Positions 1 to 64,000 of a DNA stretch of 64,000 nucleotides are shown here, piece after piece. Source of the stretch: Atractiella rhizophila (taxonomy: Eukaryota). Position numbers and translations under genes: made by a program. The DNA lies in the NCBI GenBank assembly GCA_021432655.1, contig MU271336.1, positions 1 to 64,000 of the forward strand. The letters run 5' to 3'. Numbering within the stretch: position 1 is the first letter of the stretch; each line of letters starts with the position of its first letter. The notes under the pieces were generated by a model that was given only the letters and a program-made list of their open reading frames with translations, was not told the DNA's origin and did not search any database.

Positions 1-1706
1 TCCGTGATGCGAATGCTTGGAAGCAGAGCGATAACACCCTTGCAAGTTCGCGTGCGGACATGCTCGTAGAAGGTGAGGAGGTAGATGTCAATCCAATGCC
101 ATCTCCACTGCCGTATGGAAGTGGAGGGACGTAAATGGGATCTGTGGCCCAAGGATCGTGCATGGTGGAGAGAGGTAAGGGAGGCGGAGGAGCCGAGAGG
201 GAGTTAAGCTTCCTGTTCGCCATTACCGCCAAACACCACCAAATATCAACACCTGCATAGATCTGGGCTGAAGTGGCTGAAAGAAGAGGAGATTGGAAGG
301 GGAGTCCCACTTAAGTAATAATTCCATAACCTCTTGCAATGGATCCAGTCTCGGCCGCGGTCTTCTCCAATCTCCTTCGACACTCTCGTCTTCATCTCCT
401 TCTAAGTCAACATCGACGACTTTGGCTTTACGCGTGGGCTCTTCTCCGTCAATATCGACCAAAGGTTCCTCTGGCGGATCTCCCGCGTCGACAAGCGTCG
501 TTTCTCCGGCTGTTTCTGGGACTGCATTGACCGCTTGTTCATCCACTTCAGGTCCCTCATCTGCACGTTCATCATTGATCGTTGCCTCGTCTCCACCCAA
601 AGGCAATATTAATGGCACAATTGGATCCTGTGCACGGTATGCAGTCAGTTTCGCTAGCAGGCGTCGTAACCCCACAAGGGACACAGTCAGCATTACAACG
701 ACAAAGCAAGGGAAGCGAGGTAGCCACATTTTGGATTGCTGGGGCCTCGTGAGACGAGAGGAACGAGTTGGTTTTTGTTTCTACATTCTAGCCCGTAAGT
801 TGGATAGACTGTGGGCACACAACAACACTCTTTCGGTGCGAGCAGTTAGATGAAGGTCAGCGATCACCTTCTGTCATCTCTAAAGTGTCAGAACTGTGTT
901 TCGTTGAAGATTATCTCGAATCTGGACAGATGCCTTCTGCACCAAAATAACAGTCTTTGACAGCTACTTCTCGTGCGTACATACATACGAGCCCTCCCCT
1001 GCCCTCGCGCCGCATCTCGAATTCACGTCCCCACAAGCACGAATGCGTACCTCTCCATCTGTGTCCCAACCCACTGCACTCATCCCTCCTGACCTCCGAT
1101 CTTTGTTCATCTGACAGTCAGGGCCTAAGGCGTCCAGAACATCCCTGAGTGCCTCTTTAAACCTTTCCAGCTTCAGCCGCAGACCCTCAGCAGCGGACTG
1201 CTTCGCCTCTCGATCAGCTGTTCCAACCGGCAATGCCTCCAAGCTCTTCCTCCGCGCACTGTCCATGAGCACACGGTGAATTGGCAGCTGAAACAGACGA
1301 GAAGGACGAGTGGTCGTCAACAAGGAAATCTAAGTTGGTCCTGTTTGCTTGTTCCTTACAATGCCGCAGCAAACGAACGACAATGAGCGAGGAAGTATAA
1401 AAGACGAATCGAATACTGTGGATGCGAGGAGTGTGCTGCGTGAGACGCTCAGAGACAATTCGAGCGAGATGTGGGTGGTGGTGCGTGCTCAGGTCAGGAG
1501 GGTGGAAGGTGTCCAGGGAACTACTTGGAGTGAGCAGGGCCGCGAGCTATGATAGGATAGCTTGGACGGGCTTGTGAAAGGTGAGCGGGGTTTGTTTGAG
1601 CGAGCAATTGGGCGAAGGATGATATCGATGGCAGTGGACAGATTGGACGGACTTCATATCGATGTCTGATGTCTGATCTGAAAACAGGTTCAAGTTGTTC
1701 TGACAT
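1..1706 (-). CDS. Multi-exon hypothetical protein running off the left edge
   Basis: Successive minus-strand ORFs (1521-1706, 964-1323, 223-729) with protein-like composition and an acidic/Pro-rich region; no family recognised; joining them is inference. Confidence 0.45.
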
Positions 1707-3207
1707 GCGTCGTTTTCGCCGTTGCCATCAATCAGTCTGCGTCGGTGGACGATGTCTTTTCTTTCAAAGACAGCTGCAAAACAGCAGAAACTCTCACAAA
1801 ACGCTGAGGGTCACTACTTTACTTCAGATGGATGATAAGCATACCTTCTTTTTGAGTTGTCGTGCATCGACGGTTCAAAAGCGTTTATGAGCGAGACGAT
1901 CAATCACTTATGGGTTATTTATGTATATCCATATGTATAAAAAAATGCGCGAAGAAGGCAGGACTTGCCAACTTGAATATGAAGCCGGAGATGAGCACCA
2001 TACTCGACGCAATGTGCACAACGGTTTGCTTCTATGGTGGTATAATGTCGGACATGTAAATTCGATGGCTCAGAATGCTCCTAGACGCGAAAACGATGGG
2101 TTGCTCACTGGCTTGGAAGTTGTCGTACTCCGAGCCCTGAAGATGGAGGTCGTTTCACATTTAATCTACGTCGAACCTCTAGTTTCTTACACGCTGGCCC
2201 ATGATTTCCCTACAGGGTGCATCTGCATTCCACCTACTTGCAGATGAGACAGAAATTCCAGAGTGGGAGATGTGTTCGGTGGTTTTCGTCTGTTCGAGCC
2301 ATCAAACTTTCCTCTTGGATCAGAATGTGACGGAAATGCGAGGAACGTCCGAGGTGACAAGAACTCGAAAGAGAGTTTTAGTAACTAGTTTTTAGTGAGA
2401 GTGATGAGAGTCGATAAAGAGCTCTTGGGAAAGTGTTGGATTTTCGCAGAGGTGGTTATAGGCGTTCATGGACTAGGCAAGAGGAACCGTCCCAGAAAGG
2501 ATTAGCGAGAATGGAAAAGGTACTCCACACGCGGACTATGTTGGTGTTTTTCTTTACACCAAGTTCCAATGAAACTCCCGACAGTTTGTAGGAATCGAGC
2601 AACTCTAAACGATTGTACCAATTACTCTAAGAATAAGACAAGTGAACTGGCGGCCAAGCATTTAAATCTTGATACAGTCATAGTTCATTAACGTTCGTTA
2701 TTGAGGACCTAGACCGTTCTCAGTTTTCAGAGCCCGTCAAAGTCTTTATTGAATTTTCTCAAGATTGATTGGAGGAATATCCACTGGTGCCAACGTATTT
2801 CACCAACGTTTCTAGAACGTCAGAACCTCGACGCGAACACGCTTTATGGAAGACTTGGGAAACGCCAACCACAACAGGATCCAGAAGGAGAAAGGAGAGG
2901 AGAGGGACAGCTGCGGCGGGGAGGGAATGACGAGGGGGATATAACGGCCCAATCTAGCTAATGCAGCCTTACTCACAACGAGTAGCTATAGACTGCTACT
3001 ACTAAGGCCACCTCCGGCAGATTATCGGCTCTTTAGCAACCTCTCCAGCTTGAAAGCAAATTGCCTAACCTCTGCCGAGCATCAATGAAAGTCCGTGATC
3101 GATGAGAATAAAAGGAGGAGACGCGGGGTACGACGCTTGCCTTCCCCACAGGTCTACGGCTTCTTAGGTTCGTTCTGCTCGTTCACGACTCTAAACATTG
3201 CGTACCG

Positions 3208-5276
3208 ATGGCATACGCTAACCCCGTCAGTGAGTCTTCGCCCTTAGATCGCAGGCACCTGCGCTGAGGTTGACGATTTTCGATCGTTAGTTCCTGGATT
3301 CAATCCCGATCCCTCTTGTATCCTTCATAATGGTACCTTCTACCTGGTCACCTCTTCGTTCCTCTGGTTCCCTGGCATCCCCATCTACGCGTCGAAAGAT
3401 CCACGAGGTCCATGGAAACACGTCGGTATGTTCCATCCTCCTACTCTTCGCTTGTGCTCATTACTTGATCGGCAGGGAATGTGATTTCGAGGCCGGAGCA
3501 AATCGACCTGCTTAAATGCACCATCTCCCCTCCAGGACATTGTGGCGGTATTTGGGTGCGTCCCTAGAGCGGTTTCCTCATCCCTCTAATATCGTAATCT
3601 TAGGCGCCAACCATTCGGTTCCATGATGGATTGTTCTACGTTTCTGTCTGCAATGTACACGTCCAATACGAATGTCCTGATCAGAGGAAGTATGAAAACG
3701 TAGCTGCCCCTCTCTCAATTCTTATTCTTTTGAAACTAAATCTTGGCAGGTTATCTTCACTGCCTCTGACCCGACAGGTCCATGGTCAGATCCGGTACAC
3801 TTTACGCTGAATGGATTTGACACGTCTCTCTTCTTCGACACATCTCCAAACGGCGATGGAAGCGCATACGTACAGGGCACATCGTATGGCTCGATAGGAT
3901 GGGATGACGCTGTTCGTCTCTCTGATCAATCATTCAGTAGTCATCGTTAACCATCGGGAGCGCAGTTTGTCCCTGAGATTTTGCAGTTTAAAGTCGACTT
4001 GAAGACTGGAGAAAGCCTTTCTGGACCTCCGAAGTGCATCTGGAAAGGAACAGGAGTATGGGTTCCCGAAGCACCTCACATCTTCTACCGCGATGGTTAT
4101 TTCTACCTCCTCGTTGCTGAAGGTGAGTCAGTTTATTCAGGTAGCATAGTAGCTTACACCTTTGGAAAGGTGGGACGGAGTTGAATCACCAGGCGGCGAT
4201 GGCGAGATCAAAAGATTTGTGGGGACCATACGAAGGCACCCCGAACAATCCGCTTCTCGCTTCTCCCCCTTCTCACGAAGTTACGGTCGATCCCAAACAT
4301 CCAAATTATATCACATGCACTGGACACGCTGACCTGTTCCCTGCCGAAGAAGGCGATACTGAAAAGTGGTGGGCTTGTGCCCTCGCCGTTCGGTCAGGAA
4401 TCTACTCGTTTCCCATGGGGAGGGAGACACATGTCCTGCCCGTTACTTGGAAGAAAGGAGAGTTCCCTGTCTGGCATGGACCGATCAAGGTGGTTATGGA
4501 GGCTGAGTATGAGCTGATCAAGGAAGAATATGACGGAGGGATAAGGAAGCTCAAAAATGGAGAAAAGAAGCTTTACAATTTCGGGACAGGACTCCTCGGC
4601 GAGGTGCCAATCGATCTCCTGTTTCTTCGCAATCCGATACTGGATAACTTCAAGTTTGAAGGAAGGAAAGCGACTTTATTCGGCACCGAAAACTCACTCG
4701 ATGCTCGTGATGGACCGATCACCATTCTAGGAAGGAGACAGACAGACGTCGAATTTGCCGTCACAGTTTCCCTCTCTTTTGTACCCAACTTTGGGTCTGG
4801 TGAAGAAGCAGGATTGGCTGTGTACCTCGACTGCGACAAGTTTATCCCCTTCCGTATCCAATCTGCCTCCTCCAAGCTCTCTCACGCATCCACTTCTGCT
4901 GTGAAGAAAGGCACCAAGAGAGTTCTTCGAATTGCTTCTGGAGGAGAGCTATGCAATGACGCAAGCAATAAATATCCTTGTTTTTACAAGGAGCTCAGTG
5001 ATGACGGAAAAGTCGATCTCAGGGTGATTGGAAGGAGGATGTATTATGAGTTTTGGTTTAAGGAGGAAAGTGGAGAATGGAAAGAAGCTGGAAGGGCGGC
5101 TGCTAGCAGAGTTAGTGGAGGATTCACAGGTACGTGCTTTTCCTCTTCTCATGTAAACTTGCGCTCACCTTTCCGTAGGCACAATTATCGGAATGTTTGC
5201 AACTGGAAATGGACAGAAGAGTCAAACCCCTGCCATTTTCGAAAACTATGAATATGAATGTATAAATACACACTGA
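3208..5276 (+). CDS. Glycoside hydrolase family 43 (beta-xylosidase/arabinofuranosidase) with C-terminal ConA-like domain; no signal peptide
   Basis: Exons read MAYANPV..PGFNPDPSC..FYLVTSSFLWFPGIPIY, WAPTIRFHDGLFYV, PEAPHIFYRDGYFYLLVAEGGT, TGHADL, MGRET, GRRQT, GGFTGTIIGMFATG; GT-AG introns ~50 nt; TGA at 5274-5276. Confidence 0.93.
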
Positions 5277-6299
5277 GGCTCAAGGCAAATGATTTCTGAT
5301 ATTGTAATGTCGATTGTAACCAATCTGCAATCCTTTTGGTCCTTAGGCAAATCCTTCGATCCCTGCACATCTTAGCGACTTCAAAACTGTCCGTTTCCTA
5401 CCCTTCACTTCAGTAAGCAATGGTAAAGCTGACGAGCTGAAACATGGAATCAAAATCAAGATATGGTTTGCTGCGAAATTTATATCGCCACAATAGAAAC
5501 ATCTATTCCTCTTCTATTACAAATTTTGCAATCTGATTTACTCTCCTACCTTCATTTTCCCGCCGTGATAAGAAGATCTCCACTGGCAGTTCGCATATAT
5601 TGCATGCTAACGATTTCCAGTGCGAGATACTTTAAGGCTTCTGACATTGTGCCAATTTTCAAGTTCTCGTCCCGCTTCCCTGGTTGGAGAGTCTCCTCAA
5701 ACGGCAAGAACCTGAAAATGAGGACAGTTTTGCCGCATGAGCACGAAGTCTTCCATGATTATGACTGCTTGTTCAAGCGTCTCGTGAAGGGAAAGAAGAA
5801 GCACAGACTGGGCACGATTATTTTGTATGCAACAGTAGAACGAACTCACCTTTCTCCTCAGAAATCTCCAGAGGCTGAACCCAAAACTGCAGAAACCATA
5901 AAGAAATTCCTTCCAAAACGAGTTTGCTTAAGTTCGCTAGTGAATTGCAGAGCCTTGCACAATTTAGAAGAATCTCAGGTCTCCGTCTGCTGACTGCCTC
6001 GGTTGCATGAAATGATTTCATGTTCATCTTATTCCCTAATCTATTTTATGACATCCAGCCACCTCTCTCAATATCTCCCATGTAGTAATAACGTCAAGTT
6101 CTGGATAAGCCTTTTCATCATCCCAGCCAAGAGCATATCCAAGCATGCAACTCATACAAGGAGAGTCATGGTTGAAATAAATATTCCACGCAAAATCCGA
6201 CAAAAGAGTGCTTTCGTCCATCTGCAACTCACTCGCATTTCCAAAGTCCAAAATTGACAACGTCGGGCGAAGTGGTCGGACAGATGATCTGATCAGGTC

Positions 6300-7911
6300 G
6301 TTGAACCAAATCACCGTGAACAATTCCTAGCAGAAAGATCGCCGCAATCACCATCATCCCTTTTGTGAACTAATAAAACATGTTAATTGAATCAAACACA
6401 CAGAAAGAAGCTCACAAAATCTCGTTGTTCTGCCTCGGGCAGATGTCGAACCCGAACATCGTGCAGGCATGGGCCGTCGACAAACTCCATCAAATGGGCC
6501 TTTGCCATAGCGCCGTCGCTCAGCAGCACCTATGTCCACCGAACAGTCCATTCAGCCAGAAAGAGGAAAGGGGAAGAATCAAACGTTGTAGAAGCCGTAA
6601 GATATTGGAATAGTTGACCCTTGAAGCAACCGCAAAGTAGAGTACGCCTTTTCCTCCTTCTCCATTGAAGCATCCGTATCTGGCCAACGACGAAGGTGCA
6701 GATCTTCAGGTTTTGGTCCAACCTTTTGCCATGCGGGATACGGAAACAAACGCTCGTCGTAAATATTGAGGACGAGTGGCGACGTTTCTGAACGTCGTAG
6801 AGGTTAAAGTCCGAAAACCTGGCGTGCGAAGATAAGTCTATATTCCAGTTCGCCTTCTGGTCTCTGGTGCAACCGAGTGCTTGTGCATCCGGGAAGCGTG
6901 CTGGCCCAGTTTAGTACGAGGCTCTTGAAGTGTCCCATTTTCGCGAAAATACTTCACTCAATAGAACCACAACTTGGAAATACGGGCGAGGCTTAAAAGC
7001 GCAGTCAAAGTAACGAGATCCACGGAATACGACTGATGACTTGAGATCTGAAAAGGCATGAAATTGTTCTCCTTTCTGGTTCATCGATAACGATTTCATA
7101 AATGAGGCGTAACTGAGTGCAATCCCGCCATGATCGTTCAGTGACTCTTCTTCCCAGTCTTCCGCCCTCAGCGAACCAGACGGCTGCAATGTGTTTTGCT
7201 CAGTGTTAGCTTTCCAAGCTTGGTTGTTAAACGAGCCACACTCACTAGGAGTACCACGATCACCAAAACTTCTTCCTCGGACTTGATGCGCACAACATCC
7301 AGCGGTGTGCCTCCAGTTATTTGTTAGTTGGGACGACTAGAACTACGTATAAACGCACAAAAATCTCTGTCTATTTGTATCGTAGCTGGAGCTGGTGCTC
7401 TCGCGGGATACATGTATCGCATAAACACCTTCAAATCGTCCACAAATTTCTCCGTTCGCTCCGACCTATTAACTCGCATCAGCCTCTTTCTCATTGCAAT
7501 GAAACATTGCATACCGTTCGGCTACATTCCAAATCACGATTGTTTCCCAAAAGGGGCTTTGACGGTGGAGGGTAGCAATTCTAAGTCATTTCTAAAGTGG
7601 TTGATGTACGTGACGTCGATGTTCTTGTCGGTTTCTCGTTGTGGCAAGTCATGAAGCAATGGTAGTATTTCGGTAATCTTTGCCTTTGGATCAATATTCA
7701 CCGCGTTCCATTGGAATGGTGTGTGCACTTGAGTGGGGTCCGTCGAAGGAAGGGGGAGAAGGAACGCCTTCAATCTAAAATCGGGAAAATTATCAGACGC
7801 CATGAAGAATTTAGCAACTGACCTCAGAGGGTTAGTATGCGGCCTATAGGGAAGACAGAAGACAAAAGGACGGTATTGTGGAAAGCAGTTCACCACTCCT
7901 CTACAATTCAC
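6300..7911 (-). CDS. Possible multi-exon hypothetical protein or relic
   Basis: Chain of minus-strand ORFs (7534-7911, 7324-7512, 6911-7189); no recognisable motif; limits approximate. Confidence 0.25.
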
Positions 7912-9827
7912 TGATGTTTACTTGTTTCATGCAGGGACGAGCCGAGCACGCTGTCATGGAAGGAGCAGGACCCCGAGTAAAGGGTAGCGATGAACACTGG
8001 CAATTCATTTTGCATGAGAATTTGCAAGTGCTAAGGTGAAGACTACAAATGTTGTCGGGCAAAACTTGAGCTCGCAGGATCTTGTAGTTTGTAAACGAAA
8101 ATTGCCGATCTAGACCTCACGCAAACAAAAGTGCCCTCCATTCACTCTCAGAAACTTGAAGGGAGCGTAAATTAAAGCTGTAAAGGAAAGTTGTGCCAGC
8201 GTTTTGTTGTGACTACTTCAACAGTTGTGCACGACAAAACTATGCACGACAAATTACACGACAACGATAACAAAGGTGGAGAATTCCTCAGGGGTCTAAA
8301 TCGAAGTGCAAGTATCCTAATGATTCAAAGATCACCTTCGAGACAGACTCCATACCACACACAGGTGGGAGCACAGCATTTGATTTTTTGACTTCTAAAG
8401 GCGAGAATAAGGGAAACTCGCAAATGTATGTGATTATTGATGAATGAAGGTAAGATTTTAGGAAATAGGTAGTAGTTAGGTGGATAGATAGCGAATGTGG
8501 TGTCGACGGGTGTTTTTGCTTCCGACTTTGTAGCCTGCACCAACTATCATCAACTCTGGATCTCTTGACAATATCAATATCTAGTATTTACTTCCAACTT
8601 GAAGAACTAGCTTGTTGCGACCCAAGCAAGTCGCACTTCCGATGGAAAGCAAATATCTCTCCATCGCTGAACGCGCGAAGAGGAGGAGAAAGACGGACGA
8701 CAGCCCTGTCCATCCTGCTGAATCTGAGCAAGGAAGGGGAGAGGGTGTGGTTGGAGCAGACTTGGGATTGGAGAGAGATGGAATGAATAATGAGATTTCT
8801 GGGAATAAAGCGAGGAAGGGAGCACGGAAGAGTGTGGAAGTACCAGTGGGTCTGGATGTGAGGGAAAACAAGAGAAGGAGGACTGGTGCGTCCTTTCTTT
8901 GTGATTGCATCGCGTTGTGGCCGCTGGAGTTCCAAAACTTGTACTTTAATGCTTGAGGGAGATGTATCAATTCTCGGCTGTTGAAATACTCTGTTAACGC
9001 ATCATTTAATTGTATACTTGCATTTACAAATTGCCAGAACGACGCGTTGATAATGAGAAATGATTGACGATGTCCGTTGCTGTTACCTGAGGACAACTAC
9101 CCACATTCAGACCTGTTCTATTTGACGTGAGCGACAACATCCTGTCGTGACGATTTGAGCCGCAACAAGAAATATCTTTGGGCTTATTTTAAGTCGTTTT
9201 ACATCTTGTGACTGGCTACAGTTCTGAAAGTCATCACTGAGTAGTGGGTATCCTGTTGCTTTTGCTTTCTGCTCAGGCAGAACTTCTTGCTGCCAACTTT
9301 GTTATGCTCTTCGTGTTTTGGATGAAACTCGATGGAACGACTGCCTTCATCGATTTGGAAGTTGAGCTTTTGGTAGCGCAAAAAAGGATGGTGCCGTCCT
9401 CCCTGAGGACGAAGGCAATTCTGATAAGCTCAATTTCCGCTCTAGGTGTGATTCTACCTCGTCATCTCGCCAGAAAGTGTTATGCTGTGCCCTGTTGTGC
9501 AAGTAGATGTGTCACTATCCTATCTAGCATCCATAGAAATTACATTGTATGCTACATGGCAGGCAGGCTTTAGATGGACGGCTCCACGATTGCGTCCTCG
9601 AACAGCTATATTTCCTACGTACAACCATTTAACAAATATTCTCATCACAGGGCCTTCAACTGCTCGCGTCTACGTCTCCGAGTTCTCTGCCCACTCAATC
9701 GATAAGAGCAGTCAGAACAACGCGCCGTGTTGGCCAGCTTTATCCGAGTCCGCCAATACAACCTCCCTGACGTTCCTCCCCAATCTTCTCCCTCCTCCAC
9801 CGACACATTTACACAGATGGTCGACCT

Positions 9828-12619
9828 ATGGTCGTCGACGAGGAGGAGGCGGACGAAAATCAATTTTCAAGAGAGTTGAGAATGAAGCAGCTCAAAGAAG
9901 AAGAAATCGGGCTCGTCCCTTTTCCAATCGGCTCTTCCGCTTCCGGATCGGACCGGTCAATTGATAGACAGAGGGCCATCAAGCAAGAGGACGGCCTAGT
10001 TTTTTGTTCTGCTCCGTATAAAAATGCGAAGACAATTACCACCGAAGATGCGCGCTGGTTGGACCTTCATGATCCTACCGAAGCCGTGGAATCCTCGAGA
10101 CCCTCCCCAGTCTCTGTTCCGCCTCGCGCTTTGGATGGAGAACGACAAAGCGTTCCTCCTAAATCTAAATCTAAATCTAAATCCCACACCCCAGTTCCCG
10201 ACGCTGTTGCTCCTTCTCCTCCTGCCGTAGCTCCATCGGCCAGATATCGTTATCAGGAAGGGAAATGCCTACGAAGGATATACAGTCGGTTTGACAACTG
10301 CTCAAGCTGTGTCAGTCGCGTCAGTGGGCACAAGTGTTGGTTCGAAGGCATACGAGTCTTCGAATACAATGAAAAGGGAGCCATCGTCGGAGGACCGATG
10401 TTCATGACGCTCCAAAAGAGAAGGGAAGAGGTGCAGAATGAACCTGAGATCTTTCGAAGCATGGATGCTTTCAGTAGGAAATTAAATGGGAGCGAGGTGT
10501 GGGCTGTTGGACGTATATGCGCAGATGTCGTCTGGCAGGGACTGGAGAAGGAGATTGAACATTGGGAAGCTGGTGAGAAGGAGGGAGAAGCAGAGACTGT
10601 GTGGAAAGTCCAAGAAGTTGGGGAGAGGGCAATGTGTGATGCTTGCTGGACGGGGATTTGGGCGGGATTCTGGAACTGCGAGCGGTGTGGTCGGGGGTTC
10701 TGCTTCGATTGTTACTCTGCTCTCAAGGGTGGGAAAGAAGGTAATATTCTGGAGAAGTGTGTAGGGGGGAGAGGAAAAACAGCACGGAAACGTACATCGG
10801 CTTCGTTCCGAAGGTTCAATTACTTCTCGAAGGAAGAACTAATTTCTCTCAAGACTGCTACAGAGATGATGAAACTTCTCCCACCCGCTGTGAACACGAC
10901 GACAGAACTGAGGATGTTACCACGCTCTGTTCCCAAACGGTCACATGCCCTTCCATACATCGAACTCTCCCATGTCCCTTCGACAAACGTCTTTCGGGAA
11001 ATTTGGAGTTTGGGGGAGGCAGTGGTAATGAAAAGGATCAAATACGATGAAATGCTTTGGAAGCCACTGGAACTCGTCAAGAGATACGGCACGGAGGAAT
11101 GCACTATCCACGATTGCCAAACTGGTGTTGGGACTCAGGGGCAAGTTGGTGACTTTTTGAAGTTGTTTGGGACGCCGCATGCAAATCAGGTACTGAAGCT
11201 AAAGGTACAGTGACCTTCATAGGAAGGAGAAAGAAACGGTGCTGACTGGGTAATGCCACAGGACTGGCCGCCGACTCAAGACTTTGAGACCAGCTTTCCA
11301 GACCTCTATGAGGATTTCAAAACCTTCGTACCAGTTCCCGACGTGACAAGAAAGGACGGTCCACTGAATGTTTCAGCATATTGTCCAGAAAATGGTAATT
11401 TTCCAGACCTGTATGTGCCCTCCCCTTGAAATGCTGAAGCTGAAATTATGTAAAACAGGGGCCCAAAAATGTACCTTGCCTTTAAGAGCAAAAAGGGGAA
11501 GGGTGGAAAAGGGAGCACCCAGCTCCACATGGATATTGCTGATGGTTTGTCTTCCTTTACTCGTGAAGATGTCGTACTTAAAGGAGTGCTCATGCAGCCG
11601 TTAACGTCATGACATTTGCTATCAACGAAGACGGGACCACTGGAACTGCCGCATGGGACATCTTCCCAGCTTCATCGTCGGATAAAATTCGAGAATTCCT
11701 TTACCACTACCAAGCGGCAAACCCTGCTTTCGGCTGCATTGGGGAGACCGCCGAAGAGAGGATTGCTGATGCAAAAGCTCGATTCGACGACCCCATACAC
11801 ACTCAACATTTTTATATTGACGAGGAGATGTTGAAGACCTTGAGCCAGGATCCGTGGAATGTGAAGGCGTGGAGGATTGAGCAAAAGCCTGGAGAGGCAG
11901 TCTTTATTCCAGCCGGATGTGCACATCAAGCGCGTCCTATTCTCTCCCCTACCGTCCATAGCTAATAGCGCGACGTGGTTGTCTAATAGGTATGCAATAT
12001 GTCCGATTGCATCAAGGTTGCTATCGACTTCGTTTCCATCGAGAACGTCGAACGGTGTAAAAAGCTCACAGGTGAATTCAGGGAGCAGACGAGGGCCAGA
12101 TTGTGGAGGGAGGATGTTTTACGCCTTCGGTCCATGGTATGTGCATTCTGTCTTTCAAGCGAATTAGAGAAGAGTCGATGGTGGTTATTTCGTGTGATGC
12201 AGGCATATTGGGGCTGGCGGGCTAGAGAACATTATCTAGCTCAAGGACTCAAAGAACCAGAGCAAAAAATGCACTCACTTTCGGAGGCTGAACACGAGGA
12301 ACTGGACGCTATTCTAGCATATGGGCGATGCCAATACTACATCAAAGGATCAATAGCGTGCATCAGCCGCTTGGCTGCGAAACTTTCTGGCAAACCGCCT
12401 CCTCGTACTGTATCTCCGCAAGAGTTACAACAAACTATCGAGCGGTACAAAGAGAAGGGGAAAGCGATAGTGAAAACATTTTCCGCCATGGAGAACTTGT
12501 TGAGCGATACCCAGGACAGAGTGAGGTTTGAGCGGAAGTTGAAGGAAGAGATGGAGAAATTTGCGGCCGAGGAGAGGGATTGGTCACGCATTTGGCCGCC
12601 CTCAAATGCTGACTTGTAA
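9828..12619 (+). CDS. JmjC-domain histone demethylase, KDM3/JHDM2-like, with Cys-rich zinc finger (5' end uncertain)
   Basis: [99 protein letters not shown] (joined over a GC-AG intron at ~11930). Fe-binding HxD...H intact. Confidence 0.92.
10161..10183 (+). repeat. (AAATCT)n coding microsatellite encoding KSKSKSKS
   Basis: aaatctaaatctaaatctaaatc inside the JmjC ORF. Confidence 0.8.
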
Positions 12620-13375
12620 GCTGAATGAACCAGTTAGGCGCATGGCGTGCCTCGCATAGTGTTTGAAGCTGATTTATGTGCCTTGTTCGCTGTTCCCTGT
12701 ATTCGGAAGTTAGAAGTTGGAATTGTCTTTATCTCATCGAGAAATGTACCTCAAGCCTACTGTACTACGCATCAACAATGTCATGCCTTCGTATTTCTCA
12801 TTTGTCACGGAGCTCAACTGTACTAGTAAAACAAGAACAAGAGCATTCTTGTCCTTGAAATTTGAAATTGAGAAATGGTGCAAGGCGAATGTTGCAAATG
12901 TTCAGCGAATGTTGTCGCTGGATCGAGAATTAGAATAAGCAGGAAGGAGGACAAGTCAGAATTTGTTGCAATTTAGGCACTTGGTCACAAGCCTGAGGAA
13001 TCTCATCAACGAAGAGGTGCGCCGCTCCTATTTCGATGGGCCAGGGCCACTGTTTTGAGCACGTTATTCCTGTTGAAGCCTGTAAATTGTTCATTTGTGT
13101 TGAGTAACTCTCTACGGCGTTGAGATATTTCAACGTATTCAAAGGATACGGCGATTCCGAAAAGACGTAGTCAGATCTGCCGCGACTCCTTCATGACCTG
13201 ACAAGAGCTAGTTCCACGGGAAGCCCGAGCATGAATTGTTATAATTTTGAACTCATATTATACGTGTCCTGGATTCCAGCGACGATGCTCGGGCTCTCAT
13301 GTATTGAAGGCGGTTTCTCGATCATGTTTGGATGCTTCCGGTGTGATTCGTGTGCTAAATCTCCATACAGGATTC

Positions 13376-15930
13376 ATGAACAAATCCAACAAGAGTCGAG
13401 CAAGGGTGACTCTCCCGCGTAATGAAGCTTGCAACGGTTGGTCATGCCATTCGTAGAACTTGGGCCATTCTAACCAGACGGGTACAGTATGCCGAAAACG
13501 CAAGGTGCGGTGCGATGGTGGCACTCCATGTAAGCCGACTCTCCTTTCATCACCGTCAGTAAGCTGATCGATCGACATGTGAACGAGGCGGTCCATGCTC
13601 GAGGCTTGCAGCACCAGATGAGTGTGCCTATAACGCGCAAAGGGGGAAAAAGCCCGCATATGTTCGCGGCAAGGAGAAAACTATTGCAGGTGCCGCCGAT
13701 GAGGATTGTATGAGCGAGGATGACTTAGAAGAGGATGAGGAGATATGTCGAATACTGGAGGAGCGGTTAGGTATGCTCACGTCTCAGCTTCTTTTCAGTG
13801 ATTTAATGTGATGGATAGAGGACCTCCAGCAAGAGCTGAATGTCGCCAAGTTTCACGTTTCGCAACCAATGACAACAGAATTTAGCGCCAGTGATCTGGA
13901 GCAAGTCCTCCCACCTGCTCCTCGTCACTTCAGTTGGCCTTCCGACCTCCCTACCCCAGAGATAACCATTGTCCTTGTGAAGAAGGCTTTTTCAGCCACA
14001 CCATATCTTCACAGCATACTATCGCTCACCAACCTTCTCATCGCCCTTTCCCATGGGTCCGAGGCACATCACTTCCCATCGACAGCACTACTCCACTCTA
14101 TCTGTCTTCATGGAGCGTTCGCCATGTCTCACACAGATTTATTAGCTCTCCGCGGGGGCAAAATGTACTGGGATACGATTCCAACCGAAAAGAATCTCAT
14201 TGCTCGAAGCACGGTCGAATGGTTTGAGTTCTTTTTCGACGAGGTAGGAGGCGGAGAGAGGGAGAGGAGGTGTGGCGAGGAGATGCGGAAACAGTTTGTT
14301 TATGAGTGGCATTTGCGGCATCTGAGAAAAAGAATTTTTTCGAACCTCGAAAACCTTTCGAAGACGGAAGCACTAGATCTCACCAAAGCGGCCCTCGTGT
14401 GCCTTTTCTTCCTTCATATGGCGAGTTTGGTTTGATAGTACTGCGTCTCACTGATGAGGCAACGTTCAGGATGAGCGCTGGGCTCTAGGTCAGTGAATTC
14501 GTCAACCCCTTCGACTCAGTCTGAATCGTTGGGCAGTTGAGTTATTCGGAGGGATAGGTATGTCATTGATAGGCCCTATCAAATTCTTGCGTTAATACTT
14601 TGCACAGGCATGAGATTAGCCGTGATGATTGGATTGCACCAGCAACCACCGTTAGCTCGTTCTGAGGAGGAAAGACAGGAACAGTATTATTCGTGAGCCG
14701 CCGTTATTTCTTCCGTGATTGCAGAGCTCATTCATGAAAGTTCCTCGACGTTCTGGCTTCTCTTCGCCACAGAAACGTATTGTCGAGCTATAACCTGTTG
14801 GGCAAGCTGTTTGTCGCAAGGTGCACTTACTTTCATTCTTTGCAGCTCACCTCTAACAGGAGAACAGAGGACATAACGTGTCCGCTTCCTTGGCTCCATC
14901 GAAGCTTGCCTGCCAGCTCCATCCTCGCTCGTGAATCGCGCTTTCTGCAAGATGAAAATCCGTTCCGAGGATTACAAAGCGAGCACGTCTTCTATAAGTC
15001 GTTCTGGCTCGCCAGTTCTCTTGCGGAGTTTGTCACCCGTGCGTGTTTGGGTGCTCTACAATGCCTACAAAGGTTTAATCCTTGTCTCATAGGTACGAAT
15101 TGGGAAGTTAGGGAGCTTGGCCCAAGCAGTTATCATGCCTTGCGCTCCAGGTTTGTTCCTTGTTCTCAGCTTGCAACTTCTCATTAGTGACTTTCGAAAG
15201 TCCCAAGTTTCTGTGGCTGGATAGCACAATCCGCAAGGCTATCGCAAGCTTCCCCAACGACTTCCCATCGTTATGTTCTCTGTCACCTCGAGATCTCGTG
15301 GGTTCGGACCTTATGCGACTCGCATACCTATTCCCGGCCTACACCATCCTGTGCGGCTCGTTAATCTTCCTCCATGCGCCATTCTTCTCTTTCTCTCCAA
15401 CATCAACAGCGATGCGAACTTGCTACGACGCAGCCTTGAACGTATTTGCGGTTTTAGAGCTTTTTAAGGACAATATCGATGGAAACCGGCATGCGCTCAA
15501 CGTCTACAGTTTGTGGGGGATCGCGCTTTCTCTTCGAACATTAATACGGGAATGGGCAGTTCGAAGAGAACGTGAAAAATTTGGAATGCTAGCAGGGGCT
15601 CCTGGAGAAACAGCAAGAATTGAAGGCATGTGCAGGAGGTCCGTAACGATGTTGAGGAAGTGCACAAGAGATTGGAAGGCAGCTGCGACCATCACCATTC
15701 CTCTTCTGAATCTATTGGTCGACCCAGCCAGCTGCTTACCTAGCAAGGAACGTTGGGGCGATTTTGAGATGTACGAAGATCATAACTGCACTCTCTCCAC
15801 ACTTGTTCCCCCTCAACAACTTCATGTAGAGATGGGTCACTTCGCCCATGCTGAGTAAGTATCTGGTCTATTCGTTGCCATAATGCTGATGCGCAAATAG
15901 GCAAGTCGCTGCATTTCAAGTGTAGCACCT
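13376..15930 (+). CDS. Zn(II)2Cys6 fungal transcription factor (3' end approximate)
   Basis: Spliced reading ACNVCRKRKVRCDGGTP-C...CSRLAAPDECAY, followed by exons resembling the fungal TF middle region. Confidence 0.85.
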
Positions 15931-16786
15931 CACCAGACAGCTATATCGCTTTTCTTTTTCTTCCGCAACATCATACCGATCAAGTACACAAGTATGCAGT
16001 TGCCGCAGTAGCAGTTGAGCTCTAACTCTCCTTGCGCTCCGCTTTGGGCTTCTTCTTCTTTATTTTACATTCGATCCTAACCGCGTAGAGCTCATTCAAG
16101 TTGTAATGTTTCCATTCAATTTCTCATCATGATTTCTCAGATTGTCAGACGTTCAGGCCACCTGACGCCTACATTAATGAAGCAAGCGAGTGTGCGTTGG
16201 AAGTTGGAACTAAGGTCCTGACGAGCAGTCTCCCAGCCGCGAGAACTGTCCAACTCCCGCAGAGGAGCTTTCAAGCAGTTCAAAGCTCCCACGCCAAAGT
16301 TTTGAGCCTTGAAATTGATCGTGCTGCGTTTGACATTCGTGCTGAATTTTCAGACTTGCAACGTCGCTGAGAATTGACAGAAAGAAAAGCAAGATTGCCG
16401 CACTGACAAGCTGCACGGAAGTGGCAGTGAGGACAGAAAAAGTTGGTAGAACCACGGGTTCAAAACAAGTCTGACATAGTCAAATCATCTCAGCTGCAAA
16501 TATTTCAGTCTTTTTTCACCAAGGGGATGGTGAAGCTTGATGACAGTGACATACCGCTCCACGACACGTATATTTGCTTGCTATTTTTAAGAAATGTATG
16601 GAAATAACAACACTTTTGCAGAGTTTCTGATGTTCTAATAGCGACGATTGAACCCCTTCCTTCCGAACTGATGCTTCAGATCTTCGAAATCCTTGCCGCA
16701 CACAGGTCGCCAACAGCGATTGATCAATTTGGCCCACATACTCGTCCCCTCCAGCGCTCACGTCCAACCTTGCTCACTCATCAACA

Positions 16787-17483
16787 TGCGATGGAGCATA
16801 CTGTCACGTTACCTCCACGATCGTAACATCGATCCCATTCTTTCGTTCATGCGGCAGCTCTCATCCCGTCGTTCTCTCATGAAGGCATGAAGGTTTTGCT
16901 CGTGAAAAGTAATGACCCGTAGCAATGACAAGAACAGGACGGCCTTTTGAGAGGCTTGAGAGAAGTGTTGGAGATCTTGGGGGATATCTTACAGAACTGG
17001 ATATCACGGTAGGGACGCCCGGTTTTTTGCTTCAGATTGCCCTCGAATCTCAAGGCTCTCCATGTCCGATCAGCTTTCAATACCCAGCAACGTCTCCGAG
17101 ATTGGTTTACGGTGTTAGACGAAAGCGAAGCCTTGGTCGAGACCAGTTACTATCATATCTTCTTGCTGCACCTTGGACTGATCAGTTGGAAGGAGTTACT
17201 TTTGGCCCTGCTTTGCCAGAAGAATTTGAGGATGTTGCCTTGTGTGCAGAGGCATGGGCAGACTATAAAACGTTATTGGTGCGGCTTGAGAGGAGCCGTA
17301 CAACTGTCCAGTTCGAGAAATCGAGTGCTTCCTGAGGGTGTTCGTAGTCCGTTCTATGAAATGGTTGACTGGAATGTGGTCGCTGGGTGCGAGACACAAG
17401 ACCGCACAACCAGACTTGTCCGGTTTCATTTACATTCATTTGGTACATTCTTCCTATACTGTTCCTTGACGCATAACGAGTGA
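16787..17483 (+). pseudogene. Possible LRR/F-box-type fragment with frame changes
   Basis: Overlapping ORFs 16925-17335 and 17037-17483 with LTELDI / LPSNLKALHV LRR-like words. Confidence 0.25.
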
Positions 17484-17907
17484 GCCTTCTGCCTTAGTTT
17501 AAGTTTACCTAGTAACTCTGATCTGTCTCCTCGTTCTTTACGGCTTGATAGCGTCTGCTCAGCTCCAGCTTCATGTATAGTTAGAAGGGAAAGTGATTTT
17601 ACCGACGGATACTTTAGACTCTCGCGGCGTCCATTGTCTTCGACCATGTCGTCGCGCCCGCTCTGACGAAGGTTCTTCCAGCACCTCTCAGTGCCGGCCG
17701 TGCTCTTCTGCCAAGATCTTGAAAGGAGCTCCCCGCTAATTTTAGCGTCGAATGTTTGCAACTCTGGAGGAAGTGTGGAGAAGATCTCCGTGTCTGCATT
17801 TGATTCAGGCAAAACTTTGCATCAAGCAATCTTCTTCGCTTATAAGGTCGACATGCCCACGATGACAATCTTTTGGCGCGGTGCATTGTTTCGAGTCGAA
17901 CACAACA

Positions 17908-20578
17908 ATGAGTCCTCCAACGCCCGAAAACAACAGTGAGCGGAGGGACTCTTCAGATTCTAAATTTCAAGAAAAGGCACAGCACTTTGACGATGCTCCA
18001 ATCCAGCCTAAACAAGACATTCGATTGGATTCTGGAGGCCTCCCCTTGTAAGTAGTTCATTGATTCATTAAAGCGGGACGCTAAGCATAACTCAGGATTC
18101 CGCAGCCCACAAATGATCCAGCAGACCCTTTGAACTGGACCCAAGCGAGGAAATGGACAATACTGACCCTGGTCCGTCAGTTCTTGTTCTATAATCCCCA
18201 TTGTCATTTGGATCTCTCAGGTTTCTGTCATGGCCTTTGCATCTGCCTTCAATCTGGCCGTTGGAGTTCGTTGCTCTCTCCTCAACTGAACTAAGGGCCG
18301 AGCACGCTTTCTACAGAATCCAGCCTTTGTTCTTATTGGACAAGCTTTTGGAGTATCGACCATTGAGGCCAGCTATCCAGCGACTGTGCGTAGCTGACTC
18401 TGGCCGTTCGATTCCCTTACTAAAACAAGGCCCCAACTTAGGTCTCCGTCGCGACAGCTGGTATTGGCTCGTTTATCTGGATCCCGTTAGCACATGCGTA
18501 CGTTCTACCTGTGCACAACTACATCCAATTAAAAGCTTGTTGCAGCTACGGACGCCGTCCCGTGATTCTTTTTACATATTTAGCGAGTGTTGCCGCAACG
18601 GTAGGATCAGGTCGTGCTACAACCTATGGGACTTTCATTGTTGGACGAGTGCATTGTTCCTTGCTTTAAGGAAGTATCAGAACTAAAGATGGCTACCCAG
18701 GCATTCACGGGGATCCTTGTCAGCGCACTGAACGCTCTCGGAGGTATACTTCCTCTTCGTCTGAGAACCAGGATCTGACATTTAGGAGTTCAGTCAGCAT
18801 CGTTGGAGACCTATTTTTCCGTGCGTATCCTTCCTCAGTCAAATGCTAATGTTCAAATGGTGCACAGTGCACGAGAGGGGGAAAACCATTGGTTTCTTCA
18901 CCGTGTTTCTCACGAATGGACCGCACGTGGCTTCCTTACCAGGTGGTTACATCGCTCAAGTAAGACTGCTATGCTCCTAAACGCCGTGCTGTCTGCTCAT
19001 GGTACATTTGAAGTATGTAGGCTGGCGAGTGCGTAGAACCCCGACCGAAGGAATCTTCTTACTCGTTCGATAGTGGACACTTTATCTTCCAGCAATCTTC
19101 CAGGCGGTTCTGGTGCTCATCGCTTTCTTTGCTCTCCCCGAAACGCTCTACGTTCGCGGGCACCCTCTAACGCCGACGTTTCCCAATCGACCTTCTAAGG
19201 AAGACATGCGGAAGGCGATCACCCGACGTCTTTCTCTTCTGCCTCTCAAACAACCGGGACGTCAGTTCCAACTAAAACAGTGCCTGCATCCGTTTGTGAT
19301 GTTTCGCTATCCTGTTGTTCCTATCATCGGTGCGCGCTCTCTCCCCCCTTGACTCTTTTCACACTAAGCTTTGCTCACAGGATTCTACTACGGCGCGGTT
19401 TTTGCCTTGGGATCGTTCATAAGCAGTTTCCTGACCTTTCAAGCAGTTTACTAACATGTCTATAGGGTTATGCCAGCGTTTACGTGTGCAAAGCTGTTTC
19501 ATGAGCTCTACGGATATAAAGCCGGTAGAACGTTCGTCTTTTTCTTCTTTCTCTCATTGTCCTCCATTCTAATTACTGTACAGTGGATTGGTACTGTCGC
19601 TCAGCACCACTATTGGAGGCGTTGCTGGCGAGCTCGTCGCCGGTCCAGTCATTGATCGTTTAATGGCGACCTACAGAAAGAGAAACGAAGGTAAAGTAAT
19701 TCCTGAATGGAGACTCTATGGTAGGACGTTTTCACTTTTGGGAGATGCCCACTGATTAGTTTTTCCATTTCATTTAGGGATGTGGCCTGGTCAGCATTTG
19801 TTCTGAGTTGATTCCCGGGATTCGAGCATTCCTTGGCTACAGGTGCAATCCTCCTTCCAATCGGGTTGATCATTTTTGGAGTGTGCATACACTTCAGCGA
19901 TCGTGTTTCCGTTGCTGGTCCGTTATTTTATCATTACTTTGCCTACTTTCATTAAATAAACAACAGGTCCGGCAGCTGGAGCGGTCAGTTTTCTCGAAGT
20001 GCTGCCATGTTTTGATCTGACAGCGAATGAAGGCTATCACTTGTTTTGCAGTCCAAGTTGTCACCACTCCTGCCTACTCGTATCGTGAGTATCTCATGAT
20101 CAAAAATATCCTCAATTTGACTCTGCTTCTAGTTACGGTATGGCTACGAAGATGTCTCGTCTCGTCCTCTAACATGTGATCTAGGATTGTTATAAACCTC
20201 AAGCTGGAGAGTGTGCTCAGATCCTAAACTTCGTCCGACAAGAGCTAGCCATGACTGTACGTTCATCATGCTATGGTCGATGCTGCACTTAATTTTTGAC
20301 AACAGGTTTCGTTTTGGGTATGACATAACTGCCCTTCGTTCATAACTGAGCTAAAGATTTCATAGGCTTTGCGGTACGGCGAAAAAGTAGGATTTCAATG
20401 GAGCGACTCCTCACTTGCCATCATTATGTTGGCAATGTTTGTACCAGTGATAGCACTGATGAAGTTTGGCCCTGGGTCAGTTGTCTTTTCTGCGGTTTGT
20501 CCATCACTCAATTGGCTGTCGATGCCTGTCAGAATACGAGAAAAGTCGGGGTCGCCCCAGTTCAATCAAGGAATATGA
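17908..20578 (+). CDS. MFS transporter, DHA1-like, many exons
   Basis: MSPPTPEN..; IPQPTNDPADPLNWTQARKWTIL; YGRRPVIL; ERGKTIGFF; FFALPETLY; PEWRL; hydrophobic TM exons. Confidence 0.88.
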
Positions 20579-20884
20579 AACAGTCTATTGTCTTTGGAAT
20601 TTTCATGTCATGTTTGGATGATGTGGCAATGTTTCCCAACAGTAATGCTCCTGTTTCCACGCAGTAAATCCTATCTCCCTTGCCCAAATCAACGGATTCA
20701 AGCACTTCTGATTGGGAGACTCGTTCAAAGTGTGAGTCAAAGGATAGATGAAATTCGATATTAGATGATGCAGATATCTAACTGGAGCACACTACTGGCA
20801 GATGCCATGATATCTGCGCTGATGCATAGTAAAGTAGAAGATAGTGGAATAGTGGAAATGCTCTGGCTTCAGGAAAATTCAGGT

Positions 20885-22020
20885 CTACAAGTCTAATGTT
20901 TCAACACCATCAATGAAGCATAGAAAACTTCCATTCCTGCTCCGACATACCTGCAGTAGAGACCCAACGTCCACTCTCTCCAGACTCACAATGTCCCGCA
21001 GAACTCTCTTCGCAAAGCAGGCTCCAACCTTGTGATCTATCTGATAGCTATGGACCCAGGCAGCAGCCCAGTTGAAAGCGTCGGAATAATAACCTGATGG
21101 AACGAGATCGTTCAAATCTGAAAAGCACAAAGTCTTGAGCCGTGAGAGCGTTGCGATGTGTGGTAATAAATCCTATGGTCCCGCTGAAAACAGGTTCGGA
21201 CCATAGACATGTAGGTCCAGCGCTCACCTCTAAGTCGTTTTCGGATCTTCCGTACACACCGAGCGTCTCCAACCGAGGTAAGAGGGTACAAACCACTGCG
21301 TAGCAAGTGAGAAGAAGTGACCTGGTTGTGAAAAAGAGAGTACACTGAGTGAGCTCCTCGTCCCACACTTCCGCCAATCTCAGGTCGCGTAGATTTGGCA
21401 GACCCAGAGCAGCGTCCAACAACGAAAGAGTGAATTGGTCCCGGCGAAAAGAGAAGACGTTTTTCATATTCAGTGTTCTGACCTTTGGAAAATGTTGCAA
21501 GACGGGAGTCAAGAAAAGTGGTGCTGCGATTGTGTTGACAGTTGGGAACGTTGGAAATGAAGTTGGCAAGGGTGTGGCGCCTAAATGGGTTGGTAGAACA
21601 CAGCATCGCTCACAGATGTTGAGTTCTAGGGAGGAAAGACGAGGAAAGATGCTGAGGAGGGACAGAATTTCTGACCAAAGTGTCGTGTGCGCCAAAGACG
21701 CGTCATGATGAGTAGATGACGAGAAGAGCTCCAAGTGCAACGATCTTAAACAATAGTCAGAAGAGTCTCTGAAACTTGAACACAACCAACAAGACCGTTC
21801 TTGAAAAGTCAGATTTTCCAGCATGAGCAATTAGCGCTCTGATCATTTCATCCGCTATTGCACACCTTTGACGAAGATGGATATGCTTGAAAAGCAGAGA
21901 TGAAGAAACATCCCGAAGCTGACGGTTGCAAAGCGACAGATTTTTCAGCCACTTTATCCCTATCCTGGCTGCAATGAGGTAAAGGATGTCATCGCTAAGG
22001 CCCAGGAGGAGGGAAGCCAT
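20885..22020 (-). CDS. F-box-like/LRR (RNI-like) protein
   Basis: N-terminal LLGLSDDILYLIA..LKNLSLCNRQLRDVSSSLLFKHI; LRR words FPRLSSLEL, LPNLRDLRL, LPRLETLGV; frame change near 21760-21830 (intron or lesion). Confidence 0.7.
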
Positions 22021-22669
22021 AGAGAAATCTGTATTTTCGAGAAAGAGATATCTTACTATATGTGTTCTGCCTTAAGGCGACGATCCGCTACAGCTCCATA
22101 CGCAATGATACAGACTGTAGGTCATGACTGCATCGACCGAGATCGCTAGAAATATAAGGAGATGTTGCCCTTTCAGCCGAGGAACTCAGTCTCCTGCGCT
22201 AAAGGCGACCGGGGGTCACATCGCAGATAGCCGCGCCACTTGTAGAGTATAAGATTGAGGTTGCCGTAACAGTCCTGTCAAGGGTCGATGAAGAGCGAAT
22301 TCTGCCATGTTTTACAGTACAAACTGTCGCAGATACAGAACCGTAAATCTTGTGTCCAGTGGACCGTTGGTCCGTCTTCACTAACCACAAAAACAAGCGC
22401 ACGTCAATGCATAGAGATGGCAACAAAACAAACGTCCACAAAGCAGAGCGACCCTTCCTCCTATGCATCTACATCTGTTGGCCTCCAGAACGCAAAACGT
22501 TCGACAAGGGCCGAGACTTCCTTGAATGGAGCACAGATCACGGAGATCGGAAAAGAAACGGAGGCGCGGGGAGGAGGAGGGTGTGTCGGTTTGAAGCCCA
22601 GCGAGGTCAAGGTCCATGAGCGTAGTCAAGGACGACCTGGAGAGTCTCAAAACCGGTAGAGATAAAACG

Positions 22670-23790
22670 TTATCTTTTCAAGTCGCACCATAAAAGTCTT
22701 ATAGTCGTGCCATTCTTTTGGCGACAATGGATCGCGACTAAAGCTGGAGGGAATTCCTGCAATTGTTTTCCAACTGATCGGTCGAAGGTGCAGTGCGAAA
22801 AAGTGTTACTACCTCTCCATAGCCGCCACCACAGCGGATCGTTTCCTTGCGTTGTGCTGGATATGGAATCTAAACTGGAGGCGTTTGGCAGCACAAGTGC
22901 CTTTGTTGAAAGAGAAGGAGCCACATTCAAATTCGTCCGCCGTTGGGTATTTCAGATGTCCTGCATGGAAGTTCCCTATGATGTCCATCTCATGGAAATC
23001 AAGAATCGTTTTACCTGACGTGAGGAGACGTCCATGACGTCAAAATGGGATAGGATGTTGATGGTTAACTTTTAGGATTGTGCGACCCCGAGGAAATTCA
23101 CGTCCTCGTCGATGGACACAAAGGCATCCGAACTGCTTTTAAAGTGCTTGAACTTGCAGGTTGTCGAATACCGGTCGTATCCGGTCAGTGATCAGATACC
23201 AACTGTCAAGGGTCAATTTCCCGTTCATTATTTCGACGCGGGATGGCCACAACTTGATCACCCCTGATGAAAGTGGAAGATGTGGGAAAGAATCGAGAAG
23301 GTTTCGGATGAAGTTTGTCGGTATTTTGAGCGTGAGTAAACGTGGGAGGAGTGGAGTGACGAATTGATGTCGATATAGTTGTTGTTAGAATAGCCGTGAA
23401 GGTACAAGTGTTGGAGAGATTTCTTGACAAGGTGGAAGAGCCGGAGGGATTCCATCCAGAACGTATGGTATGCATCGTCGTTTCCAAAGCCATGTGATTG
23501 AAAGACTTGAAGATACGAGAGAGTTCTGGTGGAGCCGAGAAGAAAGATGACTAGGAGGGAGAATGGAATGATAATGAGGGAGCAGTGTCCAAACGAAGGT
23601 GCGGTGGGCTGCGATGTAACAATATCTATTGAATCGAGTTCGATGAAAAATTCGCATTCTTGCAAGCCCATAAACCAATCTTGTAGTAGTGGTTGGGTGT
23701 CAATGTAAGCCGATCGGAGGAGGAGAGTCTTGGGATTCAAAGGCATTCGAAGGCGAATGAGTGGAGTCGTCATCTCCCAGTTCCCTAAGC
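22670..23790 (-). pseudogene. LRR-like hypothetical gene, possibly degenerate
   Basis: ORF 23258-23773 with SLQHLYLHG / LSYLQV words; downstream frames interrupted by stops. Confidence 0.3.
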
Positions 23791-24937
23791 TTTCCCAAAA
23801 ACCTCTCTCGTGCTCTTCTTATCATTCATGTCGATGTCACTCTTTACGGCAAGGGCCTCACGTAACACTGACAGGAGAGGGCTGCCATATGAACAAAAGA
23901 ATGCGATTGGGGTAAGCGACAGAAAGACTGAGGTTACGATCGAGGAGGAGTGTGAAAGTAAGTATGCTCCACAGTCTTGACCAGTGAACAAGGTTCAATG
24001 TAAGCATTGGAGGAGTCGACGAACGAGAGATAACCTCATGCCGTGTTTTGCGTGGCTTCAAAGAGAAGCTCGCCGAACCCATCCTTTCCTACATAAAGAC
24101 TGTGTTAGTTCCCCTCATCAGAATGTAGAAACACATACCCTCTAGCAATTGATATCTCCTTCATCTGACCACCGTTTTCTGGCACCGAAAACTTTTGCTT
24201 TGACTTGCCAAGCTCGTTGTTTGACTGTTTGGCTCCTCGTCAAGTTCAGGTCAAGGAATCGTATGTTGCATACTGATACCTTATCCTAGAGCTATCTTGC
24301 CTACGTGCTTCCAGTCACGATGGTCGCAGTCATGGCAACTGCAAGGCAAAGCAATATGTTTTCAAAGATATCACTTTCAAGTTTCAGTTCGGATCCAAAT
24401 GCACTTCAAGTTGTTTATGCAGCATTCAGTGAACAGCACTACAGTTCTCCACTAATGAGCAAAGTCAACCCTGATGCTAGCTAAGCGCTGTTGAGTAGCG
24501 AGACGTCCACGAGCAGGAAATGTCGGCTGGCTTGGTCGGCCGGATGCTCGATCAATCCTCCCGCGTCTCATGAATCTCATCTTCGCTTGTGATCGCGAAA
24601 CGCCTACAGCTCAGATTCTTCGATGTTATTCAAGCTTCGAGTTTCGAATCTATCCCTACCTTAAGCTTTATCATCGCATCATCCAAGCTCATACCCTTTC
24701 AAGACGGTTCTCTCGATCTCCATCCAGTTTTGCGCGTCCAAGGATTCAGGAGCTATGACCACAAGTTCAAAGCACACGATCTATCCTAGGATGTTTCATC
24801 ATACCGAGTACTTTTTGCCTCCTTCGTGTCTCTAGGGCACTCACGCTCGGCGCTCCCTCGATCTCATCCTTTGCATTATTAGAATATAAAAGTGTCTGCA
24901 GGTTAGTGCGTCCTTTTCATCATCGACATTGCTCAAA

Positions 24938-26016
24938 ATGCGTTCCATTCCTCTCCTTTCTCTCCTTTCCATAGTTTTCGCTCGGGATTTCTACGTCTCC
25001 TCACCGTTCAACGTCTCGGACGCACTCCCTTACGGGCTGAAGAACGGCGATGGGGAAGACTACAATATTTTCGGAACCACTTATCGCATGCTCCTCCCCG
25101 TCGCGCACACCGGCGGACCAGGGGGATTGACCATCTTCTCGATTGTGGGAGGAGTTGGAACAAGTGCCACCGCACACTATCATCACATCCCTGATGTAAA
25201 TTGTCCCCTTAGAGTTCCAATGCGTTGCACCTGAAAGAAAAATACTTGCAGGCACATTTTGTTGCCAGTGGCGCGCTGGACTTCTACTTCAATGCCGAGA
25301 GCCTAGACAGCCCAGATGTCAACCAAACGGTTTCTCTCCACGCTGAAAAAGGCGACATCATCTTCGTTCCGCCTCTCCACGCCCATAGCTTCACTTTCAG
25401 CTCTGCCTCCACCGAACTCCTCGCTTCCTTCCGCCTATCCTCTGTAAACACGGACGACTTCCTCCCTGCCCTTGCTGCCGCCACCTCACTCGCGGAGGCA
25501 GCTGCAATTGGAGCGAAATACGATCTGAACTTTTTGGATGGACCGACGTTTCTGAATACGACAGTGACTCCAGACAGCTCATGGCGCGAAGCCACCAACC
25601 AATCTCCCCCCACTGGACCCGAATTCTATGGTCTCGTCAGCTCAGACGCTGAATCCGTTGGAATGTCCAGCCCTCTTGTGGGCAAGGCACAGACCGATCT
25701 CTACGTCCATAAGCTCCTCACCCTTCCTTCCAGAGGGAAGATTGGGGTGGAATCTAATCCAGTCAATACTGCCACTTGGGTCAAGTCAGGAACGGTATCC
25801 GTGACCCCTTCTGGTCTAAGTAAGGCAACTGCTGTTGAGGGAGACTTCGTGTTTTTCCCCAAGGGTAGTTCTGGAAGTATCTCCGCGAGCAGCAGCGCAG
25901 AATTATACGTGGTTAGCGATGAAGATAAAGGGTTAGGGTATAGAGTGAGTCTTGGATTTCTCACAGTGACATGAAGAACTGAAAACTATTGTGTGATTTA
26001 GCGGTTCTGGGCGTGA
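24938..26016 (+). CDS. Secreted bicupin, quercetin 2,3-dioxygenase-like
   Basis: Signal peptide MRSIPLLSLLSIVFA; cupin motif 1 AHYHHIPD-AHFVASG; motif 2 GDIIFVPPLHAHSF; second degenerate cupin GDFVFFPKG; TATA-like tataaaa ~24885. Confidence 0.75.
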
Positions 26017-26322
26017 TGTGGGTACCAGTTCGGTGGCTGTCGTTCATTTAGAATTAAATTATAAGAATGCAAAGCTATGGGTGAATGGAATACACTCAGA
26101 CCTGGCCAGCCTGATGCTGCACACTGACACAAAATATGCGTTCGAGCTGGCCCTGGCTGATAGCTTCAGTACTATGTTACACCCATGCTTCCACATTATG
26201 ATGACGTGAGTGGATAACATCCAATTAGTACCACTTCCAAACACGGAAGAAGAAAAAAAGATCTCGAGCTCCATTGGGCTAGTCGCGCTCTTGTTCGTAC
26301 TTCATAAGAAATTGAACAGTAT

Positions 26323-27234
26323 CACGGGAGGCAATAAGCTGTCCGTTCGTTAAAATTTTAGGCTCCGGACGATCCGTCCGCCGCTCCATGCCATCTCTTT
26401 TTCTTTTCAATGACGACAACCCCAACCTGAATGAGTGCTCTAGAGACCACTGCTTTATGACTTGACATGTTGATTTTTCTACAAGACATCTGTCCTGCAA
26501 AAGAGCTGCCCCATTCCCACCACGGTATGCCATGGTAAATTTTGGGAGTATTAGTAAATTTCACTTGTCTCTGGCTTGTACTTCAATGGGTAGAGAAATG
26601 TGTCCCCCTTCAATCGGCCTTGACTTGTTCCATTAACGCATTGTAAATAAGGTGAAAGCAAGAACCCGGTCGTAAACATGATTGTGTTGTGTCTGCTGTG
26701 TCAAGCTTTTGAAGGAGAAAGGAGACAAGCAGATATTAAATCTAGATGTCTTGTTGCCTTACTGTCAGCCTGTCAGCAAAGTCTGAAGCTGAAGGTATAA
26801 GATGATATATCCGTCATTGCCCTGAATGCATGGTAGAGCAATGTCGCAGAGGGAAGTTGGTCAATATGCGCAAATCACCGCACAGAAACAGAAGGTTTTG
26901 TACTTGTTTGCGCTCATTTGCGCCAGGTGGCAAAGGTACATAGCCCATACCTTTCTTCAATGTTATCTACGTCGTCTGAAATGGAAATGTACTCATGGGA
27001 CTGTACTCAAAGAATGACGGAATGGCAACCAGTTTTTTGCTGCTTCTCTTATGAAAGCTCCATCGTCACCATCCCCTGATTGATCCCAATGTGTATTGTG
27101 AGAGTTTCCCACTTCCAGTCCCATCCTTTCTCCCCTTCCAATTCCACTGCCCATAGCTAGACGGTAAATCCTATACCTCAATGTTGAAGCATGGGAAACC
27201 TACCAGGTAACAGTATGGGTATCAAGCGTATGAT
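26323..27234 (+). repeat. Left terminal inverted repeat (~912 bp)
   Basis: Reverse complement of 34358-35267 and 36453-37365; same short ORFs (MKFTNTPKIY.., MHGRAMSQ..) appear on opposite strands. Confidence 0.97.
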
Positions 27235-29645
27235 GCTCTTCGAAAACACTGAGCTCTTTCTGCATGGAGAACGGGCAAAGAATCCCAATTTGGTCTTGGA
27301 GTTTAGGCTTACCCTCCAGTTGACATACTGGCTATGAAAAACTCGAACAGAGAGTGCAGCGAACGAGGTCAACGCCACTTCTGCATAACTTCCAACGAAC
27401 AGCACTTTTTCTCGGCCTGGCTCTACGTCGTTGACCCCACATTTGGGCTGAAAAGGTGTCAAAATGATGGCCTGTGTTACGGTTCGTGCCAAATTCACAG
27501 ACAAAAAATTAATGCAATTGCGTTATTACGTCAAAGCTCTTTACGAATCAAAAGGACTCTACTGTTGCAGAGCAGAGATAATCGCTGGCAAAACAGTTGA
27601 CCTATCTCAATTCATACGGTTAAAGACAACTAGTCCCTGAGGTCAAGACAGCAAGACTTGGGGCCATGAGCATTATTTTTGACGATGGGCATCAAATCGA
27701 TACCGAGAAGGATGAATGTGTATTAGTACCTAAGATGTATTATTTACAATAACCATGGTGGTAGAGATCTAGAAATACAGCATTGGGGTAATTAATCAAA
27801 AGTTATACGTTCTCTAGAATAAACTTGCCTGAAAGACAACTTATCTGAAGGACAAGAAATCTGGCAGAAATGGCGAAAGACTGCGTATTCCTATAGGCAA
27901 TAAGGGTTTAGGACGAGAGCAGCATCAAGTCAAGCAAGCGAGCGCGGGGAAGAATAAATGTGACGTTATTTGGCTTTTCTTGCTTCGATTCTGCTTTGAC
28001 ATGTTCAAGGAAGAGGGTCAAGCCTCAACAAACATCAGCCTGTATTCTTCTTTCAGATAACTTAACACAATACCGAGGGAGCATCTCAGAAATCTAACAA
28101 CTACACGTCAGATGATGGGAATACAAAGAAGATTAAACATCCGATACGAAGGTGCTTGCAAGCTTGCATGGAAGGCAGATTTTGAATTGAGATGCAACCA
28201 AACCGTGGTGCATGGTGTATCATCAGAGCAGATGATTGTTAACTGATGGGCACATCAGAGGATTCTTGGGCAGATTTGAGAAATCTGTGACAAAGATGAT
28301 GAATGGCAGTTTGCACGCCAAGGTCAGGCCAGCATAAGTTAACCACTAGAGTATGCCTTTATTGCAGTGACTGGACCTGAATGCCTAGTTCTATATTTCA
28401 TCGTTTCTGTTGAGAACAAATGGGCAAATGTTATCCCCCAACAACAACAAACGTGCAATGGCTTGCTCGATGCTCACAAAGTTCATTTTAATAAGGGTTC
28501 AATGAGACAGGGGGATCACTGTGGGTTACAGAAATGGGCAAGCATTTGGATCATGATGACATAACTTATTTCATTCAATTGCACATGGTGAGGGAGGTAT
28601 GAGGGCTCATCCTCCTCTGCTGAAAATCCAAAGAAAACACCAATTCTTGCAGTCAGTCCTCCTGCGCTCCGACACAAACACACACTATGAAGTTCTTAGA
28701 GAAAGATCGTATGAAGACAATCCTGAAGCTGGTGCCCAAAGCGACACAGCCATTGCAGCACAGGCATGGTGACGAGAGCAGGCAGTGAAGTGGGAGGACG
28801 AGGATTCACACTTGGAAAGGTTGAATCGTACGCGGAAAAGAAGAACTTGCAAAAGTAGTTCTGTGCGCTGGAAGTCGCGAACGAGTTGGAAGGAGAGCTG
28901 GACGATAGTGGTGTGGAGATTGTGGAATCAAGGGAAATTGGAGGGAAGGAGAAGGTCAACCTGCTTTCAGGAGTAGAGGAGATGGGGAGGTGGTTTGATA
29001 TGCCTTCTGAGGAGAGAAAGTCATTGGGGATATCGTGGTAGATCATTGATAGCTTGGATATGGGCATGGAGCGTCGTACTGAAGTTGTGCTCATATGGTT
29101 ATAAGTGTCTTTGCACGTAATCTTATGAGCTAAGATTGTTGATGAATATGGGAAGCCAATGGACACGCAAGTTGTTTTGTTTGACACATGAGCAGTATGT
29201 CTATGATACAATGCCTAAACGTGGGTCTGATAACAATCTTCATCATCGACGGAGTTCTTTGTCAAGAGTATTGAAGGTTACTTTCGGGTCAAAGTTGCGT
29301 ACGCTTGTCATTGAATGATGGCGTGGAGCCAAGCCTAACCGGGTTCACGACCTCAAAGAGGATGTATTTCAGTTAGGATTGAGTGTCTCCATTTCCTGAG
29401 AATCATGACTGAACGTAATTTCCTCCGATTTCTCTCTTTACATGGAGTTGACACTGAATCCATTCGCACTTCTTCATGAAGCTGAAAAGTTCTCTTTGTA
29501 CGAGTCAGCATAGTTCATTCATAGCGCTTTGCCTACGAAACTGTACCAATGAGCTAGGTCAATGTTTGCCAAACATAGGTACTGGATATCAAGCACGACT
29601 CACGATGGCCTTGTGAATGGGTCCTCCCACCTCCGTCCATCCAGT

Positions 29646-32600
29646 TCAGTGTGCCTCGATCATCGCGATGCGGTCGAGGCAGTAGGCCCTACCACGTTGA
29701 TCAGCCGTCGAGATGTACAGCTCCTCTGCCAGCTTGAATCGCTCCAGCGCTTCGTCGTTCCTCCCGCATCGCTCCAGCGCTTCGTCGTTCCTCCCGCATT
29801 GGAAAATCGATGTCCCCCATGGATTGGACGCAGTTTGCTCTCCCCTGTGCACTTCCCTGTCGAGATGTAACAGCTCCTCTGCCTGCTTGAATCGCTCCAG
29901 CGCTTCGTTGTTCCTCCCACATCGGAAATCGATGTTCCCCATGGATTTGACGCAGTTTGCTCTGCCCTGTGGATCTCCTGTCGAGATGAACAGCTCCTCT
30001 ACCTGCTTGAATCGCTCCAGCGCTTCGTCGTTCCTCCCGCATTGGAAATCGATGTCCCCCATGGATTCGACGCAGTTTGCTCTGCCCTGTGGATCTCCTG
30101 TCGAGATGAACAGCTCCTCTACCCCCTGTGGATCTCCTGTTGAGATGTACAGCTCCTCTGCCTGCTTGAATCGCTCCAGCGCTTCGTCGTTCCTCCCGCA
30201 TTGGAAATCGATGTCCCCCATGGATTCGACACAGTTTGCTCTCCCCTGTGGATCTCCTGTTGAGATGTACAGCTCCTCTGCCTGCTTGAATCGCTCCAGC
30301 GCTTCATCGTTCCTTCCGCATCGGAAATCGATCTTCGCAATGGCTTGGACACAGTCTGCGCGGTGTCTAATGCTTATACTGTTGTTCATAGAGTCATGCA
30401 GCTCTGTTAAGGCTCTACTAGTATACCCTCGAAAATCAAGATCTTTTCCAAGGTAGAACTGCAAGCGACTCATCACCACAGTAGACAACTCCTTTCTTGA
30501 TAGCATTCTCTGGAGCAGTTGCGTTGTATCAAAGCTCTTGAATTGGAGGATGTTTGCATTTTTCAACACGAATGCTTCAATGCTTTCATTCATTTCTGGA
30601 ACATGCAGTAGACTGTCAAGAACGACTTGTTGAAGGTTCACATATTCATCTCTGAACTCCAGTAAGGCATCTTGCTTCTTCGTCCCATCAAATTGGGCGA
30701 TTCTTTCTTGTGCTCTGCCCAACAGGCAATTGGCGAGAGGCTGAAGCGATTCTGCGACATGCAAAGAGAATGGGTCGATTCGCCTCAAAACAAGTTCGTT
30801 CATATATTTTCGAACAGGTGCGAGCATACGCAAGCGTCTCTTCGCCCCAGGAACCTCGTCTGCAAGACCAACGTCCACGATGGAGACAAGGGCACGGTAA
30901 TCTCCAGCAAGTAAGTCTTCCAGGTCGAGGAGCAGGAGACCATCTGGAGACCAAGACAGAAATGATAGGGCGAGGGAACTGCCGGGCAGTTCTTTGAGAA
31001 TGGGAGACGTGAGAGAAAATCCGAGCGATACGTCTAGAGTAGGTGTACCGTCTCTGCCATCAGCGTTTGCCGAAAAAACTGCGCTGGCTCGATGCCGCCA
31101 CTTTTCTAGAAGGACTGCTGCACTCGAGAAAGGATCGGAACGTGCTCTCAGAGCAAAAAGGCGGATCGACAGTGGATGGTAATCCAAACACAATAAAATG
31201 TCTTGTGTGACCGCCACATTTTGCGGGTCACGAGCTTTCTCATAGAAGTGACAAAAGGTATTGGTGGCTGCTTCCTTATCCTCCTTCAGCGTGCCAATGA
31301 CAACTGGCGCAAAGGCAGTGCTATTCACGTCGATAAGGGGCACACGCTGCCCGCGCATAGCAACAACGAGAATAGAACCCACTCCAGGTTCCCCAACAAC
31401 GGCCTGAAGGAAATGTTGCATCCGTTTCGAATCTGAGTGTGCAGGTGTCTCAAAATTGTCCAAGACGAGAAGACATTTATTGCTTCGAAAAAATCAGCGA
31501 CGGCCATCAAATCTGTGGTATCCAACTGGCGAGGTAGAGTGAAAACACGGGAACGCAGATGGCTCTCAAGCGCAGCGAAGGAAGTGAAGCCGTCACAACG
31601 GACCCAAAAGCGTCGCTCGACCAGAAAATGTCCTTCTCGAATTATGAAAGCAGCTTTCACAAGCTCGTCATGCAACGCAGCAAGTGCGACCGTCGATTTT
31701 CCGTTTCCGGCTAAACCTATGATTGCTACGTGCTGACCGCTTCGAATGGCCGTCCGCACAGCTTCAATCTCCTTCGTTTGCCCGTAGCAAAGTCCTCGTG
31801 GCGGGACAGGCTCTTTCTCATGAACCGCTACACGAGTAGGTTGAGCTGACGGACTTGTCATTAGCCCATAATGAAGGCGGACCAAAAAGCATACCGAGGA
31901 TTATAGATTCTGCCACGGCTTTCATTTCATAACGCAGTCCCTCCAAGTGAGCTTTCGTTTCTCCAACAACTTCCTTCATCCTCCCAAACTCGTCCCATTC
32001 GACACAACCCAGCGTGTCGACGTTGAATCGATGGTAGCAGTGGCCGATCCCACGCATTCGCATTTCGTCCTTCATTGTTTAGTCGACGCGAGAGCAGTCT
32101 TCAACGACTTTTTTGAAGGCATCCTTGATTTTGTTCGGCGTCGACCCAAGTTTCACTGCGGAACGAATACCAACTCCCAAGGAGAGGAAACAAATGACTT
32201 CGGTCCCATCCCCCCAGATCCTCTTTGCCTCTGTCGCAGCGAAAGAGGATGGGTTGTTGTTGCCAATCAGGACATACTCTGTCCTGTCGAGAGTGATCGG
32301 AGGAAAGAACGTCGGTTCAGCGGATGTCGCTCTCGCAGCTTCTACTATGGAGCACTTGACAGACCTGCTACCAGAGGGGAGATGGTAAGTGCGCATCTCT
32401 ACAGGAACTACTGAGTTGGCTCCGTAAGTCGCAATGACAAAGGCTCGACATCGCTCGTCGAAGTTGGGATCGAGCATTGGAAGGCGCGCATCGTCCAAGG
32501 TGGAGAGCATCGATCTTTCGGACGGTGGGGCGTGATCTCTGGCGATCCTCTCGAAAATGCACTCAAAGGCTCTGTCGGAATAAGCGGATGAGCCCTCTGT

Positions 32601-33161
32601 ACGCAACGTCTTCTCGGAGAAGACCCCTCTTACGATCTCGTCGAAAGCATCCATACACTCTCGGACAGTCATCCCCAACCTCCCAAGCATCAAAGCAATC
32701 CATCCTCCGGTCGAAGTGCCGCAGATGAGGTCGAAGAATTGGCATGGTCGAAGGGTTCTGGAGTCTGGCTTCCCAGGAAGAAGATCGGCTACTTGCTCCA
32801 TGATGGCTTCGAGCATGTAAAGGCACGAGAAGGCACAGACGCCTCCATTGTCGATCGAAAGGAGCCGAAGACCTTTGGTATTAACCTTCTTGATATCCGC
32901 AAGCCGTATCTGCAAGTCGCGGTCGATCATCGTATTTCTGATGGGCTCGGAATGCGATATGGACGGCGGAGGGATCGGTTGATTTGATAGAGGAACACTT
33001 GGTAGCGTTACGCGGGGGTACGCAGGTTGTGATGGGTGTAACTTCGGTTGACTCCCATTTGATTCGTTCGGAAATGAATCAGCGGGTTTTGCAACCTCAG
33101 CGTCAGCGTCGTAAGATGTGGAACGGCGGAGGCAGCAGATGCATCGGGAATGGTTGTTCAT
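29646..33161 (-). CDS. Fungal NLR-like gene: patatin-like phospholipase - STAND (NB-ARC-like) NTPase - TPR repeats; interrupted as assembled
   Basis: LRLLSIDNGG, PCQFFDLICGTSTGGWIALMLGRL, EAARATSAEPTFF (patatin); intron 31894-31846; Walker A GLAGNGKS, RRFWVRCD, Walker B CLLVLDNFET, LDYHPLSI, RMLAPVRKY; 40-aa TPRs. In-frame TAA at 32079-32081 and a frameshift at ~31490. Confidence 0.9.
29660..30365 (-). repeat. Tandem 120-bp TPR-coding repeats (~5 units plus a 39-bp partial unit and a 30-bp duplication)
   Basis: Unit GRANCV(E/K/Q)SMG(D/N)IDF(Q/R)CGRNDEALERFKQ(A/V)EEL(Y/F)ISTGDPQ, near-identical at DNA level. Confidence 0.97.
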
Positions 33162-34357
33162 GAGCGTACACGTTTTTCCGTTCTAACAAAGATAAAGGTC
33201 AATACAATATCCACTTTTGCATTGCAACGGTGCCAATGCAGCATGCAAAGCTCAATCGTAACATGGGCAGCTATGTTGAAAGCAATGCCTCAGTCATTCC
33301 ACAAGAGAAAAAGCCTGATTCCAACAGTCGCAGGAAAGCTTTGAGGAGGAAGTGGTCACAAGCGTAGAACAACTCAGCTCAAAGCAACACTGACCGTACG
33401 TCATAGAAGTTGAAAGAAGGGTAGTGACAGTGTAAAACACGATGGCACACTAAACCGTTCCTCATGCCTTCCTCAACATTATTGCTAAGGTTCGATGCTC
33501 CAATACTGGCTTCAATAGCATCACTTCATGGAGATGTCACTGAGCATTTACTCGGTATGTAACGCAACGCGCGCAAAACATGCTAGTTTACAGTGATTGC
33601 TCCGTCTGAGGGTTTCCCATCTGGCCCCATACAAACGAGTGTTCGTTAGCAGGTAAAGTACACACCTTTGAAGGTACCGATCACAAAGTTCAGCTTGTTC
33701 AGTAACTGCCCTCCTAGGTAGCTCCCACAGAAGGGCATCGATGTTGCTTTCTTCGTCTTTTCGCGAAATTGGAACACATCAGCATGTCATTCATCAATTC
33801 GGAAATGACATTCCAGATGTGCTGCTTAACCTTGCTTCGTTTCAATGTTACATACTTTGCTCTGCTGATCACCGCAATGATCGGGACTATCTTCTCCAGC
33901 CGATTTGCAGGACAGACAAGGAAGGTGCAGTTCGTATCCGTCTACATCTGACACAGCATTGAAAATGGGTGACTAAGGACAGGGCAAGTATCTGTTCTAG
34001 ATGATGCCATCTATCCATTTCCCCACTCCGTTCGACGGATAACATCTCACAAAGCTCCCCTCCCCTTCCGAGGAATCTTCGAATCCGTCTGCACTCTTGC
34101 GGCATGCACAGTTAGAATACAATGATCATAATCGTACCTACGTCCTACTGCCTGGGGCGGTTCGGTTTATCGAGCAGTTCCTCCTTCAATGCACCTGGAT
34201 TCGACATCTCTGGCGGAGCAAACATCGAACAATTCTTTGTTCATGTTGGACATGACCCTAGCTTTATGCACATTCAATATGTCTTTCGTGATGTTGGTGG
34301 ACACGATCAAGCGTACAGGCTAGAAAACAAATTGAGACTGACTCCATCTGGGTTCTG

Positions 34358-35267
34358 ATCATATGTTTGATACCCATGCTGTCACCTGGTAGGTTTCCCA
34401 TGCTTCAACATTGAGGTATAGGATTTACCGTCTAGCTATGGGCAGTGGAATTGGAAGGGGAGAAAGGATGGGGGCTGGAAGTGAGAAACTCTCACAATAC
34501 ACATTGGGATCAATCAGGGGATGGTGACGATGGAGCTTTCATAAGAGAAGCAGCAAAAAACTGGTTGCCATTCCGTCATTCTTTGAGTACAGTCCCATGA
34601 GTACGTTTCCATCTCAGACGACGTAGATAACATTGAAGAAAGGTATGGGCTATGTACCTTTGCCACCTGGCGCAAATGAGCGCAAACAAGTACAAAACCT
34701 TCTGTTTCTGTGCGGTGATTTGCGCATATTGACCAACTTCCCTCTGCGACATTGCTCTACCATGCATTCAGGGCAATGATGGAGATAGCACTTTCTTATA
34801 CCTTCAGACTTTGCTGACAGGCTGACAGTAAGGCAACAAGACATCTAGATTTAATATCTGCTTGTCTCCTTTCTCCTTCAAAAGCTTGACACAGCAGACA
34901 CAACACAATCATGTTTACGACCGGGTTCTTGCTTTCACCTTATTTACAATGCGTTAATGGAACAAGTCAAGGCCGATTGAAGGGGGACACATTTCTCTAC
35001 CCATTGAAGTACAAGCCAGAGACAAGTGAAATTTACTAATACTCCCAAAATTTACCATGGCATACCGTGGTGGGAATGGGGCAGCTCTTTTGCAGGACAG
35101 ATGTCTTGTAGAAAAATCAACATGTCAAGTCATAAAGCAGTGGTCTCTAGAGCACTCATTCAGGTTGGGGTTGTCGTCATTGAAAAGAAAAAGAGATGGC
35201 ATGGAGCGGCGGACGGATCGTCCGGAGCCTAAAATTTTAACGAACGGACAGCTTATTGCCTCCCGTG
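34358..35267 (-). repeat. Inner right TIR copy
   Basis: Reverse complement of 26323-27234; carries a private variant at ~34775-34810. Confidence 0.95.
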
Positions 35268-36452
35268 ATTTTTCCGTTCTAACAAAGATAAAGGTCAATA
35301 CAATATCCCCTTTTGCATTGCAACGTGCCAGTGCAGCATGCAAAGCTCCATCGTAACATGGGCAGCTATGTTGAAAGCAATGCTTCAGTCATTCCACAAG
35401 AGAAAAAGCCTGATTCCAACAGTAGCAGGAAAGCTTTGAGGAGGAAGTGGTCACAAGCGTAGAACAACTCAGCTCAAAGCAACACTGACCGTACGTCATA
35501 GAAGTTGAAAGAAGGGTAGTGACAGTGTAAAACACGATGGCACACTAAACCGTTCCTCATGCCTTCCTCAACATTATTGCTAAGGTTCGATGCTCCAATA
35601 CTGGCTTCAATAGCATCACTTCATGGAGATGTCACTGAGCATTTACTCGGTATGTAACGCAACGCGCGCAAAACATGCTAGTTTACAGTGATTGCTCCGT
35701 CTGAGGGTTTCCCATCTGGCCCCATACAAACGAGTGTTCGTTAGCAGGTAAAGTACACACCTTTGAAGGTACCGATCACAAAGTTCAGCTTGTTCAGTAA
35801 CTGCCCTCCTAGGTAGCTCCCACAGAAGGGCATCGATGTTGCTTTCTTCGTCTTTTCGCGAAATTGGAACACATCAGCATGTCATTCATCAATTCGGAAA
35901 TGACATTCCAGATGTGCTGCTTAACCTTGCTTCGTTTCAATGTTACATACTTTGCTCTGCTGATCACCGCAATGATCGGGACTATCTTCTCCAGCCGATT
36001 TGCAGGACAGACAAGGAAGGTGCAGTTCGTATCCGTCTACATCTGACACAGCATTGAAAATGGGTGACTAAGGACAGGGCAAGTATCTGTTCTAGATGAT
36101 GCCATCTATCCATTTCCCCACTCCGTTCGACGGATAACATCTCACAAAGCTCCCCTCCCCTTCCGAGGAATCTTCGAATCCGTCTGCACTCTTGCGGCAT
36201 GCACAGTTAGAATACAATGATCATAATCGTACCTACGTCCTACTGCCTGGGGCGGTTCGGTTTATCGAGCAGTTCCTCCTTCAATGCACCTGGATTCGAC
36301 ATCTCTGGCGGAGCAAACATCGAACAATTCTTTGTTCATGTTGGACATGACCCTAGCTTTATGCACATTCAATATGTCTTTCGTGATGTTGGTGGACACG
36401 ATCAAGCGTACAGGCTAGAAAACAAATTGAGACTGACTCCATCTGGGTTCTG

Positions 36453-37365
36453 ATCATATGTTTGATACCCATGCTGTCACCTGGTAGGTTTCCCATGCTT
36501 CAACATTGAGGTATAGGATTTACCGTCTAGCTATGGGCAGTGGAATTGGAAGGGGAGAAAGGATGGGGGCTGGAAGTGAGAAACTCTCACAATACACATT
36601 GGGATCAATCAGGGGATGGTGACGATGGAGCTTTCATAAGAGAAGCAGCAAAAAACTGGTTGCCATTCCGTCATTCTTTGAGTACAGTCCCATGAGTACG
36701 TTTCCATCTCAGACGACGTAGATAACATTGAAGAAAGGTATGGGCTATGTACCTTTGCCACCTGGCGCAAATGAGCGCAAACAAGTACAAAACCTTCTGT
36801 TTCTGTGCGGTGATTTGCGCATATTGACCAACTTCCCTCTGCGACATTGCTCTACCATGCATTCAGGGCAATGACGGATATATCATCTTATACCTTCAGC
36901 TTCAGACTTTGCTGACAGGCTGACAGTAAGGCAACAAGACATCTAGATTTAATATCTGCTTGTCTCCTTTCTCCTTCAAAAGCTTGACACAGCAGACACA
37001 ACACAATCATGTTTACGACCGGGTTCTTGCTTTCACCTTATTTACAATGCGTTAATGGAACAAGTCAAGGCCGATTGAAGGGGGACACATTTCTCTACCC
37101 ATTGAAGTACAAGCCAGAGACAAGTGAAATTTACTAATACTCCCAAAATTTACCATGGCATACCGTGGTGGGAATGGGGCAGCTCTTTTGCAGGACAGAT
37201 GTCTTGTAGAAAAATCAACATGTCAAGTCATAAAGCAGTGGTCTCTAGAGCACTCATTCAGGTTGGGGTTGTCGTCATTGAAAAGAAAAAGAGATGGCAT
37301 GGAGCGGCGGACGGATCGTCCGGAGCCTAAAATTTTAACGAACGGACAGCTTATTGCCTCCCGTG
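36453..37365 (-). repeat. Outer right TIR copy
   Basis: Reverse complement of 26323-27234; followed by TAT. Confidence 0.95.
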
Positions 37366-38953
37366 TATGCTTCCGTTTAAACGATCCAAGTTCCAGAGGA
37401 GCGGTCGTAACATTTGATAACCTTGCGCTTTCTTTGCGCACACGTCGACAGAGGGTACAGATGGGCAACCAGCAGCTGTCCGAAGACTACTTTTGGTTAA
37501 AAGGTGTATTCTCCATATTCTCCATCCATCATTCCCTTCACCTTACGGTTCCTTCTCCGCTCGATCTGAACAATTTCATGGGACAGGCTATGCAGTAACT
37601 TAATGCGACAAGCCCGTTTAATATATTATTTACAACTGGATTGCTCCAGTAAAGTTCCTCAACGCGACACCTCTTTTTTGTGTTTATTTATCCAGTCAAT
37701 TTTCAGTGAGTTGCTGTTGTATTCCAGTCCTCAACGACAATGGTTCCTGCAGCTTCTCTTTACTTGCTTTGCGTCACAATTTTCCTTTTGCTACAAGAAC
37801 GGTTCCCCTGAATTCACCGCTTACTTTACTTTAATGTACGTTGATGTCAAGATTGATCCTGCATGCTTGAGCAATTTGCTTCTGTCGCGGTTCGACTTTC
37901 GATGTCAACAGTTTGTTTACTACATTTCGCATAGGGTTATTATTCAAAGGACTCAGAGCCGTGAGGCTCTGAATATGGCCATGCGCTTCTCTTCACCATT
38001 CACCGTTCTCTTCTCCGGGATGTGCGCCATCTTCCTTCAATTCTTGCAATGCGTATGGGGCTGCATGGCTGGTCGAGGTTCGTTGTTTCAATTGGCGGAG
38101 TTGAACTGATGAGTTTTTCGATGTAGATTGGCAGTTTATTGGGAGCATACATAAACTCTACAAAGTGTGCGAGCGTATCTTCACACCACGTCCGCCGAAA
38201 AGAAGTTGGAAGAAGAGAATTGTCACCGATTTGGCCAAACTACTCTCACGACGCAATTGGTATCGACGTGGGCATCCTTCAAGCTGCTGCAGAGATCGGT
38301 AGTAGGACTCAAATGCTACAAGAGCTGAGCGAAGGAAGTCGCTGATGAGGGCCATCTTTCCGAACGCTTCTCCATGAAACTCCACTCTTTTCACATTTTA
38401 TTCCGCAGGCGCAGAAAGCAAGAGTAGACTTCTGCACTAGAGTCCCCGAGGGACCTATGGCGGCTTTCATCATGTTCGCCTCCCCAGAGCGATTTGGACT
38501 AGTCGTTGCGAAATTTTAAGTACACACTACTTCATTTCAACAGCTAATTTCCTTGCTTAACTTTGTCCAACAAGGGTTCAAGGTCCGTTCCCCACAACCC
38601 TTCCTCCAATCTCTTCATTCATTCATTGACTGAGGGTTAATTCTTTGTGTCTAACTCTACTCTGTCTGCATCCTCCTTTAGGCCCCAGTCCTTCGTATCA
38701 AACGAGATGAAGGCTCGCGACTTACTTTCATCCACCAACAACGAAGCCGTCCATTGGCATCACAATTCTCACGAATAGTTCGTCGCAGGCAGCCTCTCAA
38801 TCTCAATTTCTGTTCATCCCCCTCGAACGGTTGCGATGCCGCAAATTTCGTCGGGTGACGCCGTCAAGCAGGCAAGGCTGGGTCTCTTCACTCACTTCTT
38901 CTTCAGCTGAGTTACATCGTGGGCTATAGTCTGCTGTTTATTCTCAGGAAATA

Positions 38954-40579
38954 ATGGAGCAGCAAACGTCTATCTTATGCCATGACCATCAAGAATCAAT
39001 TTTGGCACAAGTGAATGTCATTACTTCGCATCGCTGCGAGGCTCTCTACCTCTCCATTCTTCCATCTTTCTTGTCTTGCCTGCCGCCGTCAATTCACACA
39101 CTCCGGATATCTTTTGTCTTATCCCAACAATTGACGGAATTGGATCCTGTGAAGATGTCCTCGAAACTGTCTTATTTATCACTTGAACGAATCGAAAATG
39201 AGGTGGAGAAGGATGGTGTGGCGAACATTTTCATCACCATCAACAAGAAGAAGGTCACAGTGAAATTTATTGGAGTCGAACGGCATGGTTCATATGTCGA
39301 AAGAGAGGCTAAATCATTTGTCAACTCAGATTCATATGCCGATCCGTATACATGCACATTTCCTCTCCTTCGCCACAATTCCATCTTCGCCCCCGTGGCT
39401 GAATACTCCACAGACGAAACGTGCTTCATCCCTATCACCGACGATAAATCGTCATCCATCCCATCAATCCCTGACGACCTGTTGTTCATCGTCCAACTCT
39501 CCGTCCCCCCACTTCCAAGTGTCATTCCATGCACAATCTCACGTCTGCCTGCGGAGCTTCTCTCTATCGTATTCAGTTCCGTCTACCAGACCGCCAGCAT
39601 ATCTAAAGTGTGCCGGGCATGGAGAGCCATCTCGGTTCCTTTCTGGCGAGAACCTGCTTCTGCTAAGCAGGCGTATGAACGCTTGAAAGTCTATCCTGGG
39701 GCCGGGCGTCTATGGGATGAATTGTGGTTTGATGAAAATATTAGCGTTGAGATGGTGAAAGAGGTCATCAGAGGGTCACCAAATGTCACGGCAGTAGACG
39801 TCGGCGCATTTTGGAATGAAGAGGAGGCAGAGACTATTTTGCGTGCAATTGAAGGTTTGAGACATGTGTATAACATAACTTTTCGAGAGGGTTCAAGAAA
39901 GTGGAGGAAAGAGGAGGTCGAGAACTTTTCATGGAGGATGGGTTACAGGATCAGATGGCTCAGAGCTTACGGAGTGGTGGCGTCAGTATCGCCAGGTCTC
40001 CTATTAACTCCTGCCCTCGAATACTTAGAACTTGAAAAGTATCCCCCTCTCCAACGGCTCTTCCTCCCGCAAAACCTCGACACCTTGATTCTGTCTAATC
40101 TATGTCCCCTCCCTTCCACCATCTCAGACCGCCCTCTTCCACTTCTTCTGGACCATCTCAGAATCGAGCTAGCGCCCTTCTTCCCCAGTGGAAACACCTC
40201 CATCCTACCCACTCCGCTCGACTTATCGTATCTCACACGGCTCACCTGGCTTCATCTGGACGGAGGCGAAGAGACTTCAAACCTCGTTTCCCGACGGCTC
40301 TTCAGTACGCTAAAAAATGCAAAGGCGATATACAAGATCAAAGTTGCGTACTGTGGGCTGGACTCATCCGATTTCCCAGACTTCATCCGCTGGTTCTTTG
40401 CGGATCAGCGTATAAGTAGTGCCATGAAGAAGTTTGGTGGAATGGAGATGGGGTACAACCTTGATGTAGTGTTATTCTTTGGAGAGTGGCATGAGGAAGA
40501 GATCAGGAATGCCAGGATGGCGATGCAAGAGTGTGTGCTGACGGAGGAGATCAAAGCGAAACTGGAGGAATCTGAGTGA
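38954..40579 (+). CDS. Long uninterrupted ORF, F-box-like plus LRR (RNI-like) protein
   Basis: 541-aa ORF; ISRLPAELLSIVF..ISKVCRAWRAIS; LRR words LEYLELE, LDTLILSNL, LDHLRIEL, LTWLHLDG. Confidence 0.8.
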   Translation: MEQQTSILCHDHQESILAQVNVITSHRCEALYLSILPSFLSCLPPSIHTLRISFVLSQQLTELDPVKMSSKLSYLSLERIENEVEKDGVANIFITINKKKVTVKFIGVERHGSYVEREAKSFVNSDSYADPYTCTFPLLRHNSIFAPVAEYSTDETCFIPITDDKSSSIPSIPDDLLFIVQLSVPPLPSVIPCTISRLPAELLSIVFSSVYQTASISKVCRAWRAISVPFWREPASAKQAYERLKVYPGAGRLWDELWFDENISVEMVKEVIRGSPNVTAVDVGAFWNEEEAETILRAIEGLRHVYNITFREGSRKWRKEEVENFSWRMGYRIRWLRAYGVVASVSPGLLLTPALEYLELEKYPPLQRLFLPQNLDTLILSNLCPLPSTISDRPLPLLLDHLRIELAPFFPSGNTSILPTPLDLSYLTRLTWLHLDGGEETSNLVSRRLFSTLKNAKAIYKIKVAYCGLDSSDFPDFIRWFFADQRISSAMKKFGGMEMGYNLDVVLFFGEWHEEEIRNARMAMQECVLTEEIKAKLEESE

Positions 40580-40837
40580 CGTATGGATGATGAACTCTCG
40601 AGGGGCTCGCTGACTTGGCGTCAACGGGTGGTATCCCCTCACCAGACAGCTTAGAATTATGAACCAAGACGATATCGATACCACCGGCTTATCAACTTGC
40701 GCCAAACTTCAAGCTTCAAGCAGTGCTACAACTAGCCCATCAAGCAAGTAATTCAGAAGAGCCTTCCCATTGATTGTACGTACGACCAAGCTGTCCCTTA
40801 TTCGTTATTGTTATGATGCTTCAAGTTCATTGTTTCC

Positions 40838-40943
40838 TGTGAAAACAAAATACTTGCAAGCACACTTTATTGTGTTGTCAGCGGCGCGCCAGACTTCTAC
40901 TTTAATGCCGGGAGCCTTTAAGGCTCAGATGCCAACCAAACAG
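40838..40943 (+). pseudogene. Degenerate fragment of the bicupin gene
   Basis: gaaaacaaaatacttgcaagcacacttt..gcggcgcgccagacttctactttaatgccgggagcc..cagatgccaaccaaac aligns with 25232-25329 (gaaagaaaaatacttgcaggcacatttt..gtggcgcgctggacttctacttcaatgccgagagcc..cagatgtcaaccaaac), with indels and a stop. Confidence 0.8.
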
Positions 40944-42387
40944 CTTGACTCTATGTTGCTCCACTGGCAATATATACACTAAACGCAAAGTGCTGGGGTG
41001 CATCCCTGCGACTCGCTAAGGCGTGTGCGACCGTCCGAAGCAAACTGAAAGCGTCTGTCTGCTTTAGACCGCGTCACGAGGCAGGGTTAGACAACAAGGA
41101 AAAGCCCACTGAAGGGACAGGTGAGAAGGCTAGCCCTTCTTCCTGATTAGGAATCGGCGTTTAAGCGTAGCAAAGAAGGAAGTCAAAATGGGTAATGTGC
41201 CAGAAAGAAGCCGCGGTTGGCGGCGAAAACAATGTTGAGACTAAAGACGCGCTCTCACTATGATGGGAACGCTAACTGGGGTTGCAAGGCGAAGGGAAGT
41301 GGCGGTTGGACGCCATCTTCACAGCTCCTTCAAAGACCGGGTTGTCAGATTGATCCGCTTCATCCCCTGTTTTGAGTTCGTCCGTCAGGCTAGACAAGCA
41401 TTGGCTGTACTACAGTCATCCAAGAATGAGCTCAAAGAACTGTACGCTCCAACGCTGAGTTCGGCTCATTTCTCATGTTAATAAGACAAGATGCTTCGTT
41501 GAAGCAAATGTGCCAGCTCCTAAATGAACGCTGGTGATATTTGCTACTTTCAGCTGCTCTAGAACTGCCTGGGACCAGCCATCCTTGAATGCGGCTGTGC
41601 ACCTCCACTTTGGCAAACGAGGCTCTAGGACTCCTTTTATGTGTGCGCTGTCTTTCCTGCTCAGAAACAAAACAAAACCTGGAACCTGGAACTTCCAAAT
41701 TGCCAATAATGTGAGGAGCTGCATAGAGCCCCGATTGACGGGTTAGCCGTGCTTGTCTTGTCAAGCAGGTTGTGACTTTCGAATAACACAGAGCCAATCG
41801 TCACTATGAGAAAAGGGAAGGATTTCATAGCCTGGACTCCACACTCTGTCCGTTCTCAATCGCGCAGACTCCCGAACGATTGTAAATCGTCAGCGAATCC
41901 GCATGAGAGTCAGTTCTATGCTCTCCACTCAAATTTGCCATTAAGCCTTCAACTCATTCAATGAAACTTCGACAGCAAAGAAGCAGAAATAAAGTGACAA
42001 AAAAAGAAGACAGAGGTTTTCACAGCCTTTACTTCTTTACCTCATGCAATCTCAACAACTGGAGGAAGTTTCGCACACTTACGTTCATGATCTGTATGAT
42101 TGCAAAGAACGCGAAATGCGGGCTCGGGACCACGACGATGAGACAAGCGCACCAAGATCCGTTACAGTCTTGCCTCCTTTCCCATCCACTTCCTCCTTGC
42201 CTAAAAGCACCATATGCTCAGAAAAGCCACCTCTGCCTAACTATCCACGGTCATGAGGCAGTCTCTCGTCGTTCTACCTATTTCCGCAATCACCTCCACA
42301 CCTTGCAGACGCGACACGATGCGGGGACAACGAGGTGTTTACGCCTCCGGTACCCGATAATTCATGCTCTTCACAGGACGTTGCCCT

Positions 42388-43992
42388 TCAAGAACCACCA
42401 GTTTGGTGTTTCCAAGGATCTTTCTTCTCTCGACGAGTGCTCTACACGCCAAATAGCAAACTCAGCATGAAGTACAAGGGGCGAGAGTTGTTCATACCGG
42501 AGTCCTTGTTCCTAACTCGACTTCGGATCCATCGTCTTCTCCCCTCAATGTCTGCTCTCCACGTTTTGTACGAAACATGGAACCAGTCCATGGGTTGACA
42601 GTAGCATCGATTGTGTGTTTGGAACGGGAGTGTTGCGAGAGGTCGGGGAGGGAGGAGCGGATGCGTAAGTTGAAGAGAAACGTTAGAGCGTCTAAAAGGG
42701 AACGTATGAATTATGAGGGATAAATAGATAATACGGAGGAGGGGTAGGAAATGCATACATCCGTGAGCTGTAGCAGTTGTGATGAGATTAACGCGTCGCA
42801 GAAGGAGGCATCACAAACCTATTGGATATGCAAACCCTACTGATAGGTTACTTTGCTTGTTTGAAAGGAAAGCGATAAGGATTGCGAGAGCCCAAACGCT
42901 CGTAATGGCACCTTCAGGGAACCCCCTTGATCAGCTGTCAATACACCGACAAGACAAGCAACGGACCCGTCTCAGCGGCGAGTACGATAAGCCTCGAAAG
43001 CAAACTCTTTGCTGGAGTGAATGTTGTTTCCTTATGAAATCTAAACAGCTGGTCAGATTCTTCAGATAGGTAGGTCATTGAGCAAGACACACCGCACAAG
43101 TCGAATGATTAGTGCAAGAGCAATGAGGACGTCTGAGACAGCTGCGAATGTGAGGGTAACACTACGAGGGCATCAGGGATGCCACTCTTTGGACAGTTTG
43201 AGGACAGACACAGCGTAAGTAGTCAGGCTATCCACCTGGAACAGTGAACGGAAGATCTGGAAGGCAACTGCCAGTGATATACAAGCGCCGCACTATCTCA
43301 ACTTCGTCAACTCCAGACTTGCGAGAAATTTGAAACGCACCGCTGTCAGGGCCACCATTGAGATTAAAGCCGTAACGAATATGTTGTGACTTAGCCGCCA
43401 GTAACGTAGAATGAGATAGATCTGGAGGATTACAGCTACGACAGCTGCGTCGATGGTGTAGAAGGAAAGCTGCCATTGACGCAGGAGGATGTATTCGTAG
43501 TCCCCTTTTTCAGCCATTGTAATAATCAGCCGTGGTTGCATCCCCTGCATGAAAGCAACGTACCCCAATGTGTCACTGTGAGCTCGTAGATTCCACTGAT
43601 GCCTATCCTCTTTCCAGTCAGCTTTCCATCCCGTGTTTCACCTGACCCAGAGACGGACCTATTGTCGTCCCTAAAGCGTTAACAAACAGCATCTGCCGTG
43701 ATAGGTCGGTTATGACCGAAAAGGAGGAAGCGATAGAACACACCAAAGCGACAGCTGACTTGACCATCCATGGATCGTCTTTATGATCCAGAAAATACTG
43801 GAAACCAAGGATGAGTTCGAATGGCCATAAGCTGATGTGGACATTTAGTGTGGTTAGCTTTGCTGATGTAAACCAAGAAGAGACGACTTACAACGCTGAG
43901 ATGAATGCACCCACTTCTAAAGGAGCGATAGTGATATTTGCAAGTCGTTTCAGCTCCTCCTGTATTTGACTTGATTCCGGAGGGAGGGCCAT
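42388..43992 (-). CDS. Multi-TM membrane protein of the basidiomycete DUF6534-like type (3' end approximate)
   Basis: MALPPES..TIAPLEVGAFIS; YFLDHKDDPWMVKSAV; QIYLILRYWRLSHN; AAVSDVLIA; SVWALAILIAFLSNKQSNLSVGFAYPI; LTFLFNLRIR. Confidence 0.7.
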
Positions 43993-45292
43993 AAATACGT
44001 GCTATCGGAGTGGTGAGAGGGAGGTGGGAGAGGAAACGGGAAGAGAAGAAAGGGAACCAGTTGAGTTCGGCTTCCTTTTTGAGTGGAACAGAGTTTTGCG
44101 ATTACTCCGTGTTCCCTCCGCTTTCACCTCAAAAGGAGAAGAAAGGAAGGTTGACGAGGACCTGCAACGCGATGAAGTTGTTTATGTATATTCTCCGCAA
44201 ATAAGCGGCACACGTACGCCAACGTGCTGCCTGTATCGCATCAACCTTGGACATGATACGATTTGCTTGGTGTAATCCATTCGAACGGATCAGATCACGA
44301 AAGGACAGAGAGATGACAATAAAGTAGGCAGGGACGAGGTATGTACAACGATTGCCGCGGAGCACGTATTGAAACAGGACCGGTTTCCTCGGATAATTGC
44401 GCCTAACATCCCAGCTCCCAGCTAGTTGGTAGCACCAAAGAATGATGTATGGCACTTCAAAAGCAGAATCTCAACAACATCGGCTCTGTATCTCTGCCAG
44501 AAAGCCGAAGGAACTTAGAACGAGTTGAGCTCACCGAGTTTGACCAAGCTACAACTCGCCTCTTTCGTCTTTGCCGAGCTAGCAAGGTCAGGCAAGAAAC
44601 CAGGTGCTGAGGTGGCCCCCGGCCCTATATTGGCGTTTGTACTCGAAAACACGCCTTCCCCAACCCGAGCAAGCGATGGACCGCAGGCAGCTGGTGCGTG
44701 AGCAGCTGCATAAAGCCATTAGACACTGGAAGTCACAAAAAAAGCAGCCATGAGAAAAGAAGCATCCAGCGCAGGCTCATGGCATGCTGTGCGTTTGATA
44801 CTGAGACTTACAAGAACAGACTGTACCACGGTTGTGAAGTGCCACTTAATTCAGGATAGGATATTGGATCTTCAGGCTTCTCCCAGAGTATGAAACTGAG
44901 TAAGGATCTCTTTAATGAATAACAGGATATTAGAATGGTCAGTCTTCTAGTCGTTGAAGAAATATTTGAAAAGAACGATCGCTGTTCACGCACAAGTTCT
45001 CATCATTATGAGGAAGGTTTTCATACCCCTGTAACATACGGAATATCCAACAACTCCTTGACTATAACTCAGAAATCCGGGGGAAGCAAGTGCCAAGGAG
45101 AAGGACAAACAATCGATAAAGTCATGTGACACAACGCGGAATCAAAATTTCCTGGCTAAGCGGTCGGAAACCTTAACGGCAAAACGATCTCGCTTGCTGC
45201 AAGCTGCTTCCCCAGTGAATATTTGAGGCATCCCGCCACTTCACAATCTTACATTCCATCCCAAGCAGCCTCCATCTACTCGCCTCCCAAAA

Positions 45293-48061
45293 ATGTTGCG
45301 CAACTTCCCTCAAAAAGCACTCTCGCGTCGATACGCATCGACCAACAGTCTAAGTGGCCGGAAAGTGGCTCTGGAAAGCGCATGGGTGTCGAGAGCTAAT
45401 GGGATCACGAAGAATTATGTGGATGGACAGTGGGTGGAGCACAGGGGAGAGTGGATTGAAGTTAGGGATCCGGTGCGTCAATGTCTTCTCTTCTACTGTG
45501 ACCGTGGAGACTTTGTGGAGAGCGAGGTCGTTGAGCTTTGGCTTGTGGTGCTCCCCCGAGACAGTTGCTAGCTCCTTCATTGTTTGTTACTCGCAATGAT
45601 TTGCGTGAAAAATGCACTTGCACTGGCAATGGTTTTGGTCGGATTGGGATGCCGTTCTGTGATCTAGCGACAGCTTTTTTGGATTGGTCATCATCAAAAG
45701 ACTTCCCGTCCATAGGTCTTGTTTCTCTATCATTACCCCAGGATTCACTTGAGCTCGTTTTTGGTTGAATTCTAATGCCATGTCACTCACTTACAGCATT
45801 TACTCATTTCGTTTGGAATAGCAAGAAAGATAGATGTTGTGAGGCACGAAATATATTTTGCAGGGTCCTAGAATAATGATTTTCAACTCATGATTGATAT
45901 AATGTCGTAGCACTGCATTTATTAAAAGAATACAGGATAATATGACCTGCGTGCAACATCGATTGTAAATTCCTTGTTGGGCGAGTGAGGATACTGCGTC
46001 CTCTACTTTCCTGATTACTGAATGCGCCTTTCGTACTATCATTTATTTTGGAATCAAGTATAGTCGTGTGTTAGGTTCTTGCACATATTACTGGGCTAAA
46101 GCACGCATCTTTCTTTGACCATATTGATTGCCACAATGGCACCACGCATTGCTGAGTACGCTTGAAGAACAAAATCTGACCTCAAGCCATCCTGTTCCAG
46201 AGCACACAAGAGATCGTCACTCGAGCCCCTCATACCACTCGTTCCGAGCTGGACGCAACAGTAGCTGCAGCCCGTCGAGCATTCCCAACGTGGCGCGAAA
46301 CCTCGATCCTGCATCGACAATCAGTCATGATTTCCTTCCAACGACTGATAAAAGAGCACTGGGATGACCTTGCTTCTTGTATCGTGCTCGAGCAAGGAAA
46401 GACGTTTGCGGACGCAAAGGGAGACGTACTTCGAGGGTTGCAGGTGGTGGAGAGTTCCATTGCTGCGCCGTCGTCTTTGATGGGAGATAAGTTGGAAGTT
46501 AGTAAGGATATGGATACCTATATTCGGAAGGAACCCTTAGGCGTTGGAGCCGCCATTTGCCCGTGAGTGCCCCGGCTGGTCTAACAACGGTGGTGATTTG
46601 ACATTGCTGGACAGATTTAACTTTCCAGCCATGATCCCTCTGTGGTCGATTCCGATGGCTCTTATCACTGGTAATACACTCATCATTAAACCTTCTGAGC
46701 GCGATCCTGGGGCGGTGGGCATGCTCCTTGAATTGGCAGAGAAAGCTGGAGTTCCTAAAGGTGTCCTATCTTCGGTCAACGTTCGTCCTTAGCTCTCTTT
46801 GTCCACTGACGATCTCTGAAGAGAACTCCAGGGAGGTGTGGACGTGGTCAACTATATCTGTGACTCACCCGAGATCAACGCGATTACTTTCGTTGGCGGT
46901 AATGCCGCAGGAAAACATATCTATGACCGTGGAGGAGCAACAGGGAAGAGAGTTCAAGCCAATCTGGGAGCGAAGAGTGCGTTCAATACCTAACTTTCCT
47001 GACTGTTCGTGACGAACAGTCTGACAGACCACGCCATCCTCATGCCCGACGCGAACCCGAACTTTGCACTGAACTCAATCGCTGGAGCCGCCTTCGGTGC
47101 TGCTGGACAACGATGCATGGCTCTATCTGTCCTGCTAACCGTTGGGAGTTCGAGCGAATATTTGCCAGAGCTACAGAAAAGAGCTGAGGCTTTGAAAGTT
47201 GGAAACGGATTCGATGAAGGTGTTGATCTGTGCGTGATTTTTCCTGTGCAAGTTTCTTGCAAGCTAATATGTGTGACATTGATAGTGGTCCCGTTATTTC
47301 TCCCCAAGCCAAGCAGAAGATAGAAAACTTAATTGCGTCCTGTGAGAAGGAAGGTGGGAAGATCCTCCTGGATGGACGCGGTGTTAAAGTTGAGGGATAC
47401 CCGGATGGTAACTGGGTTGGACCAACGATTCTGGAGTGCAAACCAGGAATGAAATGCTACGAGTGCGCCTTCGCTTGCGAATTAATCTACCTAGTTTACG
47501 AAACTAACGATTCCATGCAGGGAAGAGATTTTTGGCCCGGTCCTTTGCGTTGTAAAGTGCGAAACAATGGATGAAGCCATTGAGATCATCAACAAAAACA
47601 AGTGTACGTTTTCCCTTCCACTCCTTCTTCAATCCGACTGAAGCTCCGCTTTGCACTGGAAACAGATGGGAACGGGGCCGCCATCTTCACACAAAGCGGC
47701 GCTACTGCTCGTCGGTTTGAGAAAAATTGTCATAGCGGACAGCTTGGTGCGCCGGTTTCCTGTTCTGATCCCACGACCAATTTCTCACGCAAATGTGTTT
47801 GATGCGCGTAGGAGTGAACGTGCCCATTCCTGTGCCACTGCCAATGTTCAGCTGGAGTGGTAACAAAGCCTCAGTCCTGGGGCAGACATCGTTATATGGG
47901 AAATTGGGAGTTGAGTTCTGGACGCAGAATAAAGTTTGTCTCTTTCTCTCGTGTCATGACGGTGTACTCAATGGCGATGGATCCAGACGATCACCAGCTT
48001 GTGGAGGAGTGAGGATGCCTTGACTAGCAAGGCGGACGTCGCGATGCCTACTCACCGGTAG
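45293..48061 (+). CDS. ALDH6A1: Methylmalonate-semialdehyde dehydrogenase (ALDH6 family), mitochondrial presequence
   Basis: [106 protein letters not shown]; ends AMPTHR-TAG. Confidence 0.96.
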
Positions 48062-48627
48062 TTCTTGCAGCTGCAATTGTATGTACTACTAGCCAACTGG
48101 AACTGGGACATGGAAGTCTGTGATCCTCTTGCTTCAAAATGCATGGGATTGCGATGATTTCCCGACAGCTGAGTCCGAATCAATCAATTCCGAATCAGAA
48201 CCCAGCTTTGCCTGTTGACCATTTAATCATGATCCTGAGGACTTTGTTATTCTGGAGTAGACAAGAAACAGGCCTATTCTACCTCCTGATTCTCTGAAAG
48301 TATCATTCCTTATGACCCTCTCATTCTCCAGCTCTCCTGAACCAACTTGAACGGGATGTCCATAGATCAAGCGATGCTTTTCGGACACTCGGTCCCGTTC
48401 CGATGTTCAAGTTGAAAGGCCTTTCAAGCATCCAAGGCAGGTCTGCTTTTCGCCTTCTTTCAAGTTGTGAAGGGTACATAAATCAGTCAGTGGCTCGCAC
48501 GTTTGAGGGAACCATAGTGTCGTCCTCATCAGGGTATCCGCATCATCCTTCAGTCAGCTTGAGTCTTTCGTGGTAGACATTGTTGTTCTAATGATTGCTT
48601 CAGTAAATAAATCCTTGCACTTGTGGG

Positions 48628-51246
48628 ATGGCCTTCACAGGAGATATCACAAATGTCCCTGCCTCAACAACTGAAGGAGGGCGGAAGAAGATGGTGCATC
48701 GACATTCCAGTGGGTTGTTTATTACCCAACGGAGATTGACCAATGACCCATTGACAGCTGTTGTCGAGCAATGTTACAAACTTTTGAAGATTTTCACCAC
48801 GCATCCATTGCCACCGGAACATGTAGAAGAGCTTGCAGATGATGTTCCAGGTGTTCCCAAGGACGAAATAGATGAACTAGAGTTACAAGGGGTTCGTTGC
48901 CATTCCAAACATCTTGATCTTACTGAAGAGAACACAGTGGGACTATCAAGGTCTCGCGGTGAGCACCAACTTGCATTTCTCCTCAGAGTTAAATAGCGTT
49001 GCGTAGGATGGCAAAGTGAGGACATACACGCGACGGCGAGCGGATCGAGAGGAAGCAGCCGCCGACTTCCAATATTACCATCTAAACGAGGAGCATCGAG
49101 AGCATGATATGATGCCCTGGGTTAGAGGAGACGGCTGGATAGAAGGGGATTGGAAGATCGCTGATGTTGTCGCCACAATTCGAAGCTACGACGCTCGCTC
49201 CACTTTTGATACTCGGTTAGATTGTCCGAATTGCAAAGTGAAGGAAATCCTGAACGAAACCGACAACATCGTTCATATGCACTATCATGCGATTTTCCCA
49301 GTAGCCGCCCGTGACGGCGTTGTTGTACTTAGTGAGGAGTGAGGGCTTAACCGCTGAGAATGCCATATTTGCTGATTGGCTGATTGGTTGACAGGGTCCA
49401 CCCAGAACAATCGTTGGCTTACATCATCGCTCGATCCGTGGATGACAGTCTTATCCCTCCCGATCCATCTACTTATCGGATGGCAACGCATATGATTGGC
49501 TGGGCAATCCGCAAATTACCCCATCCTCCCGAGTACGACGCACTCGCTCGAAGGAAGGAAGCTTCATGTCGGCGTTCTTCTCAGCCAGCTCCTTCCCATC
49601 CGTCCTCTAGCAATGTACGAGCTCCCAGCTTCTCACATACTTCTCAACTTAGCGACAAACGGCACTCGTCTTCATCTTCCTACAATCGACCTGTGATGCC
49701 CAGTCGAAGCTCCGCCTCATCCTCATCCTTTCAGTCTCTACGTCCACCAGCCCAGACGCCGACGTCGCATCGGTCGTCGACCAACTCTTCTCGTCCTTCT
49801 TCGCTACGGAGCATGGGTATCTTGCCCAGTTTGAAGTCTCGGCCAAGCGCCTTCGGCAACAGGGCGTCCTCATTCAGCACTCAACCGCGTCCTCCTGCAT
49901 TCCTAGGTGCGCCGCTAGCAAGGTCACAAACGACTCAGATCCCAGCGTCTACCCACCATTCTTCTTTTTCATCTTCCTCCCCTCTCCCACCCATATCGCG
50001 TTCGGATTCGCCAGTCTCCGACACCTCAAGTGAAGAAGACCTTCCGCCCAAAGCACCTGGTTTCCAGACAACATATCTTACCCGTCTAGATCCAGGCTCC
50101 ACTAATCGTAGGTCCCTTTCCACCCACATCACTAGACTCATCTTTCGATCGTAGCCAACTCGTTCCAACGAGAGCTTTTTATGCGTCAGTCAGTCATCAT
50201 CTCGCAGATGAACCTCTTCTTTCAAAAATATGGATTCGCTCCTTACTTACAGCGCGAAAATCGCAAACACGGTCTGGATTTAATAGACCAAATATTCGCG
50301 CCTCTAAAGGAGACCTATTCGGTGGTCTATAGATGTCATGAGGAGTTAGCTGGAGAAACCACGAAGATTCGTTTCTTTGGAAGCACTTTCGGCAATGGCA
50401 ACTTCACTATAAGGGTTGTTAGAGCCACAGATTGGCACGTCGAGTTCGACAATCCTCCAGAAAATGTACAACTGGACCAACCTGCTCAGCCGACTATTGA
50501 TGAAGAAGGATTGTACCAGCAGTCATCCATGACTTTCGAGAACCGTAGCCAGTCCAGTCTACCAGATAGTCTTACCCATACCCCAGATTCAAATAAAAAG
50601 CACCCCGGTCTCCCAGGATCCCTTGGTCCTTGCACTCTCGTGGTGAAGAACACAGTAATAGGAGTACCAATCCAAATCGTAATCGAAAGGACGAAAGAGA
50701 AGAAAAGCAAATCCAAAAAAGCCAAACGGGCGAACTGGGAAGCGAGCAATGTCAGCGAAGCAGCTAGAGTCCGTCTGTCTTTCTGTCTTCATGCGGCCTG
50801 ACTGACTTCTATGCCAGATTGCAATTGATCTCGGACGGACCTCAACCTTCGACAATATCGAGAACGGGCAGCGTATCCGAGGTCTCGATAACGCACGCGA
50901 GATCTTCCAGCGTCTATCATTGTTCAACAAAGAGCCAACTTCCCCCCGAGACCGCCGTCCATATCGACTTAACGACCCCTTCAGCCCAATCAGCAGCGCC
51001 TCCACTTCATCCCGCGTCAGTCCCGTCAGCAAGAGCTCGCAACCTTCATCCTCTACCGAATCATCGATCAGCCCTCTATCAGCACTATCCAGGAAGCTGC
51101 TGGGATCAGTTGCTTCTACAGCTCTGACTTCGCCTTCGAATACTCCAGACAGGTTCTCTGGCACTTCGAACCGAAATCCAGAGAGTGAGCCACCAACGGC
51201 TTCGAGCTCCTTCTTCCAAAAAGCACGAAGGCTCTCCGGCCTATAG
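48628..51246 (+). CDS. START/Bet v1-like lipid-binding domain protein with long Ser-rich insertion
   Basis: MPWVRGDGWIEG, YDARSTFD, IFPVAARD, ARSVDDSLIP, GWAIR; multi-exon; start uncertain. Confidence 0.65.
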
Positions 51247-51592
51247 CCTTGCACTTCAACTATGCCGGACACTGCTTCCTTGTTCCTTTTGTTTTGCTCA
51301 GTACGACATTTGGGTTGCTTTTCTTCGTTCTTGCTTTAATGGGACCTGTTGTCTGGCTTAGACGCGCCTTTCATACAGCTACTTGGCCGGACTATGCACA
51401 ACTGTTGGAAATATCCTTGTTCCTGCCCGATATTGTCCCACGTAGTGTTACAGCTATTCACAGTTGAAGATCAAGCAGAACCAGTTCCGCTTGGACATAT
51501 CAGTTACAATGATATCACGTCGTTGCTTTGTCATCTCGGTCTCAGTCCCTGAATCCTTATGAGCTCGCACAACATGTATCAAGCAATCCTAC

Positions 51593-52131
51593 TCACAGAA
51601 GAGAAAGCGTGACCTGCCCTTGGACCTGATACCATGAGGATCAACGCGTTTGTCTCAAACTATTAGGAGTGATTGGCTCAGAACTCTCACCTTCGCATGG
51701 AGTTCAACCTGAGCCTCCAGATCCAAATCTAGCCTAACCTGTGGCGCTGGGGACCCATCCGAATTCACTATTCTTCCGTTCTCTCCAACCGGACCATGTT
51801 TCTGCTCAACCGCCCCTTGCTCTCCCGACCGCGAGACTTCCTTTCCTGTCCCTACCTCCGACTTGGATATCGCTTGTTGGACACCTGAGGAAGATTGCTC
51901 GTCATTCTTAGGAATGTTGGAAGGAATCGGTTGTCTCCGATGCTGTTCTTCAGAAGCACTAGCCTTCGGAGGTGCATCGTGATCAGTCTCGTGATGCGAC
52001 GTCGCGGAGGATCGATGGGAGTCGACAGAAGAGGATCTAGAAGGAGGCGGAGAAGCTTCCGGAGAGGAGAGTGCTGAATTGTCGTTCGTTGGGTTCTGAT
52101 GTGAGGAGTTTGCTGAGGGAGATCGCGACAT
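51593..52131 (-). CDS. Small disordered fungal protein with conserved C-terminal motif
   Basis: Ends QVRLDLDLEAQVELHAK-(intron)-VQGQVTLSLL*, resembling the fungal LRLDLNLxVEIxLKAxIxGDxTL-type tail. Confidence 0.75.
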
Positions 52132-52458
52132 TGGTTTCTCAGAAAGCGGGAATCACGAAATAGCTTTGACAGTGATTTTGGATTATTGTGTTGTATCGGG
52201 GAATTCCTTCTCTAACATCTTGTCTCCTTTTATATCCTTGGAAGAGGCGAAAGAGAGACGAAATCCCGACACGTCAACGCAACGTCACTGGACGATCCTT
52301 TCAACAGGCACGTGACGCAATTACTGTAGCTTTCAAGGAATCTCTATCATGGTGTTATATCGACTGCGACAGGAGATGTAACTTGCAAAGGGTTCGTGGC
52401 TGGACCGCGAATTTGAGAGGTAGGCTGAGAAGGGCAGAAGAAGACAAACCCTAGCTTC

Positions 52459-54291
52459 CTACTCCATACGCTCCCGGTCCCGCTCCCGGTCCATTGTTTC
52501 AACGGCCCATTCTTCCTCAATTCCACTCGCTGTTCCTCGACAAGCAATGCACACAGCTAGCGCAACGATTGTCCAAGCGTATCCACCCAAGATATTATAC
52601 TTGATCGACGCCGCATAGAGAGTACTACCTGATATCAGAATGGAACTGGAAAGCATGAAGGATGACAGACCTCAAAGGAGCGGGTCCTATCAAGCTCCCT
52701 ATGTTCTCTACGAACTCAGTCAATCCGTTGGCAGCCCCCAGAGCAGTCGTCGATGGTGTGTGTGCCCGAACAAGGATGAGCTTCAAGCTATTCAGGGCAT
52801 CAATTCCTGAGATCCCATCCAAAACCTAAGGAAAGGCCAGCTCACGAGAAAGCGAGACAGGCAACACGGGAGAGGAACAGCACGATTCCCATTCCTATCC
52901 AAAGGAGTACAGGTGATGAAGAGAGAAGAGGGAGAAGTCCGAGTCCTGCAAAGGTCGGAATCCAGGCTATCAACGTGATCTTGAACATGCGCAACGCTGT
53001 CGTGCGCTTTAAGATGAGAGGAAGGGAGACTTTGAGGCATATAGAGACGAATCCGCCTATTGAGAGTGCGAGAGCGATTTGGGATGGCTGTCGTATGCCA
53101 ACCAAGACACGTTAGCAAACAGATGCGATTGTTGAAAGGGCAGGGAGAGAGCACAAACCGACAGTCCCAACTGTGTGTAGCCAACTAGTGCGACCATGTA
53201 GTTGAACGCGGATCCCAACATGCCGATTGCTCCACTGGCGAGACATAGTGCTCGAATAGAGGGTATCGAAAGCAGGTCGCGGGCTCTGTATGGGGTAGTT
53301 GTGGATACTTCGACTTCTGGATCTGGTAAAAATGGTTTCTCGACTTTACGGACGTTGGTCTATCCATCGCATTGAGCAATGGGCACCTTATCAGCGGGGA
53401 TGAACACGAACCTCTCGTAGAAAGAAGGCAGCTACGCCAGCTGAGAGCGCGGAGAGGAGAGCGACGACTAGGCAGGGGAGGAGGAAAGGGTAAGTTTTAA
53501 ATATTCCCGTGTCTACATCTGGAGATACCAGGTTCCCGCCAATCAGTGGTCTGTTTTCACTATCAACTTCCTGCAGCTCGCAGAATTGCTAATCGAAGCG
53601 AATGGAAACTAACCCTAGAATGAGACCAAGAGCGGCCATCACGTCATAGAAGGGGAAGACAGTCCGCCAGCCTTCTTGAGATGCAAGTTCGCCAACTATG
53701 GAATGCAGGACGCCAACTATTCCGGCGAATATCCCAACTGTCCAATCCCAGCATCCAAATCAGTCACCTTATCAATAACAGAGACAGAGAAGGGGAGGTA
53801 GATAGATACGCACCAAAGAAGCGTGTGAAGATGATGCGAGCAATGGTGGTCGATGTCCCGAAGGCAAGAGAGGTAAAGGAGAGTCCAAGCATTCCGATGA
53901 TGATAACGGGGACTCTTCCTATGTAATCTATTGCCCCCAAATGATCAGCATCGTCATTGGGACAAAAAAAGGATGGAAGAAGGAAGACAAAGAGACGAAC
54001 CGGATGCTCTACCCCAAACATAAACGGTGGATATATTTCCAAAAGTGTACGCAGTAGAGACCCAACCGCTATAGTACCCTACTTCAGCGGGGGTTTGTTG
54101 GTGGCCTGGGCGACCATGGAATTGAGGAAGGGGAGGATGGAGAAGGAGGTGAGCGGGATGGTGAGCTTGATGCCGAACACGGCCAGCAGTTGCCCTTTAG
54201 ATGGCACTGTCTTCTTGGGATTGGGGTGTCCAAGAAGAGAAGTCATTTCGCTGGCTGGTGTCATATCTTGTCGACGAATCGATCTGTCCAT
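52459..54291 (-). CDS. MFS transporter
   Basis: QLLAVFGIKLTIPLTSFSILPFLNSMV; IGRVPVIIIGMLGL; PLIGGNL; FKTYPFLLPCLVVA; ALGAANGLTEFV..IGPA. Confidence 0.88.
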
Positions 54292-55387
54292 TGCTTCAGT
54301 TTCTTGTTCTTAAAAATGGTAGATGATATATTTGAACACGATTGCAATAGAAATAGCTTCAGAACCCCTTTCTTTGAGTGTTTCCCATGAAGTTCTTTCT
54401 AAGAGCCTTCGCATAACAATGCAGTGCCAGCCTTATCACTTTCAAGCCAGCACGTGTAAGTGAAAGAGCGAAATATATTAAAAGACATCCAACTTCGGTA
54501 CAATGTATCTGACTATAAAGTATGGGATAGCATGTCGGTGAGGCGGACGAAGCGAGAGTATGGCTGCTCGGATGGCCATTAAACAAGGCCGTTTGTATAG
54601 CTACTAGTCCTCCATGCTGGCTTTGAGCTCTAGGTATTGACAAGGAATCCAGTTCTCCCAAACCTCTTTGCAGGTGACTCAGTAGATAGCACAAAAGCAA
54701 GTGCACTGGCAGGACAAGCGAACAATAATAAAGCTCAGAAAGATACAGAACGGTGTACATAAGACATACCTTAGTACCAGTAAAGGAAGGAATCTCAGGC
54801 TGATATCACCTCTCTGACGATTTCAGTCACCTAATAAAGCTTCGATTCCCCACATAAGTCAGTGCCACCGAAGTGTAAGCTGCACCACCGCACCAAATTG
54901 ACCGCCCATCACGCAAAATCGCGACTTCGTAGTTGCAAACAGTCACGTGAAATGCCTCTTATCCTTGAAAGTCACCAGTAACACAGATGTCCCTGCTTCA
55001 CGCCAGAGGTAACGGTAGCATTTGCTACTAGCAACACTTGTATGCAGCTCTACCATTACAACATCCAACTAAATAGCTAACTGGACTCTCTGCAGCTCTA
55101 TCTGCATCTCAATCGCCTTCGCCTTCCCAAGTTGTCCCGAGGCAGATTCATGAATCGGATCGCCATCTCGTCTTCGTCAGGAGCTCAGTCTCGCAACTTG
55201 AAGCGGAGTTTACCTGAACCATGCCCTTTTCATGCCTTCCCGAACGGGGAGAGCGAAAGAGAACGGGAGGAGCGGCCGCCGCCGTCAGGACTCATTCAAC
55301 CCAGCTATTTCAACTCTCCTCTCCTTGTCACCGGACTCGAATCCCCACGAGCGCAAAGTAGGAATAGGATAGCTTATCAACAAAAGG

Positions 55388-57536
55388 ATGTCCGGAATGG
55401 AGAACCCGCTGTCGAATATTTCCAGGAAGTCTGATGATCTTCAAATTGTCGAGGGAGAGGATCATCTTCGCAATAGTCATGATAATCATTCGGTTGATGC
55501 TACGAGGGAGGATAAGCGAAAAGGTCACGGCATGCGAGGAGTGCAGGTACTGAGGGAGGCGTTTCAGTTTGAATTTAGGGAGTGGACTTGTTTTGCTGTT
55601 TTGGCTGGTGAGGTGCGTTCTTTGCTTCCCGCGAAGCAGAATTCCTATATATCCTTAATTAATATTTCCAGTTGTTGGCCTTGGTGCAAACGATGGGTGA
55701 TTGACAACAGTCATTGGTCATAGTTGCAGGTTTGGGTGACGGGAGCGCAGGAGCGCTGATTCCTTAGTTAGTCCCTCTCCCTCTTCTCTTCCTGATTTGT
55801 GCTCTGCGTCTCTTATAACTATGCCACGAACAGCATGCAATCGTATTTCCACGTCTCTCACTCCGCCGTCTCCCTCATCTTTGTGACCCAAACCGTTGGC
55901 TACCTTCTCGCCTCATTCTCAAACAATTACCTAACTGATACGCTGGGCATGGAGCTCGTGCGTCTCTCCTACATCCATCCACACCGCAACGTACAAGGCT
56001 TAACGGAATCGATGGAACAGGTGATAGTCTGGGGTGCCCTGCAGCAATCCCTCGTGGGTCCCTTCTCTCCACCCAACAAAGCAGACGATACCGAATAATG
56101 ACCGTCCTGTAACCAAAAGAGCTACGCCCTCCTCGTCCCCTCCTTCCACTTCTCCCTCCTCCTCGTTCTCAACCTCTTCATCGGTTTCGGGGTCTGCATC
56201 CAAGACTCCGCCGCCTCCGTCTACGTCGGCTCTCGCCCCAATTCCAAGAACGCAAAATGGAAAATCTCCCTTCTGGAAACTTGTTATGGAGCCGGTGCCC
56301 TCGTTGGACCGTTTTTGGCAACGTTGATTGTGCAGAGTGGCGCTAGGTGGAGCTTCTTTTATATCGTGCAGGCTGCTGCTTGTGCTGTTAATGTTGGATT
56401 GTTGTGGGCGAGCTTCAGGTACGTTTTGGCGGGGAATGGAGGGGCTATGACCGATGGGGTTTTAGACCTAAGTTTAAGATGGGGAGGGCAGCGAAGGAAC
56501 GGAGCGGAGAAAGGAAGAAAGAGCAGGAAGAGGAAGGGGATCATTTGCACAAATTAAAAAGTACCTTGCGTAATAAACACGTCTGGTCTCTGTCTTCTTT
56601 CCTTCTTCTTATGGTTGGAGCGGAAGTCTCCATCGCTGGTACGCGAACTTCTTTGCTTTCCTTTCGTCGAAATTTGTCCAAGTTGACGATCTGTACGTTC
56701 AGGTTGGATCGTCTCTTTCCTCATCGAAGAACGTCATGGTTCCTCATCGTTTGTCTTCCATCCTTTGCGTCCCATGCATGCCTCATTGACAAGGGTCAAC
56801 TATCCAGCGCAGGATATGTCGCCACAGGATTCTGGTCTGGTTCGCTCTCCTTCAGTGCCCCCGTCCTCCAATCTCAACCTTTTTCTGATGTAACAGGAGT
56901 GATGCTTGGCCGCCTACTCTCTCCCAAACTGAATGGGTGGATAGGGGAGAAAAAGGTAGTGTTTTACTACATCAGCCTCGCTTTCTCCCTCGAATTTGTC
57001 GTCTGGTTCCTCCCCAACCTGCCTGGTAACGCCATCGCCGTCTCTTTCATTGGGTTGCTCATTGTTCGTCTTCCTTTGTCTTTTTCCTGCTAGATGCAGA
57101 TGGCGTCACGGAATAGGGACCAATGTATCCTCTGGCGTTGAATGTCGCGTTCAATCGCCTCCCGCGAGCCTTGCACGCAGGCTCCATATCTTTTATGACA
57201 TCCATGGGACAAACGGGTGCGCTCTCCACTCCATGAGTCTGCACACGACTGAAGCCTCTGGTGTCTGATATAGGCGCTGCTATATTCCCCTTCCTCACCG
57301 GTACACTCGCGCAACGATTCTGTGAGTCTGTCCATTGTATCATCCAACATGTTCGAGTTCCTAACAGGCAGACCATGGGTGAAGCGGTCAATGTGTTGCA
57401 GCCGATGATGCTCGTCCTCTTTGTTCTTATGGATGCTGCTTGGACGCTCGTCCCTTCACCACGACCCAGCGTTAGAGACCCAGAGGCGGAGACGGACGGA
57501 GAGTGTGTTCAAATGGAAGATAGCATGGCTGTATAG
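55388..57536 (+). CDS. MFS transporter, FucP/Bsc6-like
   Basis: GLGDGSAGALIP; VSLIFVTQTVGY; CYGAGALVGP; FLLLMVGAEVSIAG; GYVATGFW; GPMYP; GAAIFPFLTGTLAQ; VLQPMM. Confidence 0.9.
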
Positions 57537-57713
57537 GCGCGTCTCTTGTTTCATGGTCTGTTATATTCTAGATGATATGTTGAATGGTATATCAATGGAG
57601 CAAAGGTTAGACATAAAATACACGGAACATGTGTGTGCGATACAGACTTGCGAAAGTCCAAAATGCCAAGAAAACGCTTGCATATCCAAACCCTAGACCT
57701 CATTATCCTCTCC

Positions 57714-58791
57714 TCATAACTTGGATTGACCTGTTTTTCCATCAGCGAGATCTGGGAAAGGTTGATACGAAATGACTCACCTCCTTCCTCCATCTGCAAA
57801 AACAAATCCCTCAATCCCTTGATTCCTCTGGAAGCGTGTTGAGACACTGTCTCCTTCTCTACTCTCAGTAGACTATCATTGAAGACCTCCAAGCTCCAAT
57901 CGCCATCGTAACCCGTCTCCTTAACAGCCTTCGAGAACTCGATGACGGGTAAATACGCTCCAAGGTCCGTCTCGAGAGGAAACAGGCGATGAGATCTCGA
58001 CCATGGTCTGAGGGGAGGGATTGACGGATCTTCGGGAGGGAGGAGGGGAGGAGACATGAGTTTAGCGTCTGCGACCTGGTATATGAAGATCTTCTCCTTC
58101 GGTATCGTCCTGCTCAACTCCCTGAGCGACGCACGCAAGCTCTCGTCCGCCTTTTCTTGCTTTCCGCTGATCGAATATGGGTCCGCCCACTCCCTGGCCA
58201 ACGAGTTGAAGCTGTCGAGACATATTCCGACGTTGTCTCGGTTCGTCATCCTGATGACATCCCAAGTCTGCTTCCAAGTGCTCACCCTCGTTCCCCAACT
58301 CAGACCTTCGTAAGCCAATCTACAAGGCGGTTGGAGCTCGGCAAGCCGGTCAGCGAGCCATGTGAGGTCCTTCACTGCTTCTTGGGGGGATGAATGGAGG
58401 ACCTTAGCGGGGAAGTGTTGGAAGGGACAAGGAGGAGGTCAGTCCTTAGATGCGGGAGGAGGATGTAGAACTTTCGAGCGCGCTCGTAAGCGTCTTTCTT
58501 CTTCTCAGAATCCATCCATCCCTCGAAGTCACGCAGGGGCTGCAGGCAGCTGATCTTCAGTCCTGCCTGGGCGACAAGAGAACCAACTTCCTGTGCGGCG
58601 GCGATGGCAGTGGAGTCTTCGTCCTCGTCCTGCCCTTTTGAGTGGGCGTACGACTTTAGAAAGGCGAACCAGTCGTTGTCGAAGAGTTCAATGGAGCTGA
58701 ATCCGGCGCTGGACGCTGCTTGGATCTTCGCTTGGAGGGAATGTGAGTGGCAGTCTCCAAGTGAGAGGGAGGCAATTCCGAGCAGTGGCAT
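57714..58791 (-). CDS. Xylose-isomerase-like TIM barrel (AP endonuclease 2 fold), 3-dehydroshikimate dehydratase-like (QutC/Qa-4 type)
   Basis: LGIASLSLG..HSLQAKIQAASSAGFSSIELF; LQPLRDFEG; LAYEGLSWG; GICLDSFN; YQVADA; WSRSHRLFP; WSLEVFN. Apparent 1-bp frameshift at G6 run 58384-58389. Confidence 0.8.
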
Positions 58792-58848
58792 TTCGAACGT
58801 CGATGTCGCTGATCGATTGACGCTGCTCTAAATATTGTATGTTTGGGG

Positions 58849-59046
58849 GCGATAAACTGAAGGGAAGCCATCGAGTTTATCACTTCTTGCTTGCCTGGAT
58901 GAAAGCTCTTGACCGACTTGAAAGTTCTTCCACCACCCCGGGGTGCGATAAACTTTCTTCCACCTCCCCAGCGCCAAAAAATTGCTGCGACCATCTTTGA
59001 CATTGACTCGGAGGAGCTCTTCATTTAGTTCAGTGGAGTCTTTATC
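58849..59046. promoter_or_regulatory. Repeated GATAAA(CT) motifs in a divergent promoter
   Basis: GCGATAAACT at 58849 and 58945; AGTTTATC at 58874; CTTTATC at 59040. Confidence 0.4.
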
Positions 59047-59116
59047 ATCCATCTGGGGCACATATAAGTGGTGCATCAACGAAGCAACTTCAGCCCACTG
59101 CTACCCGATATCCATC

Positions 59117-60776
59117 ATGAGGTTCAGCATTCAGGAAGACCCAAGGGTGAGTCCAGTTCGACATCCCCAACGGTTTCAAATTTGCAGAGCAGCTGACGCT
59201 GAAAGTACTAGACTCCAAAAGATGTCTACAACTGGCGCGTATATCTCAGCGCAATTGTAGCAGGCTGTGGAGCCCTGCTCTTTGGCTACGACTCCGCCTT
59301 CATCGGCTCGTACGTTGCTCTTTTACCTAGCATTGCCCAAATAAATGTGGACCCCTGTTTACAGATTACTCTCTCTCCCATCCTTCCGCCGACAATTTGG
59401 ACTGGACACGTTGTCTACTAAAGAATACGCCGACACGAGCGCAAACATCGTCTCTATCTTCCAAGCTGGATGTTTCTTTGTACGCTTCCTTCTCCTTGCG
59501 CGCGAAGATGACGAGTATTAACGAGCTTCGGATTAAAGGGTGTAATATTCGCTTATCCGTGGGGGAGAACGCTTTGGACGTCGAAGCGTCATAGCTGGAG
59601 CTGCCGTGCTTTTTGTCGTTGGGTCCATCATACAACTTGTCTCGAGGAGTCTCGCCCCATTTTACCTCTCGAGGGTGCTGAACGGACTCGCTGTTGGCGG
59701 AATCACGTAAGTCTCCTCTCTCCAAAAGTATCGGTCTCTAGCGGCACTAACTAATAACATTGCAGCCTGGCGTGCCCAATTTAGTAGGCCAATTCCCAGA
59801 CTTCTTTGGCTGTCATTGATGTGCATATTCACTTTAGCATCGCTGAAATTGCGCCTCCGCCATTCGAGGACAGCTCATCGGCTTCTACGAGGTGGCATAC
59901 CAAGTTGCTGCCCTCCTCGGGTTCTGGGTATGTTTCGTTTCTCCTCTCCTCTTGACCTATCTCATACCTCGCCAACACAAATCAACTACGGTGTCAACAA
60001 GCACATGTCTCCCAAAGGAGATTCGCAATGGATGGTCCCCGTATCAATCCAACTCATCCCAGGGGGCCTCCTCTTCGTTTGTTTCTTCCCCTTTCTCCTT
60101 CTTTATTTTCTTATCAACGGGACAGCTTGGCACCTTCTTCATCCCCGAAAGCCCACGTCAACTCGCAAAAAGAGGCAACTACCCAAAAGCCCTCACCTCA
60201 CTCTCTTGGTTGAGGAACCTTCCACAAGATCACAGCTATGTGAACGAGGAGCTCTTCCAGATTCGTCAACAGATCGAACATGAGACTATGGGCTTGGCAG
60301 GACAGAAGAGTGGTGCGAGAAGGCTGTTTGTTGCACAGGTGAAGGAGCTGGGTAAGAAGGGAATCTACAACCGTCTTATCGTTGGTTCGCTTTTGATGCT
60401 GTACCAAAATGCGACCGGAATCAATGCTAGTTCGTTTCCCTCTTTTCTTCCAAATGACGCGGTGCTGATACTACATCTCAGTCAATTATTGCAAGTCCCC
60501 CCATTATCACTTCCATATTGCGTTCTAATATCCGTCATAACCAAAATATAGACAGTCCGTGCGTTGGTAAGCTCCACAAAAAGATGCCTAGCTAATGACA
60601 ACTTCAGAACCATCTTCAAAAGCATAGGTGTGACGGGAACGAACGCAGGTCTCTTTGCGACAGGAATCTACGGGGTTGTACGTGCTTTCCTGCTTTCCAC
60701 CTTCCTTACTCACCAAATACACAAAGGTTAAACTAGTCAGCTCACTCATTTTCCTCCTCTTCCTCATCGATCGAGT
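59117..60776 (+). CDS. qutD: Quinate permease-like sugar porter (QutD/Qa-y family), truncated by gap
   Basis: MRFSIQEDPR-TPKDVYNWRVYLSAIVAGCGALLFGYDSAFIG; AEIAPPPIRG; WMVPVSIQLIPGG; IPESPR; QNATGINAINYYSPTIFKSIGVTG. Confidence 0.88.
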
Positions 60777-60801
60777 NNNNNNNNNNNNNNNNNNNNNNNN
60801 N
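60777..60801. other. Assembly gap (25 N)
   Basis: Run of n. Confidence 1.
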
Positions 60802-63800
60802 GGAATGAAGTGCTACGAGTGCGCCTCCGCTTGTGAATTAAACTACCTAGATTACAAAACTAACGATTCGATGCAGGGAAGAGATTTTTGGCCCTGTCCT
60901 TTGCGTTGTGAAGTGCGAAACTATGGACGAAGCCATTGAGATCATCAACAAAAACAAATGTACGTTTTCCCTTCCTCTCCTTCAATCCCGACTGAAGCTC
61001 CGCTTTGCACTGGAAACAGATGGGAACGGGGCCGCCATCTTCACACAAAGCGGCGCTACTGCTCGTCGGTTTGAGAAAAATTGTCATAGCGGACAGCTTG
61101 GTGCGCCGGTTTCCTGTTCTGATCCCACGACCAATTTCTCACGCAAATGTGTTTGATGCGCGTAGGAGTGAACGTGCCCATTCCTGTGCCACTGCCAATG
61201 TTCAGCTGGAGTGGTAACAAAGCCTCAGTCCTGGGGCAGACATCGTTATATGGGAAATTGGGAGTTGAGTTCTGGACGCAGAATAAAGTTTGTCTCTTTC
61301 TCTCGTGTCATGACGGTGTACTCAATGGCGATGGATCCAGACGATCACCAGCTTGTGGAGGAGTGAGGATGCCTTGACTAGCAAGGCGGACGTCGCGATG
61401 CCTACTCACCGGTAGTTCTTGCAGCTGCAATTGTATGTACTACTAGCCAACTGGAACTGGGACATGGAAGTCTGTGATCCTCTTGCTTCAAAATGCATGG
61501 GATTGCGATGATTTCCCGACAGCTGAGTCCGAATCAATCAATTCCGAATCAGAACCCAGCTTTGCCTGTTGACCATTTAATCATGATCCTGAGGACTTTG
61601 TTATTCTGGAGTAGACAAGAAACAGGCCTATTCTACCTCCTGATTCTCTGAAAGTATCATTCCTTATGACCCTCTCATTCTCCAGCTCTCCTGAACCAAC
61701 TTGAACGGGATGTCCATAGATCAAGCGATGCTTTTCGGACACTCGGTCCCGTTCCGATGTTCAAGTTGAAAGGCCTTTCAAGCATCCAAGGCAGGTCTGC
61801 TTTTCGCCTTCTTTCAAGTTGTGAAGGGTACATAAATCAGTCAGTGGCTCGCACGTTTGAGGGAACCATAGTGTCGTCCTCATCAGGGTATCCGCATCAT
61901 CCTTCAGTCAGCTTGAGTCTTTCGTGGTAGACATTGTTGTTCTAATGATTGCTTCAGTAAATAAATCCTTGCACTTGTGGGATGGCCTTCACAGGAGATA
62001 TCACAAATGTCCCTGCCTCAACAACTGAAGGAGGGCGGAAGAAGATGGTGCATCGACATTCCAGTGGGTTGTTTATTACCCAACGGAGATTGACCAATGA
62101 CCCATTGACAGCTGTTGTCGAGCAATGTTACAAACTTTTGAAGATTTTCACCACGCATCCATTGCCACCGGAACATGTAGAAGAGCTTGCAGATGATGTT
62201 CCAGGTGTTCCCAAGGACGAAATAGATGAACTAGAGTTACAAGGGGTTCGTTGCCATTCCAAACATCTTGATCTTACTGAAGAGAACACAGTGGGACTAT
62301 CAAGGTCTCGCGGTGAGCACCAACTTGCATTTCTCCTCAGAGTTAAATAGCGTTGCGTAGGATGGCAAAGTGAGGACATACACGCGACGGCGAGCGGATC
62401 GAGAGGAAGCAGCCGCCGACTTTCAATATTACCATCTAAACGAGGAGCATCGAGAGCATGATATGATGCCCTGGGTTAGAGGAGACGGCTGGATAGAAGG
62501 GGATTGGAAGATCGCTGATGTTGTCGCCACAATTCGAAGCTACGACGCTCGCTCCACTTTTGATACTCGATTAGATTGTCCGAATTGCAAAGTGAAGGAA
62601 ATCCTGAACGAAACCGACAACATCGTTCATATGCACTATCATGCGATTTTCCCAGTAGCTGCCCGTGATGGCGTTATTGTACTTAGTGAGGAGTGAGGGC
62701 TTAACCGCTGAGGCTGGCATATGCTGATGCGATGACAGGGTCCACCCAGAACAATCGTTGGCTTACATCATCGCTCGATCGGTGGATGATGGTCTTATCC
62801 CTCCCGATCCATCTACTTATCGGATGGCGACGCATATGATTGGCTGGGCAATCCGCAAATTACCCCATCCTCCTGAGTACGACGCACTCGCTCGAAGGAA
62901 GGAAGCTTCATGTCGGCGTTCTTCGCAGCCAGCTCCTTCCCATCCGTCCTCTAGCAATGTACGAGCTCCCAGCTTCTCACATACTTCTCAACTTAGCGAC
63001 AAACGGCACTCGTCTTCATCTTCCTACAATCGACCTGTGATGCCCAGTCGAAGCTCCGGGTCATCCTCATCCTTTCAGTCTCTACGTCCACCAGCCCAGA
63101 CGCCGACGTCGCATCGGTCGTCGACCAACTCTTCTCGTCCTTCTTCGCTACGGAGCATGGGTATCTTGCCTAGTTTGAAGTCTCGGCCAAGCGCCTTCGG
63201 CAACAGGGCGTCCTCATTCAGCACTCAACCGCGTCCTCCTGCATTCCTAGGTGCGCCGCTAGCAAGGTCACAAACGACTCAGATCCCAGCGTCTACCCAC
63301 CATTCTTCTTTTTCATCTTCCTCCCCTCTCCCACCCATATCGCGTTCGGATTCGCCAGTCTCCGACACCTCAAGTGAAGAAGACCTTCCGCCCAAAGCAC
63401 CTGGTTTCCAGACAACATATCTTACCCGTCTAGATCCAGGGTCCACTAATCGTAGGTCCCTTTCCACCCACATCACTAGACTCATCTTTCGATCGTAGCC
63501 AACTCGTTCCAACGAGAGCTTTTTATGCGTCAGTCAGTCATCATCTCGCAGATGAACCTCTTCTTTCAAAAATATGGATTCGCTCCTTACTTACAGCGCG
63601 AAAATCGCAAACACGGTCTGGATTTAATAGACCAAATATTCGCGCCTCTAAAGGAGACCTATTCGGCGGTCTATAGATGTCATGAGGAGGTAGCTGGAGA
63701 AACCACGAAGATTCGTTTCTTTGGAAGCACTTTCGGCAATGGGAACTTCACTATAAGGGTTGTTAGAGCCACAGATTGGCACGTCGAGTTCGACAATCCT

Positions 63801-64000
63801 CCAGAAAATGTACAACTGGACCAACCGGCTCAGCCGACTATTGATGAAGAAGGATTTTACCTGCAGTCATCCATGACTTTCGAGAACCGTAGCCAGTCCA
63901 GTCTACCAGATAGTCTTACCCATACCCCAGATTCAAATAAAAAGCACCCCGGTCTCCCAGGATCCCTCGGTCCTTGCACTCTCGTGGTGAAGAACACAGT
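60802..64000 (+). repeat. Near-identical second copy of 47446-50656 (3' end of ALDH6 and 5' part of START-like gene)
   Basis: Offset 13356 falling to 13344; differences are scattered SNPs and small intronic indels. Confidence 0.97.

Follow-up and report, generated by a model that had tools for sequence, protein, structure and literature searches.

An 11-kb stretch bearing an NLR gene is a real insertion in the 64,000-nt piece of DNA that we analysed (the window), and another haplotype has the exact empty site. The stretch, at positions 26323–37365, quite probably represents a single inserted copy of a cut-and-paste DNA transposon (class II, TIR) that is non-autonomous. A preliminary description of this DNA had read it as a transposase-less TIR transposon that moved an NLR gene, and that core reading was borne out by the empty site.

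Borders of the insertion and the empty site

The borders were determined by a repeat search, BLAST of the window against itself and a three-way alignment of the arms. The left arm (26323–27234, 912 nt) is the reverse complement of two right arms, giving three arms in all. It matches the outer right arm (36453–37365) with 99.0% identity over 913 columns and the inner right arm (34358–35267) with 97.9% identity over 915 columns (26321–27234 against 35269–34358). The outermost 657 nt of the left and outer right arms are identical; over the 912 nt the two differ by 8 substitutions, all of them transitions (8/8), and one 1-nt indel. The likeness of the arms drops off sharply inward of 27234. The tips read CACGGGAG... 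at the left and ...CTCCCGTG at the right, with TAT abutting both, and the inner right arm likewise terminates in CTCCCGTG. Terminal inverted repeats of a class II TIR transposon are present at 26323–37365 (912 nt, 99.0%); the ∼0.91-kb inverted repeats with TAT flanks of the preliminary description were thus recovered by repeat search, self-BLAST and flank letters. The features of the ends and the interior are as follows (strand in brackets):

26320..26322 (none): left copy of the TAT target-site duplication (flank letters; empty-site joint)
26323..27234 (plus): left terminal inverted repeat, 912 nt, beginning CACGGGAG (repeat search, self-BLAST, alignment)
27235..28980 (none): interior from the left arm to the NLR 3' region, without recognisable coding capacity (no Pfam family at E<0.01)
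33173..35268 (plus): tandem unit 1, the NLR upstream region and the inner right arm (34358–35267), then one A (self-BLAST)
35269..37365 (plus): tandem unit 2, ending with the outer right arm (36453–37365), whose terminus CTCCCGTG was used in the insertion (self-BLAST; empty-site contigs)
37366..37368 (none): right copy of the TAT target-site duplication (flank letters; empty-site joint)

The empty site was found in contigs of the public runs X1 and X2, one contig of each (with 51 nt and 115 nt on the shorter side, respectively). The joint leads directly from 26318 to 37365 and leaves out 11,046 nt, the length of the element plus one TAT (11,043 + 3); a 249-nt contig aligning to 26185–26318 and 37365–37473 bridges the site. 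In both runs the sequence is ...acagTATgctt... with a single clean TAT, as had been foretold for an empty-site allele in the preliminary description. Since only 4 letters are common at the joint, it is impossible that k-mer assembly mis-joined the two flanks, and because an exact empty-site contig exists, the ends of the repeats are the borders of a real insertion. A short direct target duplication is present on both sides (TAT at 26320–26322 and 37366–37368), with a length that is ambiguous between 2 and 4 nt for this one insertion: the 4 letters gTAT fit either side of the joint, so that the duplication is TA, TAT or GTAT, and the target preference likewise has n = 1. Of these, TAT leaves the element ends symmetric. 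No frame of more than 78 aa spans the joint in the empty site, and the target is therefore intergenic. Among the contigs listed for run X3 there was no empty-site joint. X1 and X2 represent one sample of one study, possibly the same sample that gave the window assembly, so that the unoccupied allele may come from the second haplotype of a single isolate and not from a different strain. The flanks of the empty-site haplotype are ∼0.5% diverged from the window. With no difference between the arms in their outer 657 nt, and with the site still unoccupied in a haplotype diverged to this extent, the insertion is judged to be young.

The contigs of X1 and X2 also carry the element interior and the tandem units at ∼99% identity, and a 749-nt contig of X1 spans 27846–28558 with 7 differences. 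At least two X1 contigs join telomere repeats to element DNA, at 35044 (in the arm) and at 32798 (in the NLR); as the window has no telomere repeat, element-like DNA also lies elsewhere in that genome. A second terminus-flank junction was not among the contig matches listed, a 27-nt probe of the terminus matched 0 metagenome contigs, and no protein relatives were found for the ORF that crosses the outer terminus.

The cargo NLR and its lesions

The cargo has the architecture of a fungal NLR, with an N-terminal patatin effector, a central NOD and C-terminal TPR repeats. By Pfam there is one NLR and the other scanned ORFs of the element had no match at E<0.01, in agreement with the earlier claim that a patatin-STAND-TPR NLR is the only recognisable gene. 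About 1.2 kb of DNA is carried upstream of it. The features of the gene, all on the minus strand, are:

29646..33161 (minus): cargo NLR (patatin / P-loop NTPase / TPR), from the ATG at 33161 to the stop at 29646 (Pfam and homologue comparison)
32271..32846 (minus): patatin-like phospholipase domain, PF01734 (E 9.7e-14; residues 113–304 of the ORF 32079–33182)
32079..32081 (minus): in-frame TAA after the patatin domain, VD*TMK where P0001 has VDKTMK (comparison with P0001, lysine there)
31846..31894 (minus): 49-nt intron GTATGC...CTAAT...CAG, kept in the cargo (sequence and frame change)
31508..31789 (minus): P-loop NTPase (NOD) region with GLAGNGKS (AAA_16, E 5.1e-05, 24.3 bits against a cut-off of 32.6)
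31488..31493 (minus): T6 homopolymer with a 1-nt (−1) frameshift relative to relatives (P0001 reads straight through)
29718..30425 (minus): TPR repeats in highly similar 120-nt units (TPR_12, E 2e-20; units 88–96% alike in DNA)

The NOD was assigned on three grounds: AAA_16 matched, though under the Pfam cut-off; the GLAGNGKS motif is present; and the sequence is 79% identical to P0001. The latter is the best homologue of the cargo NLR, and the closest protein relatives are annotated as Atractiella rhizophila. The intron was checked against the homologues that span it, and both (P0002 and P0003, 2/2) leave 64 nt for 5 residues, that is, 49 nt extra. In PLP-1-type NLRs (Heller et al. 2018) a patatin domain stands at the N-terminus, a P-loop NOD in the middle and TPRs at the C-terminus. 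The cargo NLR is like them in domain order, a likeness of architecture alone, and this copy has a premature stop and a frameshift.

Owing to these two lesions, both apparent against P0001 and the frameshift also against X1–X3, this copy has no uninterrupted NLR reading frame. The contigs of X1, X2 and X3 have one extra base at the T6 run, behind 31487 (A) or 31493 (T). The preliminary description had called the receptor complete, which is contradicted by the TAA at 32079–32081 and the T6 frameshift at 31488–31493. If the frameshift in the homopolymer is due to faulty assembly, as it may be, the TAA is the sole lesion. On the sequence, the NLR copy is most likely a decaying pseudogene, and its largest possible product would be at most a free 360-aa patatin protein.

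Class assignment, mechanism and alternative origins

None of the 41 six-frame ORFs (≥45 aa) scanned in the non-NLR parts of the element had a Pfam match at E<0.01; these are 41 of the 52 listed, and the 11 omitted sit in the inner right arm, which repeats the scanned left arm. A transposase family was detected neither in the element nor among 36 of the 41 window ORFs of at least 150 aa, and the window ORFs scanned gave no Pfam match to Plavaka, KDZ, Transposase_21 or Transposase_24. The statement that there is no transposase was thereby upheld, and as none lies within the element, the element is non-autonomous.

CACTA/EnSpm TIRs are usually short and accompanied by subterminal repeat arrays; the 912-nt arms are far longer, and no convincing subterminal arrays were seen in them. 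The sole signal of this kind was a 5-mer noticed post hoc, CGGAC/GTCCG, with three copies 19–58 nt from the left-arm terminus and none in the rest of the arm; three copies lie within 19–58 nt of each tip, compared with 0.14 per 100 nt across the window. The termini CACGGGAG.../...CTCCCGTG are of the EnSpm/CMCT type, 5'-CAC..GTG-3' (CA..TG); they read CACGG, and the classical CACTA pentamer is missing. The duplication (TAT, or TA/GTAT, from one insertion) falls within the 2–5 bp of this group, 3 bp in EnSpm. According to PMC12730594, EnSpm families of Pucciniomycotina have 5'-CAC..GTG-3' termini and 3-bp TSDs, and the CMCT lineages have CA..TG termini in common and TSDs of 2–5 bp (TA in the ESTA lineage). 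Both the ends and the length of the duplication are thus consistent with the EnSpm/CMCT clade of Pucciniomycotina, to which the element is putatively assigned. The CMC/CACTA placement proposed in the preliminary description is tentative: the CAC..GTG ends agree with it, as would a duplication of 3 nt, but a single insertion allows TA, TAT or GTAT. The Starships were considered and rejected, since no DUF3435 captain domain was found in the element or in the window ORFs scanned and the element measures 11 kb. Membership of hAT, including ToxhAT, was rejected as well: there is no hAT domain, and the duplication is 2–4 nt and not the 8 bp that defines hAT elements (PMC6710886).

We propose that a transposase encoded elsewhere would recognise both 912-nt inverted arms, the likely sites being the CACGGGAG termini and the three CGGAC motifs within the first 60 nt. 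It would cut at the CAC/GTG ends, open an intergenic TAT by a staggered cut and insert the element there, with duplication of the TAT. The cargo would have moved as a whole host-type gene in the form of genomic DNA, including the 49-nt intron and ∼1.2 kb of upstream sequence. Later, the right-hand 2.1 kb would have been duplicated in tandem, probably through a template switch during repair, and the NLR would have acquired its premature TAA and frameshift.

The duplication at the right end comprises a 2,096-nt unit in two tandem copies (33173–35268 and 35269–37365; 99.05% identity over 2114 columns in self-BLAST), with a 1-nt filler and 12/16 microhomology to the right flank. That the right arm is part of this unit was not spelled out in the preliminary description. 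A contig of organism B is alike only from 28981 rightwards. An organism B contig also joins the NLR start (33166) to the upstream DNA (33666), with the first letters of unit 1 in between, so that gene and upstream DNA adjoin in this relative too.

Composite or macro-transposition, in which two smaller opposite repeats flanked a resident NLR and their outer ends jointly moved the block, is unlikely. Ac/Ds macrotransposons and FB-flanked segments in Drosophila are precedents for such movement. In its favour, the 912-nt arms are of great length and differ little, the cargo with its intron and upstream region resembles ordinary host DNA, and arm-like DNA occurs elsewhere in organism A, adjoining a telomere. 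However, CTCCCGTG/CACGGGAG are absent from the inner borders at 27234 and 33173, and neither the arm nor the 2.1-kb unit has an inner terminus, which means that the arms are not complete small elements. Moreover, in the empty site the whole block is missing at once, with one duplication.

We consider it improbable that the structure was made without a transposase, by break repair or ectopic recombination, with ends produced by fold-back synthesis and a TAT that is due to chance or microhomology. The lack of a transposase in the element, the single insertion and the repair-like features of the right end (the 1-nt filler in the tandem duplication and the 12/16 microhomology with the right flank) would suit such an origin, and a 3-nt match of the flanks arises by chance in 1/64 of cases. 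Yet the borders of presence and absence coincide to the base with the inverted-repeat ends and the direct duplication, and the CAC..GTG ends are as in EnSpm elements of the same subphylum (PMC12730594).

That the filled state is ancestral, and the 'empty site' a deletion or a precise excision between two gTAT microhomologies, is more improbable still. The 4 letters at both borders are enough for microhomology-mediated end joining, but a random deletion would have to hit both tips of the 912-nt inverted repeat exactly. Excision of cut-and-paste elements usually leaves a footprint, whereas the contig has a single clean TAT without one; in addition, this history would itself still involve the same transposon. 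Finally, long-read mis-joins that made the inverted arms or the tandem unit are barely credible. Long reads are known to yield inverted duplications and homopolymer errors, and the T6 frameshift falls in a homopolymer, but the arm and the unit are covered by independent contigs derived from short reads, in which loose ends are mirrored at 26479 and 35110. Moreover, the empty-site contig agrees exactly with the arm tips, and the arms differ at 9 positions, which would not be the case had one arisen as a miscopy of the other.

Related elements and NLR dispersal

As a TIR transposon carrying an NLR, the element is most readily compared with ToxhAT, a ∼14-kb TIR-bounded fungal element with host-type cargo from wheat-pathogenic Dothideomycetes (PMC6737239). 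According to that paper, the largest CDS of ToxhAT has a Patatin domain followed by TPRs and was classed as an NLR-family gene. ToxhAT has 74-bp TIRs that are ∼92% identical, a hAT-like transposase, ToxA and MFS genes, and target-site duplications were found in no isolate (PMC6737239). In contrast, the Atractiella element has 912-nt arms, no transposase, an NLR as its sole recognisable gene, a TAT duplication and an empty site, and it resides in a basidiomycete-like genome. The CMCT transposons of Pucciniomycotina often carry a non-transposase passenger gene (TET/JBP); the EnSpm/CMCT families are autonomous and defined by their transposase (PMC12730594), unlike the present element with its 912-nt arms and NLR passenger. 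Capture and movement of a host gene by a TIR transposon of a fungus is also described for Pseudocercospora fijiensis, where an intron-less histone H3 retrocopy in an autonomous hAT with 20-bp TIRs and 8-bp TSDs was amplified to hundreds of RIP-mutated copies (PMC6710886). In the Atractiella element the intron is kept, which indicates capture at the DNA level, and amplification is unseen in the single copy examined.

Plant Pack-TYPE elements have short TIRs typical of their family and enclose mostly fragments of genes, often taken from several loci, whereas the cargo here is one whole gene together with its intron and upstream region. Pack-CACTA and Pack-MULE are otherwise alike in being mobilisable, non-autonomous TIR elements with captured chromosomal DNA (PMC6379663, PMC8903248). 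As far as gene capture goes, the Pack-type definition covers the present element, which is non-autonomous and has chromosomal coding DNA (NLR, intron, upstream region) between its TIRs. A Pack-type family would also include elements with the same TIRs around other captured DNA, and the present element is a candidate member of such a family. Starships measure tens to hundreds of kb and have a DUF3435 tyrosine-recombinase 'captain' at their start; the present element is 11 kb long, with long TIRs, a short duplication and no captain in the scanned ORFs. The Starships share with it that they are fungal mobile elements with NLR and patatin-type cargo genes (PMC9156397, PMC13449251).

Fungal NLR repertoires turn over fast and vary from strain to strain by a mechanism that is under debate. 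A 2026 study (PMC13449251) reports that NLRs whose repeats are highly similar lie near transposable elements more often than random genes do. Movement has so far been seen directly for the giant Starships and for ToxhAT, and in the latter a target-site duplication was never found (PMC6737239). Searches covering open-access papers and bioRxiv turned up no transposase-less TIR element whose sole cargo is an NLR. Here, all three marks of transposition are present around one NLR, namely the inverted ends, the duplicated target and an empty site that matches, and the idea of NLR transposition becomes testable at a concrete locus. Rather speculatively, the element may belong to a still-active, low-copy family of CMCT-mobilised long-TIR elements in an Atractiella-like basidiomycete, which would shuttle whole NLRs with their promoters from one intergenic or subtelomeric site to another and so create presence/absence polymorphism of NLRs within the species; the NLR genes in the proposed family are those with highly similar repeats. 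The moved NLR copy is probably already decaying, a likely price of movement. If this reading of a carrier family is true, the element would be the first TIR transposon for which a duplicated target together with an empty site demonstrates movement of a fungal immune receptor.

Inverted arms, termini and empty site

The element was examined by a repeat search and by self-BLAST of the window, and both recovered the inverted repeats of about 0.91 kb that had been claimed for it in the preliminary description, at the same positions and with TAT on both flanks. The features used in the analysis are as follows.

Features of the element and its borders (window coordinates).
26320–26322 and 37366–37368: TAT on the left and right flank
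26323–37365: element, 11,043 nt
26323–27234: left arm
29646–33161, minus strand: cargo NLR gene (patatin, P-loop, TPR)
33173–35268: tandem unit 1
34358–35267: inner right arm
35269–37365: tandem unit 2
36453–37365: outer right arm

The left arm matched the outer right arm (37365–36453, inverted) at 99.0% over 913 columns and the inner right copy (35269–34358) at 97.9% over 915 columns; similarity fell away beyond 27234. The element ends are CACGGGAG... and ...CTCCCGTG. In a three-way alignment the outermost 657 nt of the left and outer right arms showed no difference, and over 912 nt these two arms differed by 8 substitutions, all of them transitions, and one 1-nt indel. The differences of the left arm are common to both right arms, and the sole differences between the inner and outer right arms lie in a scrambled patch of 25 nt (12 columns). 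Arms of 912 nt are atypical for CACTA elements. The transitions sit in 26980–27228 and the equivalent right-arm positions, at least one of them in a CpG (aCg/aTg at 26988); although small in number, these all-transition differences are what a RIP-like process, or deamination in methylated repeats, could produce. The 25-nt patch (34780–34801 of the inner right arm), whose 12 differing columns include a 3-nt indel, resembles the scar of a minor repair event or rearrangement. The motif CGGAC/GTCCG occurs three times within 19–58 nt of each tip (window-wide rate, 0.14 per 100 nt), and is a weak candidate for a binding site because it was noticed post hoc.

Public runs sharing sequence with 21323–31322 were X1 and X2, which are from one sample (S1) of organism A in one study, and X3, from organism B (0.64, 0.63 and 0.35 of the sampled words, respectively). 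Their contigs were compared with 21500–41400. In one X1 contig and one X2 contig, position 26318 was joined directly to 37365, skipping 11,046 nt, which is the length of the element (11,043 nt) and one copy of TAT together; at the joint, four letters (gTAT) fit either side. The X2 contig (249 nt) lies on 26185–26318 and 37365–37473. Four shared letters are too few to produce a false join in a 31-mer assembly. The sequence found is the one that had been predicted for an empty site, and since X1 and X2 derive from one sample they do not count as two witnesses. The empty target is intergenic, with no frame of more than 78 aa spanning it. Cut-and-paste elements usually leave a footprint when they excise, so the clean single TAT points to a never-occupied, ancestral state; from this we infer that the insertion is a derived, recent event.

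The flanks in X1 and X2 were about 99.5% identical to the window (e.g. 11 differences in 2010 nt), which makes them another haplotype, either from the same organism or from one very close to it. At some flank positions the window letter and another letter were both present (at 21668 the other letter had a depth of 154.8 of 230.8 in X1); S1 may thus contain two haplotypes, and the window itself may even have come from this sample. The filled and empty states may belong to two strains or to the two nuclei of a single isolate. Contig depth was considered as a count of element copies or as a test of heterozygosity in S1, and was rejected, as it fits neither simple model and is not copy number: arm bins were about 2–3 times flank bins, interior contigs were at about flank level, and the empty-site contigs had depths of 157 versus ∼222 (X1) and 272 versus ∼330 (X2). 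In X3 there was no cover over 26148–28803 and almost none over the right arms, which is no evidence of absence of the arms.

Overall, the element has inverted ends and a direct duplication, its empty site is exact, and it contains a whole gene but no transposase. It is probably a transposon insertion carrying an NLR, and the core idea of the preliminary description stands. A transposase made elsewhere would bind both arms, for which the three CGGAC/GTCCG motifs near each tip are candidate sites, and would cut at CAC/GTG, after which the element would integrate at a 3-nt staggered cut.

The cargo NLR and the remaining content of the element

Three domain families were found on the minus strand: Patatin (Pfam, E 9.7e-14), TPR_12 (Pfam, E 2e-20) and, below the Pfam cut-off, AAA_16 (E 5.1e-05) at a P-loop that reads GLAGNGKS. 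The TPRs are encoded by 120-nt units that are 88–96% alike at the DNA level. In a protein search with the patatin ORF (4285 candidates), the top 4 of 24 matches were annotated as Atractiella rhizophila, with 70, 46, 47 and 45% identity; against metagenomes the same ORF gave 161 pattern matches, none of which was confirmed by tblastn. The first change of frame is accounted for by an intron of 49 nt (GTATGC...CTAAT...CAG, 31894–31846), and both homologues spanning this intron (P0002 and P0003) leave exactly 49 nt unaccounted for. The retained intron indicates that the gene was carried as genomic DNA and not as a retrocopy.

The receptor had been described as complete, which does not hold for this copy. 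An in-frame TAA is present at 32079–32081 (VD*TMK versus VDKTMK in P0001, the best homologue, which has a lysine there), and a −1 frameshift lies in a T6 run at 31488–31493, where P0001 is unbroken (ADFFRSNKCLL). Contigs of X1, X2 and X3 have one extra base at this run: an A behind 31487 in four X1 and four X2 contigs, and a T behind 31493 in one X3 contig. The frameshift may have arisen from misassembly of the homopolymer; such an error is less likely for the TAA, as this is a substitution. The remaining frame of 615 codons is open. The TPR region at 29650–30430 contains irregular partial units (e.g. a repeated CGRNDEALER segment and a repeated ELFISTGDPQG segment), and many contig joints between repeat units occur in the public runs; this is the pattern expected if NLR repeats of high similarity undergo unequal exchange.

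In the parts of the element outside the NLR, 41 six-frame ORFs of at least 45 aa gave no Pfam match at E<0.01, in agreement with the claim that the NLR is the only recognisable gene and that a transposase is lacking. These 41 were scanned out of 52 listed, the other 11 being those of the inner right arm, a repeat of the scanned left arm. Among 36 of the 41 window ORFs of at least 150 aa, neither a transposase nor a recombinase family was found. Rfam gave no hit over 24000–40000, ARAGORN no tRNA over the window, and a 27-nt terminus probe no match in metagenomes. For ORF 37128–37598, which crosses the outer terminus and continues in the flank, none of 28 word-sharing candidates in the protein database was significant.

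Beyond the element, the flanking cupin ORF had no significant relatives among 4743 candidates in the protein database. In the F-box-like ORF at 38930–40579, especially at 39800–40500, many contig joints skip 63–732 nt, and loose contig ends cluster at 40224–40227 in X1, X2 and X3, which suggests that this gene adjoining the insertion is a repeat-bearing, length-variable or multi-copy region. A direct duplication (47446–50656 and 60802–64000, 98.4% over 3212 columns, 13.35 kb apart) runs off the window end; its ORFs, e.g. 49384–50154 and 62728–63498, matched no Pfam family at E≤0.001, and ORF 49384–50154 gave a weak START-domain lead in the ESM Atlas (best score 0.80).

The tandem right end and related DNA elsewhere

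The right end of the element consists of a 2,096-nt unit present twice in tandem (33173–35268 and 35269–37365), the copies being 99.05% identical over 2114 columns in self-BLAST, with 12 of the 19 differing columns inside the 25-nt patch. The last 912 nt of the unit are the right arm. Counted from the NLR start codon (ATG at 33161, minus strand), unit 1 begins 12 nt upstream; each unit thus comprises the NLR upstream region plus an arm. The inner right arm likewise ends in CTCCCGTG, and a single A separates it from unit 2. The 16 nt past the outer and past the inner terminus (TATGCTTCCGTTTAAAC versus ATTTTTCCGTTCTAAC) are alike at 12 of 16 positions with one offset. Position 37366–37382 resembles both 35268–35284 and the tandem-unit start at 33173–33187 (12/16, core TTCCGTT). 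Local alignment of the flanks with the element gave scores of 23–29 versus shuffled maxima of 27–31, with nothing beyond the 16-nt stretch next to the right end. The likeness of the 16-nt stretches may be a microhomology that permitted a template switch by a repair polymerase. In that case the right end would have become duplicated here, once the insertion had taken place, and TAT would have left its A (or AT) behind at the inner junction.

Contigs of X1 and X2 cover the element interior at 27846–28558 (7 differences in 749 nt) and also the tandem units (35292–35961). In one X1 contig (TTAGGG)n follows immediately after 35044, at a distance of 223 nt from an arm tip, and in another (CCCTAA)n immediately precedes 32798, which lies within the patatin region. 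The window contains no telomere repeat, and some element- or cargo-like DNA must therefore lie at another, chromosome-end location in organism A. The telomere-joined sequences look like element- or cargo-like copies that were truncated and healed at chromosome ends. No second terminus–flank junction was present among the contig matches listed for X1–X3. Arm copies in organism A differ from the window by a 9-nt insertion at the mirror-image positions 26479 (left arm) and 35110 (right arm), and one X2 contig has a 2-nt deletion at 26512; these small differences are between element copies of two haplotypes or strains.

In organism B, one X3 contig joins the NLR start at 33166 to 33666, the intervening letters being those that begin unit 1. 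Relative to the window, about 480 nt are missing at 33166–33666, a deletion variant of the NLR upstream region. Another contig of organism B is alike only from 28981 rightwards. The two contigs would fit a cargo of ordinary NLR-locus DNA that extends from about 28981 to the arm's inner border, a putative limit.

Relation to known transposons

EnSpm families of Pucciniomycotina are reported to have 5'-CAC..GTG-3' termini and 3-bp TSDs, the related lineage ESTA to have TA TSDs, and the CMCT clade to share CA..TG termini and TSDs of 2–5 bp (PMC12730594). The ends of the element fit EnSpm/CMCT, and TAT or TA would both be within the range of the clade, membership of which is itself defined by the transposase. 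Many fungal DNA transposons are described as containing a passenger gene (PMC12730594), and histone H3 has been reported as an intron-less copy captured by a fungal hAT element (PMC6710886); gene capture by fungal DNA transposons is already known. The closest precedent for the cargo is ToxhAT, described as a 14.3-kb element with 74-bp TIRs, a hAT-like transposase and a largest CDS with Patatin and TPR domains that was assigned to the NLR family (PMC6737239). A TIR transposon with a patatin-TPR NLR is therefore not new. According to the same report TSDs of ToxhAT were found in no isolate, whereas the present element is flanked by a duplicated target and has an empty site to match, both of which ToxhAT lacks. 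Starships are also reported to carry NLRs (PMC13449251), but they have a captain recombinase, which is absent from the element.

A comparable case was not found among open-access papers and bioRxiv. What is new is a transposase-less carrier with very long arms, in which an NLR is the only recognisable gene, and its occurrence in a basidiomycete-like genome with a target duplication and a matching empty site.
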